Below the pieces are notes generated by a model. The model ran no database searches, was not told the DNA's origin, and saw only the letters and a list, made by a program, of their open reading frames with translations. Both the position numbers and the translations under genes were made by a program. From an uncultured Desulfobacter sp. (GTDB lineage Bacteria > Desulfobacterota > Desulfobacteria > Desulfobacterales > Desulfobacteraceae), in assembly GCA_963665095.1 (NCBI GenBank), contig OY762069.1, positions 6,368,001 through 6,432,000 of the forward strand: a stretch of DNA of 64,000 nt, in the 5' to 3' direction. This document shows, in pieces, positions 1-64,000 of this stretch (positions are counted from its first letter, which is position 1; every line of letters starts with the position of its first letter).

Positions 1-160
1 TTCATCCCGGAAAGTTGCGGCGTATTAGAGGGCTTAAGGTATCCCGGCTCCCTTTCTTTTAATCTTAAGTTCGGTTTGTCCTTCTGGTGTGCCTACGGGA
101 AAAATTTTAGATCCGCGTTAAGAGTATTTAAACAACACTGAAATGTAAAGGAGCTGAAGC

Positions 161-1072
161 ATGTCTAAAAAAAGAATTATAAACTGTGCCATCACAGGAT
201 CAATTCATACCCCGAGTATGTCCCAATATCTTCCCTGGAAACCGCAGGATATTGCCCGGCAGGCAATTGATGCGGGCAATGCTGGCGCGGCTGCAGTGCA
301 TATTCATGCCCGGAATCCTGAAAATGGCTCCCCAACCCCGGATCTGGACATTATGAGGCAGATTGTGGAAACCATTCGCGCTGAATCCGATGTACTGCTT
401 TGCATAACAACCGGTGGCGGCGTGGGCATGACTGTGGAACAACGGGTGGCTGTTGTGCCGGAATTTAAGCCGGAATTGTCATCAATGAATGCGGGAAGCA
501 TCAATTTCGGCCTGTTTCCTTTGGCAAAGACAATAAAAAACCCCACCTTTGAATGGGAGAAAGCCTATCTGGAAGCATCCTATGATTTTATCTTTAACAA
601 TACCTTCAAGGCCATGGAAGGCATGTGCACCATCATGCGGGAAAACGGTACAAAACCGGAACTGGAGGTTTATGACACAGGTCACCTGTATAATATAAAA
701 TATCTTTTAAAGCTTGGCCTTCTTGAAGAACCCATTTATCTGCAGTTTATTACAGGCGTACTGGGCGGGATCGGCGCTTCTGTGCATGACCTTGTAAATC
801 TTCATGATACTGCGGAGCGTCTCTTTGGAAAGGGTAATTACAACTGGTCCGCTAACTCGGCAGGGCGGATGGAATTTCCGCTTTGTACAACCAATTTGTT
901 TCTTGGCGGCCATGTCAGGGTCGGCATGGAAGACAATCTTTTCCTCTCTAAAGGGGTGCCCGCCAAGAGCAATGCGCAATTGGTGGAAAAGATGGTGCGC
1001 ATTATGGGTGAATTTGATTTCGAGCCGGCCTCCCCGGATGAGGCCAGGGAAATTTTGAAATTGAGAAAATGA
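161..1072 (+). CDS. Beta-keto acid cleavage enzyme (BKACE / 3-keto-5-aminohexanoate cleavage family, DUF849)
   Basis: IINCAITGS N-terminus, Zn-binding HIHAR, ITTGG, KPELEVYD, RVGMEDN, SNAQLV and PDEAREIL motifs; AAGGAG RBS. Confidence 0.92.
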   Translation: MSKKRIINCAITGSIHTPSMSQYLPWKPQDIARQAIDAGNAGAAAVHIHARNPENGSPTPDLDIMRQIVETIRAESDVLLCITTGGGVGMTVEQRVAVVPEFKPELSSMNAGSINFGLFPLAKTIKNPTFEWEKAYLEASYDFIFNNTFKAMEGMCTIMRENGTKPELEVYDTGHLYNIKYLLKLGLLEEPIYLQFITGVLGGIGASVHDLVNLHDTAERLFGKGNYNWSANSAGRMEFPLCTTNLFLGGHVRVGMEDNLFLSKGVPAKSNAQLVEKMVRIMGEFDFEPASPDEAREILKLRK

Positions 1073-1104
1073 GAGCGCTAATCAATTAAAACAAGGAGGC
1101 CAGG

Positions 1105-2253
1105 GTGGATTTTGACCTAACCAAAGAGCAGGAAATGGTTCGCAAGGAAGTCCGGAAATTTGCCCGGAAGGAAATTGCGCCCATTGCGGCAGAGCTTGAC
1201 GATAAAGAGGAATTTTCTGTAGAGTTGACCAAAAAGATGGGTGACATCGGTCTTTTCGGTATGTTTGTCTCTGATGAGTATGGCGGCCAGGCCATGGACT
1301 ATATCTCTTATATCATTGCCGTTGAAGAGGTGGCGCGTATAGACGGATCACAGGCCGCAACCATTGCAGCGGGCAACTCACTGGGGATCGGCCCCCTCTT
1401 TTACTTTGGTACAGAGGCGCAAAAGAAAAAATATCTGCCCAGGCTTTGTACCGGAGAGGGACTGTGGGGATTTGGACTGACAGAGCCCACGGCCGGCTCC
1501 GATGCCGGCGGATCCAAAACAACCGCAGTGCTGGACGGGGATGAATGGGTGATCAACGGGTCGAAAATATTTATCACCAATGCGGCCTGTGAATTGACCA
1601 TGGGAGTCACGGTTCAGTGCATCACAGGAACCCGGGACAACGGGAAACCCGAATATACCTGTATTATTGTTGAACCTGGCACTCCGGGATTCAAGGCCGT
1701 TCCCATGCATAAAAAAATGATGTGGCGTGCCTCCAATACGGCAGAGCTCTATTTTGACAATGTCCGGGTGCCCAAGGAAAACATTCTGGGTAAAAAAGGG
1801 GACGGATTTCGTCAGATGCTGTCCACCCTGGACGGGGGACGGCTTTCCATCGGCGCCATGGGACTTGGCGGGGCACAGGGGGCCTTTGACATCGCCCTGA
1901 AATATGCGAAAGAAAGGCATCAGTTCAACCAGCCCATTTCCAAATTCCAGGCCAACGCCTTTAAGCTGTCTGACTGTGCCATGGAGATCGAATGTGCCAG
2001 AAACCTTTTGTACAAGGCATGCTGGCTTAAATCCAATCATCGCCCCTTTGGTAAGGAAGCAGCCATGGGCAAGCTTTATTGTTCCGAACTCATGGGCCGG
2101 GTGGCTAACCATGCCGTACAGATACACGGCGGCTACGGGCTCATGAAAGAGTATCATGTGGAACGGTTTTACCGGGACCAGAAGCTCCTTGATATCGGGG
2201 AGGGCACTTCAGAGATCCAGAGGCTGGTTATTTCAAGATACATTGGGTGTTAA
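1105..2253 (+). CDS. Acyl-CoA dehydrogenase (short/branched-chain type)
   Basis: FGLTEPTAGSDAG, WVINGSKIFITN, QIHGGYG, IGEGTSEIQR; GTG start after AGGAGG. Confidence 0.95.
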   Translation: MDFDLTKEQEMVRKEVRKFARKEIAPIAAELDDKEEFSVELTKKMGDIGLFGMFVSDEYGGQAMDYISYIIAVEEVARIDGSQAATIAAGNSLGIGPLFYFGTEAQKKKYLPRLCTGEGLWGFGLTEPTAGSDAGGSKTTAVLDGDEWVINGSKIFITNAACELTMGVTVQCITGTRDNGKPEYTCIIVEPGTPGFKAVPMHKKMMWRASNTAELYFDNVRVPKENILGKKGDGFRQMLSTLDGGRLSIGAMGLGGAQGAFDIALKYAKERHQFNQPISKFQANAFKLSDCAMEIECARNLLYKACWLKSNHRPFGKEAAMGKLYCSELMGRVANHAVQIHGGYGLMKEYHVERFYRDQKLLDIGEGTSEIQRLVISRYIGC

Positions 2254-2279
2254 TCATCCTTCAATAATTAGGAGATACC

Positions 2280-2915
2280 ATGGAAAAAGAGGAAAAATTC
2301 CCCTACATCAATGCGGACTATTTTGAAGGCCTCACCGGAGACATCCAGGACGGGGACTCCGGAACGCTGGATGACGTCGGTGCCCGGATTAAACACCTTA
2401 GAGAGGAGAGGGGGCTTACCCTGCAGTCGCTTTCTGATTTAACCGGATTTGACGTGTCCCGGCTTGAGGCCATTGAAAGTGGAGAATTCAAACCCCAGCT
2501 TGGCATGATTATGAAACTGTCCAAGGCCCTTGACCTTGCAGTGGGCAGACTGGTGTCTGGGGTGGGAACAAGCCTTTACGCCATTACCCGGAAAAACGAG
2601 AGAAAACCCATTGCAAGATCTGCCTCCAAAATCGGCAAAAAACATGAGTATGCCTATATGAGTCTGGCCCCGGAAGTTCAGGGCAGGCACATGGAGGCAT
2701 TAATCGTCCAGTTGGAACAAAGCCAGGAAAAAGAAATTTCCGTTCACAACGGCGAAGAATTTATTTTTGTCCTTAATGGAGAGGTTAATCTGACCATTGC
2801 AAAGGAGTCCTATGATCTTGAACCGGGCGACAGCGCCTATTATTTATCAACCACCCCCCACTACATCACTGCAAAAACAGAAAAAGCCACCATACTTGCA
2901 GTGCTGTATGAATAG
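2280..2915 (+). CDS. XRE-family HTH + cupin transcriptional regulator
   Basis: GARIKHLREERGLTLQSLS HTH; C-terminal cupin HNGEEFIFVLNG...LEPGDSAYY...PH. Confidence 0.9.
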   Translation: MEKEEKFPYINADYFEGLTGDIQDGDSGTLDDVGARIKHLREERGLTLQSLSDLTGFDVSRLEAIESGEFKPQLGMIMKLSKALDLAVGRLVSGVGTSLYAITRKNERKPIARSASKIGKKHEYAYMSLAPEVQGRHMEALIVQLEQSQEKEISVHNGEEFIFVLNGEVNLTIAKESYDLEPGDSAYYLSTTPHYITAKTEKATILAVLYE

Positions 2916-2952
2916 GTATATGTTGTGACAAAAACTAGTTAGGACTTGGGAA

Positions 2953-3774
2953 ATGAAAAAAAATATACACACATTGTTTTTTAGCGCTACCGGTACAACA
3001 AAGCAAATTGTAACAGGTATTGCAAAACAAATTGCCAAAAACGCCGGCGAAGAAATTGCAATCAGTCATATCGACTTTACACTGCCTAAAATTCGGGAAA
3101 AATCTTTTTCCTTTGGCAAAGAGGATCTTGTTATTGCAGGTGTTCCGGTTTACGCCGGGCGCGTACCCAATGTGCTGCTCAAATTCTTAAACACCATTGC
3201 CGGTAACGGTGCAACGGCAGTGGCAATTGTCCTTTATGGAAACCGTCATTATGATGACGCATTGATAGAGTTCAAGGATATTCTGGAAGCAGACGGTTTT
3301 AATGTTATCGCCGGTGGCGCGTTTATAGGTGAACACTCCTTTTCAACCACCCTTGGCGCAGGCAGGCCCAACCAGCAGGATATGACCATCGCTGCGGAAT
3401 TTGCAGATAAAATTTATGATAAACTGAAGATGCCGGATGAGGATTCCCCGGTGGTGGTAAAAGGAAATCAACCCTATAAAAGCTATTACATACCTAAGGA
3501 CCAGGATGGAAATCCGGTAAGTATTCTCAAGGTCATTCCCAAAACAAATAATGACTGCACGGACTGCAAGCTGTGCAGTGAGGTTTGTCCCATGGGATCA
3601 ATTGACGCCGGCGATGTTTCCAAAATAACAGGCATATGTATTAAATGCTGTGCCTGTATCAAAAAATGTCCTGTTGGGGCAAAGTATTTTGATGATGACA
3701 ATTATCTATGGCATAAAACTGAACTGGAGGAGAAGTTTACTGATACACGGCGGGAACCGGAATATTTTGTCTGA
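2953..3774 (+). CDS. Flavodoxin-fold / 2x[4Fe-4S] ferredoxin fusion (EFR1-like ferrodoxin)
   Basis: FFSATGTT, PVYAGRVP, YGNRHYDDAL; CTDCKLCSEVCP and CIKCCACIKKCP. Confidence 0.88.
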   Translation: MKKNIHTLFFSATGTTKQIVTGIAKQIAKNAGEEIAISHIDFTLPKIREKSFSFGKEDLVIAGVPVYAGRVPNVLLKFLNTIAGNGATAVAIVLYGNRHYDDALIEFKDILEADGFNVIAGGAFIGEHSFSTTLGAGRPNQQDMTIAAEFADKIYDKLKMPDEDSPVVVKGNQPYKSYYIPKDQDGNPVSILKVIPKTNNDCTDCKLCSEVCPMGSIDAGDVSKITGICIKCCACIKKCPVGAKYFDDDNYLWHKTELEEKFTDTRREPEYFV

Positions 3775-3777
3775 TCA

Positions 3778-4431
3778 TTATATTTCCAGGGCGATGTGAT
3801 CAACTATCGCCCTTATTTCACCAAGCCTTGCCGGAATATCCCGGGCACCAAGGATGTCAGAGATCAGGCAGAAGGTTGTGGCCCCATGGGCAGCCACGGC
3901 ATTTATGTTCTCCCGCTTGATGCCGCCGATGGCTGTAAATGGAATGTTTTTAAGGGATGCGGCATGTTCAATCAGGGGAAAACCAACCGTGTCGCTGGCA
4001 TCTTTTTTGGTCTGTGTGGCATAGACCGGTCCCACACCGATGTAGTCCACCTGGTCGTCAATGGCCTTTGCAATCTGTTCCGGGCTGTGGGTGGAACAGC
4101 CCACCATGAGATGGGGGTAGCGTTTTTTGACCAGGCCTGCGGGCAGGTCCTCCTGTCCTAAATGGACCCCGTCCGCTCCGGATAAAAGCGCAATATCCAG
4201 AAAATCATTCACGATAAAAGGAATACCCGCTTCCCGGGCCATGGCCGCAATTTGTGAGCATTCGGCAAGCATGACGCCCCGGTCCTTTTCATGGGCCTTT
4301 TCCCGGTACTGAAGAATATTTACCCCCCCTTTGATCAGCATGTCAGCCGTGTGAATATTGGACCTGCCAAGTGAGAAAGCTTCTCCTAAAATACCATATA
4401 TACCTTTGGGAAATTTATCTCTTAAATCCAT
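3778..4431 (-). CDS. thiE: Thiamine-phosphate synthase
   Basis: QYREK, FIVND, ADGVHLGQED, GCSTH, DYIGVGPVYATQTK, AIGGI. Confidence 0.92.
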   Translation of the reverse strand: MDLRDKFPKGIYGILGEAFSLGRSNIHTADMLIKGGVNILQYREKAHEKDRGVMLAECSQIAAMAREAGIPFIVNDFLDIALLSGADGVHLGQEDLPAGLVKKRYPHLMVGCSTHSPEQIAKAIDDQVDYIGVGPVYATQTKKDASDTVGFPLIEHAASLKNIPFTAIGGIKRENINAVAAHGATTFCLISDILGARDIPARLGEIRAIVDHIALEI

Positions 4432-4455
4432 TTACGCTTCCTGTCGTTGACCGGG

Positions 4456-5301
4456 TTACACAGAGACCAGCACCAGAGATACAAAGGCCGCGCCTACGCC
4501 TGCCCACTGCAGGGGCAAAAGGCGTTCCTTGAGGAATATAACCGCGAGCAGCACTGTGGCGGCCGGATAAAGGGAGCCTAAAACAGCGGCAATGTCCAGG
4601 CGGCCGGTGCGGGCTGCCATGGAAAACAGACAGTTGCCGCAGGCATCCAGGACGCCGCCAAGGACCACAAAAGACCACTGGCCTGACGCCGGCAGGCAGG
4701 GCTTTTTTGTGACTCCCATGAATATCAGCAGAAGAGATACGGAAAAGACCCTTGCACTGACCAGGGGCCAGAAAACAGACTGATCATTGGCTTTGTCAAT
4801 CAGGATGAAAAACAGCCCGAATGCAAGCCCGGATAAAAAGGCGATCACAAATTCATTCAGGGTCATCCGGAAGGCAATATCCCCTGATGCCAGAAGCCAG
4901 ACCGCCACAACAAAACAGACAAACCCCGCCATTTGCATCAAAGAGGGCAGGCCGATGTGAAACATGGTGTATCCCACAGGCAAAAGGGCGGTTAAAACTG
5001 CGGAGAGAGGTGCTACAATCCCCATGCGTCCGGTGGACAGGCCATGGTAGAGGGCCAGAAGCCCGCATATTCCCAGGCTGCCTGCCAGCCCGCCGTAAAG
5101 CAGGTGGGAAACCTGCGGCAGTGCTTCTGAAACAGCAAGTGCGGCAAACAGCATGACAACGGCGCCAATGATCTGGCAGAAAAGTACCACAGCAAAAATC
5201 CGGCCTTTTCTGGAGGCCAGTCCACCGTTAAAATCACCTGCACCCCAGGCAAAGGCACTGGCCAGTCCGTACAGGATCGCTATGGGTTCCGATGTCATCA
5301 T
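4456..5301 (-). CDS. EamA/DMT family transporter
   Basis: About 10 hydrophobic helices, WGAGDFNGG, SLYPAATVLLA...LKERL; start reassigned to MMTSEP. Confidence 0.85.
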   Translation of the reverse strand: MMTSEPIAILYGLASAFAWGAGDFNGGLASRKGRIFAVVLFCQIIGAVVMLFAALAVSEALPQVSHLLYGGLAGSLGICGLLALYHGLSTGRMGIVAPLSAVLTALLPVGYTMFHIGLPSLMQMAGFVCFVVAVWLLASGDIAFRMTLNEFVIAFLSGLAFGLFFILIDKANDQSVFWPLVSARVFSVSLLLIFMGVTKKPCLPASGQWSFVVLGGVLDACGNCLFSMAARTGRLDIAAVLGSLYPAATVLLAVIFLKERLLPLQWAGVGAAFVSLVLVSV

Positions 5302-5410
5302 CCGGCCCTTATACAGCAGAACTTTTAAAAAGTCATCCGGTCTTTCCATGCCGGGCAGGAAAAAGATTGGGGGGACCCTGGGGTGCCCCATGCAGTATTG
5401 TCACAAGTGG

Positions 5411-6148
5411 CTAATGGGTCAGAATCATGGAGATAAATCCGGCAGCCCTTTCCGTCTGCGGATTGTCGAAAAACTCATCTGGTTTTCCCGTTTCCACGAT
5501 CTGCCCCTCGTCCATAAACACCACCCGGTCCGCCACTTTTTTGGCAAACCCCATCTCATGGGTGACCACGCACATGGTCATTCCTTCGCTGGTCAGATCG
5601 GTCATGACATCCAGCACTTCACCGATCATCTCCGGGTCAAGGGCAGATGTGGGCTCGTCAAAGAGCATGATCTCAGGAGACATGGCAAGGCCCCGGGCAA
5701 TGGCCACCCGCTGCTGCTGGCCGCCGGAGAGCTGGGCCGGATATGCGTCTGCCTTGTCGGAGAGCCCCACCCGGGCCAGTTTTTCCATAGCCACCTGCCG
5801 GGCTTTGGCTTTAGGTACTTTTTTCACATTCACCGGGGCCAGCATGATGTTCTGCAGCACAGTCATATGGGGATAGAGGTGGAACTGCTGGAAGACAAAT
5901 CCGATCTCTGCCCGCAGTTTGGTCAGATTGGCGGAGTGGTCATGGACATCAATGCCGCAGACATTGATCTCTCCTTTGGCAATATCCTCCAGGCGGTTGA
6001 TGCAGCGGATCAGGGTGGATTTCCCGGATCCTGACGGCCCGCAGATGACAAGCACCTCCCCTTTGGGTACGGTCAGGTTGATGTCCTTGAGAACATGGAG
6101 CTTGCCAAACCATTTGTTCACATTTTTAAATTCAATGATATTTTCCAT
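5411..6148 (-). CDS. Polar amino-acid ABC transporter ATP-binding protein (GlnQ-like)
   Basis: [42 protein letters not shown]. Confidence 0.95.
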
Positions 6149-6164
6149 TTTCCTGTCCTTATGC

Positions 6165-6818
6165 TTATACCGCCATTTTCCGTTCCAGGTAGTTGGACAG
6201 AAGAATCAGGGGGTAAGAGATGACAAAATAAAGAATGCCCACCAGGGAAAAGACCATCAGCCCTTCGGGAATCCGGATCACCGTGACCCAGCCCACCCGG
6301 GTGAGGTCCATGACGCCGATGACCGACACCACAGATGTGTCTTTAATTAGTAAAACATATTGTCCCACCAGCGGGGGCAGGATCACTTTCATGGCCTGGG
6401 GAAGAATGACCAGGCGAAGCTGCTGGGTCAGGGTCAGGCCCGAGGAGATGGCTGCCTCCCATTGTCCCCTGGGAATGGAGGAGATGCCGCCGGCCACAAT
6501 TTCACAGATAAATGCCGAGCCCATAATGGCCATGGCCAGAAGAGCGGCCGGAAAGGCCTCAAGCTGCAGTCCCCACTCCGGTAGAATAAAAAAGATGATA
6601 AACACCTGAACCACAAAAGGCGTTCCCCGGACAAAGGCGACATAGACGCCGATAATTCGTTTCAGCAGCTTGTTTTTTCCGGCCCTGAAAATGCCGAGTA
6701 TGAATCCTAAAAGCGTACAGGAGACAAGGGATATAAATGCGATTTGCACCGTCATCCAAAGCCCTTTGAGAAAAAAAGGAAAAATTTCCACAAGCTTTGA
6801 AAAATAGAAGGGGATCAT
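6165..6818 (-). CDS. Polar amino-acid ABC transporter permease
   Basis: [15 protein letters not shown] (EAA loop), ILPQA, LIKDTS. Confidence 0.93.
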
Positions 6819-6819
6819 A

Positions 6820-7488
6820 TCAATATGCCTCCCTGAAGATCAGTTTTTTCTGTGACCAGCCAGCCAGGGCGCTGAGTACGAAGTAGATACACATGTAGAA
6901 AAATGCCACGGTGAAAAAGGCTTCCGTTGGCATGAAGCGTTCTGATGTTAACGTCTGGCCGCACCGGGTCAGTTCGGCCACAGAGATCAGCGAGAGCAGG
7001 GCGGAATCCTTGACCAGGACAATGGCCTGGCCTAACAGCGGGGGGATGGTGACCCCTAATGCCTGGGGAAGAATAATGAACCGCATGCGCTGGACATAGC
7101 TTAAGCCCGATGCGATTCCCGCCTCCATCTGGCCGTTGTCCACCGATGAGATGCCTGCCCGGATAATTTCAGCCACATAGGCGCCTGAGTTGAGCATCAG
7201 GGCAAGGATCCCGGTCTGGATTTCAGGGATTCTCACCCCTAAAGTGGGCAACCCGAAATAGAAAAAATAGATCTGTACCAGAAGCGGCGTGGACCGGATC
7301 AGCTCAATATAGGCAATAGCCGGTATCTTCAGAAATTTATAGGGAGAAATCCGGCAGGCACAGGCCACAATACCCGTGGCCAGGGCAAGAAATATGGAAA
7401 TAATGGAGATCAGAAATGTGGCGCTTAACCCCTGCAGAAACAAAGGCAGATACTCAATGATGATCCTGAAATTGAAATTTTCCAGCAT
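6820..7488 (-). CDS. Polar amino-acid ABC transporter permease
   Basis: RSTPLLVQ, AYVAEIIRAGI, GQMEAG, VKDSAL; start reassigned to MLENF. Confidence 0.92.
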   Translation of the reverse strand: MLENFNFRIIIEYLPLFLQGLSATFLISIISIFLALATGIVACACRISPYKFLKIPAIAYIELIRSTPLLVQIYFFYFGLPTLGVRIPEIQTGILALMLNSGAYVAEIIRAGISSVDNGQMEAGIASGLSYVQRMRFIILPQALGVTIPPLLGQAIVLVKDSALLSLISVAELTRCGQTLTSERFMPTEAFFTVAFFYMCIYFVLSALAGWSQKKLIFREAY

Positions 7489-7610
7489 ACATGCAACCCC
7501 GTGAAATGTTATTTTTAAAACCAGGCAGGCCTGTCTGTATGACGGTCTGCCCGGTTTCATTCACAAGCCGGATTACCGGGCGTCGGGCGCCGGGTAAGGA
7601 TCCGACATGA

Positions 7611-8405
7611 TTAATGGTCTTTTTTCCACTCAGTGCCTTCCATCCAGTAGGAGATATTTTTGTCATATTCCCCGTTGGCACGGACGGTTGAAAAGTAAAG
7701 ATTGATCCACTGCCACAGGTTCACGGATTCGTGACGTACGGCAAAGGCAAGGGGGTCTTTGCCCTGGCCCAGACGTTTGTCCAGAAGGCGTACGGAGTTG
7801 GGCGGAAAATCAGGCAGCACTGTCAGAACTGCCAGGTCATCATTGACGCCTGCATCAATGTGTCCGGCAACCAGCGCCTGAACCACCATGCGGCCGCCGC
7901 CTTTATATGATTTGATTTTGGCGTTGGGCAGGTATTTTTTTGCAATGGTTTCACCGGTGGATCCCAAGAGAACGCCTACGGTAACGTCCGATTTGTTCAC
8001 ATCTTCAAGCGTTTGGTAGGGTTTGTTCGTGGCAGTGAAGATACAGGGCTGTACATAGATCCAGGGATCGGTGAAGGAGATCTTCAACGCCCGTTTCAGG
8101 GTCGGTGTCATGTCAGCGGCTAGAATGTCCGCCTTTCCGGAGAGCAGAGCGGGAATCAGACCGTCCCAGTCAAAATCAAGGATTTTAAGTTTAACGCCCA
8201 TGGCATCGGCCATTCCCTGGGCAAAATCAACCATGGAACCTGCCGGTACGCCGGTTTTATCCACAAAGGCATAGGGGGGCGCCCCGGATTGCACGGCCAC
8301 TCTGAGCTCTCCGCGTTTGACGATGTCTGTCAGGGTGCCTGCAAAGCAGATACCGGCGGACAGCACAGTGATGACAGCAGCAAACATCAAGGTTTTCAGT
8401 TTCAT
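7611..8405 (-). CDS. Polar amino-acid ABC substrate-binding protein (SBP family 3)
   Basis: Signal peptide, IVKRGELRV, WDGLIPALLSGKADI, ISFTDP. Confidence 0.93.
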   Translation of the reverse strand: MKLKTLMFAAVITVLSAGICFAGTLTDIVKRGELRVAVQSGAPPYAFVDKTGVPAGSMVDFAQGMADAMGVKLKILDFDWDGLIPALLSGKADILAADMTPTLKRALKISFTDPWIYVQPCIFTATNKPYQTLEDVNKSDVTVGVLLGSTGETIAKKYLPNAKIKSYKGGGRMVVQALVAGHIDAGVNDDLAVLTVLPDFPPNSVRLLDKRLGQGKDPLAFAVRHESVNLWQWINLYFSTVRANGEYDKNISYWMEGTEWKKDH

Positions 8406-8460
8406 TTTTTTCCTCTCCTCTTCTCTTCTTTTAATTGGTATTAAATACGGTGTCAGGATC

Positions 8461-9627
8461 TTATTCCAGAACCGTCAGCTCCTCGTCAATCCGGATTCCT
8501 TTTTCTTTCAGGGCGTCCATGAATGGTTTTACCGGAATATGAACCGTGGGGGAGAGTACCCCTTTTTCAGTGATCATACCGGAGGCAATCATGCGGGCGG
8601 CAATGGCGGCGGTATAACCCACGCCTTTGCTCATGCCCATGATGCCGGTGTCAAGATCCCGCTCAATGACCATGGTGTAGGTCAGGCGGCTCTTTTTACC
8701 GTTCATCATCCCTTCAAATATATTGATCATCACCACCAGGTCCTTTTCATCCGGGCCGTATTGCAGCTTGGGCCCCAGGTGCTTGTCCAGCATGTCCATG
8801 GGAGAACAGTCCAGTCCTGCCACAGATTCTTCTGATGTCAGGCCCAGTTCTTTCATGGGGCGCCAGAATTCACACCAGCCCGGCCAGCGCAGGGAGTACC
8901 GCCCGGTATCCCGGATGGTGGAAGTAACACCTAAAAGGTCTGTGAAAAAGACGGCATCCCCGTTGGGATAGGCCTCTAAAGGCCCTAAACCTGGCACATC
9001 CAGCATATGGATATTGGCCGGATCATAGAGCGTGCTTTCGGGGATATCCACCACGTCTCCATCCTTGATGACTCTTGCATCCCTGTTCAATGCACTTAAG
9101 ACCCCCCGCCAGATCCAGGAGATTTTGTAATTCAGCGGATTGGTGCAGGCGGATTTTTCCGGAAATCCGCCGCAGTAGGAGTTGACCAGGGTCAAAGAGT
9201 CAAACCGTCTGCCGGCATCCCCGTAAATCACCAGGTCAATTCCCGGGTCAAGGCCGCATTCCGGCAGAATGGTGATGCCCGCTTTTTTTGCCCGTTCATC
9301 CAACGCTTTTGAGGCATGGGCATAGTTGGTGTTGACCACAGACGTCCGGGTCTCCATGGCTGCCTCGTAAATGGACTCCTTAAAATCCTTGGGGAGAAGA
9401 TCAATGACGATATCCACGTCATTATAGAGGCGGACCAGGTTCTCCTTTTTCTTGGCATCAAGACAGACCGCTTCAATTTTCTCCATGGGTGTAAAGGGTT
9501 TGATGGCTTCAAGTGCCCGGGTGTCAAGGTCAGCACAGATGATTTTTTCCACTTCCGGATCCTGTGCCAGGTCACTTACAGCTGTACGGCCCTGGGTGCC
9601 GCATCCGCCTAAAACAAGTACTTTCAT
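8461..9627 (-). CDS. Saccharopine dehydrogenase family oxidoreductase (L-lysine 6-dehydrogenase-like)
   Basis: MKVLVLGGCGTQG Rossmann motif, CGLDPGID, YCGGFP, NPLNYKISW, SLRWPG; start reassigned to MKVLV. Confidence 0.85.
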   Translation of the reverse strand: MKVLVLGGCGTQGRTAVSDLAQDPEVEKIICADLDTRALEAIKPFTPMEKIEAVCLDAKKKENLVRLYNDVDIVIDLLPKDFKESIYEAAMETRTSVVNTNYAHASKALDERAKKAGITILPECGLDPGIDLVIYGDAGRRFDSLTLVNSYCGGFPEKSACTNPLNYKISWIWRGVLSALNRDARVIKDGDVVDIPESTLYDPANIHMLDVPGLGPLEAYPNGDAVFFTDLLGVTSTIRDTGRYSLRWPGWCEFWRPMKELGLTSEESVAGLDCSPMDMLDKHLGPKLQYGPDEKDLVVMINIFEGMMNGKKSRLTYTMVIERDLDTGIMGMSKGVGYTAAIAARMIASGMITEKGVLSPTVHIPVKPFMDALKEKGIRIDEELTVLE

Positions 9628-9695
9628 ATGTTGCTCTCTATTGGATTGATTGTATCTGAAAGCCCTGTGGTGTGAGGAACTTGCAGATGTTGCAG

Positions 9696-9729
9696 CGGGC
9701 AAAACCGGCAGTCTGGCCGGTTTTGCCCG
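9696..9729. other. GC-rich intergenic hairpin between gntR and the dehydrogenase
   Basis: cgggcaaaaccggc-agtctg-gccggttttgcccg, 14-bp perfect inverted repeat, no U-tract. Confidence 0.6.
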
Positions 9730-9734
9730 GGCCG

Positions 9735-10394
9735 TTATAATCTGCCGAACAACTTATTAAATGTGGTTCGGACATGGTCTCTCATCAGTTCTCCGGCACG
9801 GGCCGCATCCTGTTGCTCAATGGCCCGGACAATGTCGATGTGCTGCCGGGGGCTGATCCGCTGGGGACCAGGGGTGTTTCCCATATAAGCGACATCAAAA
9901 AAGCAGATATAGGTATGGGATCTCCAGAAGCTGTGCCGGCAGTAATGCTCAATATAGGGATTGCCGCTGAACCGGGCAATTCCCATATGGAATGCTTCGT
10001 TCAAAGAGAGGCTGGCCATCTGGGTCTTTTCATCGGCAAGGCTGCCGAGCTCACACTCTTTTTCCAGGCACTCCTTAAGGAAATCGATATCGCCGGTATC
10101 GGCATTCTCGGCAGCGCCGGATGCGGCAAGGCCTTCAAGATGCTCTCTGATAAAAAAAACATGTCTGGCATCCTTAGGATCTGGCAGTGGAATAAAGCAT
10201 CCTTTTTTCTTTTTTTTATCCAGGAACCCTTCGGCCACAAGTTGACCCAGTGCATGGCGCACAGGCGTCCGGCTAAGGCCTAAGGACTCGGCAAGCTCGG
10301 TTTCCAGGATAAATTCGCCCGGCTTGAACTGGTTGTTCAAAATCAGTTCAATGATCTTTTTATAGACAAATTCATCCAGATTTTTCCCGGCCAT
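9735..10394 (-). CDS. GntR/FadR (FCD) family transcriptional regulator
   Basis: ETELAESLGLSRTPVRHAL wHTH; FCD motifs NEAFH and QHIDIVRAI...MRDH; start reassigned to MAGKN. Confidence 0.92.
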   Translation of the reverse strand: MAGKNLDEFVYKKIIELILNNQFKPGEFILETELAESLGLSRTPVRHALGQLVAEGFLDKKKKKGCFIPLPDPKDARHVFFIREHLEGLAASGAAENADTGDIDFLKECLEKECELGSLADEKTQMASLSLNEAFHMGIARFSGNPYIEHYCRHSFWRSHTYICFFDVAYMGNTPGPQRISPRQHIDIVRAIEQQDAARAGELMRDHVRTTFNKLFGRL

Positions 10395-10651
10395 TGACAC
10401 ACTCTTTTTTAAATTTAACAATGATGTGTACATAAATAAATACATTGATGTGTGTCAAGTGGAATTTGTTAAAACTTTGCACGAATTTGAAATGGTGCGC
10501 AGATCAGGGCCTCTTTTTGATACAAGCGGCTTAATGCTTCCCGCAGCAGAAATTCAGGTTCCCTGGCCAGTGCAGAAAATTCATTTAAGAAAATGAATTT
10601 TCATGCTTTTGAAAAGACTCTTCAGGAAGGAACTGATGAATTTACCGCCCG

Positions 10652-11548
10652 CTAACAGATAATTGTCAGACCGGACACTTCCGCTATTTTCAAGGCCGCA
10701 CGGTATTCTGCCACGGTAACCGGTCTTGAAAACGCTGCGACTTCAAAGGCCCGGTGCATGGGCCGGTATTGGGACATGACGTTGATGGTGCAGGTTTTTG
10801 AAATTTTTTTGGAGAGAAAATCTACAATCTTCCGGGTACCAGCCATCTCTTCAGGCAGTACCAGGTGGCGAACCAGAAGGCCTGAAATAGCAGTGCCTGA
10901 TATGTCTGTTTTCAGATCCCCCACCTGGCGGAACATCTCCCGGATGCTTTGGACGGCGATGGCCGGATAATCCGGGGCACTGCAGGCGTTGCGTGCAATT
11001 TCCGGATCCCAGAATTTGAAATCCGGCAGATAAATATCCACAATCCCATCCAGGATTTTTAAGGTCTCAAGGCTTTCATAGCCGGAGGAGTTGTATACCA
11101 GGGGCAGGGTCAGCCCGCCGGCTGCGGCGATATCCAGCGCTTCAAGAATATAGGGTAAAAAGTGGCCCGGGGTGACAAGGTTGATGTTGTGGCATCCTGC
11201 TTCCTGGAGATGCAGCATGATGGCGGCCAGTTGTCTGGTTTCAGCCCGTTCTCCCTCCCCCTGAATACTGATCTCATAATTCTGGCAGAAAATGCACCGC
11301 AGGCTGCAATGGGTAAAAAAGATAGTGCCTGAGCCCTTTGTGCCGGACAGCGGGGGCTCCTCCCCAAAATGGGGACAAAAGCTGTGGATCTGCAGATGGG
11401 CACCTGCGCCGCAAAAACCTGTCTGGTTCCGGGGGCGATGTGCCCGGCAGGCCCTGGGGCAAAGGGTACACTCGTCCATGAGCGCAAATGCCTGGGCAAT
11501 TTTTTGTTTTAACCGGCCCTGGCTTCTGGTTGTCAGGTAGCGTGGCAT
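10652..11548 (-). CDS. Radical SAM protein, PflX-like
   Basis: CTLCPRAC N-terminus, HFGEEPPLSG, CSLRCIFCQN (CxxxCxxC), DIYLPDFKF, VRHLVLP. Confidence 0.88.
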   Translation of the reverse strand: MPRYLTTRSQGRLKQKIAQAFALMDECTLCPRACRAHRPRNQTGFCGAGAHLQIHSFCPHFGEEPPLSGTKGSGTIFFTHCSLRCIFCQNYEISIQGEGERAETRQLAAIMLHLQEAGCHNINLVTPGHFLPYILEALDIAAAGGLTLPLVYNSSGYESLETLKILDGIVDIYLPDFKFWDPEIARNACSAPDYPAIAVQSIREMFRQVGDLKTDISGTAISGLLVRHLVLPEEMAGTRKIVDFLSKKISKTCTINVMSQYRPMHRAFEVAAFSRPVTVAEYRAALKIAEVSGLTIIC

Positions 11549-12000
11549 CCTTTGTTTTCCGTGATAAACCGCACCATAAAATCTTTGCTGAATTCGACGG
11601 TCTCAATACTTAAGGGCTCGCACAGATGCGGGGGATTATCCTCTTTAAATCCCTGGGGGCGCAGAATACTGCAGGACAGAGATCCAAATTTCTGTTCAAA
11701 CTGCCGGGCAAACTCCCTGCATTGATCCACAATGGTCTCTTTGGCCAATTTTCTGTCTTTGCCCATAATACCGATGAACATCAAAGTGCCCTCAACCAGG
11801 CCACACTGGGCACCGTATCTTCCGGCACCATGCATGCCTGTGGCTGCCGCAATAACCTGATCAGACAAGTCAAAGGAAAAAACTTCAGCAAGGATTTTCA
11901 AGGTTGTGACCGCACAGTTGAAATCATAAGCCCGGTAATAGGTTTGTACCCGGTCTTTAATGGGGACTTCCCGGAATGCGGTATGCGTTGTTTCTCTCAT
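11533..12000 (-). CDS. C-GCAxxG-C-C family putative redox protein
   Basis: FNCAVT, GAQCGLVEG, FGSLSCSIL, HLCE; overlaps the radical SAM start by 16 bp. Confidence 0.8.
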   Translation of the reverse strand: MRETTHTAFREVPIKDRVQTYYRAYDFNCAVTTLKILAEVFSFDLSDQVIAAATGMHGAGRYGAQCGLVEGTLMFIGIMGKDRKLAKETIVDQCREFARQFEQKFGSLSCSILRPQGFKEDNPPHLCEPLSIETVEFSKDFMVRFITENKGCHAT

Positions 12001-12273
12001 AGAAAGTATTTATATAGATCTGTAAAAAAAACGGCAAGAGGACATACCGGGCTGTCAAGGCAATGGCATAAAATTTGTCTCCCGGATCTTGGCTGTCCAC
12101 CGCCTCTCCGCCGGCATCCGGCAAAGACCGAGACCGATTTGCCGCAAGTTGGATTTGTTTATCCGGCGTCGGGCACCCGGACACAGGCCGGATCGGATTA
12201 AACTGCAGTTTCGCCAATTAATTGGAATTTCGATTTGAGTTTTATTTGCAGTTAGAATGTTATCGGTATGTAA

Positions 12274-13452
12274 TCAGGATTTTTCTGAAACCGGAACCAT
12301 ATCCTCGTCCGGTTTTTCACAATGAAACTTCTGAAGATATTTGGGAAGCCGGTCAAACACCTCTATTGGCGTTTTGGGGAGATGTTGACTGTCAATAATC
12401 AGGTTTTGACGTTTGCTGACAGGACTGGAAAGATTAATGATTTTACCCGGTGTTTCAATAGTTTTGCCGGCTTGATCGGTAAATATAATTACTTCAGGCC
12501 CCTGACTGTCTACCACGTATACGGACTGGCCGTTCTCCAGAGTCAGAATACTTCCCGCAGGGCATGTACCGATCTCCTTGACAAATGAATAGAGAATAAG
12601 TTGCAAAATGGGATCACGCCCCGAATAGTCCTTAAAAATCGTATTGACCACTTTGGTTGGATTCACTGCCTCGCCATAGCTTCGTTTCAAGGTCATGGCC
12701 GTATATTTGTCCGCAAGTTTGCAAATTTTAACATAGGGCGGCAGATCTGAAAGGGAGTGGAGATCAGGATATGCATTGGGCTCATTAAGATAGATTGCTG
12801 CGTGGTGGTATTTGATAATATTTTCCACATAGACGTCGTAAATACCATTTACTGCCAGAAATGACATCCCGTATTTCCCCACATGCTCTTTCATTTCCTG
12901 GTGCTCTCTGGCACTTAATCCGCTTTGTTTGTTCAGCAGGGGGGGATGGATCATTATTTTGCCCATATCGTGGATGAGATAACCTATGGAAATGTTGCGC
13001 ACAGCTTCAGCAGGGTAATAGGAGAACTGTGTCATCTCATCCGGACGACGGTGTTTCAAACTTTCTTTGAATTGGGCAGTGAGCATCTTGTTGATATACT
13101 GTGAAAACAGCTCGTTGAACCTGTTTAGTACAAGGGTTCCGGTATAACAGACTCCCACTGAGTGCTGGAAAAAATAGTCATCAGTGGAAAAGTAGTCTCT
13201 CATGCTGCTTAAAATCAATCGATCTGTCTCAAAGAGCATTTTCATGATTTTGTTTATGGAATCAAGATTTTTTTTAAGATCGATATTGTCCGGTGCACTG
13301 TTCCCTTCGTTTTCTTGGGCATCTACCAATAACAGCCGTTTCTGGCGATCGACCAGGTCGCTAAATAATTGTCTGGCCTGTTTGTATTTTTTTAGAAATT
13401 TTTTTTTGGAGGCCATCATCTCACGTATCTTCTGTTCAGCGTTAACCGACAT
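12274..13452 (-). CDS. HD-GYP-like metal-dependent phosphohydrolase
   Basis: HSVGV, IHDMGK, MKEHV, YHH, NAYP in place of GYP, LADKYTAMT..RSY. Confidence 0.8.
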   Translation of the reverse strand: MSVNAEQKIREMMASKKKFLKKYKQARQLFSDLVDRQKRLLLVDAQENEGNSAPDNIDLKKNLDSINKIMKMLFETDRLILSSMRDYFSTDDYFFQHSVGVCYTGTLVLNRFNELFSQYINKMLTAQFKESLKHRRPDEMTQFSYYPAEAVRNISIGYLIHDMGKIMIHPPLLNKQSGLSAREHQEMKEHVGKYGMSFLAVNGIYDVYVENIIKYHHAAIYLNEPNAYPDLHSLSDLPPYVKICKLADKYTAMTLKRSYGEAVNPTKVVNTIFKDYSGRDPILQLILYSFVKEIGTCPAGSILTLENGQSVYVVDSQGPEVIIFTDQAGKTIETPGKIINLSSPVSKRQNLIIDSQHLPKTPIEVFDRLPKYLQKFHCEKPDEDMVPVSEKS

Positions 13453-13785
13453 GGTTCAATCCCCTCCCTTTTTTAAAATTTGAAAGATACAATGAATGAT
13501 TAACTGATTTTATACCCGGTTTTATATATTTAGCGCAAGCTCTTAGCGACGACGGAGAATTGGCGCAACCATATGCCGAGATATCTGGGTGCTGTTGCGA
13601 TACACCTGGGCTGAGCGGTTCAATTAAACCATTTACGAAGTATGCTAAACAGTGGTAAAAATTTTAACTGATAAGTTCCAAGGTTCTTCAGGCACTATAT
13701 AGGGAGAACCGCCTCAGATCAGCGGCAATGATAGATATGCGAAAATCACACGTTTACCTGTTTCTATAAATAAACGGATGAGAAT

Positions 13786-14277
13786 ATGGAAAGAACGAAA
13801 ACAATCTCCTGGGATGACCCCGGAAAGAACAAGAGGTCTGTAATAAATTCGATTTCAGGGTTAGAATATCTGTCAGGGATAAAAGAAGGTCAAATCAGCC
13901 CGCCACCGGCTGCAAATCTTGTGGGCTACAGACTTTGTGATGTTGATAAGGGGTATGCCGCGTTTGAACTGAACCCTGGAGAATATCATTATAACCCGTT
14001 TGCGACCGTTCATGGCGGCATCCTGTCTGCATTGCTTGATTCAACCATGGCGGCTTCAGTGATATCAACGCTTCCTGCCGGCTTCAGCTGTTCAACAATT
14101 GAGCTGAAAGTCAATTTTATCAGACCTGTGACTGTTGAAACAGGTGTATTAAAGTGTGAGGCAAGACCAGTACATACCGGAAAAAAACTGGCCACAGCTG
14201 AGGGCAAAGTAAGAGATGAGAATGGAATATTACATGCCCATGGGGTCTGTACCTGCTCTATCTTCCGTGTTGCATGA
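13786..14277 (+). CDS. PaaI family thioesterase
   Basis: YNPFATVHGGILSALLDS, TIELKVNFIRP. Confidence 0.92.
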   Translation: MERTKTISWDDPGKNKRSVINSISGLEYLSGIKEGQISPPPAANLVGYRLCDVDKGYAAFELNPGEYHYNPFATVHGGILSALLDSTMAASVISTLPAGFSCSTIELKVNFIRPVTVETGVLKCEARPVHTGKKLATAEGKVRDENGILHAHGVCTCSIFRVA

Positions 14278-14351
14278 AACAATGGAAAAGAGCCGGTTGA
14301 TCTCTATTGCTGCTGACATGACTCGATTTATTCCTTAAAGTAGGGGGGGAA

Positions 14352-15107
14352 ATGAAAAAATTGGGGGTTTGTCTCCTGTTGGCCGGTTGTTTGACCGGGC
14401 TGTGGCATGTGCAGGCGGTTCGCGCCAAAACCATTACAATGGCCTTTGAAAAGGAACCGGATAAGGAACCCTTGTTTATGCTGGCACAAATGCTCTATAC
14501 CGAAGCCTTTAAACGCTTGGGGATGACCTTTGCCTATCGCGTTTATCCGGGGCAGAGGTGTTCGGTCATGGCCAATACCGGACGGGTTGATGGTGAGCCG
14601 GGCAGGTTTATCGGCTACAGTCAGATTTGCCCCAATATGGTTCGCGTGGAAGAATCAGTTGCAACACTGCATGAAGCCGCATTTGCCAAAGATGCGTCCA
14701 TTTCTCTGAATGGCTGGGAAAGTTTAAAAGGCACTGACTTAAGGGTGGCGTATATTCTTGGTTGTCAGGCCGAAGAGGTGTATTTGCCAAAAGTGGTACG
14801 CCCGGAAAGACTGTCAAGGGTGGCAACGATTGAGCAGGCGTTGATAATGCTTGATGCCGGACGTACAGATGTTTTAATTCAGACGGAGTCATCGGTGATG
14901 GCCGTTTTGCTGACGCCTAAGTTCAAGGATTTTAAGATTGTCAAAGTAGGAATCATGGAAGAGCTTGATGTCTATCCGTTCCTGCACAAAAGACATGCTG
15001 AGCTGGCACCGAAACTGGCCAGAGTGTTAAAAGAGATGAAAGCCCAAGGGCTACTGGAAGAGAACAAACGCCACATGTGGCAGTTGTTAAAAAGAAGAGA
15101 TCCTTAG
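14352..15107 (+). CDS. Solitary periplasmic substrate-binding protein (family 3-like)
   Basis: Signal peptide, RVDGE, WESLKG, MLDAGRTDV, YPFLHKRH. Confidence 0.72.
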   Translation: MKKLGVCLLLAGCLTGLWHVQAVRAKTITMAFEKEPDKEPLFMLAQMLYTEAFKRLGMTFAYRVYPGQRCSVMANTGRVDGEPGRFIGYSQICPNMVRVEESVATLHEAAFAKDASISLNGWESLKGTDLRVAYILGCQAEEVYLPKVVRPERLSRVATIEQALIMLDAGRTDVLIQTESSVMAVLLTPKFKDFKIVKVGIMEELDVYPFLHKRHAELAPKLARVLKEMKAQGLLEENKRHMWQLLKRRDP

Positions 15108-15206
15108 GATCAGTATTTTTTTACCAGAGTGAACACAAGCTTGATGAGGCCGGAATGAACCGTCCTGAATTAATGTCCGGTCAGTTTGATTTTGCAGGAG
15201 AACAGG

Positions 15207-15617
15207 ATGAAATTATCCGATCACATAACCGTATCAGATACTTGTATTGAGTTTCATCCCATCCGGTCCCGGGGGCCGGGTGGGCAGAATGTGAACAAGG
15301 TCTCTTCCGGGGTTCACATCCGATTTGATATCCGGGCGTCGGATCTTGCCGACCATATTAAGGAAAAGCTTTTGTCGCTTAATGACAGGCGTATCACCCG
15401 GGACGGGATCATTGTGATTAAAGCCATGTCCTTTAGAAGTGCGGAAAAAAACCGGCAGGACGGCGTGGAACGTCTTGTCGAACTGATACGGCAGGTTGAC
15501 CGCCCTGTGAAGCTGCGAAAATCCACCCGTCCCACCCGGGCATCCAATACCCGGCGTCTTGATTCAAAATCCCGGCGCAGCAACATTAAGGCGTTGAGGA
15601 AAAAAATTAACATTTGA
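15207..15617 (+). CDS. arfB: Alternative ribosome-rescue peptidyl-tRNA hydrolase ArfB
   Basis: GPGGQNVNKVSS (GGQ motif) and basic C-terminal tail RKSTRPT...RRLDSKSRRS; start at MKLSD after GGAG. Confidence 0.92.
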   Translation: MKLSDHITVSDTCIEFHPIRSRGPGGQNVNKVSSGVHIRFDIRASDLADHIKEKLLSLNDRRITRDGIIVIKAMSFRSAEKNRQDGVERLVELIRQVDRPVKLRKSTRPTRASNTRRLDSKSRRSNIKALRKKINI

Positions 15618-15685
15618 TACATCCTTAGACATCGCACAAAAATAAATAGTACATCTTGCTTGCCCTTTGCCCTATATACTGTGTT

Positions 15686-15726
15686 GCACCAAACGTTTAA
15701 TAATCTTGCTATTAAACGTTTGGTGC
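15686..15726. promoter_or_regulatory. 17-bp perfect inverted repeat (hairpin or operator)
   Basis: gcaccaaacgtttaata-atcttgc-tattaaacgtttggtgc. Confidence 0.6.
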
Positions 15727-15954
15727 GCCTTGTATATGGATCAAAATTCAGCGCAATATGCTATTTATTTCCGCGCAATGCCTTAATCGTTGTTACGTAT
15801 CCCTGCTGTTTTATTAAATCAGTTGTAAAGCCGGCAGGCCCTCCTGTCTGTATATGTTTCACAAAATCTTAGTGTTTTAGTAACATTAATGTAATATTCA
15901 GCTGCTATTTTAGGCGCAATCAAACAGTCGCATTCCACACAGGATAAATTCATT

Positions 15955-18363
15955 ATGATTGCAGCCGTTAAACATAAAGCAAGCCCGGTTGTGCCTGCTA
16001 ACAGTACAAAGCAGGATATAGAGCGCATCAGTGCTGCCATCGGGGTCAATATGCAGACGACCGATGGGTTTATCCGCTCCCTTCCTTTTGTCGGGGGTGA
16101 CGCCACGGCCGGTGCAGAAAACGAGTTCCAGGCCGTAGTTTCAGGAAAGCGCGAAAATGTGGACCTGGCCCGGGTCATTGAAACTTCCAACTACTATCGA
16201 AACCTTGTGGCGCAGGCCAGGGCAGGGGAAACGCCCGAGCGCCGCGTCATGGCCCTGGAGCGCCTGCTCAAGGAAAAAGACGGGCATAATTGGGAAAACT
16301 CCTGGGTATGGTTCCCCCGCCGGGTGCTCAATGGATTTGCCAACCAGGTGTTTAACCAGGATCTTAAAGCGGATAAGTCCATGGCTGCATCCGGATACCG
16401 CAGGGATGCCGGGTCTTTTGTGTTTGACCGAAACGGGGAACACCAGGTCCGGGTGCCGGTCTCTTATCTGCTGAAGCTGGCTTTGGCGGATGTGATCGGA
16501 GAGGAGACTGGCGTTCCTGATCCGGTGAAATTCTGGGGTCAGAGAATGCTGGCCCATTTTTCCAATGATAACAGCTCGCCGGAGCTCTTTTCCTTTTACC
16601 CGGTCAGGGCAGATGCTGCGGGCGGGTTAGGGGAAAAATTGGCCGGTGAAACCCTGATCCGGTTTCTGCTGACCCAGGCCCTGGTGGCCTATGCCGGAAG
16701 CAAGTTTGAGCTGAATGAGAACGGCCAGACAGTAAAGGTTTTTTTTTCCGCCACGCCACCCGGGGATCAGAAGCGCCTTAACGACGTTATTTCCGATGCC
16801 TTTTACCGGGAACTGTTTATGAGTCCCTGCCTGTCCGGCTGGGACAAAGGCGAGGATAAAAAAGAGTACATGAGCGTCTGCCACAAGGTCCTCTCCCGTA
16901 GCCAGATCAATGCCGTTACCCAGCTTAAGGAGGCCGGGATTATTACCTCCAATCTGGTTGTGCTGCCCAATACCTCCAACGTCAGCCTGGCCAACAACGG
17001 CACCCATGTGAGCCTGGGCAGCATTAAACTGTCCGGAAGTCTTTCCGATCCGGGGTCCGGACTTACAGAGCGGGATGAGAAATTCACAGGAGACCTGGCC
17101 ATTAAAATAAGTGAGCATTTTTTGCCCCTGCTGGCCACCACCTATTCAGCTGCGCCCCATCGATTTGATTATGAAGAGTTCCATCCTGAAAGGGTCTTGG
17201 GTTTCATCCCCCATGAACTGACACACACCCATCTTCGGATGATCTGGCGGCGCTGGAAGAAAAAAGCGGCCATTCAGGTGATGGGGCGCTCTCTGACGCC
17301 CTTTGGTCCTGTGTGGCTGGATCGATTTATTGCCAGAGCCTTCCGGCTCAAAGGCGATTTTGTACCGGACGGCCGCCTTATTGATTATTTTACCTCGGTG
17401 ATGAGTACCTTCCAGAGCCCGGCCCTGAACGGCCGCCCGGAAAGCGAGGCGCACCTGAAAAGGGATCTTACCGAGATGGGGGTGTTTGACGAACGAATGG
17501 CCCTGTATCAGCTGGTCCGGTTGAGAAAATATCACCAGATGGGTTATTCCGGGTTTGAACACCGGTATTTCAGCGTGTTTGAAGATATTGTCGGGGATAT
17601 GGGCAGAGCGGCCGACCTGCAGGTTCTGATCACGGCGCTGGCTCAGAAATATATCTATTCACAAGCTGTGGACCACGCAATGATACCCGATTATCCGTCG
17701 GTTGAAAGCGAACGGCGTCAGATTTTTTTCTGTACAGCCATCGGGATCCCCACCTTTTTTGTAAAAACACATACCCGGAATCAGTTTTTGTTGAAAATTT
17801 TGAAAACTACGGCAAAAACCCGGGCCAGTCGCAGATATCCAGGATATACCCGGGTGCTGGTTAAAGAGTACCAGCGTGCCTTGATACAGGTGATTAGACA
17901 GGACGGAGCCGATCTGGTGGAGGCTTTTAATCTTTCATTCCATCTGGATGACCTCGAAAGAAGGATCAGCTCCCCGGCGACCCATGCCGCATGGGGGCGG
18001 ATCACCTCCGGGATTCTTTCGGACACCACTAAAAACAGCCCCATGGCCATGCCAGGTCGCGCCTTTAACTCACGGGCGGAACAGTATTACGGAAAAACAT
18101 TGCTGTGCGAGCATATCCGACAGGCGCTTGAGTTTTTGGGAAAAGCCTTGGAACAAATGGACCTCTGGGCTCAGTACCGGGACACCTCCTATGGTCAGGC
18201 CATTGAGAAGATTCTCGGCAGCCAGGATCTGCTGCAGTTTTTAAAAGCCATGCGACAGGATTTTATGGACGGCACCTGCGAACCTGCCACACTTAGAAAG
18301 TTTATCTATCTGACCATTCTTGTAATCAGCCGGGAGATGCAGACCTGGCAGGACAGTGAATAG
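15955..18363 (+). CDS. Large hypothetical protein, possible glutamine synthetase/glutamate-cysteine ligase-like (carboxylate-amine ligase) fold
   Basis: 802-aa open frame (coding status secure); TAGAENEFQ, ANNGTHVSLG, GFEHRYFS resemble the ExE / GxH / ExR motifs; fold is inference. Confidence 0.7.
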   Translation: MIAAVKHKASPVVPANSTKQDIERISAAIGVNMQTTDGFIRSLPFVGGDATAGAENEFQAVVSGKRENVDLARVIETSNYYRNLVAQARAGETPERRVMALERLLKEKDGHNWENSWVWFPRRVLNGFANQVFNQDLKADKSMAASGYRRDAGSFVFDRNGEHQVRVPVSYLLKLALADVIGEETGVPDPVKFWGQRMLAHFSNDNSSPELFSFYPVRADAAGGLGEKLAGETLIRFLLTQALVAYAGSKFELNENGQTVKVFFSATPPGDQKRLNDVISDAFYRELFMSPCLSGWDKGEDKKEYMSVCHKVLSRSQINAVTQLKEAGIITSNLVVLPNTSNVSLANNGTHVSLGSIKLSGSLSDPGSGLTERDEKFTGDLAIKISEHFLPLLATTYSAAPHRFDYEEFHPERVLGFIPHELTHTHLRMIWRRWKKKAAIQVMGRSLTPFGPVWLDRFIARAFRLKGDFVPDGRLIDYFTSVMSTFQSPALNGRPESEAHLKRDLTEMGVFDERMALYQLVRLRKYHQMGYSGFEHRYFSVFEDIVGDMGRAADLQVLITALAQKYIYSQAVDHAMIPDYPSVESERRQIFFCTAIGIPTFFVKTHTRNQFLLKILKTTAKTRASRRYPGYTRVLVKEYQRALIQVIRQDGADLVEAFNLSFHLDDLERRISSPATHAAWGRITSGILSDTTKNSPMAMPGRAFNSRAEQYYGKTLLCEHIRQALEFLGKALEQMDLWAQYRDTSYGQAIEKILGSQDLLQFLKAMRQDFMDGTCEPATLRKFIYLTILVISREMQTWQDSE

Positions 18364-18409
18364 AATTTCCCTTCCAATAATCACCATCTGAACGAAAATC
18401 CCGTGCTTG

Positions 18410-18535
18410 GTGTTTGGACGAAAAGTTGCCCAGATGCAAGGCGCAAGCAAAGCTGCAACCGGAGCGTACTTCAGTACGTGAGGATTGCAGCTTTGTGCAG
18501 CAACGCCGCAGGTGGGTGACTTTTCGTCCAAACAC
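18410..18535. repeat. Palindromic REP/MITE-like intergenic element, 126 bp
   Basis: 17-bp terminal IR gtgtttggacgaaaagt/acttttcgtccaaacac; nested caaagctgcaa/ttgcagctttg and cgtact-tc-agtacg. Confidence 0.8.
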
Positions 18536-18707
18536 TAATTACCATCATTGCGTTTCGATTGTTGCTTGACCAAAGTATAACGCTGTTATAGATCTGGCAC
18601 AGCCCTATGCTGTTCTATGCATGCTGCTCCCTGATCAGCGAACAGATCAAGGAACAGGCCGCAGGGAAAACACCCTTAACCCTTTGCCCGATTTAACGGA
18701 AGGAAAA

Positions 18708-19724
18708 ATGATGGCCCCTCAAGCACTGCACAAAACCGCGATTATTATTGACAACACCTGTCCTCTGGCTGTGCTGGATCAATTCCATGACAATTACCGC
18801 AATGGCGGGGTTACAGCCATAGCCGCCACTGTCGGGTATGGCGTGCCGGGGCTCGGCAATCTGGACTTTACCATGAAGAATCTTGGCAAATGGCATGCCT
18901 GGATGCGTGAGAAAGAGCGCAACCTTTTGCATGTAACCCGGGTGGAACATCTTTTTCAAGCCAAAGAGCAGGGAAAGCTTGGAATTATTTTTCATTTCCA
19001 GGGCAGCATGCCTTTTGGGGATGATGTGAACACAGCCAGTCTTTATCACCAGCTTGGAGTGCGGATGTGTCAGCTCTGCTACAATGAAAAGGATCTGGTC
19101 GGCTGTGGCTGCGCGGTGGAAGAGGATACCGGGCTGACCCCTTTTGGGCAGGAGCTGATTGCTGAAATGAACCGCCTTGGCATTGTGGTGGACTGCGGTC
19201 ATACCGGAGAGAAAACCACACTGGATGCCATTGCCGCATCAAGCAGTCCCGTGGTTATCTCCCACGGAAATGCCCGGGCCGTATGCCATAACCGCAGAAA
19301 TCTCAGTGATGACCTGATCCGGGCCATTGCCGAAAACGGCGGTGTGGTGGGATTTAACGGCTATCCGGGCTTTGTGGCAGACAAGGAACGGCCCTCCCTG
19401 GACGATCTTCTGGACCATGTGGACCATATGGCCTCCCTGGCAGGGCCGGAACATATCTGTCTGGGTATGGATTATTTTGAATATCAGGCCGGGGCAACAG
19501 ATGATGTCACCGCCGGCCAGATTTACGACTTTCTCATTGAATCCGGGGCCTGGAATAAAACCGATTATCCACCACCGCCCTGGCATTTCCCCCAGGGTGT
19601 TGAAATGCCTGAAAAGCTGTGGAATTTAACTGCCGGCCTTGCCCAAAGAGGGTACAGCCCGGAGCAGATCAAAGGCATTCTCGGACTCAACATGCTCAAG
19701 GTGTTTGAGACGGTCTGGAAATAG
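18708..19724 (+). CDS. Membrane (renal-type, M19) dipeptidase family amidohydrolase
   Basis: LGVRMCQLCYN, EMNRLGIVVDCGH, VISHGN, RNLSDD, HICLGMD; start reassigned to MMAPQ. Confidence 0.88.
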   Translation: MMAPQALHKTAIIIDNTCPLAVLDQFHDNYRNGGVTAIAATVGYGVPGLGNLDFTMKNLGKWHAWMREKERNLLHVTRVEHLFQAKEQGKLGIIFHFQGSMPFGDDVNTASLYHQLGVRMCQLCYNEKDLVGCGCAVEEDTGLTPFGQELIAEMNRLGIVVDCGHTGEKTTLDAIAASSSPVVISHGNARAVCHNRRNLSDDLIRAIAENGGVVGFNGYPGFVADKERPSLDDLLDHVDHMASLAGPEHICLGMDYFEYQAGATDDVTAGQIYDFLIESGAWNKTDYPPPPWHFPQGVEMPEKLWNLTAGLAQRGYSPEQIKGILGLNMLKVFETVWK

Positions 19725-22674
19725 CTTTTTCTTCCTTGTCACTGCCTGTTGTTTCTTTTAATTTAAAGGAACAAACTTTTGTGTTGGACAGGCTTGCGGC
19801 AGAGTCTGAAATACCTGACAGATTGATATTGATATCTGTGATAAAATCAATGCCGTCCATGTCCTCGGTAATTGTTACAGCTTCCGGGGAATTCAGGGAC
19901 GGGTATGCCCCGCAGGCCTCTGCTTCATCACACAGATATCCGTCATTATTGGAATCTGTGCCAGCATAAACAAGGAGAGATTTATTATAATAATCACCTG
20001 TCAGGCTGAATTCATAAACCCCGTTTTCACCGGCGGATGAGAACTGGTCCACTACCTGGTAGGTATCCGGATCGATCAGAATCACATAATGATAACCGCC
20101 ATCCGTGGTGGCCGAGTAATCCCCCACCCGCATGGTGACGGAAACAGTGGCATCATTCTGGCTGGAACCTGAAAAGGTAATGGTGCCTGAATAGGACCCA
20201 TTGGAAAGTCCGGAGCGGTCCACTGTGATTGTATACGTACCCAGACTGGTGCTGTCAGTGTCTGTGGCTGTAACGGAGAGCCAGGACGAGTCTGAAACAG
20301 CGCTGCTCACGGTTAATGTGCCCCCGCTCAGGTTGGAAACCGTTACCTCACTGCTTGTCAGGGCCGTTCCAAAGCTGATGCTGGAGGGACTGACTGTCAT
20401 GATTGCCGGGATATACCCGTTTTCAGCACTCTCTTTTGCCACTGTCACGGCTTTTTCAGCATCAATCATCCCGTAACCAAAGTAATTGTCCCGTCCGGAG
20501 TCCCCCAGGTCCCGGGTAAGATATCCCCCTGCCAGAAGACCGTCGAATTCCTCCGGGGTCAGGGCCGGATAAATGCTTTTCATCAGTGCCGCGACCCCTG
20601 CTACATGGGGTGTGGCCATACTGGTGCCAGACATGTTTTCATAGGTGTAGGTGAAGGTCGTACCACTTTTGTCCCCGCAGGTGCTGTACACCTGGGCAGA
20701 TGACGATCCTCCCGGGGCTGCCACATCAACAGTGCTGCCGTAATTTGAATAGGAAGCAAATGTCTGGCTGCTGGTTACCGCGCTTACCGATACCACACCG
20801 TCATAGGCGGCTGGGTAGGAATTTTCAGAGGATGCATCGTTGCCGGCAGCCGCAACAACAATGATGCCCTGTTCCCGGACCTCATCATAGATTTCCTGCT
20901 CATAGCTTGTGGCACCTTCACCGCCAAGGCTCATATTAATAATATCTGCCGGATTATCAGGAACCGTGCCGGAATCGTTATCAAGACCGGCGGCATACTT
21001 GACGGCCTGCATAACATCGTAGGTGGTGCCTCCGCCAATGCCCAGGGCACGCAACGGCATGATTTTTATGTTCCAGGCCACGCCGGCGATCCCGGGACTT
21101 TCATCTGCCTCCGTATTGGACTCTGCAGCGATGATGCCTGCCACATGGGTGCCGTGAAAGGAACAGTCCGCATCATTGTCATCATCCCCGGTATCATCCG
21201 GGTTGTCATCAATACCTGATTCATCATCCCCTGAGATGCTGTCTTCCGAAATAAAGTCATATCCGTCCACAAGCTGGTCATTGAGGTCCGGATGGCTGAG
21301 CAGCACACCGGTATCCACGACAGCCACAATCACATCGCTGGAACCTGTGGTGATATCCCAGGCCGCCTCAAGGTTGATTAAAGGAAGGTTCCACTGGTGT
21401 GCTGAATAATACTCATCATTGGGTGTTGCCAAGGCCTTACGAATATAGTTGGGCTCTGCATATTTCACACCGGACTGCTGGCGTAACCCCCGGATCATCC
21501 ACAGGGTTTCCAGTTTTTCTCTGGTCTCGTCATCCATATTGCCAGGGGCCACACTGCGCTGGAATGCGTCGCCCACCCCCAGTTTTTCAAACAAAGTATC
21601 TTTATCCGCATATTCTTTGGGGGCTAACAGTTTGTCCCGGCTGGCACGGCCTGCTTTTGTGGAAAACCCCAAAGCAGATACAGCTTTGGGTTCTGCTGCA
21701 GATGAGGCACTGACCCCAGTGCTGTCATCTTCAAACCGGACCAGAATCTCTCCGGGCACAAAATTATCCTTAACGCGCAACTGCCCGGTATTGGCGATTT
21801 CAGCCTGTCCGAGAATCAGTGCATACATGGTGAATGTACGGATGACACCGGATTCCACTGCTACCACGCGGACATAATAGATGCCGTCCGATGGTACAGT
21901 CAGAGAGGCAATACCATTGCTGTCGGTTGTGGTTGATCCCACAAGGGACTGGCTGCTGTCATACAGATACAGATCCAGTTCAGATGTCCGGGTATCTTCC
22001 ACCATGTACAGGGTGACAACCAGGCCTTCGGTCAGTTCGATCTGATAGTAATCCTCATAATCGCCGCTGAAGGAAAATCTATCCCCGAATGAGCCGGTAA
22101 AGTTTACATTCACAAACCCGCTGACCGTGATCAAATCATCCGAGACAGATATCTCCTGAGCCGCGTCAAAGGAGTCATTGGAGGTATATGAGGCATTGGG
22201 GTCATTGACATCACTGTCTTCAATCATATTCTGTGCAGAGGTAATTGTCCCGGAGACGGTTCCATTTTCCGGCGTATCATTTTCCTGTACTTCAATTTGT
22301 TTTGAGGTACTGCCTGTGGCGCCGCCATTATCGGTAACCGTTAGCTGCACGGTATATGTCCCGGCTGTCTGAAACGCGTGCAGCACGGTTTCTCCACTGC
22401 CTGAATCTCCGTCGCCAAAGTCCCATTGAAAGGTATATATCGTTCCATCGCTGTCAGTGGAGTCGGACCCGTCAAATTCCATCTCCTCTGTGGCAGTGCC
22501 CACCTCTGGTGATATGCTGAATGACGCTGCCGGTGCCGCATTGTCTGAATCAGAGCCGCCACCGCCTCCACTGTTACAGCCGGTGCTTAAAAGGATGATA
22601 CCGGCCAGCACAGCCAGAATGGATTTATTTTTAATTATGAACGTCCATGGTTTCAATATGGTCATAACAGCCAT
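19696..22674 (-). CDS. Lipoprotein S8 (subtilisin-like) serine peptidase with PKD and PPC domains
   Basis: Lipobox LSTGC; PKD WDFGDG; triad VAVVDTG, HGTHVAG, SGTSMATPHVAG; oxyanion AAGN. Confidence 0.93.
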   Translation of the reverse strand: MAVMTILKPWTFIIKNKSILAVLAGIILLSTGCNSGGGGGSDSDNAAPAASFSISPEVGTATEEMEFDGSDSTDSDGTIYTFQWDFGDGDSGSGETVLHAFQTAGTYTVQLTVTDNGGATGSTSKQIEVQENDTPENGTVSGTITSAQNMIEDSDVNDPNASYTSNDSFDAAQEISVSDDLITVSGFVNVNFTGSFGDRFSFSGDYEDYYQIELTEGLVVTLYMVEDTRTSELDLYLYDSSQSLVGSTTTDSNGIASLTVPSDGIYYVRVVAVESGVIRTFTMYALILGQAEIANTGQLRVKDNFVPGEILVRFEDDSTGVSASSAAEPKAVSALGFSTKAGRASRDKLLAPKEYADKDTLFEKLGVGDAFQRSVAPGNMDDETREKLETLWMIRGLRQQSGVKYAEPNYIRKALATPNDEYYSAHQWNLPLINLEAAWDITTGSSDVIVAVVDTGVLLSHPDLNDQLVDGYDFISEDSISGDDESGIDDNPDDTGDDDNDADCSFHGTHVAGIIAAESNTEADESPGIAGVAWNIKIMPLRALGIGGGTTYDVMQAVKYAAGLDNDSGTVPDNPADIINMSLGGEGATSYEQEIYDEVREQGIIVVAAAGNDASSENSYPAAYDGVVSVSAVTSSQTFASYSNYGSTVDVAAPGGSSSAQVYSTCGDKSGTTFTYTYENMSGTSMATPHVAGVAALMKSIYPALTPEEFDGLLAGGYLTRDLGDSGRDNYFGYGMIDAEKAVTVAKESAENGYIPAIMTVSPSSISFGTALTSSEVTVSNLSGGTLTVSSAVSDSSWLSVTATDTDSTSLGTYTITVDRSGLSNGSYSGTITFSGSSQNDATVSVTMRVGDYSATTDGGYHYVILIDPDTYQVVDQFSSAGENGVYEFSLTGDYYNKSLLVYAGTDSNNDGYLCDEAEACGAYPSLNSPEAVTITEDMDGIDFITDININLSGISDSAASLSNTKVCSFKLKETTGSDKEEKAISRPSQTP

Positions 22675-22977
22675 TTCCCTTTCCTGTTGGATACAAAGGT
22701 GGAATTGTTTTTGAGGTTGTTAAAATTTTCTTTGAAACTGCCAGATGGAAAAAACCGGGTAGATTTGTTCAGTACTCCTATATTCACGTATTGCACGGGT
22801 TCTGTCAATATTTGGCTGGCAGAACTGCCACATTCAGCCACCCAGGCACGTGTGATCTATCTATGCTGAGGTAACATATTTTGTCAAGAAGGGGGGAAAG
22901 AATAAAGTCTCATGGGTCCGTCTCCGAACCCATGATCGTCCGTTTTGATCATGGGTCCGAATCAGGCAGGGGATAAA

Positions 22978-23544
22978 TCAGGCCCGGGACATGTATTTTC
23001 TGGTTTCGGTATTCACCTTGACCATCTCGCCGGTGTCAAGATATTCCGGTATCTGGATTTCAACTCCGTTGGACAGGGTGGCGGGTTTTGTTCTGGCTGT
23101 GGCGCTGGCACCTTTGATGCCGGGGGCTGTTTCAGTAATTTCAAAAACAAGTGAAGCAGGAATTTCAATGGCTGCCAGGTTGCCGTCAATGAACATCCCC
23201 ACAATATCCTCCATGCCGTCTGTGAGCCATACCAGCTGGTCTTCAATGGCATCCTCGGCAATCATGTACTGGCCGTATTCCACTGTGTCCATAAATACAT
23301 GCAGATCCCCGTCCGGATAGAGGTACTGCACAGATTTTCTCTGCAAGTCCACGTCGTCCAGCATATCCGCACCCTTATACGACTCTTCATATTTCTGACG
23401 GGTTTTGATACTGCTGAATCTGACCTTGTAAAGGGTGACAGCCCCCCTTGCGGACGGTGTTTTTACATCAATATGTTTGACCAGATGGGGCTCGCCGCTG
23501 ATACTGACTACCTGGCCTTTTTTTAAATCACATGCTTTTGGCAT
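22978..23544 (-). CDS. yeiP: Elongation factor P-like protein EfpL/YeiP
   Basis: MPKACDLKKG, loop TPSARG (Arg tip), KGASATARTKPA, IPEYL, YMSRA. Confidence 0.9.
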   Translation of the reverse strand: MPKACDLKKGQVVSISGEPHLVKHIDVKTPSARGAVTLYKVRFSSIKTRQKYEESYKGADMLDDVDLQRKSVQYLYPDGDLHVFMDTVEYGQYMIAEDAIEDQLVWLTDGMEDIVGMFIDGNLAAIEIPASLVFEITETAPGIKGASATARTKPATLSNGVEIQIPEYLDTGEMVKVNTETRKYMSRA

Positions 23545-23752
23545 ATTGGTTTCTCCTGTAATATGGGGATGGTCCTGCTTTGACAACATGTCGTCCTGCG
23601 CTCAAATGCTGCAGATATTTTTTGCCTGTTTACCAGTCAAAAGGGTCCAAGGCAAGTTTTATTCAATCTTCTTGACTGTTATTTGTTTTTTTGCGTTAAT
23701 AGCCTGGCATAAATTAGAGATGCCGTAACATTATGAATTAAAGGAGTTTTTA

Positions 23753-24979
23753 ATGGCAAAGGAAAAAGTGGTTCTGGCATATTCCGGCGGGCTTGATACG
23801 TCGGTAATCCTTAAATGGCTGCTGGAGCAGGGATACGAAGTTTTTGCATACATGGCTGATATCGGCCAGGAAGAAGACTTTAAAGCGGCTGAGCAGAAGG
23901 CCCTTAAAATCGGTGCCTCAAAGGTGTTTATTGAGGATATGAAAAAAGAGTTTGTCACCGATTATATATTTCCCGTTTTTAAATCAAACACCGTATATGA
24001 AGGCCGCTATCTTTTAGGAACCGCCATTGCCCGGCCCATCATTGCCAAAAAGCAGATTGAAATCGCCAATAAAGTGGGTGCCCAGTATGTGTCCCACGGC
24101 GCCACCGGCAAAGGAAACGACCAGGTCCGGTTTGAGCTCTCCTACTATGCCCTGAATCCGGCCATCAAGGTGATTGCCCCGTGGAAAGATAAAGGTTTCC
24201 TTGACGCCTTCCAGGGCCGGTCTGACCTTCTGGCCTATGCGGAAAAGCATGGAATTCCAACCAAACAGACCGCAGCCAAACCCTATAGTGAGGATGAAAA
24301 CCTGCTGCACATCTCCCATGAGGCAGGTATTCTCGAAGACCCGGGCGCTGTATGTGATGAGAGCATTTATTCCAGGACTGTTTCCCCGGAAAAGGCCCCG
24401 GATACGCCCACCCGCATTACCATTGAATTCAAGGATGGGATTCCGGTGAAGGTGAAGAACCTGGAAGACGGCACCGAGAAAACAGACGCCCTGGAATTGT
24501 TTGAATACTTAAATACACTGGGTGCTGAAAACGGTATCGGCCGTCTGGACATGGTGGAGAACCGGTTTGTGGGCATCAAATCCCGCGGTGTGTATGAAAC
24601 CCCGGGGGGAACCATCCTGCACGAGGCCCACAAGGACATTGAAGGCGTTGCCATGGACCGTGAGGTGATGCGGCTTCGTGACATGCTGGCAGCCAAACTC
24701 GGTGAACTGGTTTACTATGGGTTCTGGTTCAGCCCGGAAATGGATTTTCTCATGGCCGCCATGGACAAAAGCCAGGAACTCATCGACGGCGAAGTAACAT
24801 TGAAACTGTTTAAAGGGGTGGCCTATCCCATCTCAAGGACCTCGCCTTCATCCCTTTACAACCAGGATCTCTCCTCCATGGATATCACCGGCGGCTACAA
24901 CCAGGAAGATGCCGAAGGTTTCATCCGCGTTAACGCCATCCGCCTGATGGCCCACAGGGACATTACTTCCAGAAACTGA
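23753..24979 (+). CDS. argG: Argininosuccinate synthase
   Basis: [42 protein letters not shown]. Confidence 0.97.
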
Positions 24980-24997
24980 TATTGCTTCAACTGCGTC

Positions 24998-25024
24998 CGG
25001 CACAGGCCCTAAACGTCTGTGCCG
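24998..25024. terminator. Hairpin between convergent argG and marR, likely terminator
   Basis: cggcacag...ctgtgccg stem. Confidence 0.45.
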
Positions 25025-25065
25025 GATGATGCATAGCACTTCCGTGGGTTTTTTCTGATGGCTGA

Positions 25066-25608
25066 CTATGGCTGGAACCGTCTGCCTTGGAATGGGCCGT
25101 GTCCATGGTGGCGGGGCCTGCGTCCAAGCCTGCGATGTCCGTGAGAATGGGACGGGGCATCCGATTCGCTCTTTAATGATTCAATGAGTTTTTCAAGAAT
25201 TTTTTTCAACTGTTCCTGTTCTTCAGAGTTGAGACAGGCGAACATGCTGTTTTCATTGTTCATGCCGGCGGATGTCATCTCCTGACACCCATCAGGCTTT
25301 GACAACGGAATTGTGGAAATGATAAAGCCTCTTTTATCTTCAGGGTTTTTTTCCCGTTTAATAAAACCGCTCCGCTCCAGTTTGCCTATGATTTCGCTTA
25401 AAGAGGATGAGCGAATATCAAGCAGCGCCATCAGCTCCTTCTGTGTTATCTGACCCCGCTCCCTGATGATAGAAAGGGTTCGGGCCTGGGCATGGTTCCC
25501 ATGGTCGTGTCGGTGGGAAATTCTTGCCATCATTCTATAGGTCATCCGGAACAGGTGGGCCAGATTCCGGTCACCTGTTTCCGGGATTGTCGATTCACCC
25601 ATTCCCAT
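25066..25608 (-). CDS. MarR family regulator with His/Arg-rich C-terminal tail
   Basis: ITQKELMALLDIRSSSLSEIIGKLERSGFIKREKNPEDKR; tail HSHGHRR...HHGHG. Confidence 0.88.
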   Translation of the reverse strand: MGMGESTIPETGDRNLAHLFRMTYRMMARISHRHDHGNHAQARTLSIIRERGQITQKELMALLDIRSSSLSEIIGKLERSGFIKREKNPEDKRGFIISTIPLSKPDGCQEMTSAGMNNENSMFACLNSEEQEQLKKILEKLIESLKSESDAPSHSHGHRRLGRRPRHHGHGPFQGRRFQP

Positions 25609-25614
25609 ATTCGT

Positions 25615-25899
25615 TTAGCATCCCTTGCCGGAAGATTCAAAAAAAGCCTCTCCCTTTGGGCAGCCAGGTGCACTGGCGGGGCAGTGGTTTTTGCAAAGGG
25701 GACAGGCATCCAGGGTAATGCCGGTATCCATTGGCCGGGGCATGACTGGTATTTCGTCCGGTCTCTTTAATGTATGTAAAAAGCCCGTGGAGGCTCCGCC
25801 TCCACGACCAAAGCCCTGTCCAAAACCGTGGTGGCGTCCGTGTGTTCCCCGGCGTCCTCCGCATCTATCTTTTCTTCCGTGTTTTCTGTTTCCAAACAT
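25615..25899 (-). CDS. Small Gly/His-rich protein with C-terminal Cys cluster
   Basis: AGGAGA RBS; CPLCKNHCPASAPGCPKG; stop 6 bp before the marR start. Confidence 0.7.
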   Translation of the reverse strand: MFGNRKHGRKDRCGGRRGTHGRHHGFGQGFGRGGGASTGFLHTLKRPDEIPVMPRPMDTGITLDACPLCKNHCPASAPGCPKGEAFFESSGKGC

Positions 25900-25921
25900 A
25901 GTATCTCCTTGTAATGAATTG

Positions 25922-26004
25922 GTAGTATCAAAAAGGAAGGTGCCTTCCTTTTTGATACTACTATATGCAATTATGGGAGATTGTCAATACAGGAAGGTAC
26001 CTTT
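25922..26004 (-). promoter_or_regulatory. Sigma70 promoter overlapped by a 40-bp palindromic operator (probable MarR site)
   Basis: Minus-strand TTGACA (25987-25982)-16 nt-TATAGT (25965-25960); gtagtatcaaaaaggaagg-tg-ccttcctttttgatactac at 25922-25961; second core aggaaggtaccttt at 25991. Confidence 0.75.
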
Positions 26005-26030
26005 ATATTTATAAGCCTGTTTGACACTCA

Positions 26031-26333
26031 TCAGACTTTAAAATGCTTTACCAGGTTATTGAGGTTCGCGGCCAGATCCGCGAACTCAGCTGATTTGCGG
26101 TCTACGGTGTTGCTCATTTCGGCCATATGGCCGGCTGCCTGATTCACATCGGCAATATCTTTTGAAATCTCAGCTGTCACAGAGGCGCTTTGGTTGACAT
26201 TCCCGGTCACATTCTGAATACCGGTGGACACCTGATGAATATTTTTAGCAATTTCCTTTGTCACAGATGATTATTCGTCTATGGCAGCCGCAATGGATGA
26301 GACGATATCATTCACGTCAGAAATTATTTTTGT
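26031..26333 (-). pseudogene. C-terminal remnant of a methyl-accepting chemotaxis protein
   Basis: Frame reads TKIISDVNDIVSSIAAAIDE*SSVTKEIAKNI...LNNLVKHFKV; in-frame TAA where EEQ is expected; no N-terminus. Confidence 0.8.
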
Positions 26334-26343
26334 GTCTGTTCCT

Positions 26344-26625
26344 TTAGTATCCTCTCCTTCTGAATGACTTCTTCTTTTTTTTGCCTCCGGAATCGGCGTG
26401 GTTGATTTTAATAGGTTTTTTATCAATTATGTTGCCGTTCAACGCCTTGATGGCTTTATCCGCTTCAGAATTGCTTGGCATTTCCACAAACCCGAACCCT
26501 TTGGAAAATCCCTTAAATCTATCTTTTATAATTTTAACACTTTCAACTTCGCCAAAAGCTTCAAACATCTGCCTGAGCGTATCTTCTGTCATTTGTGGCG
26601 TCATATTACCGACATAAATTTTCAT
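26344..26625 (-). CDS. RRM RNA-binding protein
   Basis: RNP2 KIYVGNM, RNP1 KGFGFVEM; start at MKIYV. Confidence 0.93.
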   Translation of the reverse strand: MKIYVGNMTPQMTEDTLRQMFEAFGEVESVKIIKDRFKGFSKGFGFVEMPSNSEADKAIKALNGNIIDKKPIKINHADSGGKKKKKSFRRRGY

Positions 26626-26860
26626 ATATACCTTCCTTTGTTTCAAAGTTACGGCCTAACAGGCGCATGTCAGTCCCCGGCAGCTGATACTTTTTTCAAG
26701 GCCGTCTGTCTGCTTTATATTGGGCTGCTGAAGATATCCCAAGTTTATCCGTTTCTCCATTGGTATCCTGGAACTGCAGCGTATTCCTGAACATCCGAAT
26801 ATTCATATTGCCGATTTCCAGGGGTGTATTACGAATGCGCACCTCGGACACGGGAATCCT

Positions 26861-27013
26861 TTATTCCTGTTCTTCCGGGTGGCCGTCTTCAAGGTCAGCT
26901 TCGGTTTTTGTATCCTTTTTTTCGGCCCTTCGCCGACGTTTCTCTTCTTTTTTCTTTTTTTTGTTCAGCTCCTTTTGCCTTTTCTCCCAGGAATATTGAT
27001 TTCGGACTGCCAT
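26861..27013 (-). CDS. 50-aa basic coiled-coil protein (below the ORF-track cutoff)
   Basis: MAVRNQYSWEKRQKELNKKKKKEEKRRRRAEKKDTKTEADLEDGHPEEQE*; GGAGGG RBS; co-oriented between helicase and RRM. Confidence 0.72.
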   Translation of the reverse strand: MAVRNQYSWEKRQKELNKKKKKEEKRRRRAEKKDTKTEADLEDGHPEEQE

Positions 27014-27099
27014 GTCCCTCCATTTGGGTTCATCTGTTAAGTGCCTGCAGAAAATCGGGCTCAGTGACGCCGTTTTTCACAGGAACGGTTTATGGCCAT

Positions 27100-28224
27100 T
27101 CAGGCCGGTATTAAAGATTCTTCTGTCATTTTTTTGCCAAGAGCCTTTTCAATCAGTGCAATGGCTTTATTGTCTTCCGCAGATGCAAAGGTATAGGCCT
27201 GACCGGAAAGATTGGCCCTGCCGGTTCGACCGGTTCTGTGAATATAGGTTTCCACCGTATCCGGCAGATCATAGTTGATCACATGGGAAACCCCTGAAAC
27301 ATCAATTCCTCTGGCCGCAATATCCGTTGCCACGAGTATTTTGAACGCACCGTTGCGAAAACCCTCCATTGCCCTGCGTCGCTGGTTCTGGGATAAATTC
27401 CCCTGCAGGGACACGGCATTAAATCCTGATTTTTTCAACTGGACGGCAAGGCTTTTCGCCTTATGCTTGGTCCGCGTGAATACAATGGTGCTGACCATAC
27501 CATTTTGGGTGAACAATGTTTTGAGCAATGCTGTCCGCTTATCCCTTTGAACCTTAAACCGGCCATGGGCGATGCGGGTTACAGGCTTTGTATGATTGAT
27601 CTGAACCCTGACCGGGTTGTGTAAAATATCCTGGACCAGATTGCCGATGGGTTTCGGCATGGTGGCGGAGAAAACCAGAGACTGGCGCTGTGTGGGCAGA
27701 TACTTGATAATCCGTCTGATATCGGGCAGAAATCCCATGTCAAGCATCTGATCCGCTTCATCCAGGACCAGAATGTCGACCCCTTTAAGCGTCAGTGCTC
27801 TGTCATTTATAAGATCCAGCAGCCGTCCCGGGCAGGCCACAACAATATCCACCCCTTTTTTAAGGGTTTTGATCTGAAGGTGTTTTCCAACCCCACCGTA
27901 AACAGCCGCACTTTTAACAGAGGTATGAATTGCCATCATCTTTATGCTTTCATGAATTTGCTCGGCAAGTTCCCGGGTAGGGGCCATGATCAGAACTGAC
28001 GGTGACGCGGGTGATGGGGTCGAAGGCCTTTTTAGCAAATGCTGGAGAATGGGCAAAACAAAAGCAACCGTTTTTCCGGTTCCGGTCTGGGCAAGGCCAA
28101 GTATATCTTTCCCGTTAAGAATAGGGGGGATTGCTTTCTGCTGGATGGGGCTGGGATGGGTGTAGCCCGCATCATGAATGCCTGACAGGATGTCAGGAAG
28201 AAAATTAAACTGGGTAAAACGCAT
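27100..28224 (-). CDS. DEAD-box RNA helicase (RhlE-like)
   Basis: AQTGTGKT, PTRELA, LDEADQMLDMGF, SAT, ARGID, HRTGRTGRA; start at MRFTQ after GGAG. Confidence 0.95.
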   Translation of the reverse strand: MRFTQFNFLPDILSGIHDAGYTHPSPIQQKAIPPILNGKDILGLAQTGTGKTVAFVLPILQHLLKRPSTPSPASPSVLIMAPTRELAEQIHESIKMMAIHTSVKSAAVYGGVGKHLQIKTLKKGVDIVVACPGRLLDLINDRALTLKGVDILVLDEADQMLDMGFLPDIRRIIKYLPTQRQSLVFSATMPKPIGNLVQDILHNPVRVQINHTKPVTRIAHGRFKVQRDKRTALLKTLFTQNGMVSTIVFTRTKHKAKSLAVQLKKSGFNAVSLQGNLSQNQRRRAMEGFRNGAFKILVATDIAARGIDVSGVSHVINYDLPDTVETYIHRTGRTGRANLSGQAYTFASAEDNKAIALIEKALGKKMTEESLIPA

Positions 28225-28670
28225 TAAAACTCCTGAATGCAGACATTTTGGACGCAAACCCTTATTGGCGGGCTTAAAGACCTTCTATCTGCTTACATAT
28301 AATTTAGGTGAAAAAAGATAAGCTGAAGATAAAAGGCACATCTCAACTTAAAGAAGACATAAAAAGCGTATCCAACAACATCTTCATACTGTTTCCACGG
28401 TTAAGTATCAGTAAAAACGTCAGCGTTAACGTACGGTGTTTGTCAGACAACGCGGTCAGCGAGGTGTGCCTGAAAGAAAAAAATCTGACAGGAAATTTGC
28501 CTTTACTGGCATTCGGACGATTAATCATACACAAAGGTTTGAAAATTGCAAGGAGAATAACTATTCAGGATTTCGTTGATTTGTACAAATCAGGGGCCTG
28601 ATGCTGGCCATATTGGCTCCTTGCACACAAGCCCTGATTTGTTAAGCCCAACAATTTAACAAAAAACTCA

Positions 28671-28703
28671 ACAAAAAACAGGGGGCATACAATATGCCCC
28701 CTG
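28671..28703 (-). terminator. Rho-independent terminator downstream of the acyl-CoA dehydrogenase
   Basis: cagggggcata-ttg-tatgccccctg followed by ttttttg on the minus strand. Confidence 0.8.
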
Positions 28704-28813
28704 TCAGGAGCGGCTGCAATATCGGGGGATACCCTAAAAGCGCATGATACCAGCGGATGAAAGTTCTCTCAAAGAGATTGTTGGTTCAGCCCGGCAACTG
28801 CCTGGCAGGGGGC
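28696..28813. ncRNA. Candidate structured RNA / antiterminator (unclassified)
   Basis: gccccctgtcagg (28696-28708) pairs with cctggcagggggc (28801-28813), extended by gcggctgc/gcaactgc; overlaps one terminator arm. Confidence 0.35.
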
Positions 28814-28887
28814 TGCTGAAAATTGATCGCCCGATTCAGGTGTATGATGCCCGGTCATCAATTCACCAGGCCAGTTACCCCGACGCT

Positions 28888-30699
28888 CTATCCGCCAAAT
28901 GAGGCATCATCAATCTCAACCGCTGCAGCACAGCCTTTACTGATTGATGTAAGACTGCCCATGGTCACCGGCAGTACTGTATTGATGAAGAAATCCGCAT
29001 TTTTGATCTGTCCCTGGTAAAAGGGGATGTCTTTTTTCGCATGTTTCCCGGCAAGTTTGGTGTCTGCCACCTGGGCGCGCCATAACAGCATCCAGGCCAT
29101 GACAATATCCCCTGTGGCGTTCAGGAACGGTGTGGCATGGGCAAACGCTGTTTTAAATTCCAGAGACATGGCCTGTTTCCCGAGCTGCATGGCCACCTCT
29201 CCCAGGCGGCCGACTGCTGCCATAAGGTCATCTGAGAAGGGTTTGAGTCCCTCTGACCGGGCCGCATCCTGGCAGGTTTTCTGAATTTGTCCCAGCAGTC
29301 CGGCAAAGACCATTCCCTTGTTCATGCCAAGCTTTCTGCCCAGAAGATCCATGGCCTGAATGCCATTTGTGCCTTCATACAGGGATGCGATCTTGGTATC
29401 CCGCATGATTTGTTCAACTGGGAATTCCTTGATATAGCCGTATCCGCCGTACACCTGGATGGCCTGGACACTGATCTCAAACCCTTTATCAGAACCCAGG
29501 GATTTGATGATGGGGGTCAAAAGTCCGATCTCTGCATCACAGGCCTTTTTTGCCTCTTCGTCATCCGTGCAGCGCATTTTGTCAAACAGGGTCTCCACAT
29601 AGTAAATCAGGCTGCGCAGGCCTTCAACATAGCACTTCATCCATAACAGCATGCGGCGTACATCCGGGTGGCGGATAATGGGGACCTGGGCTGGTGCGTC
29701 TTTGCCCGCACCAAGTTCTGCGCCCTGAAGCCTTTGCCTGGCATAATCCAGTGCGTACAGATAGGCTCCGGAACCGGCATACAGGCCCTGGAATCCCACA
29801 TCCTGGCGGGCTTCATTCATCATGTTAAACATGATCTTCATCCCTTTACCCTCTTCGCCCAGCAGGTATCCTTTGCACAGGCCTTTGCTTCCAAAGGAGA
29901 GGCTGCAGGTGGCGCTGCCGTGGATGCCGGTTTTCTCTTCGATGCCGGTGGTGACCACATCGTTAGGTTCGCCCAGGGTGCCGTCGTCATTCACCATGAT
30001 TTTGGGGACGATAAAAATAGAGATGCCTTTGGTCCCTTCCGGAGCGCCTTCCACCCTGGCTAACACCGGATGGACGATGTTCTCGCACAGATCGTGATCG
30101 CCGTTGGTGATGAAAATTTTATCACCGGTGATGGAGTAGGAACCGTCTTCATTTTTTACAGCAGAGGTGGTCAATGCCCCCACATCAGATCCGGCACCCG
30201 GCTCGGTCAGTACCATGGTGCCGCCCCAGGTGCCTTTGTACAGTTTTTCAAGATAGAGATCTTTTTGTTCCTGAGTGCCGTGCAGCTGAATCATTTTTCC
30301 GGTTCCATGCCCCATCTGGCCATAAGCCACAAGTGATCCGCTGGCGCCTGACAGGTATTCCCGGGCAGCCCGGTCTATGATGTGGGGCAGCCCCTGTCCT
30401 CCCACCGCAACATCTTCGCACATGGAGGTGAATTCGTTTTCCAGCAGCAGTTTAAAGGGCTTGTGAAAGCTTTCGGGAACCGTTACTTTCCCATCTTTGA
30501 AGGTGACACCGATGCGGTCGCTGTCAACATAGGTGGGTAAAAGCTCTTTGATGGCAAAATTGCGTGCCTCATTGATGATCATATCAAAGGTTTTGCGATT
30601 GAGGCCGGAAAAGGCTTTTTCTTTAGCCAGGGCTTCAGTATCAAGCTGTTCATACAAAACAAATTCAATGTCTCTTCGATCTGCGATCTGTTGCGCCAT
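28888..30699 (-). CDS. Acyl-CoA dehydrogenase (about 600-aa class)
   Basis: GTMVLTEPGAGSDVG, GDKIFITNGDHD, MFNMMNEAR, QVYGGYGY, LYEGTNGIQAMDL. Confidence 0.95.
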   Translation of the reverse strand: MAQQIADRRDIEFVLYEQLDTEALAKEKAFSGLNRKTFDMIINEARNFAIKELLPTYVDSDRIGVTFKDGKVTVPESFHKPFKLLLENEFTSMCEDVAVGGQGLPHIIDRAAREYLSGASGSLVAYGQMGHGTGKMIQLHGTQEQKDLYLEKLYKGTWGGTMVLTEPGAGSDVGALTTSAVKNEDGSYSITGDKIFITNGDHDLCENIVHPVLARVEGAPEGTKGISIFIVPKIMVNDDGTLGEPNDVVTTGIEEKTGIHGSATCSLSFGSKGLCKGYLLGEEGKGMKIMFNMMNEARQDVGFQGLYAGSGAYLYALDYARQRLQGAELGAGKDAPAQVPIIRHPDVRRMLLWMKCYVEGLRSLIYYVETLFDKMRCTDDEEAKKACDAEIGLLTPIIKSLGSDKGFEISVQAIQVYGGYGYIKEFPVEQIMRDTKIASLYEGTNGIQAMDLLGRKLGMNKGMVFAGLLGQIQKTCQDAARSEGLKPFSDDLMAAVGRLGEVAMQLGKQAMSLEFKTAFAHATPFLNATGDIVMAWMLLWRAQVADTKLAGKHAKKDIPFYQGQIKNADFFINTVLPVTMGSLTSISKGCAAAVEIDDASFGG

Positions 30700-30947
30700 G
30701 TGTCTGAACTCCTTTTTTAGATGTGGGAATATCTGCCCGGGCGATTTCGATTCAAAGGTGAAAACCGTGTTTACCTGTCAGGCAATTGAAGTTTCTATAA
30801 TCAAAAAGACATCAGAATACAATAGGTTTGATATAAGAAAACCAATTTGTATGAATTTTGTTAATGCAAAGACATGAACAATAGTAATCCTGGTTTATGT
30901 GCGGACGCTTTGGTTTGGCACCACCAGCGGCATGCCGCACAGAAGAA

Positions 30948-31391
30948 TCAGCCTTTCAATGGCTTGAGTGTGACAATGGATTTGGTTACAGTTGCTGATG
31001 CTACCAGGGTGTCACCGCTGAAGGCCCGGGCCTGACAGAATGCAAGTCGTTTGCCCATTTTCAGGGTGTTTCCTTTAAAGGTCAGGGGGCTGTCTCCAGG
31101 TGCAGGATTCAGTACAGAGACATGGATGTCATGGGTAACCGCATTTTCATGGTCAGCCAGCATAGCTATCAGGGAAACATAGGCTGCCACGTCCAGAAGG
31201 GAGTACAGTATGCCACCATGGACAACATTGGCAACATTAATGGTGTTTTCAATGTTTGTGACGGAAATTTCAGCTTTTCCAGGTTCATGACTGAGAACTT
31301 TAAGACCTACAAATTGATGAAAGGGAAGATTTGATGTCAGGTTGAGCCGCCGCTCAAATTCGCCTGTGCTCATGGTCTGTTTAAAGTTCAT
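30948..31391 (-). CDS. PaaI family thioesterase
   Basis: NVANVVHGGILYSLLDVA, VTHDIHVS; start uncertain. Confidence 0.85.
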   Translation of the reverse strand: MNFKQTMSTGEFERRLNLTSNLPFHQFVGLKVLSHEPGKAEISVTNIENTINVANVVHGGILYSLLDVAAYVSLIAMLADHENAVTHDIHVSVLNPAPGDSPLTFKGNTLKMGKRLAFCQARAFSGDTLVASATVTKSIVTLKPLKG

Positions 31392-31701
31392 AGGGATTTT
31401 TCCTAAATCAGGGTAAAAAAAGAGTCTGTTGGATATAGGACAGGCGTTTCTTTCTGTCAACCAAAGTCTGGTATCCTGAATCCGCTTTCTGATCTTTGGG
31501 ACAAACGCCCCCTTGACGTATGTAAATGATTTATTTTAAGAACTTTCTCAATTTCAGTATCTTATTTTATCCGGGGTATGCTATACACCTAACCTTAGCT
31601 TGGCACTGTTACCCTTTTGGAATTCATTTTTGTTATGCCGGGTTTAAATGAATTTTACCTAAAATGTCACATGATTATAACTTTTTAATACAGGTGAACC
31701 A

Positions 31702-32286
31702 TTGAAATTAACCATGTACAACACCCCGGTAATACGTCCGGTGATTAAGGCCCTGTGCGCATTCTGCCTCAGGCTGACCGGCTGGAAACTGAAAGGGGCG
31801 CCGCCAGTGGAAGACAAATACGTCCTGATTGCAGTGCCACACACCAGCAACTGGGATTTTCCCATATCCTTGTCCATGGCCTTTGTATATGGGTTTGATA
31901 TGCACTGGATGGGTAAGGCCTCCCTGTTTAAAAGCTGGCGGGGTCCCATAATGAAATGGATGGGCGGTATTCCAATTAACCGGGCCTGTGCAAACAATGT
32001 TGTGGCACAGACAATTGATGCGTTCAATAGCAGTGACAAGCTCGTTATTGCTGTGCCGCCGGAAGGTACGCGCTCAAAGGTTGATGCATGGAAAACAGGG
32101 TTTTACTATATTGCCATGGGTGCCAATATACCAATCGCTCTGGCGTTTCTTGACTATAGAGATAAAGCCGGCGGATTCTTATCAACATTCTATCCAACTG
32201 GTGACGCAGCAGGCGACATCGCTGACATCCGCTCCCGGTATATCGGAATTTCTGGAAAGTATGCAGATCAATGCGTAGTGAAATAA
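31702..32286 (+). CDS. 1-acyl-sn-glycerol-3-phosphate (PlsC-like) acyltransferase family protein
   Basis: PHTSNWD (HX4D), GGIPINR, PEGTR, WKTGFY. Confidence 0.9.
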   Translation: MKLTMYNTPVIRPVIKALCAFCLRLTGWKLKGAPPVEDKYVLIAVPHTSNWDFPISLSMAFVYGFDMHWMGKASLFKSWRGPIMKWMGGIPINRACANNVVAQTIDAFNSSDKLVIAVPPEGTRSKVDAWKTGFYYIAMGANIPIALAFLDYRDKAGGFLSTFYPTGDAAGDIADIRSRYIGISGKYADQCVVK

Positions 32287-32360
32287 ACACCGTAAAATAA
32301 ATTGCTGAATCGACCCTGGTTGAATATCTATTCTTAAAAATAGTTAACGTATACGATATG

Positions 32361-32372
32361 GCAAACGTTTGC
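32361..32372. promoter_or_regulatory. LacI-type operator (distal)
   Basis: Perfect palindrome GCAAACGTTTGC with central CG. Confidence 0.7.
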
Positions 32373-32517
32373 GTTGTTTCTGTTTAGTTCGTATGCTAGT
32401 GATTATATATCTTGATATCATATATATTTATAATTATAACAAATAGTTGTTTTTGGTATTGCCTGGTGTGCTCTGGGATGTAAAACACTTTCAATAAAAC
32501 TATTTTACAAAAAGTGT

Positions 32518-32541
32518 TTGACATTGCGCAAACGATTGCGT
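32518..32541 (+). promoter_or_regulatory. -35 TTGACA followed by a LacI-type operator (proximal)
   Basis: TTGACA then GCGCAAACGATTGCGT (32526-32541), upstream of the LacI gene. Confidence 0.7.
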
Positions 32542-32637
32542 TACTTAGCAGGCTAAAGGTACAGGATCCATGTTTAAATCAATGTGCGTCTGTTTCTTGT
32601 TAGACCGGAATAGTCGCCGGCAGACACAGGGGAACCA

Positions 32638-33648
32638 TTGCCGACCATCAGCGAAATAGCCAGGAAAGCCGGTGTATCCGTTTCAACGGTTTCGCGTGCC
32701 CTGAATAACAAAAAAGGGGTCGGCCGGGAACTGCGGGATAAAATTGTTGGTATCGCCAATGATGTTAATTATTTCCCCCACTCTTCGGCAAGAGCCCTGG
32801 TTCAAAAACGCATTGGCGTTATCGGGGTCGTGATTCCACGTACCAGTGAATTTGCCTTTCAAAATCCTTTCTATCCTAAAATCCTCATGGGAATCAGTTC
32901 AACGGCCCAGTTAAGCGACTACCATCTGATGCTGAGCATTAACAAGAGGGACGATTATGTTTCCCTTTATTACAGAAAGCTTGTGGACGGTATTCTCGTT
33001 ATCGGGAACCGGATACATGCCTCTTATATGACTGAGCTGAATGAAAATGACATTCCTTGTGTTGTGGTTCCCGGATACCCTGAAGATTCCTGTTACAAAA
33101 TGCCAAGCGTCGCCTCGGACAGCTTTGCAAGTGTGCAGCGGGCGGTCAGCTATTTAATTCAGTTAGGTCACAGAAAAATCGCCTTTATCCTGGGTGAAAT
33201 GACCTCCATGTTTTCAATTGAACGGCTTGAGGCATATAAGGCCGCGTTTAAAGAGAACAAACTGTCCTATGATCCCATATATCTGGTGGAAAGTGATTTT
33301 TCCCAAAAGGACGGATTCCGCCTGATGGGTGAACTGCTTGACCTTGCCGATCCTCCCACCAGTGTGATCTGTATCAACGATAATGTCACACCCGGTGTGA
33401 TGCACCAGATCAAAAAAAGGGGCCTGAGTATACCCAATGACATATCCGTGGTGGCCATAGGTTCCTCTGATGTGCTTGATTTGTTTGAACCGCCGCTGAC
33501 TACCATTAAGACGCCTGTTATTGAGATCGGCCAGACAGCTGCCCAGATATTGATACAGTTGATTGAAACTGGTCATTGCAAACAAAAACACACGGCAATC
33601 CCTGCTGAACTGATCATCCGGGATTCTACCGGCGTTTGCGGCAGATAG
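32638..33648 (+). CDS. LacI family transcriptional regulator
   Basis: TISEIARKAGVSVSTVSRALN, ARAL hinge, PPLTTI, ELIIRDST. Confidence 0.95.
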   Translation: MPTISEIARKAGVSVSTVSRALNNKKGVGRELRDKIVGIANDVNYFPHSSARALVQKRIGVIGVVIPRTSEFAFQNPFYPKILMGISSTAQLSDYHLMLSINKRDDYVSLYYRKLVDGILVIGNRIHASYMTELNENDIPCVVVPGYPEDSCYKMPSVASDSFASVQRAVSYLIQLGHRKIAFILGEMTSMFSIERLEAYKAAFKENKLSYDPIYLVESDFSQKDGFRLMGELLDLADPPTSVICINDNVTPGVMHQIKKRGLSIPNDISVVAIGSSDVLDLFEPPLTTIKTPVIEIGQTAAQILIQLIETGHCKQKHTAIPAELIIRDSTGVCGR

Positions 33649-33779
33649 ATAGTTCTTATCAAAATTTAGAATAATGGCCAAAGGCCGACCAGATAGGTAA
33701 TACAGCTCGCTTCAAAACAAATATTGAAACTCTTTTTCACGAAAGACTTTCTTATAAAAAAAGGAGGTAAGCTTACATC

Positions 33780-34637
33780 ATGGAATACGGAATACCGCCG
33801 GACAAGGTCATCATCACCGTTGCCCAGACCGGGGCAATCACCAATAAAAAATTAAGCCCCAATGTGCCGGAACAACCCCATGAAATCGCTGATTCAGCCT
33901 ATGCCTGTTTTAATGAAGGTGCGGCTCTCTGCCATATTCATGCAAGAGACCCTGAAGGAGAAAATTCTGCGGATATTGAGATCTTTAAAGATATCCACAC
34001 CCGTATTCGGGAAAAGTGCAACCTAATCATCCAGGACAGCACCGGCGGCGGCCCCAATCTGACCCAGGAGGAGCGAATCAACTGCCTGAAGGCCCAGCCT
34101 GAAATGGCGTCACTCAACATGGGTTCCCTTATGAGGGTGTCAGGCCCCTATAAAGGTATTGCCTGGTCCAACATGCCCCATGAAATTGACTATTACCTGG
34201 GGGAGATGGATAAAAGGGGCATCAAGCCGGAGATGGAAGTCTACAACCATGCCATGCTTCATGATGTGCGGCGGTTGATTAAGCAGGGCCTGGTGAAAAA
34301 GCCATATTGCATCAACATTGTGCTGGGCATGAAATACCAGGGTGCTGAACCGGGAACCCCGGAAACTTTTTATTCCATGGTTCAAAATTTGCCCCGGGAC
34401 AGCATTTTTAACTGCACAGGTGTTGGCCAGGCCCAGACGACCCTTGGGACCATGAGCCTGATCATGGGTGGCTGTGTCAGGGTTGGCCTGGAGGATAATA
34501 TCTATTTCCGAAAAGGTGAACTGGCCCAAAGCAATGCGCAACTGGTGGCCAGAATTGTTCGTATCGCCAGGGAACTGGGAAAAGAACCGGCTACACCGGA
34601 CGAGGCCAGGCAATTTTTAGGACTCTCACCCAGTTAA
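33780..34637 (+). CDS. Beta-keto acid cleavage enzyme (BKACE/DUF849)
   Basis: IITVAQTGA, CHIHARD, STGGG, ASLNMGS, KPEMEVY, RVGLEDN, SNAQLV. Confidence 0.93.
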   Translation: MEYGIPPDKVIITVAQTGAITNKKLSPNVPEQPHEIADSAYACFNEGAALCHIHARDPEGENSADIEIFKDIHTRIREKCNLIIQDSTGGGPNLTQEERINCLKAQPEMASLNMGSLMRVSGPYKGIAWSNMPHEIDYYLGEMDKRGIKPEMEVYNHAMLHDVRRLIKQGLVKKPYCINIVLGMKYQGAEPGTPETFYSMVQNLPRDSIFNCTGVGQAQTTLGTMSLIMGGCVRVGLEDNIYFRKGELAQSNAQLVARIVRIARELGKEPATPDEARQFLGLSPS

Positions 34638-34656
34638 AACGTTAAAGGAGGGCACT

Positions 34657-35622
34657 GTGAAGCTAAATGATATTCAAAAAATCGGGATCATCGGCATGGG
34701 GACCATGGGCCCTGGTATTGCCCAGGTGATGGCTCAGAATGGTTGCGAAGTCACTGCCTATGATTTGAATAAAGAAAGTTATCCCCTGGCAGGACAGGTG
34801 ATCCAGAATAATCTAGAACTGTTAATTGAGGCAGGACAGGCAACACCCAAAGACAAGGATGACACCCTTGGCAAAATCCGCATGGTGGATTCACTGGAAC
34901 AGGCCATTCAAAACGCCCAAGTTGTCATAGAGGTGGTCAGCGAAAGTAAACCGGTCAAGACCGCTGTTTTTGAACAGATTGATCAGTTCGCCCGTCCGGA
35001 TGCCCTTATCTGGAGCAATACATCCTCCATGAATATTTTCGAGTTGACCATGCCGTCCCGTCTGTCTCAAACCATCATCGCGCACTGGTTTGCCCCGCCC
35101 CAGATCCTGCCGCTGGTGGAGGTAGTCAAAGGGCCTGAGACCCGGCAGGAGGTGGTGGACCTGACGCTTTCCTTTCTGGAGCTTCTTGGTAAGAAGCCGG
35201 TACTGATAAAAAATTATGTCCCTGGTTTTATTATAAACCGGCTCTTGAGAATACTGGGAAGGGAAACCTACTTTCTTCTGGATAACGGCTATATCTCTCC
35301 GGAAGATCTGGACATGGCGGTTAAAGCCAGTATCGCACCGCGGATGATGGTTCTGGGCTTAACTCAGCGGTATGATTTTACCGGACTGGACCTGACCTAT
35401 GCAAATCTTCAGAACAAGGATTTTATGGATGCCCCTGAAGATACACAGCCCGAGTTCATTGTTTCAAGGGTTAAGAAAAATCATCTGGGCGTTAAGACCG
35501 GAATCGGCGTCTACGATTACCGGGACAGGGATAAGGCCGATGTCATCAAGGACCGGGATCGTTATCTGCTCAAAGTTATTAACGATTTGAAATTCTGTAT
35601 TGACCAAAAACGGCTGCTGTAA
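34657..35622 (+). CDS. 3-hydroxyacyl-CoA dehydrogenase family NAD-dependent dehydrogenase (gulonate/carnitine 3-dehydrogenase-like)
   Basis: GMGTMG, WSNTSS, AHWFAPPQILPLVEVV, PGFIINRL, YDFTGLD. Confidence 0.85.
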   Translation: MKLNDIQKIGIIGMGTMGPGIAQVMAQNGCEVTAYDLNKESYPLAGQVIQNNLELLIEAGQATPKDKDDTLGKIRMVDSLEQAIQNAQVVIEVVSESKPVKTAVFEQIDQFARPDALIWSNTSSMNIFELTMPSRLSQTIIAHWFAPPQILPLVEVVKGPETRQEVVDLTLSFLELLGKKPVLIKNYVPGFIINRLLRILGRETYFLLDNGYISPEDLDMAVKASIAPRMMVLGLTQRYDFTGLDLTYANLQNKDFMDAPEDTQPEFIVSRVKKNHLGVKTGIGVYDYRDRDKADVIKDRDRYLLKVINDLKFCIDQKRLL

Positions 35623-35793
35623 GAAAGGGCATCCCCCACGGGTGCCGGTTTTAACAGACGGGTACCGTAAATTTTTAACGGAAGACAGACCTGATGAAAT
35701 GAACACAGGGTCCGTCGTAGGAAAAATGGGAGCGTAAGTGAAAGAAGCGGAATAATTTTTTAATCACTTGTCAATTAATTTGGGAGGGAAGTC

Positions 35794-36768
35794 ATGATGA
35801 ACAATCGGATTATGAGAATTTTTACTGGTAGTTTTTTTCTTCTATGTCTGGCATTTGCAACTTGCGCCTATGCCGGGTATCCGGAAAAACCCGTCAATCT
35901 AATGATCCCCTATGGTGGTGGCGGAACCACCGATGTCACCGCCCGTCTACTCGCCAATATCGCACAGGACGATTTTGCCAAACCCCTTGTTGTGGTGAAC
36001 AAGCCTGGCGGTGGTGGTGTGTTAATGCATGAGCTCCTTGCCCAGGCCAAACCTGACGGCTACACCCTGGGTGTGGTGGCAACAGGCGTCCTGACACGCA
36101 CCCCTTTCCTTCGCAAGGTTAAATATAATCCTGAAACAGATTTTACTTACATTATGCTTTTTGCCCTATGGCAGTATGGCCTGGTGGTAAAGGCTGACAG
36201 CCCGTGGAAAACCCTGGCGGAATTTATAGATTATGCCAAGCAAAACCCCGGTGCCGTGACCTATTCCACTGCCGGTACCGGATCCGCCCAGTATCTGGCC
36301 ATGGAATATCTGGCCCAGGCAGAAGGGATCAGATGGACCCACATTCCCTATAAAGGCGGCATCAATGCAGTCACTGCCGTGCTCGGGGGGCATGTGACCG
36401 CCTGTGCCCAGGCGGTTGAATGGAAACCCTATGTGGAGGACGGTCAGCTCAGGCTTCTGGCGGTGCTTGGCGGACAGCGCATTCCCAACTTTCCCGATGT
36501 TAAGACTCTCAAGGAGCTGGGATATGATTATGAAGTGGTCTCAGGGCCGGGGATCGCTGCTCCGGCGGGGTTGCCCAGCGATGTTGTGGATTATATAACC
36601 AAGGCATTTGCCAAAGCCAGCAAGGATCAGAAGTTTTTAGATTTATTGGAAAAACTGGATATGCTGCCCTACTATCTGGATAAGCCGCAATTCGAGGCCT
36701 ACATTAAAAAAGATATTCCCAAAAAGAAGAAACTGGTCGAAAGCCTCGGGCTCAGTTATCAAAAATAA
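35794..36768 (+). CDS. tctC: Tripartite tricarboxylate transporter substrate-binding protein (TctC/Bug)
   Basis: YPEKPVNLMIPYGGGGTTD, NKPGGGG, PDGYTL, HIPYKGG. Confidence 0.92.
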   Translation: MMNNRIMRIFTGSFFLLCLAFATCAYAGYPEKPVNLMIPYGGGGTTDVTARLLANIAQDDFAKPLVVVNKPGGGGVLMHELLAQAKPDGYTLGVVATGVLTRTPFLRKVKYNPETDFTYIMLFALWQYGLVVKADSPWKTLAEFIDYAKQNPGAVTYSTAGTGSAQYLAMEYLAQAEGIRWTHIPYKGGINAVTAVLGGHVTACAQAVEWKPYVEDGQLRLLAVLGGQRIPNFPDVKTLKELGYDYEVVSGPGIAAPAGLPSDVVDYITKAFAKASKDQKFLDLLEKLDMLPYYLDKPQFEAYIKKDIPKKKKLVESLGLSYQK

Positions 36769-36842
36769 TTCGGTTGATATTATAAACGGCCGGGGTGCAG
36801 AGGTGCAATCCCGGCCTAATTCCAAAAAAGGAGTGCTGTTTT

Positions 36843-37319
36843 ATGGTGAAACTCAACCGAGATAGCATTGCGGGTCTGGTTCTGCTGACATTCTCTCTGA
36901 TTCTGGCGTTTTATCTGACACCAAATCATGTGGAAACTCATGGAAATGTGCCGGCCGCCCTCTCTCCAAGGCTGTTTTGCTACCTGACCTCCGGTCTTTT
37001 GGGAATTTTGTCCACGATGCTGATCGTCGTAAGTCTGAAAAACAGTGTCCTGACAAATACCGGTGAAAGCAGTTACAAATCATGGGAACCGATTACAAGA
37101 GGATTGATCTGCACCGCTGTTGCCTGTGCATATATTGCCATGTCCGACTCCATAGGCTTTTTTGTCAGTACTGCTTTGGCCATGGTCATTTTCCTTGTTT
37201 ACTTTGGTGTAAAGAAATGGTGGGGCATTTTATTGTTTCTGACCGTTCTGCTGGGCTTTATTTACCTGTTGTTTGTCCAGGCATTGAAGGTGGTGATGCC
37301 TGATGGCCTTTTATTTTAG
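36843..37319 (+). CDS. tctB: Tripartite tricarboxylate transporter small subunit
   Basis: Four TM helices, SPRLF, LFVQALKVVMPDG; between tctC and tctA. Confidence 0.85.
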   Translation: MVKLNRDSIAGLVLLTFSLILAFYLTPNHVETHGNVPAALSPRLFCYLTSGLLGILSTMLIVVSLKNSVLTNTGESSYKSWEPITRGLICTAVACAYIAMSDSIGFFVSTALAMVIFLVYFGVKKWWGILLFLTVLLGFIYLLFVQALKVVMPDGLLF

Positions 37320-37348
37320 ACTAAACCGTTCTTCTTAGGAGAAACTCC

Positions 37349-38872
37349 ATGGACAATATTCTGGCCGCATTCAATATGTTTTTTCAATTACCTGTCATCG
37401 GTGGCGTATTCGGCGGCGTGTTTTTAGGGGTAATCCTTGGCTCTATACCGGGGCTGACTGCCACCATGGCCATTGCCCTGATTATTCCCATGACATTCAA
37501 CATGGACCCGGTAGTCTCGGTAAGCCTGCTGGTCGGAGCGTATAAAGGCGGCACCTATGGCGGCTCCATACCGGCCATTCTTCTTAATACCCCGGGAACA
37601 CCGGCTGCTGCTGCAACGGTCCTGGATGGAAATGAGATGGCCAAGCAGGGTAAAGGCCTCAAAGCACTGAAAATGGCAATTTACGCTTCAGTTATAGCGG
37701 ACAGTGCAAGCGATATTGTTTTGATCCTGGTGGCACCTCCCCTGGCCATGATTGCCCTGAAGATGGGGCCGCCTGAGATGGCCAGCCTTATCTTCCTGTC
37801 CCTTCTGATTATCACGGCCGTTGCCGGAGACTCTATGATTAAAGGGCTGATTGTCGGGGCACTTGGCCTTATTGTCGGGTTGATCGGGCTGGACTCCATC
37901 ACGGCTGTCCGGCGGTTTGGATTCGGTTTTGCCGAGCTGGATGAAGGCATCTCTTTAATACCCATGCTCATTGGTCTGTTTGCGGTCTCCGAGTTTTTAA
38001 TCAATACGGAGATCGTGTCAAAGGGTAAAGAAAAAGCAGTCCAGTTCTTTGCCAGTTCCACCCGAAAAGAGGATAATCAGGTGTCGGGCAAAGAGTTCAG
38101 GACCTGTCTGCCTATTATATTCACGGCTTCAGGCATCGGGACTATTCTGGGTGCTATTCCGGGGATCGGTCCTTCCATTGCCGCCTTTGCCGGATATGCC
38201 CAGGCAAAAAAAATGTCCAGGCATCCTGAAAAGTTCGGGAAAGGCGCCATTGAGGGGGTGGCCGCGGCCGAGGCCGGCAACAACGCCGTATGCGGAGCAA
38301 ACCTGATTCCGCTTCTGACCCTGGGCATCCCCGGAGACATCGGCGCAGCTGTTCTGCTTGGTGCCTTCATGATCCAGGGGCTTCATCCCGGTCCCATGCT
38401 GTTCAAACAGAATATCGTCACGGTGTATGCCATTTTCATGGCACTTTTGCTGGCCAATGTCTTTAACTTTCTTATCAGTATTTTTTATATCAGGATCGCC
38501 AGCAAGGTGGTGTTGATCCCCAAGAGTTATATTTTCCCAGCAGTTTTGGCTTTGTGTTTTTTTGGTGCCTACGGCTTTAACCAGAATCTTTTTGATGTCT
38601 GGGTGGCACTGATTTTTGGCGTATTAGGATATCTTCTGCGCCGCAACGGGTTTCCGGTGGCACCTTTGTTAATCGCCTTCATGCTTGAGCCCATTCTGGA
38701 AGGGGCATTCCGGCAAAGCCTGCTCATGTCCAACGGATCTTTAGGCATATTTTTTACACATCCGATTTCAGGGGCTCTGCTGGGACTGGCAATTATCGGT
38801 ATTGTGTGGTCTGTCATCAGCTCCTTTCGTAAATCCCGGACAAAGGATCTGTCCGGTGAGACGGCCCAGTGA
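37349..38872 (+). CDS. tctA: Tripartite tricarboxylate transporter large subunit
   Basis: GSIPGLTATM, YGGSIPAILLNTPGTP, EAGNNA, PLLTLGIPG, PGPMLF. Confidence 0.95.
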   Translation: MDNILAAFNMFFQLPVIGGVFGGVFLGVILGSIPGLTATMAIALIIPMTFNMDPVVSVSLLVGAYKGGTYGGSIPAILLNTPGTPAAAATVLDGNEMAKQGKGLKALKMAIYASVIADSASDIVLILVAPPLAMIALKMGPPEMASLIFLSLLIITAVAGDSMIKGLIVGALGLIVGLIGLDSITAVRRFGFGFAELDEGISLIPMLIGLFAVSEFLINTEIVSKGKEKAVQFFASSTRKEDNQVSGKEFRTCLPIIFTASGIGTILGAIPGIGPSIAAFAGYAQAKKMSRHPEKFGKGAIEGVAAAEAGNNAVCGANLIPLLTLGIPGDIGAAVLLGAFMIQGLHPGPMLFKQNIVTVYAIFMALLLANVFNFLISIFYIRIASKVVLIPKSYIFPAVLALCFFGAYGFNQNLFDVWVALIFGVLGYLLRRNGFPVAPLLIAFMLEPILEGAFRQSLLMSNGSLGIFFTHPISGALLGLAIIGIVWSVISSFRKSRTKDLSGETAQ

Positions 38873-38921
38873 GTGTATATACTGTCGCATGAGTTTCTCT
38901 GGTTTATTTAAGCCGTGTCAT

Positions 38922-39689
38922 TTACTCCCTGGAAAACACCCAGGTCTCAGATGTCGAAAGATCGGGGTTGAATGCATAGCCATTGCCTGTAAATTTTTTT
39001 AAAAATTCAGGGTCAGTAATTTTTTCCTGAATAATGAAATTGGCCATCAGGCCTCTGGCCCGTTTGGCATGTATGGCGACGGCTTTAAAACCATTGCTCT
39101 TTTTTTCCTTGAACTGAATGTTCAGAAGGCCGGCTTTCAGACGTTTTCGCCGAATTACCTTGAAATACTCATTGGAGGCCAGGTTGACCAGAACGGAGGC
39201 GCCTTCTGATTCTTTCATCTCCCCGTTGATCTGTTGGGTAATCCGGTCTGACCAGAATTCATATAAGTTTTTTCCCCAGGGGCCGGAAAGCCGGGCTGCC
39301 ATCTCCAGACGATGGGGCTCTATCAGGTCTAAAGGGCGCAACATGCCGTAAAGACCTGATAATATCCTAAGATGGTTCTGGGCAAATTCAAACTCCTTGT
39401 CCCCGTAATCTTCGATGCCCAGTTCCTGAAATGCGTCACCCCTATACACCAGCATCGCCTGGCGGGCACCGTCACTGACTGGATTCCCGGAAAATTTCTG
39501 GTACCGCTGGTGAGTCAGCTCAGCTATTGGGGGACTGATCTTCATAAATTTTTCCAGGTCTGTCCGGGATAGTGGCTTCAATTGGGCTGCCAGTTCCCGG
39601 ACCTGGGGAAGGAAGCCGGCCGCAGTTTGAACCGGGTAGGATCTGCAATTAAAATCCATGGTTTTGGACGGTGAAATGATACTGAGCAT
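38922..39689 (-). CDS. yaaA: Peroxide stress protein YaaA
   Basis: ISPSKTMD, LRILSGLYGMLRPLD, RLEM, VNLASNEY, AKRARGLM. Confidence 0.92.
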   Translation of the reverse strand: MLSIISPSKTMDFNCRSYPVQTAAGFLPQVRELAAQLKPLSRTDLEKFMKISPPIAELTHQRYQKFSGNPVSDGARQAMLVYRGDAFQELGIEDYGDKEFEFAQNHLRILSGLYGMLRPLDLIEPHRLEMAARLSGPWGKNLYEFWSDRITQQINGEMKESEGASVLVNLASNEYFKVIRRKRLKAGLLNIQFKEKKSNGFKAVAIHAKRARGLMANFIIQEKITDPEFLKKFTGNGYAFNPDLSTSETWVFSRE

Positions 39690-39846
39690 GGGGATTCTCC
39701 CTTGGGCAAAGCGCTTGTTTGGGCCCATTTCATAAAATAAAGTCTTTTATTTTAGCGGCTGCCATTCACCTGGCTTCAACGGTGTTCGACCCAGGTTCAA
39801 CAAAACCGCCATAAGCACCGAATATAGTGGTGATATGGAAACAAGA

Positions 39847-40180
39847 TTATATTTTTGTATTTGAAATATTTGATATCTCCTTCAATAAGTTTTCGACAGC
39901 TTTGGTGGGCAAGGCTGAAAAAATATCTTCCGCTATTTCATTAATACTTATAAGTGACTCCCCAAGCACTCTTTCGCCTGCCTCGGTAATTTTCACCAGG
40001 CTAACCCTGGCATCTCGATCGTTTTTTTCTTTTTTTATTAAGCCGATTCTTTCCATGGGCGCAAGCATGCGTGTTATACCGGATGCTGTAAGTCCGATAC
40101 TTTCTGCCAAATCTGCTCTTCGTGTCTGTTTTTCCTTTTGACTGAACAGGTTACGCATAACGAGAAACTTCGAATAGATA
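39847..40180 (-). pseudogene. N-terminally truncated MarR-family regulator
   Basis: FLVMRNL...RRADLAESIGLTASGITRMLAPMERIGLI...RDARVSLV; the expected N-terminal helix is occupied by the 3' end of the lipoprotein gene; possible restart at 40158. Confidence 0.6.
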
Positions 40181-41347
40181 TCATTCGTCAGCCCCGATAT
40201 AATTGGCTTCAAATTTGATGGCAATTCTGTCTCCTGTTGTAAAATCAACACCTGTCTCTTCGTCGAGGCTGATACCATAATCAATTTTTACTTCATTTGC
40301 ACTGATGACGGTGATGCTGGCGGCATACCGGTTCTCAGTATCATCGTTGCACAAGGCATCATTTGATCCTGTTTCACAGACCGTGAAGTCTGTAATATGG
40401 GTGTGTTCCGGGATAAAGTCACACCGCCACTCCCACAAACCGGCATCTCCCGAGTTATTCACTTTTTCAAATATTGCAGTGGGGTCAAATGAGATACTTG
40501 TGCCATCTGCATTAAACGCCACAGGTATCCCGGCTGTTGTTGTTGTAAAACGGTCAATAACAGCGGTAAAGCCATCTATCCTGGTTATGGTCAATACATA
40601 GGGGGTGCCGCATTCTCTGCAATCTCTGGTTGCGGCACATGCAGTGAAGTCTTGTCCTATGCATCCAATAAGAATCAGCTCTTTATTGGAGGGATCATTA
40701 ATATCTTCGTCCCCATCGATAATGCTGAAGTGGGGTTCACCTACAAAATATTCACCTTCCCAGTAAGTTGTTGCGTCACTGTCTTCGGTATCATCGGCAC
40801 TGGTTTCATCAACGGCTACAAGATATGTACTGAAGTGATCTGTTTGTGCTTCCACCAGGTTATCTTCAAAATTTCTGTTCAATACCGGGACATCTTCCCA
40901 CTCATCTGTTTGTTCGTTAAAGTATATGAGGGAGACATCTTGTTCACTGGCACTGCTCCCGTCAATGATACCATCGTTATCTGTGTCTGAATAAGGCAAG
41001 GAGATAGCAACCGATGTTTCAAATACAATTCCATCAGGTCCGAATTCAATTTGTTCACCAGCGGACTGGTAAGATTCAGGAAGATCAAAATTTGTATCAT
41101 TCACCCGTAATGATATCGTTTGTTCCTCACTTAAAGCACCTGAGGGGATGATGACTTTGGCACCATATATATTGCTTTGAAGATCGGTTACCTCTAAAAC
41201 ACCGCCTGTTTCATCAATTGCTGTGCTAAACGTGCTTTCCTGCGGATTATCCCCTTGGTCACCTGTATCGTCATCGCTATTACAGCTGCTGAGGAGAAGG
41301 AAACTCAGACTCATTGCAAATAAAATAAATAAATGTTTTGTTTCCAT
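40181..41347 (-). CDS. Acidic lipoprotein with ZU5-like beta domain
   Basis: Lipobox LSSC; GGVLEV...IPSGAL, EFGPDGIVF...ISLPY, TDHFSTY. Confidence 0.75.
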   Translation of the reverse strand: METKHLFILFAMSLSFLLLSSCNSDDDTGDQGDNPQESTFSTAIDETGGVLEVTDLQSNIYGAKVIIPSGALSEEQTISLRVNDTNFDLPESYQSAGEQIEFGPDGIVFETSVAISLPYSDTDNDGIIDGSSASEQDVSLIYFNEQTDEWEDVPVLNRNFEDNLVEAQTDHFSTYLVAVDETSADDTEDSDATTYWEGEYFVGEPHFSIIDGDEDINDPSNKELILIGCIGQDFTACAATRDCRECGTPYVLTITRIDGFTAVIDRFTTTTAGIPVAFNADGTSISFDPTAIFEKVNNSGDAGLWEWRCDFIPEHTHITDFTVCETGSNDALCNDDTENRYAASITVISANEVKIDYGISLDEETGVDFTTGDRIAIKFEANYIGADE

Positions 41348-41587
41348 CTTTCCCCCATTATCCATCGGTTAAACATATCTGTAACTTCTCAATTTGATGC
41401 AACGCTTTTCGATTATTTCTGTTTTTCATGTCTCAGGGACCTTCCCGCCTAGGAATTTAAATGGTCCAGTCAATTTATACAGAATTAACAAGTTAAGATT
41501 CAAACTGATTTATAATTAAGCCTCGCCTGTCAAAGAATTCAACCCCAACGGTAATAAATCAAGCGTTTATTCTACGGCTGTTTCCGC

Positions 41588-43159
41588 TTAACATCCTTCA
41601 AATCTGGCCCTTCGGCCATAGGGAATTTTGAGCTTGTCCATTTTGTTTCTCAAGGTATTGGGGTGGATACCTAAAATTTCAGAGGCCCCGTCTTTCCCCT
41701 GCACCTTTCCGCCGGTCATACCCAGGACTTTCCGGATATGTGCCGATATGACTTCATCCAGCAGATAGGGGCCTTTTAACGCATCTGGGTTCTGTAATGC
41801 ATGATTACTGGATAGGTCTGGTTCAACCTCTTTAAATTCCAGAGGTTTTTCCGGAACAGCAGTCATGTTGCGTATGATGGTCCTCTCCACGAGGTTTTCC
41901 AGCTCCCTGACATTTCCCGGCCAAGGGTAATTTTTTAGTCTTTCCATGGCACCCGGAGCCAAAACAGGCTGCCTGGGAAAATTCATCTCCCTGGTTTTTT
42001 TCTCAAGAAAATAATGGGTCAGGGCAGGGATGTCTGAGCGGCGCTCGCGCAGGGGAGGGATCAGAATTGGGAAGACATTGAGTCTGTACCAAAGGTCTTC
42101 TCTGAATTTCCCCTCCCTGACCAGTTTGGGCAAGTCTCTATGGGTGGCGGCGATTACCCGGATATCCACTGGAATGGGATGGGACCCCCCTAAGCGCTCT
42201 ATCTCTTTATGCTCAAGGACCCGGAGCAGCCTTGCCTGGACCTCCAGCGGCAGTTCTCCGATTTCATCTAAAAATAACGTGCCTGTGCTGGCCCTTTCAA
42301 ATCGTCCTCTTTTCTGATTAAATGCACCGGTGAACGCCCCTTTTTCATGGCCGAACAGCTCACTGTCAATGAGATTGTCCGGTATTGCCCCGCAGTTTAC
42401 CTTGATAAAGGGATTGCCCGCCCTTGGAGACGAGTAGTGTATGGCATTGGCAATCACCTCTTTTCCTGTCCCTGTTTCGCCTAAAAGCAGGACCTGGCTG
42501 GTTTGGGGGGCAATCTGTTTCACCATTTCCATGACATATTTCAGCCCGAACTCATTACCGATAATTTTGTCTCCGGATTTGCGGTGCAACTGCTGATTCA
42601 GAAACTGATTGTCATCTACCAGCTGATCCTTGAGCCGGAGGATCTCCTGGTGTTTAACAGCGTTGGACATTGTCATGGCAAACGGGTTATGAACAAGTCG
42701 AATCAGACGGGCATGTTCTTTCGTATACCGGTCCTTTCCCCTGGCATAAAAAGCAATCACCCCTAATTTTTCTTCTTCAATGGCAAGATTAAGGATCATG
42801 GCAGACATATCTATACTGCCCATGGCTTTCCACATAAATCGGGCCAGGTAATTTTCTTCCGGGCGGTTAATTATATGAAGATTTTTGCCTTTATCCCTTT
42901 CTATCATTTCGCCGGCCTCCGGGGGAATAACAATTTTGTTTTCAGAAAAGGTAAAATCTTTATGCTCTGCAGCGGCAATAATCAGTATGGTTCGGTTCGC
43001 CGGATCATAAATATTCATTGCAACCCTGTCCAAAGGCATTCTCCTGCTGAAAAAATTTAAGCACCGGTTCAATATGGTCTGTATATCGATACTGTTACAT
43101 ATTTGTTGGGCTGCCTGGTGAATATACTCAAGATCGTTTATGTTTTTTGGAGGAATCAT
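41588..43159 (-). CDS. GAF + sigma54-dependent AAA+ activator (NifA/FhlA-like) with Fis HTH
   Basis: GETGTGKE, ELFGHEKGAFTGA, LFLDEIGE, FREDLWYRLNV, WPGNVREL, HTH LGIHPNTL. Confidence 0.95.
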   Translation of the reverse strand: MIPPKNINDLEYIHQAAQQICNSIDIQTILNRCLNFFSRRMPLDRVAMNIYDPANRTILIIAAAEHKDFTFSENKIVIPPEAGEMIERDKGKNLHIINRPEENYLARFMWKAMGSIDMSAMILNLAIEEEKLGVIAFYARGKDRYTKEHARLIRLVHNPFAMTMSNAVKHQEILRLKDQLVDDNQFLNQQLHRKSGDKIIGNEFGLKYVMEMVKQIAPQTSQVLLLGETGTGKEVIANAIHYSSPRAGNPFIKVNCGAIPDNLIDSELFGHEKGAFTGAFNQKRGRFERASTGTLFLDEIGELPLEVQARLLRVLEHKEIERLGGSHPIPVDIRVIAATHRDLPKLVREGKFREDLWYRLNVFPILIPPLRERRSDIPALTHYFLEKKTREMNFPRQPVLAPGAMERLKNYPWPGNVRELENLVERTIIRNMTAVPEKPLEFKEVEPDLSSNHALQNPDALKGPYLLDEVISAHIRKVLGMTGGKVQGKDGASEILGIHPNTLRNKMDKLKIPYGRRARFEGC

Positions 43160-43162
43160 TAT

Positions 43163-43230
43163 TTATCCCATATATGGTGAAGGTTTCGTTTGCCACCGCA
43201 TTTCGAAGTGCAATTATCCCATATATGGTG
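43163..43230. promoter_or_regulatory. Tandem 17-bp enhancer-like sites
   Basis: ttatcccatatatggtg at 43163 and 43214 (51 bp apart), each containing palindrome ccatatatgg. Confidence 0.7.
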
Positions 43231-43280
43231 GATTTTTCATAGTGAAGTTTTAACTTATTGAAAATACGAGGTTTGAAAAT

Positions 43281-43297
43281 TTGGCACGGTTTTGGCT
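43281..43297 (+). promoter_or_regulatory. Sigma54 -24/-12 promoter
   Basis: TTGGCACGGTTTTGGCT with GG-N10-GC spacing, facing 43427, divergent from the activator. Confidence 0.72.
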
Positions 43298-43426
43298 ATA
43301 TGATGTTTCTTAGACAATAAGAGGGATAAGGGGGGCAGTCATTCAGACATCACCGCCCCTAAAAAAATCCTTTTGGGTTAACAATATGGAAAAAAACTGT
43401 TTTTATTTTTCAAATGGGAAAAAGAG

Positions 43427-43750
43427 ATGAAAAAATTTATTATTGTAAGTATGGCAGTTGCGTTAGCTATTATGATTTCGGGGACATCATCTTTGGCTGA
43501 TTGCAAAAACACCCCCATCCAGGTTATCGAGCGTCCTGTCAGGATTGATTCCGGAGAGTACATGGGACGCGTAAGCTGCAGTATTCACCAGGGATATGTC
43601 AATACGGGCTTTGGTTATGAACTGGCGCTCATTAAACTGACAGCCGAAGCCCGGAAGATGGGTGCCGATGTCCTGGTTGTCCATAAATTTTCTGATATTA
43701 AAAGTGACGGATCCCTGAGTGGAGATATCTACAAAATGAATGGCAATTAA
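43427..43750 (+). CDS. Small secreted hypothetical protein
   Basis: Signal peptide ending SSLA; ALIKLTAEARKMGADVLV resembles the YbjQ/RcsF-type alpha-beta motif. Confidence 0.7.
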   Translation: MKKFIIVSMAVALAIMISGTSSLADCKNTPIQVIERPVRIDSGEYMGRVSCSIHQGYVNTGFGYELALIKLTAEARKMGADVLVVHKFSDIKSDGSLSGDIYKMNGN

Positions 43751-43824
43751 ACGTTTAACCCGGGTCAGGCGGCCTGTCTGATGCGTTGCCTGACCTGTGT
43801 GTTACTATTTGAAAGACATATCTG

Positions 43825-44145
43825 ATGCTGGATAGAAAATGGGTTGAAATCATTAATGCAAGGCTATCAAGCCCGCAAAATGAGAAGGTGATCAATGAGA
43901 TCGTTGATCATATAAAATCCGGCAGATGCCCGGAAACAGGAGCAAAGATAAATGCCGAACTTTATGCTAACCAGGATTTCGGGCTGGACTGGTCCATTCA
44001 TCTGATCTGGGACCGGGATGACGGGGTTCCCGGAAAAACTTCCCTGGGGATCAGCATCGCAAGTCTGTTCAGCAAGATGGGCCTGGTGAATCATTCTGTC
44101 TGGAAAACCATTCCAGAAAAAACAGAAGGAATGGGTAACAAATAA
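43825..44145 (+). CDS. Hypothetical protein
   Basis: 106-aa ORF co-oriented with 43427; KWVEII...DWSIHL...GLVNHSVW. Confidence 0.7.
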   Translation: MLDRKWVEIINARLSSPQNEKVINEIVDHIKSGRCPETGAKINAELYANQDFGLDWSIHLIWDRDDGVPGKTSLGISIASLFSKMGLVNHSVWKTIPEKTEGMGNK

Positions 44146-44206
44146 TAAAAGTATCCAGCGTACCGGTTTCTGGTAACGTGCGCGGGCTGAATACCCGGTC
44201 GAAATC

Positions 44207-44395
44207 CTACCTTTTATAATCTTCTTCAATGCACAGTTGAGCCATCCTGATTAACACCTCTGTGGGTTCAGCCCGCCACCCAAGTTCCTGTTTGGCCTGG
44301 GCCAGCAGTTCCTGGCCGATCTGGGATGCAACTTCAGAAGATGAATCCGGCGGATACAGGCTTTCGATCTGGCTGATTGCTTCTTCCCTTGTCAT
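44207..44395 (-). CDS. Small hypothetical protein (62 aa)
   Basis: GGAGGA RBS; helical-looking composition. Confidence 0.6.
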   Translation of the reverse strand: MTREEAISQIESLYPPDSSSEVASQIGQELLAQAKQELGWRAEPTEVLIRMAQLCIEEDYKR

Positions 44396-44697
44396 GTTTC
44401 CTCCCCGTTGGAATAGTGTTCTGAGCAGGACCGGCAGAGGGCCGGTTCCTGGAAACTACACATACCAGCGTACTAAAAAAGACAAATCGTCATTTATAGT
44501 TTTACTGTTGTGTAAGATGCCGATTATAATGAGATAATTACTTTTTAATATATAGCCATATTACCGGTATTTTTCCAGCCTTAAAATTTTTTATCTTTAA
44601 AAATTTGATGTCAGCTGAAAACTGCGACTTCGGATAGAGGACCTCTTGTGGGTATCTGGTTTTTGAGGTCATGAAACAGCCCGAAAGTGACATGAGA

Positions 44698-44900
44698 TTA
44701 CCTTTTTTCGGGCTGTGTGCCGTGTCCGGGAAAATCTGGTGTGGGAATATGCTCAAACGTCATGAGTCTGAGATCTATCTCCATCCAGCGGCCCTCAAAG
44801 GGTGACGCCTGCTCAAGCAGCACCTTGACAGCTTCAGTTGCCTGAATGCCGCCAATTACTGCAACCGTAAAAGAAAGAAAGGCGGCAACGGATTTTCTTT
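44698..44900 (-). pseudogene. C-terminal remnant of a ThiF/MoeB/HesA-family adenylyltransferase
   Basis: Frame reads LSFTVAVIGGIQATEAVKVLLEQASPFEGRWMEIDLRLMTFEH...*; upstream in-frame stop, no plausible start. Confidence 0.6.
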
Positions 44901-45006
44901 TCCATCACAATTCATGTAGAGTTGTTTAATAAGGAGGCTGGCCGGCGGTAAGGGCGCCTTTATTTCGGCTCAGGGTAAGGGGAAAACAGGTGATTGCATG
45001 CAGATG

Positions 45007-45044
45007 AAAAAAAGGAGGCAGGCCAAACGCGTCGACCTGCCTCC
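45007..45044 (-). terminator. Rho-independent terminator of the first pot operon
   Basis: ggaggcagg...cctgcctcc stem followed by a T-run on the minus strand. Confidence 0.75.
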
Positions 45045-45068
45045 CTGAATTATCCGGATATGAGACCG

Positions 45069-46118
45069 TTATTGGGACTTGGTCCGGGTCCAGGCCTGGT
45101 CGATGATCTGGTTGTCTTTACCCAGATCCTTGACAAAATGCAGGGTTTTCATGATTTCAGGCGTCGGCCAGATGCCGGGATTTTTTAAGTCTTCCGGTGT
45201 GATAAAGGGCTTGGCCGCATCATTGGGGGTGGCATACTGGTTATAGTTGGAAAGTGACGCGCCGACTTCGGGATCCAGTACCCAGTTGATCCACTTATGG
45301 GCCGCCTCAGCATTGGGCGCCTTGGCCGGAATGCACATGGAGTCGATCCAGATTTCAGAGCCTTCCCTGGGCACGATAAACCCGAATTTGTCCGGATCCT
45401 GGGAAACGCTTTGGATGGCATCCCCATTATATACGATGGCCGCATCCGCTACGCCGGAAACCACGTCGTTTTTGCCGCCCACACCGCCTTTAAATCCAAG
45501 ACAGGCCGCTCTTTTTTTGGTGGCGATGAGCAGGTCCGAGGCAGCTTTCAGCTCCTTGGGATTGGCCGAATTAAAATCATATCCCAGATACGCCAGGGCA
45601 ATGCCCAGCATCTCTCTGACCGAGTCAATCAGATAAAAGGGACCGACCTTTTTATCCGGGTCAAAAAGGATGGCCCAGGAAGCGACATCACTCTCTTTAA
45701 GCTTGGCCTTGTTGTACATCAGGCCCACGGTGCCCCACTGCCACCCCACGGAATATTTATTGCCCGGGTCAAAGGAGGCGCTCTGGAATTTATGCCCAAG
45801 ATTTTTCAGGTTTGGGATTTTGCTGTGATCCAGAGGCGTTAACAGACCGAGGTTGATCAGGCTGGGCATGATATAATCGGACGGAATAATCAGGTCATAC
45901 TGACCAAGGCCGCCGGCCTGAAGCTTGGCCATCATCTCTTCATTGGATTCATACATGTCCAGGTGAACCTTGATGCCGGTGGCAGCTTCAAAATCCTTGG
46001 GCATGTTCTCCTCGTCCATATATTCGGACCAGGTAAAAATTTTTAATTCCCCTGCTGACCATGCTGCGGCAGGGAGCAATAAAACCAGTGCCAGGACAAC
46101 TATCATCAACCGTTTCAT
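45069..46118 (-). CDS. potD: Spermidine/putrescine ABC substrate-binding protein
   Basis: LKIFTWSEY, YESNEEM, YDLIIPSDY, WQWGTVG, PREGSEIWIDS. Confidence 0.9.
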   Translation of the reverse strand: MKRLMIVVLALVLLLPAAAWSAGELKIFTWSEYMDEENMPKDFEAATGIKVHLDMYESNEEMMAKLQAGGLGQYDLIIPSDYIMPSLINLGLLTPLDHSKIPNLKNLGHKFQSASFDPGNKYSVGWQWGTVGLMYNKAKLKESDVASWAILFDPDKKVGPFYLIDSVREMLGIALAYLGYDFNSANPKELKAASDLLIATKKRAACLGFKGGVGGKNDVVSGVADAAIVYNGDAIQSVSQDPDKFGFIVPREGSEIWIDSMCIPAKAPNAEAAHKWINWVLDPEVGASLSNYNQYATPNDAAKPFITPEDLKNPGIWPTPEIMKTLHFVKDLGKDNQIIDQAWTRTKSQ

Positions 46119-46154
46119 CTCTCATCTCCTTTTTTTGTTCTTGTTTTCAAAAAA

Positions 46155-46958
46155 TTACTGTTTGATATTCACTTTCCGGGTAAACCGCTCCATGCTCACC
46201 ACCATGACGATGGTAACCAGGAGAACCAGGGTTGAAAGTGCATGAATCTGAGGGGTTACAGTCCTGCGGACCGCGGCAAAAATATACAGAGGCAGAGTGA
46301 CCGAATCCGGCCCTGCCGTGAAAAAGCTGATGACAAAATCATCCAGGGAGAGGGTAAAGGCCAGCATGGCGCCGGCCACGATGCCCGGCATCAGCAGGGG
46401 CAGAAGCACCTTTCTGAGCAGGTAGGGCGTATCGGCATACAGATCCCTTGCCGCCTCCTCCACATCTTTTCCGATGCTCACCAACCGGCTTCGCACCACC
46501 AGGGCCACAAACGCGGTCTGAAAGGTGATGTGGGCAATGATCATGTTGACCAGTCCCGGCTCGAAAACAGAGGCAGCCATGCGCAGGAACCCGAAAGCCA
46601 CCACCATTGCGGCGGCAAAGATAATATCCGGGATGATCACGGGAAGGTGGAGAATCATGTCCAGGACGGTGTTCATTCGCTTTGGCCAGGGAAACCGGTC
46701 CATGCCGATGGCCAGCACGGTTCCCAGCAGGGTTGAGATAATGGTGGAGACCACCGCCAGCACCAGAGTGTTCCAGGCGGCCTTTAATATCAGCTCATTG
46801 TGCAGAAGCTTAATATACCAGTCCAGGGTAAAGCCTTTCCAGACCAGGCCGTATTTGCTGTCGTTCACGCTGAAAAAGGCCACGGCCAGAAGCGGCAGAT
46901 ACAGAAAAAACATGGTGCTGATGGCCGCCACATTCACCAGGCGGGTAATGTTTTTCAT
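46155..46958 (-). CDS. potC: Spermidine/putrescine ABC permease
   Basis: FLYLP, GFTLDWY, EEAARDLYA, FTLSLDDFVISFF. Confidence 0.9.
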   Translation of the reverse strand: MKNITRLVNVAAISTMFFLYLPLLAVAFFSVNDSKYGLVWKGFTLDWYIKLLHNELILKAAWNTLVLAVVSTIISTLLGTVLAIGMDRFPWPKRMNTVLDMILHLPVIIPDIIFAAAMVVAFGFLRMAASVFEPGLVNMIIAHITFQTAFVALVVRSRLVSIGKDVEEAARDLYADTPYLLRKVLLPLLMPGIVAGAMLAFTLSLDDFVISFFTAGPDSVTLPLYIFAAVRRTVTPQIHALSTLVLLVTIVMVVSMERFTRKVNIKQ

Positions 46959-47860
46959 ATCAGGTCCACCCCCTTGCTTTTGCGTTTATACACATAGAGG
47001 CTGAGCATGGTAAGCACCATCAGGCCCATGCTGATGGCCGCGCCGAATGCCCAGTCCCGGCTGGCACCGAACTGCTGCTGGATCAGGTTACCCACCAGCA
47101 TATACTTGGCACCTCCCAGAAGATCCGGTACCACAAACATACCCATGGCAGGCACCAGGGTCAGGATCACCCCCACGGAGAGCCCGGGCAGGGTCTGGGG
47201 CAAAATGGCGTGCATGAAAATACGAAAGTTTGAGGCATACAGATCCTGGGCCGCCTCCACCAGGGTCCAGTCCAGGCGCTCCACACTGGAAAACAGGGGC
47301 AGGGCAACAAAGGGCAGAAACATGGAAATCATGCCCAGATAAACAGCAAAGGCGCTGGGATAAAGCGGCATCCCCGGTTGAATAAGTTTGAAAAAGGCGG
47401 CCAGTTTTGCAAAGGGCATTTCCGGTGCCAGAATGAGAAACCAGGCATAGGTCCGGATCACCATATTGGTCCAGAAAGGAATAATCACCACGGTGAGCCA
47501 TAAATACCGGGTACGTTCGGGTTTTCTGGCAATGTAGAAACACAAGGGGTAGGACAGAAGCACGGACAGGCCCGTGGTCACAATGGCCACCCAGACCGAA
47601 CGCAGCAAAATAAGCAGATAATCCGGGGTCCACCCGAATATTCCGAATCCCATGAGCCGCTTGTAATTTTCCAGGCTGAAATCCCAGACAAGCTGGCCAT
47701 AGGCCCCTCTGGCCGCAAAACTGACGGCAATTAAAATAAATCCGGGCAGTACCAGAAACAAGATGAGCCACAGCATTCCCGGAGATAAAAAGAAAAATCC
47801 GCGCTGGACAAGCTTTTTCTGGCTTAGCAGTTCGCCATACCAGACCATGAGCTTATTCAT
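46955..47860 (-). CDS. potB: Spermidine/putrescine ABC permease
   Basis: [37 protein letters not shown]; start at MNKLM. Confidence 0.9.
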
Positions 47861-48884
47861 GGAGGACCGCCATTTCTTTGGGTGCCAGATCCAGCCAGAC
47901 CTCATCCCCGATATGAATATCTTTGTAGGTACTGGTTCTGACCCTCACAGGCCCGGGGGTCAGCCAGATATCCAGATTGGTTCCCCGGTAAATGATCTCC
48001 GTCACCGTTGCCCGGATCGTATTTTTGGCAGGCTTGGTATCCTGGATCCGGATCCATTCCGGCCGGATGGCCACGGAGCCCTTCTCCCATGGGGGCGGGC
48101 TCTCCAGATCAAAAACACCTAAATCCGTATGGAATTTTCCCTCTTTGTAGACACCGTCAATGAGATTGGCGGCACCAAGGAATTCAGCAACAAATTTATT
48201 TTTAGGCGAGTCGTAGACCTGGTCCGGAGTGCCATACTGGATAATGGCGCCGTCACGCATGACCGCAATCCGGTCCGATACCACCAGGGCTTCATCCTGG
48301 TCATGGGTGACCAGAATAAAGGTGTGGCCCAGTTTCTGCTGGAGCCGTCGCAGCTCCACCTGAACCTGGGCCCGAAGTTTGGCATCCAGAGCCGACATGG
48401 GTTCGTCCAGCAGCAGCACCTTGGGCTCGTTCACCAAAGCCCGGGCCAGGGCCACGCGCTGGTTCTGACCGCCGGAGAGCTGATGGGGGTACCGGTTGTT
48501 CATCTGACCCAGCTCCAACATCTCAAGCACCTCGTCCACCCGCCGGGTCACCTCGGCATTGGCCACCTTGCGGGAGCGAAGCCCAAAGGCCACGTTCTCA
48601 AAGATGGTCAGGTGGGGAAACAGGGCATAGGACTGGAACACCGTATTGATCTGCCGCTTAATGGCCGGCAGCATGGTGATATCCTCCCCGTCCAGGACAA
48701 TGGTCCCTGAATCCTGAAGTTCAAGCCCTGCCATCATTCGCAGCAGGGTGGTTTTTCCGCAGCCGGAAGGGCCCAGCAGAGTAAAAAACTCGCCGGACCG
48801 GATTTCCAGGGAGATGTTGTTCACCGCCCTGACACTTCCGTATGACTTGTTAATATTTGTCAGATGCAGACCCGTCTCATTCAA
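47853..48884 (-). CDS. potA: Spermidine/putrescine ABC ATP-binding protein
   Basis: [44 protein letters not shown] start. Confidence 0.92.
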
Positions 48885-48911
48885 CTCGTAACACCTTCTT
48901 TCTAAATAAAA

Positions 48912-50195
48912 CTAATCCAGTTCAAAGCCGATTTTAAAGGAGTTGTCGTCGATCACTTCCTTATATTCGGAGTTCATTTCCATCATGGCAGGGGGGAAAC
49001 CATACCCCTCCAGCCGCTTGATAAACGGTTCCGGGGGGAAACACTCAGGCCCCAGAACGCCGGAGCCTTTCCACTGGCCTTTGGCCAGAAGCTCCATCAT
49101 GATCACCGGTCCCACAGCTGTCTGGGCCACAATGGCCTGGCTGCCGTAGTGTTTCATGCACTCTTCATTGTCCACCATCTGGTAGATATAGATACTGCGC
49201 TCTTTACCGTCTTTAATGCCTTTCACCCAGACACCGGCCGACAGCTGTCCCTTCATGTGGTCCCCTAATTTTGCAGGGTTGGGAGAGCAGACACCGACCA
49301 CATCTCTGGGAGAGACTTCAACACCTTTGACATTAACCTTTTCTGTACTGGTGAGACCTAATGCTTCAAGAATCCTTAATACTCTTCTCATGTCTTTGTC
49401 TACACCAAATTTAAAGGTCACCCGTTTTAATCCCTTGTCCTTGAAAAAACGGGGAAACATGATCACTTCCTCATGTTCAATGTTAACCACTTCCTGGTCT
49501 CCCACAGGTTCCGGAAACCTGAAGATTTCCGGCTCGGAAAAACACTCGGTCACATACCAGCCCCGGTCTTTTTCCCAGACCACCGGCGGGTTCAGGCACT
49601 CTTCAATGGTGGTCCAGATGGAAAAACCAAAGGCAATGTCCACCCCTTCGACCTCCATGTTGTCGGCATCCCGGACATTGAGTTCGTGAAGCTCGTCAAA
49701 GAGATGGTCACTGGCATATCTTGCGAATACATTAATCATGCCAGGCTCCACCCCGGAACCGATAATGGCCAGATTTCCCTTTTTCAGCCAGTCATCGTGT
49801 CTGGCGTATTGAAGATCGCCCAGGGCCTGACCCATGGTACCGAAGGGATCTTTTTTATCCCTTTCGGACAGACTCATGGCCATGTCCATATACTTGCAAT
49901 CCGTCTCCAGGGCCGCGTTGAAAATCGGCATGTTGAACACCGGGTCACAGGCGTTCATGATAAAGTCAATGCTGTGGGTTTTGGTAAGAGCGATGATCTG
50001 GTCTTTGTCACCGGCATCAACCCGTTCCACCTTAAGTCGGGAATCGCCCACTCTGTTCGCCACATTTTGCGCGCGCTCCAGATTGTAATCGGTGACAAGC
50101 ATGAACTCCAGCCATTCGGCGTTCGGATCATTCATAATCGCTATCGATACAATGGCTTCTCCCACGCCACCTGCTCCTACCAGTAATACTCTCAT
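48912..50195 (-). CDS. Saccharopine dehydrogenase family protein, carboxy(nor)spermidine dehydrogenase-like
   Basis: GAGGVG, GSGVEPG, FSIWTTIEEC, NIEHEEV (HEE motif), GVLGPECF; first gene of the pot operon. Confidence 0.85.
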   Translation of the reverse strand: MRVLLVGAGGVGEAIVSIAIMNDPNAEWLEFMLVTDYNLERAQNVANRVGDSRLKVERVDAGDKDQIIALTKTHSIDFIMNACDPVFNMPIFNAALETDCKYMDMAMSLSERDKKDPFGTMGQALGDLQYARHDDWLKKGNLAIIGSGVEPGMINVFARYASDHLFDELHELNVRDADNMEVEGVDIAFGFSIWTTIEECLNPPVVWEKDRGWYVTECFSEPEIFRFPEPVGDQEVVNIEHEEVIMFPRFFKDKGLKRVTFKFGVDKDMRRVLRILEALGLTSTEKVNVKGVEVSPRDVVGVCSPNPAKLGDHMKGQLSAGVWVKGIKDGKERSIYIYQMVDNEECMKHYGSQAIVAQTAVGPVIMMELLAKGQWKGSGVLGPECFPPEPFIKRLEGYGFPPAMMEMNSEYKEVIDDNSFKIGFELD

Positions 50196-50378
50196 AAATC
50201 CTCCATCAATTGGTTATTATAAAGACTGCGAACCCATTGCTATTTCTTTTTCTAAAGTTCACAGCAAAACTCAACGTATGCCGCACTGCGGCTTTCCGGG
50301 TGGACGCCCTTTAAGTCGGATCGGCGCCCCTATATTAATGATGACAGGCCCCCGTGCTTCCCGCCACAGTTCCGCCGG

Positions 50379-50864
50379 TCACAAGATTGCCGTACCCCAG
50401 GTGAAATCATGTTTTCCATACTGCATGATCAATGACGTCTGAATGCTTACAATTCCGTCAATTTTGTTGATTTTACCATATATCAACTCTTCAAGATCTT
50501 CAAAGCAGGGAACAATAAAGTCGGCATCCACATCCGTTCCCCCGGTGGTCAGCACCACGTACCACAGCTCCTTGATCTCCATCAGGGCGTCCATGATCTC
50601 GTCTTTTTTCTTGATATCAATATTAATCTTAAGGTTGCCCACCACCTGGAACCCAAGATCAAAGGGGTTGCTCACGGCAACGATTTTAACAATCTTATCA
50701 TCCATGAGTCGTTTGAGCCTTGTTCTGACCGTGGATTCAGCAATCCCCAGATGTTTGGCAATGGCAGTATTGGCAATCCGCCCATCCTCCTGAAGCAGTC
50801 GGATCAGTTTGGCGTCCAGGGCGTCTATCTTATGCCCTCGGCTATTAATTACATTTTCGTTCAT
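50379..50864 (-). CDS. Lrp/AsnC family regulator
   Basis: IDALDAKLIRLLQEDGR, ESTVRTRLKRL, TTGGTD. Confidence 0.92.
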   Translation of the reverse strand: MNENVINSRGHKIDALDAKLIRLLQEDGRIANTAIAKHLGIAESTVRTRLKRLMDDKIVKIVAVSNPFDLGFQVVGNLKINIDIKKKDEIMDALMEIKELWYVVLTTGGTDVDADFIVPCFEDLEELIYGKINKIDGIVSIQTSLIMQYGKHDFTWGTAIL

Positions 50865-51065
50865 AAAATTTTCGTTTTTTTTAAGGTAATATTCCTGTAA
50901 ATTCGCATATATTTAAAACGACATTTACACTTTCCACTGTTTTTGTCAAATAATTTATTGACAAAAAATTGGCACTCCTCTATTTTTAAGTCCAAAAACC
51001 GGACAATATTGTTATATCACACACATCAAAAGGAAAAATTTACAAGCTTGTAAGGGAGAGTAGAC

Positions 51066-52415
51066 ATGGCTGATTATAAGGACGCTGTTCTCAAAGAATC
51101 ATCACGCGTATTGGATTACATTCTTAAAGAGACATTAACCACGGAAGACAAGGATCAGATCACCGAGGATTCTGTCGGCAACTTTAACAACCATGTCAAT
51201 CCGGGGTGGCTTAAATATCGTAAATCCGTATCCACGGACGCCACCTTTGTGGAGTGGGCCGATTCCCAGGAGACCTTCTGCGATACCTACGGCAATGAAT
51301 TTATAGACTGCCTCGGAGGCTTCGGCGTATACACCGCCGGCCACAGAAATCCTGAAATCGTGGCGGCTGTCCAGGCACAGCTCGGCCGTTATGCCCTGCA
51401 CAGCCAGGAGCTGGTGGATCCTTTACGGGGGTATCTTGCCAAACTGATGTCCATGTGCACCCCGGGGGATCTGCAATACGCCTTTTTCTGCAACGGCGGG
51501 GCCGAAGCTGTGGAAATGTCCCTGAAGCTGGCACGACTGGCAACAGGAAAGCATTATTACATCTCCACGGTCAACGGATTTCACGGCAAATCCATGGGCG
51601 CGGTTTCCGCCACGGGTAAAGGCATGTACAGAAAACCCTATCTGCCCATTATCCAGGGGGTTCAGCATGTGGCCTTTGGCGATGCCAAAGCCGCCGAAAC
51701 CGCTATTAAAAACCTGAAAGCCGTAGGTGAAACCGTGGCCGGCATGATCGTGGAGCCCATCCAGGGCGAGGCCGGCATCATTCTGCCCCCCGAGGGGTAC
51801 CTGGCCGAACTTCGGAAAATCTGCGACAAGCACAAGGTGGTCCTGATCTTCGACGAAATCCAGACCGGCATGGGCCGCACCGGCACCCTGTGGGCCTGTG
51901 AGGACGAAGGGGTAACCCCGGACATCCTGATCTTCGGCAAAGCATTCGGCGGCGGGGTCATGCCCATCACCGGTATTATTGCCAAGCCCTGGCTGTGGAC
52001 CGAGCAGCTCCAGGAAAATCCCTGGATTCTGGGATCTCCCACCTTTGGCGGCAATCCCTTAGCCTGCGCAGCCGCAATTGCCGCCATCAATTACACCATC
52101 AAAAGCGACCTGCCCGGCCAGATCAAGGAGAAAGGCGAATACATGATGGAAAAACTTTTAAAGCTCAAGGAGAAGTACGATATCCTGGTTGACGTCAGGG
52201 GTAAAGGATTTCTCATCGGGCTGGAATACAAGACCCCGGAAATCGGCTGGGCTGTATCCAAGGGCCTTTTTAAGCGCAAAATCATGACCGGCGGCACCTT
52301 GAACAATGCCAAGGTCAACCGGATCGAACCTCCGGGAATTCTCTCCTATGAGACCATTGACATCATCATCCTGCGTCTGGATGAAACCCTGGCCGAGGTA
52401 ACCGGGAAATTATAA
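51066..52415 (+). CDS. patA: Putrescine aminotransferase (class III PLP)
   Basis: HVNPGWLKYRKSV, FIDCLGGFG, HSQELVDPLR, DEIQTGMGRTG, KAFGGGVMP; closely follows the E. coli YgjG/PatA pattern. Confidence 0.9.
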   Translation: MADYKDAVLKESSRVLDYILKETLTTEDKDQITEDSVGNFNNHVNPGWLKYRKSVSTDATFVEWADSQETFCDTYGNEFIDCLGGFGVYTAGHRNPEIVAAVQAQLGRYALHSQELVDPLRGYLAKLMSMCTPGDLQYAFFCNGGAEAVEMSLKLARLATGKHYYISTVNGFHGKSMGAVSATGKGMYRKPYLPIIQGVQHVAFGDAKAAETAIKNLKAVGETVAGMIVEPIQGEAGIILPPEGYLAELRKICDKHKVVLIFDEIQTGMGRTGTLWACEDEGVTPDILIFGKAFGGGVMPITGIIAKPWLWTEQLQENPWILGSPTFGGNPLACAAAIAAINYTIKSDLPGQIKEKGEYMMEKLLKLKEKYDILVDVRGKGFLIGLEYKTPEIGWAVSKGLFKRKIMTGGTLNNAKVNRIEPPGILSYETIDIIILRLDETLAEVTGKL

Positions 52416-52528
52416 CCTTCAGGCAGCATTTTTTGCTGTCAGCTGTCGGCCTTTGGCGAAGTTTTTTGCCCAAGGCCGATTGCTGTATAAAAAGGACTGC
52501 CGCAATCATATTTGATAAAGAGGCTTGC

Positions 52529-54253
52529 ATGAATATCATCAGGGTCAACATGACCAGCGCAACCATATCACAGGAAACCGTGGAGCCTGCCTTTGTGGGT
52601 ATGGGCGGACGGGGGCTGACCTCATACACCGTGGCCACCGAGGTCCCGCCGGAGTGTGATCCTTTAGGACCTGACAACAAACTGGTTTTTGCTCCGGGCT
52701 TTTTTTCAGGAACGCCCTTGATCAATACCTCCCGTTTTTCCATTGGCGCCAAAAGCCCTTTAACCATGGGTATCAAGGAGAGCAATGTGGGAGGCACGGT
52801 GGCTGTGGATATGGCCAGGGCCGGTATCAGCGGCGTCATCGTGGAAGGACGCCCTGAAAAAGGGGCTGTCTATATCTTAAAAATCGATGCCGGGGGCCGG
52901 GCATGTCTGGTGGATGCCGCCCCATATTGGGGAAAACGCACCTATGAACTGGTGACGGCCCTGAAAAAAGATTTCGGCGACAACATCAGTGTCACCTGCA
53001 TCGGTCCTGCCGGGGAGCAGCAGCTGGCAGCCGCATCTGTCCAGTCCACCGACCTGGACGGCCGTCCCTGCAGGGCGGCGGGCCGGGGCGGTATGGGGGC
53101 TGTCATGGGCGCCAAGGGGCTTAAGGCCCTGGTGGTGGAAAGGGCCAAAGGATCAAGCCCGATCCAGGACAAAAAAGCATTTAAAGCAGGGGCCAAAATT
53201 TTTGCCAAAGCAGTAATGGATGATGAGTTCACAGGGCACGTCCTGGCGGAACTGGGTTCTGCCGTACTGGTGGAACCCATTAATGCGGCAGGGGCCTTTC
53301 CCACCCGAAATGCCCGGCAGGGGCAGTTTGAACTGGCGGAAAAGATCAGCGGCGAAACCATGACTGAACTGCTTAAAGCCCGGGGAGGCAGGTATAACCA
53401 CAAGGGATGTGCCGGATGCATTATCAACTGCTCCAATGAGTTTGTGGATGAGTCAGGGAACTATGTGACCTCTTCACTGGAATATGAAACCATCTGGTCC
53501 ATGGGCGGCATGCTGGGCAACGCAGATCTGGATTCCATTGCCCGGCTTGATTTTCTCTGCGATGATATCGGCCTGGACACCATGAGTACCGGGGTGGCTG
53601 TGGCTGTGGCCATGGATGCAGGGTATCGGGATTTCGGGGATGCCGCCGCCGCCATCGACCTTGTGGAACAGGTCGCCAGGGGCACTAAGTTCGGTAAAAT
53701 CCTGGGGAACGGTCCTGTGGCCGTGGGTCAATTTTTCAACCATGACCGGGTGCCGGTGGTCAAGGGCCAGAGCATTGCCGCATACGATCCCAGGGCCATC
53801 CAGGGCATGGCCGTCACCTATGCCACCAGCCCCATGGGCGGAGACCATACCGCCGGATTTGTGGTGGAATCCAATCTCGAAGCCTTTGGCGGGACCATGG
53901 ACCGGTTTTCCGCAGACGGCCAGGTGGAAAACTCAAGGGATACCCAGATCCACATGGTGATGGTGGACACGGTGGGCATCTGTGATTTTGCCCAGTCCGG
54001 ATTCGGAGCCCCCAACGGCCTGGATAATGTCTGCGCCATGGTTGCGGCCAAATCCGGCAAGCCCTTTACCGCTGAAGAGTGGCGGAAAACCGGTGAAAAA
54101 ATAATTTACATGGAAATTGATTTTAACCGGAAGGCCGGATTGACCCGTGAAAGCGACCGGCTGCCCAAAATGTTTTACACAGAACCGCTGCCGCCCCACA
54201 ACACAGTGGTTGTAATTTCGGATGAACAGATGGATACTGCATTTACCCGTTAA
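52529..54253 (+). CDS. Aldehyde:ferredoxin oxidoreductase (AOR family, W/Mo-pterin)
   Basis: KSPLT.GIKESNVGG, GRGGMGAVMGAKGLKA, CAGCIINC, EYET, DDIGLD, DTVGIC, DRLP; start at MNIIRVN. Confidence 0.93.
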   Translation: MNIIRVNMTSATISQETVEPAFVGMGGRGLTSYTVATEVPPECDPLGPDNKLVFAPGFFSGTPLINTSRFSIGAKSPLTMGIKESNVGGTVAVDMARAGISGVIVEGRPEKGAVYILKIDAGGRACLVDAAPYWGKRTYELVTALKKDFGDNISVTCIGPAGEQQLAAASVQSTDLDGRPCRAAGRGGMGAVMGAKGLKALVVERAKGSSPIQDKKAFKAGAKIFAKAVMDDEFTGHVLAELGSAVLVEPINAAGAFPTRNARQGQFELAEKISGETMTELLKARGGRYNHKGCAGCIINCSNEFVDESGNYVTSSLEYETIWSMGGMLGNADLDSIARLDFLCDDIGLDTMSTGVAVAVAMDAGYRDFGDAAAAIDLVEQVARGTKFGKILGNGPVAVGQFFNHDRVPVVKGQSIAAYDPRAIQGMAVTYATSPMGGDHTAGFVVESNLEAFGGTMDRFSADGQVENSRDTQIHMVMVDTVGICDFAQSGFGAPNGLDNVCAMVAAKSGKPFTAEEWRKTGEKIIYMEIDFNRKAGLTRESDRLPKMFYTEPLPPHNTVVVISDEQMDTAFTR

Positions 54254-54418
54254 TCCCGGCATACGGGCAGAAAGGAAGCTTTATAAGAAAGTCTGTGTAA
54301 CCCACTCAGATCTTTCAACCTTTGTTGTGGGCTGAGCCGGGCAGATGAGATGTCAGGTCAGTCTGTGGCTGTAAAAACCTTGGCCGGGGAATGAAACGCA
54401 ACCCTTAAAAGGAAGAGA

Positions 54419-54841
54419 GTGATGAAACTGATGGTCGGCTATTATGGACATGACCCGCAGGGAGCGTTAGAAGCTGCGGTTATCCAGCAAGCCCGGGCTT
54501 TAGATGCACAGGTGTTTCTGGTCACCAGCATGGAGATTGGTGAATCCGTTCCCAAAGAGGCGTTTGACAGGGCGGAAAGAAATCTGGCCCAGGGAAAAAC
54601 TTTTTTTGAGAGCAAAGGCATTGCGTGTGAAACCGTTCTGCTGGAAACAGGGCTTTCACCGGGGGAGGACCTGATCCAGTTTGCCAGGGAAGAGGAGATG
54701 GATCAAATCATTATCGGGGTGAGACGCCGCTCCAAGCTGGGCAAGTTGATTTTCGGCTCCAACTCCCAGTATGTGATTATGAATGCCCCCTGTCCGGTTC
54801 ACTGCGTCAATGAGGAAATAGAGGCGGACCCTGAATCATGA
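54419..54841 (+). CDS. Universal stress protein
   Basis: IIIGVRRRSKLGKLIFGSNSQYVIMNAPCPV. Confidence 0.9.
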   Translation: MMKLMVGYYGHDPQGALEAAVIQQARALDAQVFLVTSMEIGESVPKEAFDRAERNLAQGKTFFESKGIACETVLLETGLSPGEDLIQFAREEEMDQIIIGVRRRSKLGKLIFGSNSQYVIMNAPCPVHCVNEEIEADPES

Positions 54842-54866
54842 AACCGGTCATGGGCCGGGAAACATA

Positions 54867-55106
54867 ATGAAGGTAACGGTGAAACTTTTCGGCACCCTGA
54901 GATCCAGGGTGCCGCAATATGATGTGACGGCCGGCATTGACCTTGTCTTTGAAAATCCGGTCAATGTCCGGCAGATCGTGTCCCATCTGGGCCTGCCGGA
55001 AAAACAGATTGGGATTGTCACCATCAATGAGATTATGGCCAGGGCCGGGGATCCGGTGCCGGATAACGCCCTGGTTCGGATCTTTCAACCCCTGACCGGC
55101 GGCTGA
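54867..55106 (+). CDS. MoaD/ThiS-family sulfur carrier
   Basis: MKVTVKLFGTL start; C-terminal PLTGG; 79 aa. Confidence 0.88.
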   Translation: MKVTVKLFGTLRSRVPQYDVTAGIDLVFENPVNVRQIVSHLGLPEKQIGIVTINEIMARAGDPVPDNALVRIFQPLTGG

Positions 55107-55119
55107 GGCGGCCCTTCCC

Positions 55120-55989
55120 TTAAAAGCTTTCAATCAATTTTTGCAAAACAGCCGACTTTATGTGCGAACTCCAGACCGCTTTGATATAAATTTCAGGCAA
55201 GGGCTCTTTAACCTTGATGTACTTGATCTTCTGGTCAAAGCTTCCCTTTAAGAATTCCGGAGCAAAGGTAATTCCCATGCCGGTGGCCACGAGCAGCAAA
55301 GAGGTGTTCTGGACATCGGATTCATGACTGATAATGGGCCGGCATCCGGCTGCGGTGAAACAATTCATAAAATCATCGTACAAAAGGGGCTGGGTATTCC
55401 TGGGATACATGATGATCTTTTCCCCGTCCAGGTCGCTTAAGGAGACCCGCTTTCTTTTTGAAAAGCGGTGGCTGTTATGAACCGCCAGTAAATACCCGGA
55501 TCGAAGGACCGTGCGGGTTTCCATCCCAAAAAGCCTTCGCTTGTATGGCTGCAGAAAACCGATGTCAATCTCTCCGGATTTAATCTTTTCAATCTGTTCG
55601 TTGGAACTTAATTCGTTTAAGGCGATCACGGTTTGGGGATACCGGTCTTTAAATTTTCCAAGCAAGGTGACCAGGAACCCATCCATGATCATTTCAAGAA
55701 AGCCGATATGCAGCCGTCCCATCATTCCGCTTTGCACCTGTCTGGCCTTGTGAATGGAGTGATTCAGGCTCTCCATCAGGATGCGGACATCCTGAAAGAA
55801 ACTTTGACCCGCATTGGTCAGTTCAACATGGCGCCTGCTCCGGTCAAAGAGTGCAACACCGAGTTCCTCTTCAAGGTCCTTGATCTGCATGCTTAAGGGC
55901 GGCTGGGAAATACCCAGCCGTTTCGCGGCCCTGCGGAAATGAAGTTCTTCTCCCAGCACCAGAAAGTATTTTAAATGTCGAAGTTCCAT
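55120..55989 (-). CDS. LysR family regulator
   Basis: MELRHLKYF...LHFRRAAKRLGISQPPLSMQIKDLEEELG. Confidence 0.95.
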   Translation of the reverse strand: MELRHLKYFLVLGEELHFRRAAKRLGISQPPLSMQIKDLEEELGVALFDRSRRHVELTNAGQSFFQDVRILMESLNHSIHKARQVQSGMMGRLHIGFLEMIMDGFLVTLLGKFKDRYPQTVIALNELSSNEQIEKIKSGEIDIGFLQPYKRRLFGMETRTVLRSGYLLAVHNSHRFSKRKRVSLSDLDGEKIIMYPRNTQPLLYDDFMNCFTAAGCRPIISHESDVQNTSLLLVATGMGITFAPEFLKGSFDQKIKYIKVKEPLPEIYIKAVWSSHIKSAVLQKLIESF

Positions 55990-56000
55990 TGCCCCTCTCT

Positions 56001-56017
56001 GATATATATTTTATATC
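56001..56017. promoter_or_regulatory. LysR recognition box (T-N11-A dyad)
   Basis: GATATA-tattt-TATATC in the AT-rich divergent spacer. Confidence 0.6.
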
Positions 56018-56126
56018 TGTTTATATAAAAAAATATATTAGACAAATCAATATTCTTCTTATATGAAATTATTATGGTAGTGGAGCGCAACAAAAAAACC
56101 GCGTTCCTGTAAAGCATGAACCGGGC

Positions 56127-57266
56127 ATGATGGAATCATACCCAATTTTGACAGGAAATGCCGTGAATCCTAAGAGACAAGAGATCGCTATTCGGGTTGA
56201 GGAAGCGATAAAAGTATATGGTGAGCGAAAAAATAAGGTTATCGCATTAAACCAGGTATCCCTTGACATATTCGAGAATGAATTTTTCACCCTTTTAGGG
56301 CCGTCAGGTTGCGGGAAAACCACCCTGCTCAGACTGATTGCAGGGTTTGAGCACCCCACAACCGGAAAAATTTTTCTCCACAGCGACGATATCACCGCGA
56401 ATCCTCCGTTCAAACGAATGATCAATACGGTTTTTCAAAATTATGCCCTGTTTCCGCATATGACCGTGGCCGAAAACATTGCCTTTGGCCTTGAAATGCA
56501 GGGAAAACCCGACAAAGAGATCAAACAGACCGTTGGCCGGATGCTGGAACTGGTTAAAATGGAAGTGTTGCAAAACCGGCAGGTCAGCCAGATCTCAGGG
56601 GGCCAGCAGCAGCGGGTGGCCCTGGCCCGGGCGCTGGCGCCAAACCCCAAAGTACTGCTGCTTGACGAACCCCTGTCCGCCCTTGACCAGAAGCTTCGAA
56701 AAGAGATGCAGAGCGAACTCAAGCGGCTCCAGGGCGAAACCGGGATTACCTTCATCTTTGTCACCCATGACCAGGAGGAAGCCCTGACCATGTCTGACAG
56801 AATTGCTGTCATGAATGAGGGACAGATCCTGCAGATCGGCACCCCCCACGAAATCTACAGACAGCCGTCAGAACGGTTCGTGGCCGATTTCATCGGGGAG
56901 ACCAATTTCTTAAATGCCGAGGTGCTTGGCTGCGAAAACGGAATGGCCAGGCTGATGCTTGGATCGGGCAAGCAGGTGGAAACAAGGTTCAGGGAAGATT
57001 TTACCCCTGAAAAAAACGTGACCATTGTTGTCCGGCCGGAGCATGCCATGCTGGTTGAAACTGAAGAAGAGAGCCTGCTGAAAGGGCACCTGGTCAATTC
57101 AGTCTACTTTGGAACAGACATGCACCTGCATGTTGAACTGGAGAGCAAAGAGCCCTTCATGCTTCGGATTCAGAATAACCCGGACGACAAGGCAACCTTC
57201 CAGGATGCCGGGAAAGATATTTTCATCGGCCTGCAGAAAAACGCAGTCCAGATTTTAAGGGACTAA
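56127..57266 (+). CDS. Polyamine-type ABC ATP-binding protein (PotA-like, copy 2)
   Basis: [38 protein letters not shown]; start uncertain. Confidence 0.92.
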   Translation: MMESYPILTGNAVNPKRQEIAIRVEEAIKVYGERKNKVIALNQVSLDIFENEFFTLLGPSGCGKTTLLRLIAGFEHPTTGKIFLHSDDITANPPFKRMINTVFQNYALFPHMTVAENIAFGLEMQGKPDKEIKQTVGRMLELVKMEVLQNRQVSQISGGQQQRVALARALAPNPKVLLLDEPLSALDQKLRKEMQSELKRLQGETGITFIFVTHDQEEALTMSDRIAVMNEGQILQIGTPHEIYRQPSERFVADFIGETNFLNAEVLGCENGMARLMLGSGKQVETRFREDFTPEKNVTIVVRPEHAMLVETEEESLLKGHLVNSVYFGTDMHLHVELESKEPFMLRIQNNPDDKATFQDAGKDIFIGLQKNAVQILRD

Positions 57267-57268
57267 CC

Positions 57269-58210
57269 ATGAACCAGGATAATAAAGAGATCGTATCTGA
57301 CGCTTCTGTATTAACCGAACAAAGAAAAAAACAGACGCGGCAACGCTGGCTCATGCTGTCACCGGCACTGATCCTGCTGCTGCTTGCGGCCTCAGGGCCG
57401 TTGATCATTATACTGGTCTATTCCTTTCTGATGCCGGCAGATTACAGCGGGGTTGTCTGGCACTTCTCCCTGGACGGCTGGCGGGGGGTCATCTGGCAGA
57501 AGGATATTTTTACAGGCAGTGTCAGCCTGTCCGACGCGCATCTGCAAATCTTTCTGCGTTCCGTGAAGCTGTCGGTTTTTACCACCTTTTTAACCCTTAT
57601 CGTTGGGTTTCCCACGGCCTACTTCATTGCCACCCGGCCCCCCAAGAAACGCTCCCTGTGGCTTTTCCTGATTACCATTCCTTTCTGGACCAACCTTTTG
57701 ATCCGGACCTTTGCCATCATGGAGGTGATTCGAAACCAGGGCATATTAAACTCGCTGCTCATCCATTTCCATATCATTGATACGCCCATTCAGATCCTGT
57801 ATACGGATTTCGCCATTCTGGCCGGGATGCTCTATGTATACCTGCCGCTGATGGTGCTGCCCATATATGCCTCCATGGAGCGGTTTGACTTTAATCTGGT
57901 TGAAGCCGGATATGATCTTTACGCCGGCCGCTGGCAGACCATGAGACATATTATCCTGCCCCTGGTCAGGCCGGGGATTGTCGCAGGATCCATTCTTGTG
58001 TTCATCCCCTCCCTGGGTGCCTATGTGACCCCGCGGATTCTGGGGGGCGGCAAGAGTATGATGCTGGGCAATCTGATCGACCTGCAGTTCGGACAGGGCA
58101 ATAACTGGCCCCTGGGCGCGGCATTGTCTTTTTTCCTGCTCCTTTTGACCATGCTGTTTTTGTTTCTTTACACCCGTTTTACGTCAAAATCAGTGAAGTC
58201 CTATGGGTAA
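57269..58210 (+). CDS. Polyamine-type ABC permease (PotB-like, copy 2)
   Basis: IPFWTNLLIRTFA, EAGYDLYA, NWPLGAA. Confidence 0.9.
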   Translation: MNQDNKEIVSDASVLTEQRKKQTRQRWLMLSPALILLLLAASGPLIIILVYSFLMPADYSGVVWHFSLDGWRGVIWQKDIFTGSVSLSDAHLQIFLRSVKLSVFTTFLTLIVGFPTAYFIATRPPKKRSLWLFLITIPFWTNLLIRTFAIMEVIRNQGILNSLLIHFHIIDTPIQILYTDFAILAGMLYVYLPLMVLPIYASMERFDFNLVEAGYDLYAGRWQTMRHIILPLVRPGIVAGSILVFIPSLGAYVTPRILGGGKSMMLGNLIDLQFGQGNNWPLGAALSFFLLLLTMLFLFLYTRFTSKSVKSYG

Positions 58211-59021
58211 GTTCAAAAAAAGCCCCCGCAACTTTGACATCCGCCACCAGCATGGGTTTACCCCCATTGCCATTATCTGTTTTATTTTTTTGTACACCCC
58301 GATTTTCACCATGATGGCCTACGCCTTTAACCAGGGCGATTCCATTGCCCTGTGGGAGGGGGTGTCATTGCGCTGGTTTGTTTCCGCCTGGGCCAATGTA
58401 CAGGTCAAGGAGAGTGCCATCCGCTCCCTTGTCATTGCCTCCCTTGCCTCGGGTATTTCAACCATGGCCGCAACCATGGCGGCACTGGCCACCACGAGAA
58501 CAGAAAAATTCAAGGGGCAGAGTCTGGTTTATGCCATTATTAACCAGCCCCTGATGGTTCCCGAAATTGTGACGGGTGTAGCGTTGCTGATCTTTTTTGC
58601 CCTGATCAAAAGCATCACTGGTTACACAGGTCTTGGCTACCTTGTGATTGCCCACACCGCCTTTTGCATTCCCTTTGCCTACCTGCCCATCCGCGCAAGG
58701 CTGGAAGGTATGGACCTAAGTCTTGAAACCGCGGCTGCAGACCTTTACGCCACGCCCTGGAAAACCTTTAAGCGGGTTACGCTGCCACTGCTTTTTCCCG
58801 GAATTATGGCCGGTGCCATGCTGGCCTTTGTGATTTCCCTGGATGATGTGGTCATCACCGAGCTTGTAAAGTCTGCTGGCCAGGATACGCTGCCCACCTA
58901 TATGCTTGGGCAGCTGCGCCGGGCCATCACCCCGGAGATCAATGCCATTTCAACGGCCCTTTTGGGAATCACCGTTGTTATATTAACCCTGTTTTACTTT
59001 TTGAGCCGGAAATCAAAATGA
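58203..59021 (+). CDS. Polyamine-type ABC permease (PotC-like, copy 2)
   Basis: FLYTP, PLMVPEIV, ETAAADLYA, SLDDVVIT. Confidence 0.9.
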   Translation: MGKFKKSPRNFDIRHQHGFTPIAIICFIFLYTPIFTMMAYAFNQGDSIALWEGVSLRWFVSAWANVQVKESAIRSLVIASLASGISTMAATMAALATTRTEKFKGQSLVYAIINQPLMVPEIVTGVALLIFFALIKSITGYTGLGYLVIAHTAFCIPFAYLPIRARLEGMDLSLETAAADLYATPWKTFKRVTLPLLFPGIMAGAMLAFVISLDDVVITELVKSAGQDTLPTYMLGQLRRAITPEINAISTALLGITVVILTLFYFLSRKSK

Positions 59022-59104
59022 ACCGGGGCCAAAAGAGAAAAAAAAAAGAACAGCGTTTGCCTGAACATTGAAACCGTTATTTACATTTTTTAAAGGAGTA
59101 TGAG

Positions 59105-60139
59105 ATGAAATCAAGAGTGATCAGTATCATCACACTGCTATGCTGGCTGACCGCGCCATCATTTGTTATGGCCAAGGGAAAGCTGAACCTTTTTAACTGG
59201 GGCAACTACACCAACCCCAAACTCATTGAAAAGTTTGAAAAAGAGTTCGATGTGGAGGTGACCCTCACCGATTATGACTCCAACACCACTGCCCTGACCA
59301 AAGTCAAGGCCGGGGGCCACGGGTTTGATATTGTCTTCCCCTCAGCCAACTATATTCCTATTTTTGCCCGGGAAGGCCTGCTGATGGAGTCCCGCCCGGA
59401 CTTAATGCCCAACTTTAAAAATGTGGACCCGGTTTGGGTGGACGTCCCCTGGGATAAGGGAAGACATTATTCAGCGCCCTGGCAGTGGGGAACCACGGGG
59501 ATTGCGGTTAACAGGTCTGCTTATAAAGGGGATATCAACACCTCTGCCATCTTCATGGATCCGCCCAAGGAGCTGATCGGCAAGGTGAACGTTGTGCCTG
59601 AGATGAGTGATATCATTTCCCTGGCCATTATGTATGAAGGCGGCACCCCCTGCACAAATGATATGACCATATTAAAAAAGGTAAGAGATGATCTCATTGC
59701 AGCCAAGCCCAAATGGCTGTCCATGGACTACGGCACAACGGAAAAACTGATTAAAAACGACTATCTTGCCACAGTTAACTGGAACGGTTCCACCTTCCGC
59801 GCCCGGTTGAAAAATCCGGATGTCTGCTATGGGTATCCCAAAGAAGGCTACCCCTTGTGGATGGACAGTGCCGCCATTCTCAAGGATGCCCAAAACGTGG
59901 AGAACGCAAAGGCGTTTTTGAATTTTATCATGGACCCGGAAAATGCGGCCATGATTTCAAACTTTGCCCGTTATGCCAACGGTATCATGGGATCTGAAAA
60001 GTATATGGATGCAGATATGAGTGCCGCACCGGAGATTGTTATCCCGGAAGAGCACAAGAAGAACGGTGTGTTTCTTCCCACTTGTACGCCTGCCACAAAG
60101 AAGCTGTACTCAACCATCTGGACCGAACTGCTGAAATAA
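59105..60139 (+). CDS. Polyamine-type ABC substrate-binding protein (PotD/PotF-like, copy 2)
   Basis: LNLFNWGNY, YDSN, WQWGTTG, WNG, PKEGYPLWMDS. Confidence 0.9.
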   Translation: MKSRVISIITLLCWLTAPSFVMAKGKLNLFNWGNYTNPKLIEKFEKEFDVEVTLTDYDSNTTALTKVKAGGHGFDIVFPSANYIPIFAREGLLMESRPDLMPNFKNVDPVWVDVPWDKGRHYSAPWQWGTTGIAVNRSAYKGDINTSAIFMDPPKELIGKVNVVPEMSDIISLAIMYEGGTPCTNDMTILKKVRDDLIAAKPKWLSMDYGTTEKLIKNDYLATVNWNGSTFRARLKNPDVCYGYPKEGYPLWMDSAAILKDAQNVENAKAFLNFIMDPENAAMISNFARYANGIMGSEKYMDADMSAAPEIVIPEEHKKNGVFLPTCTPATKKLYSTIWTELLK

Positions 60140-60145
60140 CAGCCA

Positions 60146-60180
60146 TGGGCCCACCTGATCTCCCATGTCAGGTGGGCCCA
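60146..60180. other. Intercistronic hairpin after the binding-protein gene
   Basis: tgggcccacctga...tcaggtgggccca, 13-bp perfect stem without U-tract. Confidence 0.6.
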
Positions 60181-60204
60181 CAATAAATCAAGGAGAATAA
60201 CATT

Positions 60205-61401
60205 TTGACACCGTCACCTGAACAGGGGATGACCCGCGCTGAGCTCGGAGATGTGACACTGGATAACTGGCGATTCCCTCCCTTCAGTTCGTGGGCGTTC
60301 CACCATGTAAGGGAACTGATCCCCACAGCACGGATTGAAGCGGGTGAACAAACCCTGCCGGTCATCCCGGCACCGGTCTCTTTTGACGATCTTGAGTTCA
60401 AAGGGCTCGGGGATGAGACATGGTCCCTGCCCCAGCTTTTGTCCAAGTCAAAGACCTCGGGATTCATTGTGGTGAAAAAGGACCGGCTGGTATATGAGCA
60501 GTACTTCAGAGGGCTAAACGCCGGCCGGCCCCACATCGTCTTCTCCGTCACCAAGTCCATTACCGGCATTATTTCCGGAATGCTGGCGGAAAAGGGACTC
60601 CTTGAGCTGGATGCCCCTGCGGACAAATACATACCCGAAGCCAAAGGGTCCTGCTATGAGGGGTGTCCCATCCAGAACATCCTGGATATGTCGGTGGATA
60701 CACCGTTTTCCGAAGCATATCTTGACCGCCAGGGAGATTACGGCCGGTACCGGCAGGCCATCGGCTGGAATCCCTGCACAGATCCTGAAAACCCCATTGA
60801 CCTAAAAGGGTTTTTAGTCACCATGAAAAAAGGCGACGGACACCATGGTGATGCCTTCCACTACGTCACCCCGAACACCGATTTTATGGGGTGGGTACTG
60901 GAACGGGCCAGCGGGAAAACCTATGCGCAACTGGTGAGCGAACTTCTATGGAAACCCATGGGAGCCCAATCCAACGCCTATGTCACCGTGGACCGCTTAG
61001 GCGCACCAAGGGCCGGGGGCGGTTTCTGTACCACCCTTATGGACCTTGCGCGCCTGGGTATGGTCATGAGAGATGCCGGGCAGGCTTTGGGAAAAAGGGT
61101 GATTTCCGATGCATGGATCCGTGACACCACAGGTTCAGGCGACAGAAATGCATGGATAAAAGGCAACTTCAGCCATTTCCTCCCCCATGGATGCTACCGG
61201 AATTTCTGGTACCAGACGGGCAATGCCGGCGGTGCCTTTTTCGCATTAGGGATCCACGGGCAATGGCTGTACATCGATCCGAAAGCAAGTGTCGTAATTG
61301 CAAAGGTATCGGCCCAGGATGAACCGGAAGACGAGGCTTTGGATCAGGTTCTGTTAACGGCCTTTGACTCTATCTGCCGAAGATTGGAAGATCTGCCGTA
61401 A
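60205..61401 (+). CDS. Serine hydrolase, 6-aminohexanoate-dimer hydrolase (NylB)-like, beta-lactamase fold
   Basis: TLDNW...WAFHHVRELIPTA, FSVTKS (SxxK), FHYVTPNTD, GIHGQWLYIDP; TTG start after AGGAG. Confidence 0.85.
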   Translation: MTPSPEQGMTRAELGDVTLDNWRFPPFSSWAFHHVRELIPTARIEAGEQTLPVIPAPVSFDDLEFKGLGDETWSLPQLLSKSKTSGFIVVKKDRLVYEQYFRGLNAGRPHIVFSVTKSITGIISGMLAEKGLLELDAPADKYIPEAKGSCYEGCPIQNILDMSVDTPFSEAYLDRQGDYGRYRQAIGWNPCTDPENPIDLKGFLVTMKKGDGHHGDAFHYVTPNTDFMGWVLERASGKTYAQLVSELLWKPMGAQSNAYVTVDRLGAPRAGGGFCTTLMDLARLGMVMRDAGQALGKRVISDAWIRDTTGSGDRNAWIKGNFSHFLPHGCYRNFWYQTGNAGGAFFALGIHGQWLYIDPKASVVIAKVSAQDEPEDEALDQVLLTAFDSICRRLEDLP

Positions 61402-61422
61402 ACACCTTTATTTGTTGATGAC

Positions 61423-61468
61423 AAAGGCCCTCTTAAAAGAATCAATCTTTTAGGAGGGCCTTTTTTTA
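61423..61468. terminator. Rho-independent terminator between convergent operons
   Basis: aaaggccctcttaaaaga...tcttttaggagggccttt followed by a T-run. Confidence 0.8.
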
Positions 61469-61514
61469 TACTGCTGAAAATTAAAGACCTGACATCTAAG
61501 ACCAGAATTTAAAA

Positions 61515-62972
61515 TCAGCTGATCCCGGCCATGCACATATATTTGATTTCCAGATAATCATCCAGGCCGTACTTGGAACCTTCCCGGCCGTTGCCGGACT
61601 CCTTGAATCCGCCAAAGGGGGCTACGGCATTGGAGATGATGCCGGAGTTGATGCCGATCAGACCATATTCAAGCTTTTCTCCCACCCGCCAGGTCCGGGC
61701 CATGTCCCGGGTGAAGAAATAGGCGGCAAGACCATATTCGGTATCGTTGGCTTTTTTAACCACCTCTTCTTCGGTGTCAAACTGAAAGACCGGGGCAAAG
61801 GGGCCGAAAATCTCCTCTCGGGCGATGAGCATTTCGTCGGTGGCGCCTGCCAGGACCGTAGGGGCAAAAAAGGTGCCGCCCAGGGCATGGCGTTTGCCAC
61901 CGGCAAGCACCTTTGCGCCCTTGTCCAGGGCATCGCTGATATGGCGCTCCACACTTTCAACAGCTTTCATGTCAATGAGCGGCCCCTGGACAACCCCATC
62001 CTCCATTCCGTTGCCCACCTTCAGGTTTGTCACGGCTGAGGTCAGTTTTTCACAGAACTTGTCATAAATGCCTGCCTGGACATAAAGACGGTTGGCACAG
62101 ACACAGGTCTGGCCGGAGTTGCGATATTTACAGGCAAGGGCTCCTTCAACGGCCGCATCCAGATCCGCATCATCAAACACGATAAAGGGAGCGTTGCCGC
62201 CCAGCTCCATGGAGACCCGCTTCATGGTTCCTGCGCAGTCCCGCATCAGTTTTTTGCCCACTTGAGTGGACCCGGTAAAGGTCAGTTTGCGGACAATGGG
62301 GTTGGCGGTCAGCTCCCCGCCAATGGCGGCAGATGACCCGGTTACCACATTAAAGACGCCGGCAGGAAGCCCCGCCTTAAGCCCCAATTTTGCAATGGCC
62401 AGGGCGGAAAAAGGGGTGGCTGTGGCAGGTTTAACCACCATGGTGCAACCAGCGGCAAGGGCTGCGCCTGCTTTGCGTGTGATCATGGCTGAGGGGAAAT
62501 TCCACGGGGTAATGGCCGCCACTACGCCCACGGGCTGCTTAATTACCACCAGGCGCTGGGAGGCTATGGTCTGGGGGATGACATCGCCGTAAATCCGTTT
62601 GGCCTCTTCGGCAAACCACTCGAAAAAGCTTGCGGCATAGGCGATTTCGCCCCGGGACTCTGCCATGGGCTTGCCCTGTTCTGCGGTCATGAGCAGGGCT
62701 AAATCTTCCTGGTTTGCCATGAGCAGGTCATTCCACTTTTTTAAAATGGCGGACCGCTCCCCTGCGGTTTTGCTGCGCCAGGCATCCAGGCTTTTGTCGG
62801 CCGCATCAATGGCCCGTTTTGTTTCGTCCGCCCCGCAGAAAGGGATGGTGCCCAGGACCTCTCCGGTGGCCGGGTTGGTCACATCCACGGTCTTTTTTGA
62901 ATCCGCCTCAATCCACTGGTTGTCAATAAAGCAAGCCTGGCAGAGCAGACTCGGGTCTTTTAATGCAATCAT
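61515..62972 (-). CDS. gabD: NAD(P)-dependent succinate-semialdehyde dehydrogenase
   Basis: ITPWNFPSAMITRK, FTGST, MELGGNAP, NSGQTCVC, EEIFGP, GREGSKYG. Confidence 0.92.
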   Translation of the reverse strand: MIALKDPSLLCQACFIDNQWIEADSKKTVDVTNPATGEVLGTIPFCGADETKRAIDAADKSLDAWRSKTAGERSAILKKWNDLLMANQEDLALLMTAEQGKPMAESRGEIAYAASFFEWFAEEAKRIYGDVIPQTIASQRLVVIKQPVGVVAAITPWNFPSAMITRKAGAALAAGCTMVVKPATATPFSALAIAKLGLKAGLPAGVFNVVTGSSAAIGGELTANPIVRKLTFTGSTQVGKKLMRDCAGTMKRVSMELGGNAPFIVFDDADLDAAVEGALACKYRNSGQTCVCANRLYVQAGIYDKFCEKLTSAVTNLKVGNGMEDGVVQGPLIDMKAVESVERHISDALDKGAKVLAGGKRHALGGTFFAPTVLAGATDEMLIAREEIFGPFAPVFQFDTEEEVVKKANDTEYGLAAYFFTRDMARTWRVGEKLEYGLIGINSGIISNAVAPFGGFKESGNGREGSKYGLDDYLEIKYMCMAGIS

Positions 62973-63010
62973 CTTTACCGCCTTTGTATTTTTTAAAAGG
63001 GTTTCCAGAT

Positions 63011-64000
63011 TTAAAGGGTTTCAAGGCCTTTTTCCATGATATCCAGCCCTTTTTGCAGTTGATCCGGTTCAATGACCAAAGGCGTCAGCACCCGGATCAC
63101 GTTCCCTAAAATCCCGCATACCAGAAGAATCAGGCCGTTGTCAAAACAGTATTGGGACAGCTGTTTGGCCTTGTCAGGGGCCACTGAGCCGTCTTCATTG
63201 ACAATGGTAATGCCGCGCATGGCGCCAAGCCCCCGCAGCTCGCCCACACAAGAAAAATTTTTTTTCCACGCCTCAAAGGTTTTCCCAAGTTTTTCGCCAA
63301 GGACCTTGGATTTTTCCAGAAGATTTTCCTCTTCAAAAATATCCAGAACCGCGTGGGCCGCTGCACAGGCCACAGGATTGGCACCGTAAGTGCCGCCTAA
63401 GCCGCCCGGGTGAACACTGTCCATGATCTCTTTTCTGCCCACCACAGCACTCATGGGCATGCCGGCGGCCATACTCTTGGCCACGGTCATCAGATCCGGT
63501 TCCACACCAAAATGTTCAATGGCAAACATGGTGCCTGTGCGGCCGATGCCGGACTGAATTTCATCGATCACCAGCACAATACCGTGTTTTTTGCAGAACT
63601 CCGCCACTTTGGGGAAAAAATCCGGGGGCGGTGCAATAAATCCGCCTTCCCCCTGGATGGGTTCAATGACTACGGCTGCGGTGTTTTCCGGATCAATACT
63701 GGTGATAAAGGACGCTTCAAACGCCTTGAAATCACCAAAAGGGGCCCGGTACACTTCCGGAGCCAAAGGTCCGAAACCGCATTTGTAGGGTTTAACCTTG
63801 GAGGTCATGGCCATGGTGAGGTAGGTCCGGCCATGGTAGGAGCCGTCACACACCACAATGCCCTGGCGTTTGGTGTAGTACCGGGCAATTTTTACGGCAT
63901 TTTCAACGGCCTCGGCACCGGAGTTCACAAAAAGGGCCTTTTTCTCAAAGTCGCCCGGGGCGATTTTGCACAGCCGGTCAGCCAGTGTTACCGCTGTTTC
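63011..64000 (-). CDS. gabT: 4-aminobutyrate aminotransferase (5' end beyond the window)
   Basis: NSGAEAVENAVKIAR, YHGRT...KVKPYK.GFGP, EPIQGEGGF, DEIQSG, AKSMAAGMP, GGLGGTYG. Confidence 0.9.
   Translation of the reverse strand, partial: ETAVTLADRLCKIAPGDFEKKALFVNSGAEAVENAVKIARYYTKRQGIVVCDGSYHGRTYLTMAMTSKVKPYKCGFGPLAPEVYRAPFGDFKAFEASFITSIDPENTAAVVIEPIQGEGGFIAPPPDFFPKVAEFCKKHGIVLVIDEIQSGIGRTGTMFAIEHFGVEPDLMTVAKSMAAGMPMSAVVGRKEIMDSVHPGGLGGTYGANPVACAAAHAVLDIFEEENLLEKSKVLGEKLGKTFEAWKKNFSCVGELRGLGAMRGITIVNEDGSVAPDKAKQLSQYCFDNGLILLVCGILGNVIRVLTPLVIEPDQLQKGLDIMEKGLETL

Follow-up and report, generated by a model that had tools for sequence, protein, structure and literature searches.

In the E. coli pathway for putrescine, PatA (YgjG) is followed by PatD (YdcW), GabT, and GabD, as outlined in PMC9397018, and growth on putrescine under strict anaerobiosis is described for Anaerovorax odorimutans (PMC11362086). 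Among the aldehyde:ferredoxin oxidoreductases (AORs), the Class I WORs, including P. furiosus AOR (1AOR), C. autoethanogenum AOR (9G7J), BmWOR, and CsWOR87, have a single large subunit with an adjoining ThiS-like WorX gene; those that have been characterised are described as mostly broad-range and detoxifying (PMC13328260). According to the same source, P. furiosus GAPOR replaces GAPDH, and a physiological role has been defined for only 5 of 92 WOR clades; putrescine, polyamines, and aminotransferases are absent from the main text of that source. P. furiosus FOR (1B25/1B4N) has been proposed to oxidise glutaric semialdehyde (PMC12096430). Our literature search found no paper proposing that an AOR oxidises a PatA-derived amino-aldehyde.

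The window analysed here, a stretch of 64,000 nucleotides from an uncultured Desulfobacter sp., carries two divergent units, with lrp, a dehydrogenase gene, and potABCD running leftward and patA, an AOR gene, usp, and moaD running rightward. Gene calls and profile matches agree with the initial annotation on this layout:

45069-48884, minus strand: potA-potB-potC-potD, four genes of a polyamine-type ABC importer (profile matches)
48912-50195, minus strand: saccharopine-dehydrogenase-family NAD(P) oxidoreductase, 427 aa (family signature)
50379-50864, minus strand: lrp, Lrp/AsnC regulator (domain match)
50943-50964, no strand: palindrome TTGTCAA-N8-TTGACAA, conserved in 5 of the 7 intergenic regions aligned
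51066-52415, plus strand: patA1, putrescine-aminotransferase family, 449 aa, variant substrate loop (NF008570, 632 > 612)
52422-52502, plus strand: long hairpin between patA and the AOR gene (-43 kcal/mol, z -5.4, 0 of 200 shuffles)
52529-54253, plus strand: AOR/WOR large subunit, 574 aa, of a clade that we call clade X (AFOR_N and AFOR_C over cut-off)
54419-54841, plus strand: usp, universal stress protein (domain match)
54867-55106, plus strand: ThiS/MoaD-like (WorX-type) gene, 79 aa, ending Gly-Gly

PotA passes TIGR01187 (361.5 > 355.6), and the top matches of PotB, PotC, and PotD are polyamine models, each below its cut-off. Relatives have an Lrp at 72-79% in this position. PatA1 matches 4UOX at E 6e-137 and scores below TIGR03372 (490 < 659), as does a second PatA encoded nearby, PatA2 (489); where 4UOX has NPFLHTTT, PatA1 reads NPWILGSPT, such that the E. 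coli-type substrate loop is absent. The ThiS/MoaD-like protein reaches 22 bits against PF02597 (cut-off 22.5) and has the C-terminal Gly-Gly; its gene lies 3' of most clade-X AORs, and usp stands beside the clade-X AOR in some relatives only. The cluster genes and their neighbours overlap in GC and GC3, so there is no compositional sign of recent transfer.

The AOR matches AFOR_N and AFOR_C at 212 and 265 bits, and its ATG start is backed by homologue alignments that begin at residue 1. It falls below NF007354 (110 < 868), which we take to be the model for YdhV-type oxidoreductases. Cys294, Cys297, Cys301, and Cys485 align to the four [4Fe-4S] ligands of P. furiosus AOR, and the structure model (pLDDT 92, TM 0.92 to 1AOR) confirms the AOR fold as predicted. 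In the second shell, S244, E320, Y419, and H440 are equivalent to Thr243, Glu313, Tyr427, and His448; all were counted as kept, and a Thr-to-Ser change at this level occurs in an active AOR according to PMC12096430. The gene layout is that of a Class I WOR as defined in PMC13328260: a large subunit alone, no gene for a polyferredoxin or flavin subunit, and WorX nearby. Alongside the fold, cluster Cys, and second shell that it retains in common with those enzymes, the window AOR is ~30-33% identical to them, has Phe for Tyr452 (Trp in 92% of the clade) and Asp for Leu495, and sits in a catabolic gene unit, whereas their role is detoxification. The genome encodes the tungstate-binding protein WtpA (NF003196, 444 > 355) and also ModA. 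A TupA-type binder sought via PF12849 was rejected because the matches, by inspection, lie only in phosphate-binding-like operons.

The gabT and gabD genes had been placed about 6.4 kb further on, and gabD does end 6.4 kb past moaD. The arrangement that this implied does not hold, however: both genes are on the minus strand, pointing towards the AOR unit, and are the last genes of a separate run that extends beyond the window in the order tetR-amidohydrolase-patA2-patD-aguA-aguB-gabT-gabD (G000 denotes this genome):

61515-62972, minus strand: gabD, succinate-semialdehyde dehydrogenase, at the end of the run (TIGR01780, 736 > 646)
63011-64000, minus strand: gabT, truncated at the window edge; in full at G000:C1:6431011-6432249 (TIGR00700, 552 > 507)
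Past the window, between gabT and aguA, minus strand: aguB (TIGR03381, 452 > 410)
Past the window, minus strand: aguA-like gene (below cut-off)
G000:C1:6434565-6435983, past the window, minus strand: patD, aminobutyraldehyde dehydrogenase (NF010000, 666 > 615)
G000:C1:6436008-6437360, past the window, minus strand: patA2, second patA (NF008570, 646 > 612)
Past the window, upstream of patA2, minus strand: amidohydrolase and tetR

Between moaD and gabD lie lysR (minus strand), a second potABCD (plus strand), and a beta-lactamase-fold gene (plus strand); as had been stated, the part of the window from patA to gabD contains no PatD or Puu gene. The patD gene lies 2.6 kb beyond the window edge, 24 nt after patA2, on the same strand and in the same run as gabT-gabD. 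Its product has 1WNB as top PDB match (E 1e-139) and falls below the stricter TIGR03374 (518 < 909). This run is exactly the E. coli gene set with AguA/AguB added. The proposal that in this organism the AOR is used instead of PatD is contradicted by this gene, which also led us to reject the AOR as the sole putrescine route here. Nor is oxygen independence a novelty, as had been suggested: transaminases and NAD(P) dehydrogenases work without O2, the PatA/PatD route itself requires none, and Anaerovorax odorimutans provides a precedent.

The window codes for a polyamine importer together with an aminotransferase and a single-subunit AOR, and we consider it probable that this AOR acts on the omega-aminoaldehyde formed by PatA1 (the likeliest case being oxidation of 4-aminobutanal to GABA), with electrons predicted to go to ferredoxin, in parallel to an NAD-type PatD. 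PotABCD would import a polyamine and PatA1 would transaminate putrescine or a related diamine; the AOR, presumably with tungsten as its metal and ferredoxin as its acceptor, would oxidise the aminoaldehyde, whose distal ammonium would pair with Asp486; GABA would then pass to GabT/GabD of the neighbouring run. Lrp would control the unit from divergent promoters. The window unit has in common with the E. coli pathway a PatA-family first step and the predicted intermediates 4-aminobutanal and GABA; in contrast, an AOR follows PatA in PatD's place, and the predicted acceptor is ferredoxin, not NAD. Judged from sequence, the AOR in PatD's role would be a variant of the PatA-PatD pathway, which is already textbook. 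What it would gain relative to PatD is a supply of low-potential electrons, drawn from the aldehyde/acid couple, rather than independence of oxygen. Because PatD is encoded in this genome, the AOR would be dispensable for putrescine, and with PatD only a few kb away, the AOR and NAD routes would run side by side here; a genome with both allows the two routes to be compared in one cell. If aminoaldehyde-specific, the AOR would add a catabolic role to the WORs, for which GAPOR is a precedent as a substrate-specific WOR in place of an NAD dehydrogenase in catabolism, although substrate and clade differ. This reading, if true, would explain polyamine use by anaerobes without PatD, with low-potential electrons gained.

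The initial annotation had proposed a survey of patA-AOR-moaD synteny. We counted genes within 7 kb on either side of AOR loci in GTDB genomes (mean flank 11-12 kb for each of the three AOR sets). In this count patA was found at 11 of 33 clade-X loci, and 22 of the 33 lack patA within this distance. Genes of the patA, pot, or agu type lie near 19/33 clade-X loci, compared with 1/21 for related AORs (52-58%) and 1/31 for AOR2-type paralogues, many of which share genomes with clade X. Metagenome clade-X loci of at least 7 kb gave polyamine genes at 23/43 and patA at 14/43. By these gene counts, the patA-AOR pairing exceeds chance. The locus also comes apart: L063 and L092 retain pot-SDH-lrp-patA with no adjoining AOR, and L095 has moaD-usp with this AOR absent there.

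As a stand-in for PatD, the AOR fares better in relatives than in this genome, which has PatD. There is a positional swap, with patA2-AOR-TRAP-aguA in L110 and patA2-patD-aguA-aguB in this genome, L111, L113, and L114. Locus L034 combines aguA, pot, patA, AOR, moaD, aguB, gabT, and a second WOR in a genome with no NF010000 match at E <= 1e-100. We also compared genome content in a family sample (160 genomes, 30 with patA) and an order sample (200 genomes, 30 with patA); the genomes are related to one another and often incomplete, and the counts are among the matches listed per genome. In the family sample, 10 patA genomes have PatD only, 20 have clade X and/or the PatA-AOR fusion described below, and none has both, while in the order sample 27 have clade X and/or the fusion, one of these with PatD. 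Pooled, 47 of 60 other patA genomes carry clade X and/or the fusion, and PatD is among the matches listed in 1 of the 47. More distant patA1 relatives (57-63%) adjoin ALDHs that share only ~42% identity with PatD and do not reach the NF010000 cut-off, which can therefore miss functional equivalents.

The fusion joins PatA and a WOR in frame (~1055 aa, 30 genomes) and has an Fe-S partner protein of 181 aa. Trees were built with FastTree, and a 23-row IQ-TREE was used for topology testing, in which the fused WOR is a lineage separate from clade X (AU p 5e-33). The residue directly after the fourth cluster Cys, Asp486 in the window AOR, is Asp in 91/93 members of clade X and 29/29 of the second patA-linked clade, clade Y, to which the WOR fused to PatA belongs; it is Arg or Lys in 19/19 of a gabT-linked clade, clade Z. 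Asp was found here in 0/63 related AORs (22 mid-clade and 41 AOR2-type rows), and Leu, Val, or Ile occupies the position in those broad-range AORs that have been solved. In P. furiosus FOR, which was crystallised with glutarate, the residue is Arg492, which presumably contacts the glutarate (1B4N). FOR and the window AOR are alike in the omega-charged aldehyde proposed and in a charged residue after the fourth Cys; that of FOR is Arg, as in clade Z, and that of the window AOR is Asp. In the alignment, Asp486 neighbours the equivalent of A. aromaticum AOR Phe511, a residue described as holding the substrate (PMC10413684). The pattern of Asp, Arg/Lys, or another residue fits amino-aldehyde, succinic-semialdehyde, and generic substrates, respectively. 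More tentatively, at slightly less than an even chance, we suggest that tungsten enzymes dedicated to anaerobic polyamine breakdown were recruited at least three times, with two unrelated Asp clades acting on aminoaldehyde (one free, one PatA-fused) and an Arg clade on succinic semialdehyde, both oxidations yielding reduced ferredoxin. The residue after the fourth Cys would then be a charge code, and the Asp/Arg/Leu pattern would allow the substrates of other WORs to be predicted in a family that is largely uncharacterised. On the same reading, fusion to PatA could allow a cyclising aldehyde to be channelled.

The dehydrogenase bears on what the AOR might be supplied with. It has the two-domain signature of the carboxyspermidine dehydrogenase family (4INA, 4RL6, 8DEB), but is far below NF043000 for carboxy(nor)spermidine dehydrogenase (176 < 800) and has no nspC beside it; nspC lies elsewhere in the genome with its own partner, 25% identical to the window dehydrogenase. 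A biosynthetic CASDH role was rejected on these grounds, and the enzyme might possibly be a polyamine-cleaving entry enzyme. A search of 300 further genomes from the phylum gave no match to it at E <= 1e-100. Relatives on plasmids (49-54%) come from actinobacteria; of 19 contexts, the 3 inspected (Actinomycetota) showed no pathway.

Such cleavage is part of an alternative that keeps the chemistry and changes the substrate: spermidine would be the target of the dehydrogenase, with the AOR acting mainly on 3-aminopropanal or 5-aminopentanal (from spermidine or a C3/C5 diamine), leaving putrescine to PatA2/PatD. The occurrence of patA1 and patA2 with different loops in one genome and a dehydrogenase other than biosynthetic CASDH are consistent with this, as are loci L224 and L270, where clade X directly follows saccharopine-dehydrogenase-like genes, and, ~30 kb past the window, an omega-aminotransferase, MMSDH (TIGR01722, 525 > 448), and an Lrp that resembles the window's at 43%. 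Nine genomes also have both clade X and the fusion among the matches listed, which means that clade X is not necessarily the enzyme for 4-aminobutanal. On the other hand, in the closest relatives aguA and aguB (L034, L041) and gabT (L034) flank patA1-AOR, and 2 of 4 family genomes with patA1 yielded a single patA among the matches listed, which points to agmatine-derived putrescine; we know of no function for this dehydrogenase subfamily, and the three Actinomycetota plasmid contexts are uninformative. We regard this alternative as unlikely, if the most credible of those considered.

That the AOR is an ordinary broad-range detoxifier merely accompanying amine genes would agree with the habit of the characterised Class I WORs (PMC13328260) and with the 14/33 clade-X loci that have no polyamine gene within 7 kb. 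We find it improbable, given that the AOR2-type paralogues have such neighbours at only 1/31 loci and the solved broad-range enzymes lack the Asp. Less probable again is oxidation of succinic semialdehyde in substitution for GabD rather than PatD, although the clade-X AOR comes after gabT-type genes in L260, L274, and L334: clade Z is the separate gabT-linked clade and has Arg/Lys, the clade-X Asp would repel a carboxylate, and in this genome GabD is present and clade Z absent (best match 30%). We rejected GabD replacement. The literal version, an organism without PatD whose putrescine use depends on the AOR, agrees with the absence of PatD inside the window and is contradicted at the gene level by the PatD-family gene over its curated cut-off; we give it the least credence.

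In the intergenic regions, the palindrome at 50943-50964 likely represents back-to-back -35 boxes of divergent promoters. A promoter scan gave 21 sites against 16 expected and was uninformative apart from the one at 50958, which relatives also conserve; a weak site at 52512-52539 was rejected because it overlaps the AOR start codon. The hairpin between patA and the AOR gene has no U tail, occurs once in the genome, and could uncouple the two genes here.

Comparison of the window with related genomes shows that the AOR-linked variant of the PatA pathway is real and conserved, and that the description "PatD-free" is wrong for the source genome, G000 (6.9 Mb, a single contig). Our ORF list and the family scans bear out the divergent units of the initial annotation. 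The leftward unit holds potABCD, a saccharopine-dehydrogenase-family gene and lrp, and the rightward one patA (here patA1), an AOR, usp and a ThiS/MoaD-like gene.

48912-50195, minus strand: saccharopine-dehydrogenase-family gene
51066-52415, plus strand: patA1, aminotransferase
52422-52502: 81-nt hairpin between patA1 and the AOR gene, single copy in the genome, no U tail, z -5.4
52529-54253, plus strand: AOR, 574 aa

The hairpin may be a terminator, a processing site or a stabiliser, and co-transcription of patA1 and the AOR gene in G000 is putative. In L034, L041 and L183, loci retrieved from other genomes or metagenomes, the whole patA-AOR gap, read as sequence and not folded, is only about 65-80 nt. 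The AOR-usp gap holds a dispersed repeat (54275-54377), which has nine further hits in G000 at E ≤ 0.006.

When the window proteins were compared by BLAST with every ORF of G000, a second copy, patA2 (48% identical to patA1), and an aldehyde dehydrogenase (ALDH) came up immediately outside the window, in a one-strand run of tetR, amidohydrolase, patA2, patD, aguA, aguB, gabT and gabD with gaps of 16-156 nt. This ALDH scores above the cut-off of NF010000, the model for aminobutyraldehyde dehydrogenase (666 > 615), and none of the other matches among nine G000 ALDHs (E ≤ 1e-60) does; its nearest PDB entries are 6C43 and 1WNB, which we take to be E. coli YdcW/PatD. Given that patD, aguA and aguB lie on the same run, gabT-gabD is part of a conventional agmatine-putrescine-GABA-succinate gene run. 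The AOR had been proposed to act instead of PatD, a claim that an induced PatD elsewhere in the genome would count against; at the gene level, a PatD-family gene is indeed present. The distance of about 6.4 kb to gabT-gabD holds (gabD end to moaD), but both genes are on the minus strand, facing the AOR unit, and lysR, a second potABCD and a beta-lactamase-fold gene lie between. The conventional PatA/PatD route does not need O2 either, so oxygen independence is no novelty of the proposed putrescine-to-succinate route. Growth on putrescine under anaerobic conditions has also already been described (PMC11362086).

Several features of these surroundings were observed in passing. In L111, L113 and L114, from the same genus, the patA2 run has potABCD separating tetR from the amidohydrolase gene; G000 (L001:6505-8716) has just 67 nt there and no potABCD. 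About 30 kb past the window (L002:11468-15560) are genes for an omega-aminotransferase, an MMSDH of the CoA-acylating type and an Lrp that is 43% identical to the window Lrp, a possible beta-alanine branch. Within 55120-61401, LysR is divergent from the second potABCD and the beta-lactamase-fold hydrolase, and the PotD of this second set is only 29% like the first; a hydrolase distantly similar to the beta-lactamase-fold one lies 3' of patA1 in L099 and L213.

The window AOR has both AFOR domains by family scan, and the alignment gives cluster ligands C294, C297, C301 and C485 and second-shell residues S244, E320, Y419 and H440, the second shell being as defined in PMC12096430. The structure model, based on an alignment of 27 sequences, reaches pLDDT 92 and TM 0.92 to 1AOR. 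The AOR unit contains no gene for a small Fe-S or flavin subunit, and therefore fits the Class I WORs (tungsten-type oxidoreductases), which likewise lack one (PMC13328260). G000 has five AOR-family genes, plus WtpA and ModA.

A GTDB scan with patA1, whose closest named relatives (87-88% identical) are mostly Desulfobacterales or Ca. Desulfobacula, returned 61 loci. An AOR-family gene is often near close patA1 relatives, in Desulfobacterales, SAR324 and Bacillota records. Among more distant relatives (57-63%), the neighbour is in many cases an ALDH with about 42% identity to PatD, and two close relatives, L063 and L092, have neither. The loop of PatA1, NPWILGSPT, is shared with 31 of 38 close relatives; patA2 and most of the fusions described below have NPF(M/I)HTT.

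Searching the window AOR in 160 family genomes, 200 order genomes and metagenomes defined clade X, at least about 62% identical to it (82 rows, SH 97; FastTree, 167 rows reduced to 131 by merging at 95%). Genes for patA, pot or agu lie within 7-kb flanks at 19 of 33 clade-X loci (every clade-X match listed outside G000), 1 of 21 related mid-clade loci at 52-58% (leaving out one match, L169) and 1 of 31 AOR2-type paralogues, hand-picked and weighted toward genomes also carrying clade X; because neighbours were labelled by BLAST to G000's own proteins, amine genes unlike G000's go uncounted. Metagenomes gave 80 clade-X loci, 43 of at least 7 kb, and 23 of these 43 have patA, pot or agu. At other loci, clade X lies near MttB-family methyltransferases, PLP decarboxylases or ABC transporters, or has no informative neighbour.

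MttB-family genes also occur near other patA1 and clade-X loci, and a dimethylamine-methyltransferase-family gene is immediately 3' of a patA1-type gene at L106:7789-8853, with ORFs of similar size 3' of patA in L107-L109. In L053, L060, L099-L101 and L103, patA1 relatives are surrounded by between one and four paralogues of the saccharopine-dehydrogenase family, most of them 24-31% identical to G000's; G000 has a separate biosynthetic copy linked to nspC, distinct from the window dehydrogenase.

Among the patA matches, all 30 stop-free frames of more than 1000 codons join PatA in frame to a WOR, giving fusions about 1055 aa long, in 30 genomes from G000's family and order (L334-L353, L365-L370; e.g. 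L344:7019-10174), usually with a 181-aa Fe-S protein (polyferredoxin) 3'. The WOR part of the fusions (clade Y) shares about 30% identity with the window AOR and groups with most Bacillota and SAR324 patA-adjacent WORs; a single clade of X and Y is rejected (AU p 5e-33, 23 rows). Clade Z adjoins gabT or shares operons with it, and is a candidate succinic-semialdehyde:ferredoxin oxidoreductase in place of GabD.

L034:15575-17500; L113, L232, L260, L265, L335, L349, L350, L352: clade Z, gabT-associated, Arg or Lys after the fourth Cys

In L344 and L346 the clade-Z copy seems truncated or split, as does a WOR in L369.

We then counted how often PatD occurs with clade X or a fusion in 160 genomes of the family and 200 of the order, G000 excluded (patA at E ≤ 1e-100; PatD over the cut-off). 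The counts are descriptive, with no statistical test, because the genomes are kin, many are incomplete and only matches listed are counted: in the family sample, patA is in 30 of 160, with PatD but neither clade X nor fusion in 10 of the 30 and clade X and/or fusion without PatD in 20; in the order sample, patA is in 30 of 200, with clade X and/or fusion in 27, one of which has PatD too. The other three have PatD only, PatD plus an unfused clade-Y WOR, and, in a genome 85% complete, neither. Among the matches listed, patA is in 19 of 21 clade-X order genomes versus 11 of 179 others. Having PatD and clade X together, as G000 does, is unusual; 24 same-genus genomes yielded no patA1 and no clade X among the matches listed.

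At position 486, directly after the fourth cluster Cys, 91 of 93 aligned clade-X rows carry Asp; the two exceptions (Leu) are 61-62% identical and have no polyamine neighbours. At the equivalent position all 29 clade-Y rows have Asp, clade Z has Arg (18/19) or Lys (1/19), and none of the 22 mid-clade or 41 AOR2-type rows aligned has Asp. Two WORs from a fourth lineage, both adjacent to patA, have Gln there, an unrelated, poorly aligned WOR in L098 has Asp, and solved broad-range AORs have Leu, Val or Ile. In the A. aromaticum AOR, Tyr468, Phe511 and Phe514 hold the substrate (PMC10413684). These align to F444, F487 and S490 of the window AOR, and Val510 to D486. In P. furiosus FOR, whose structure was determined with glutarate, the corresponding pair is Cys491-Arg492 (numbering counted from the alignment), and Arg492 presumably binds the glutarate. 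The pattern would fit a cationic aminoaldehyde as substrate of clades X and Y, and succinic semialdehyde as that of clade Z.

From these sequence comparisons, the window AOR probably oxidises an aminoaldehyde of some chain length. We lean toward the aminoaldehyde made by PatA1, likeliest 4-aminobutanal, with predicted electron transfer to ferredoxin, in parallel to PatD. Since clade X and the fusion occur together in nine genomes, and gabT-type genes precede clade X at some loci, 4-aminobutanal may be neither the sole nor the main substrate. Our literature search, reaching few subscription journals, found no paper on an AOR-linked putrescine or polyamine route among the matches listed. There is no mention of putrescine, polyamine, aminotransferase, spermidine or aminobutyr in the main text of PMC13328260, of putrescine or aminotransferase in three supplements to it, of putrescine or amine in the accessible part of PMC12096430, or of ferredoxin in that of PMC9397018.

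Elsewhere in the window, a low-GC stretch (43-45%) has a gene with a ZU5-like domain (40181-41365) and two small ORFs (43427-43750 and 43825-44145) with no confident Pfam family. Elsewhere in the genome, the binding-protein gene of a phosphate-ABC-like operon (L356, G000:C1:1687039-1689158) is interrupted by a stop.
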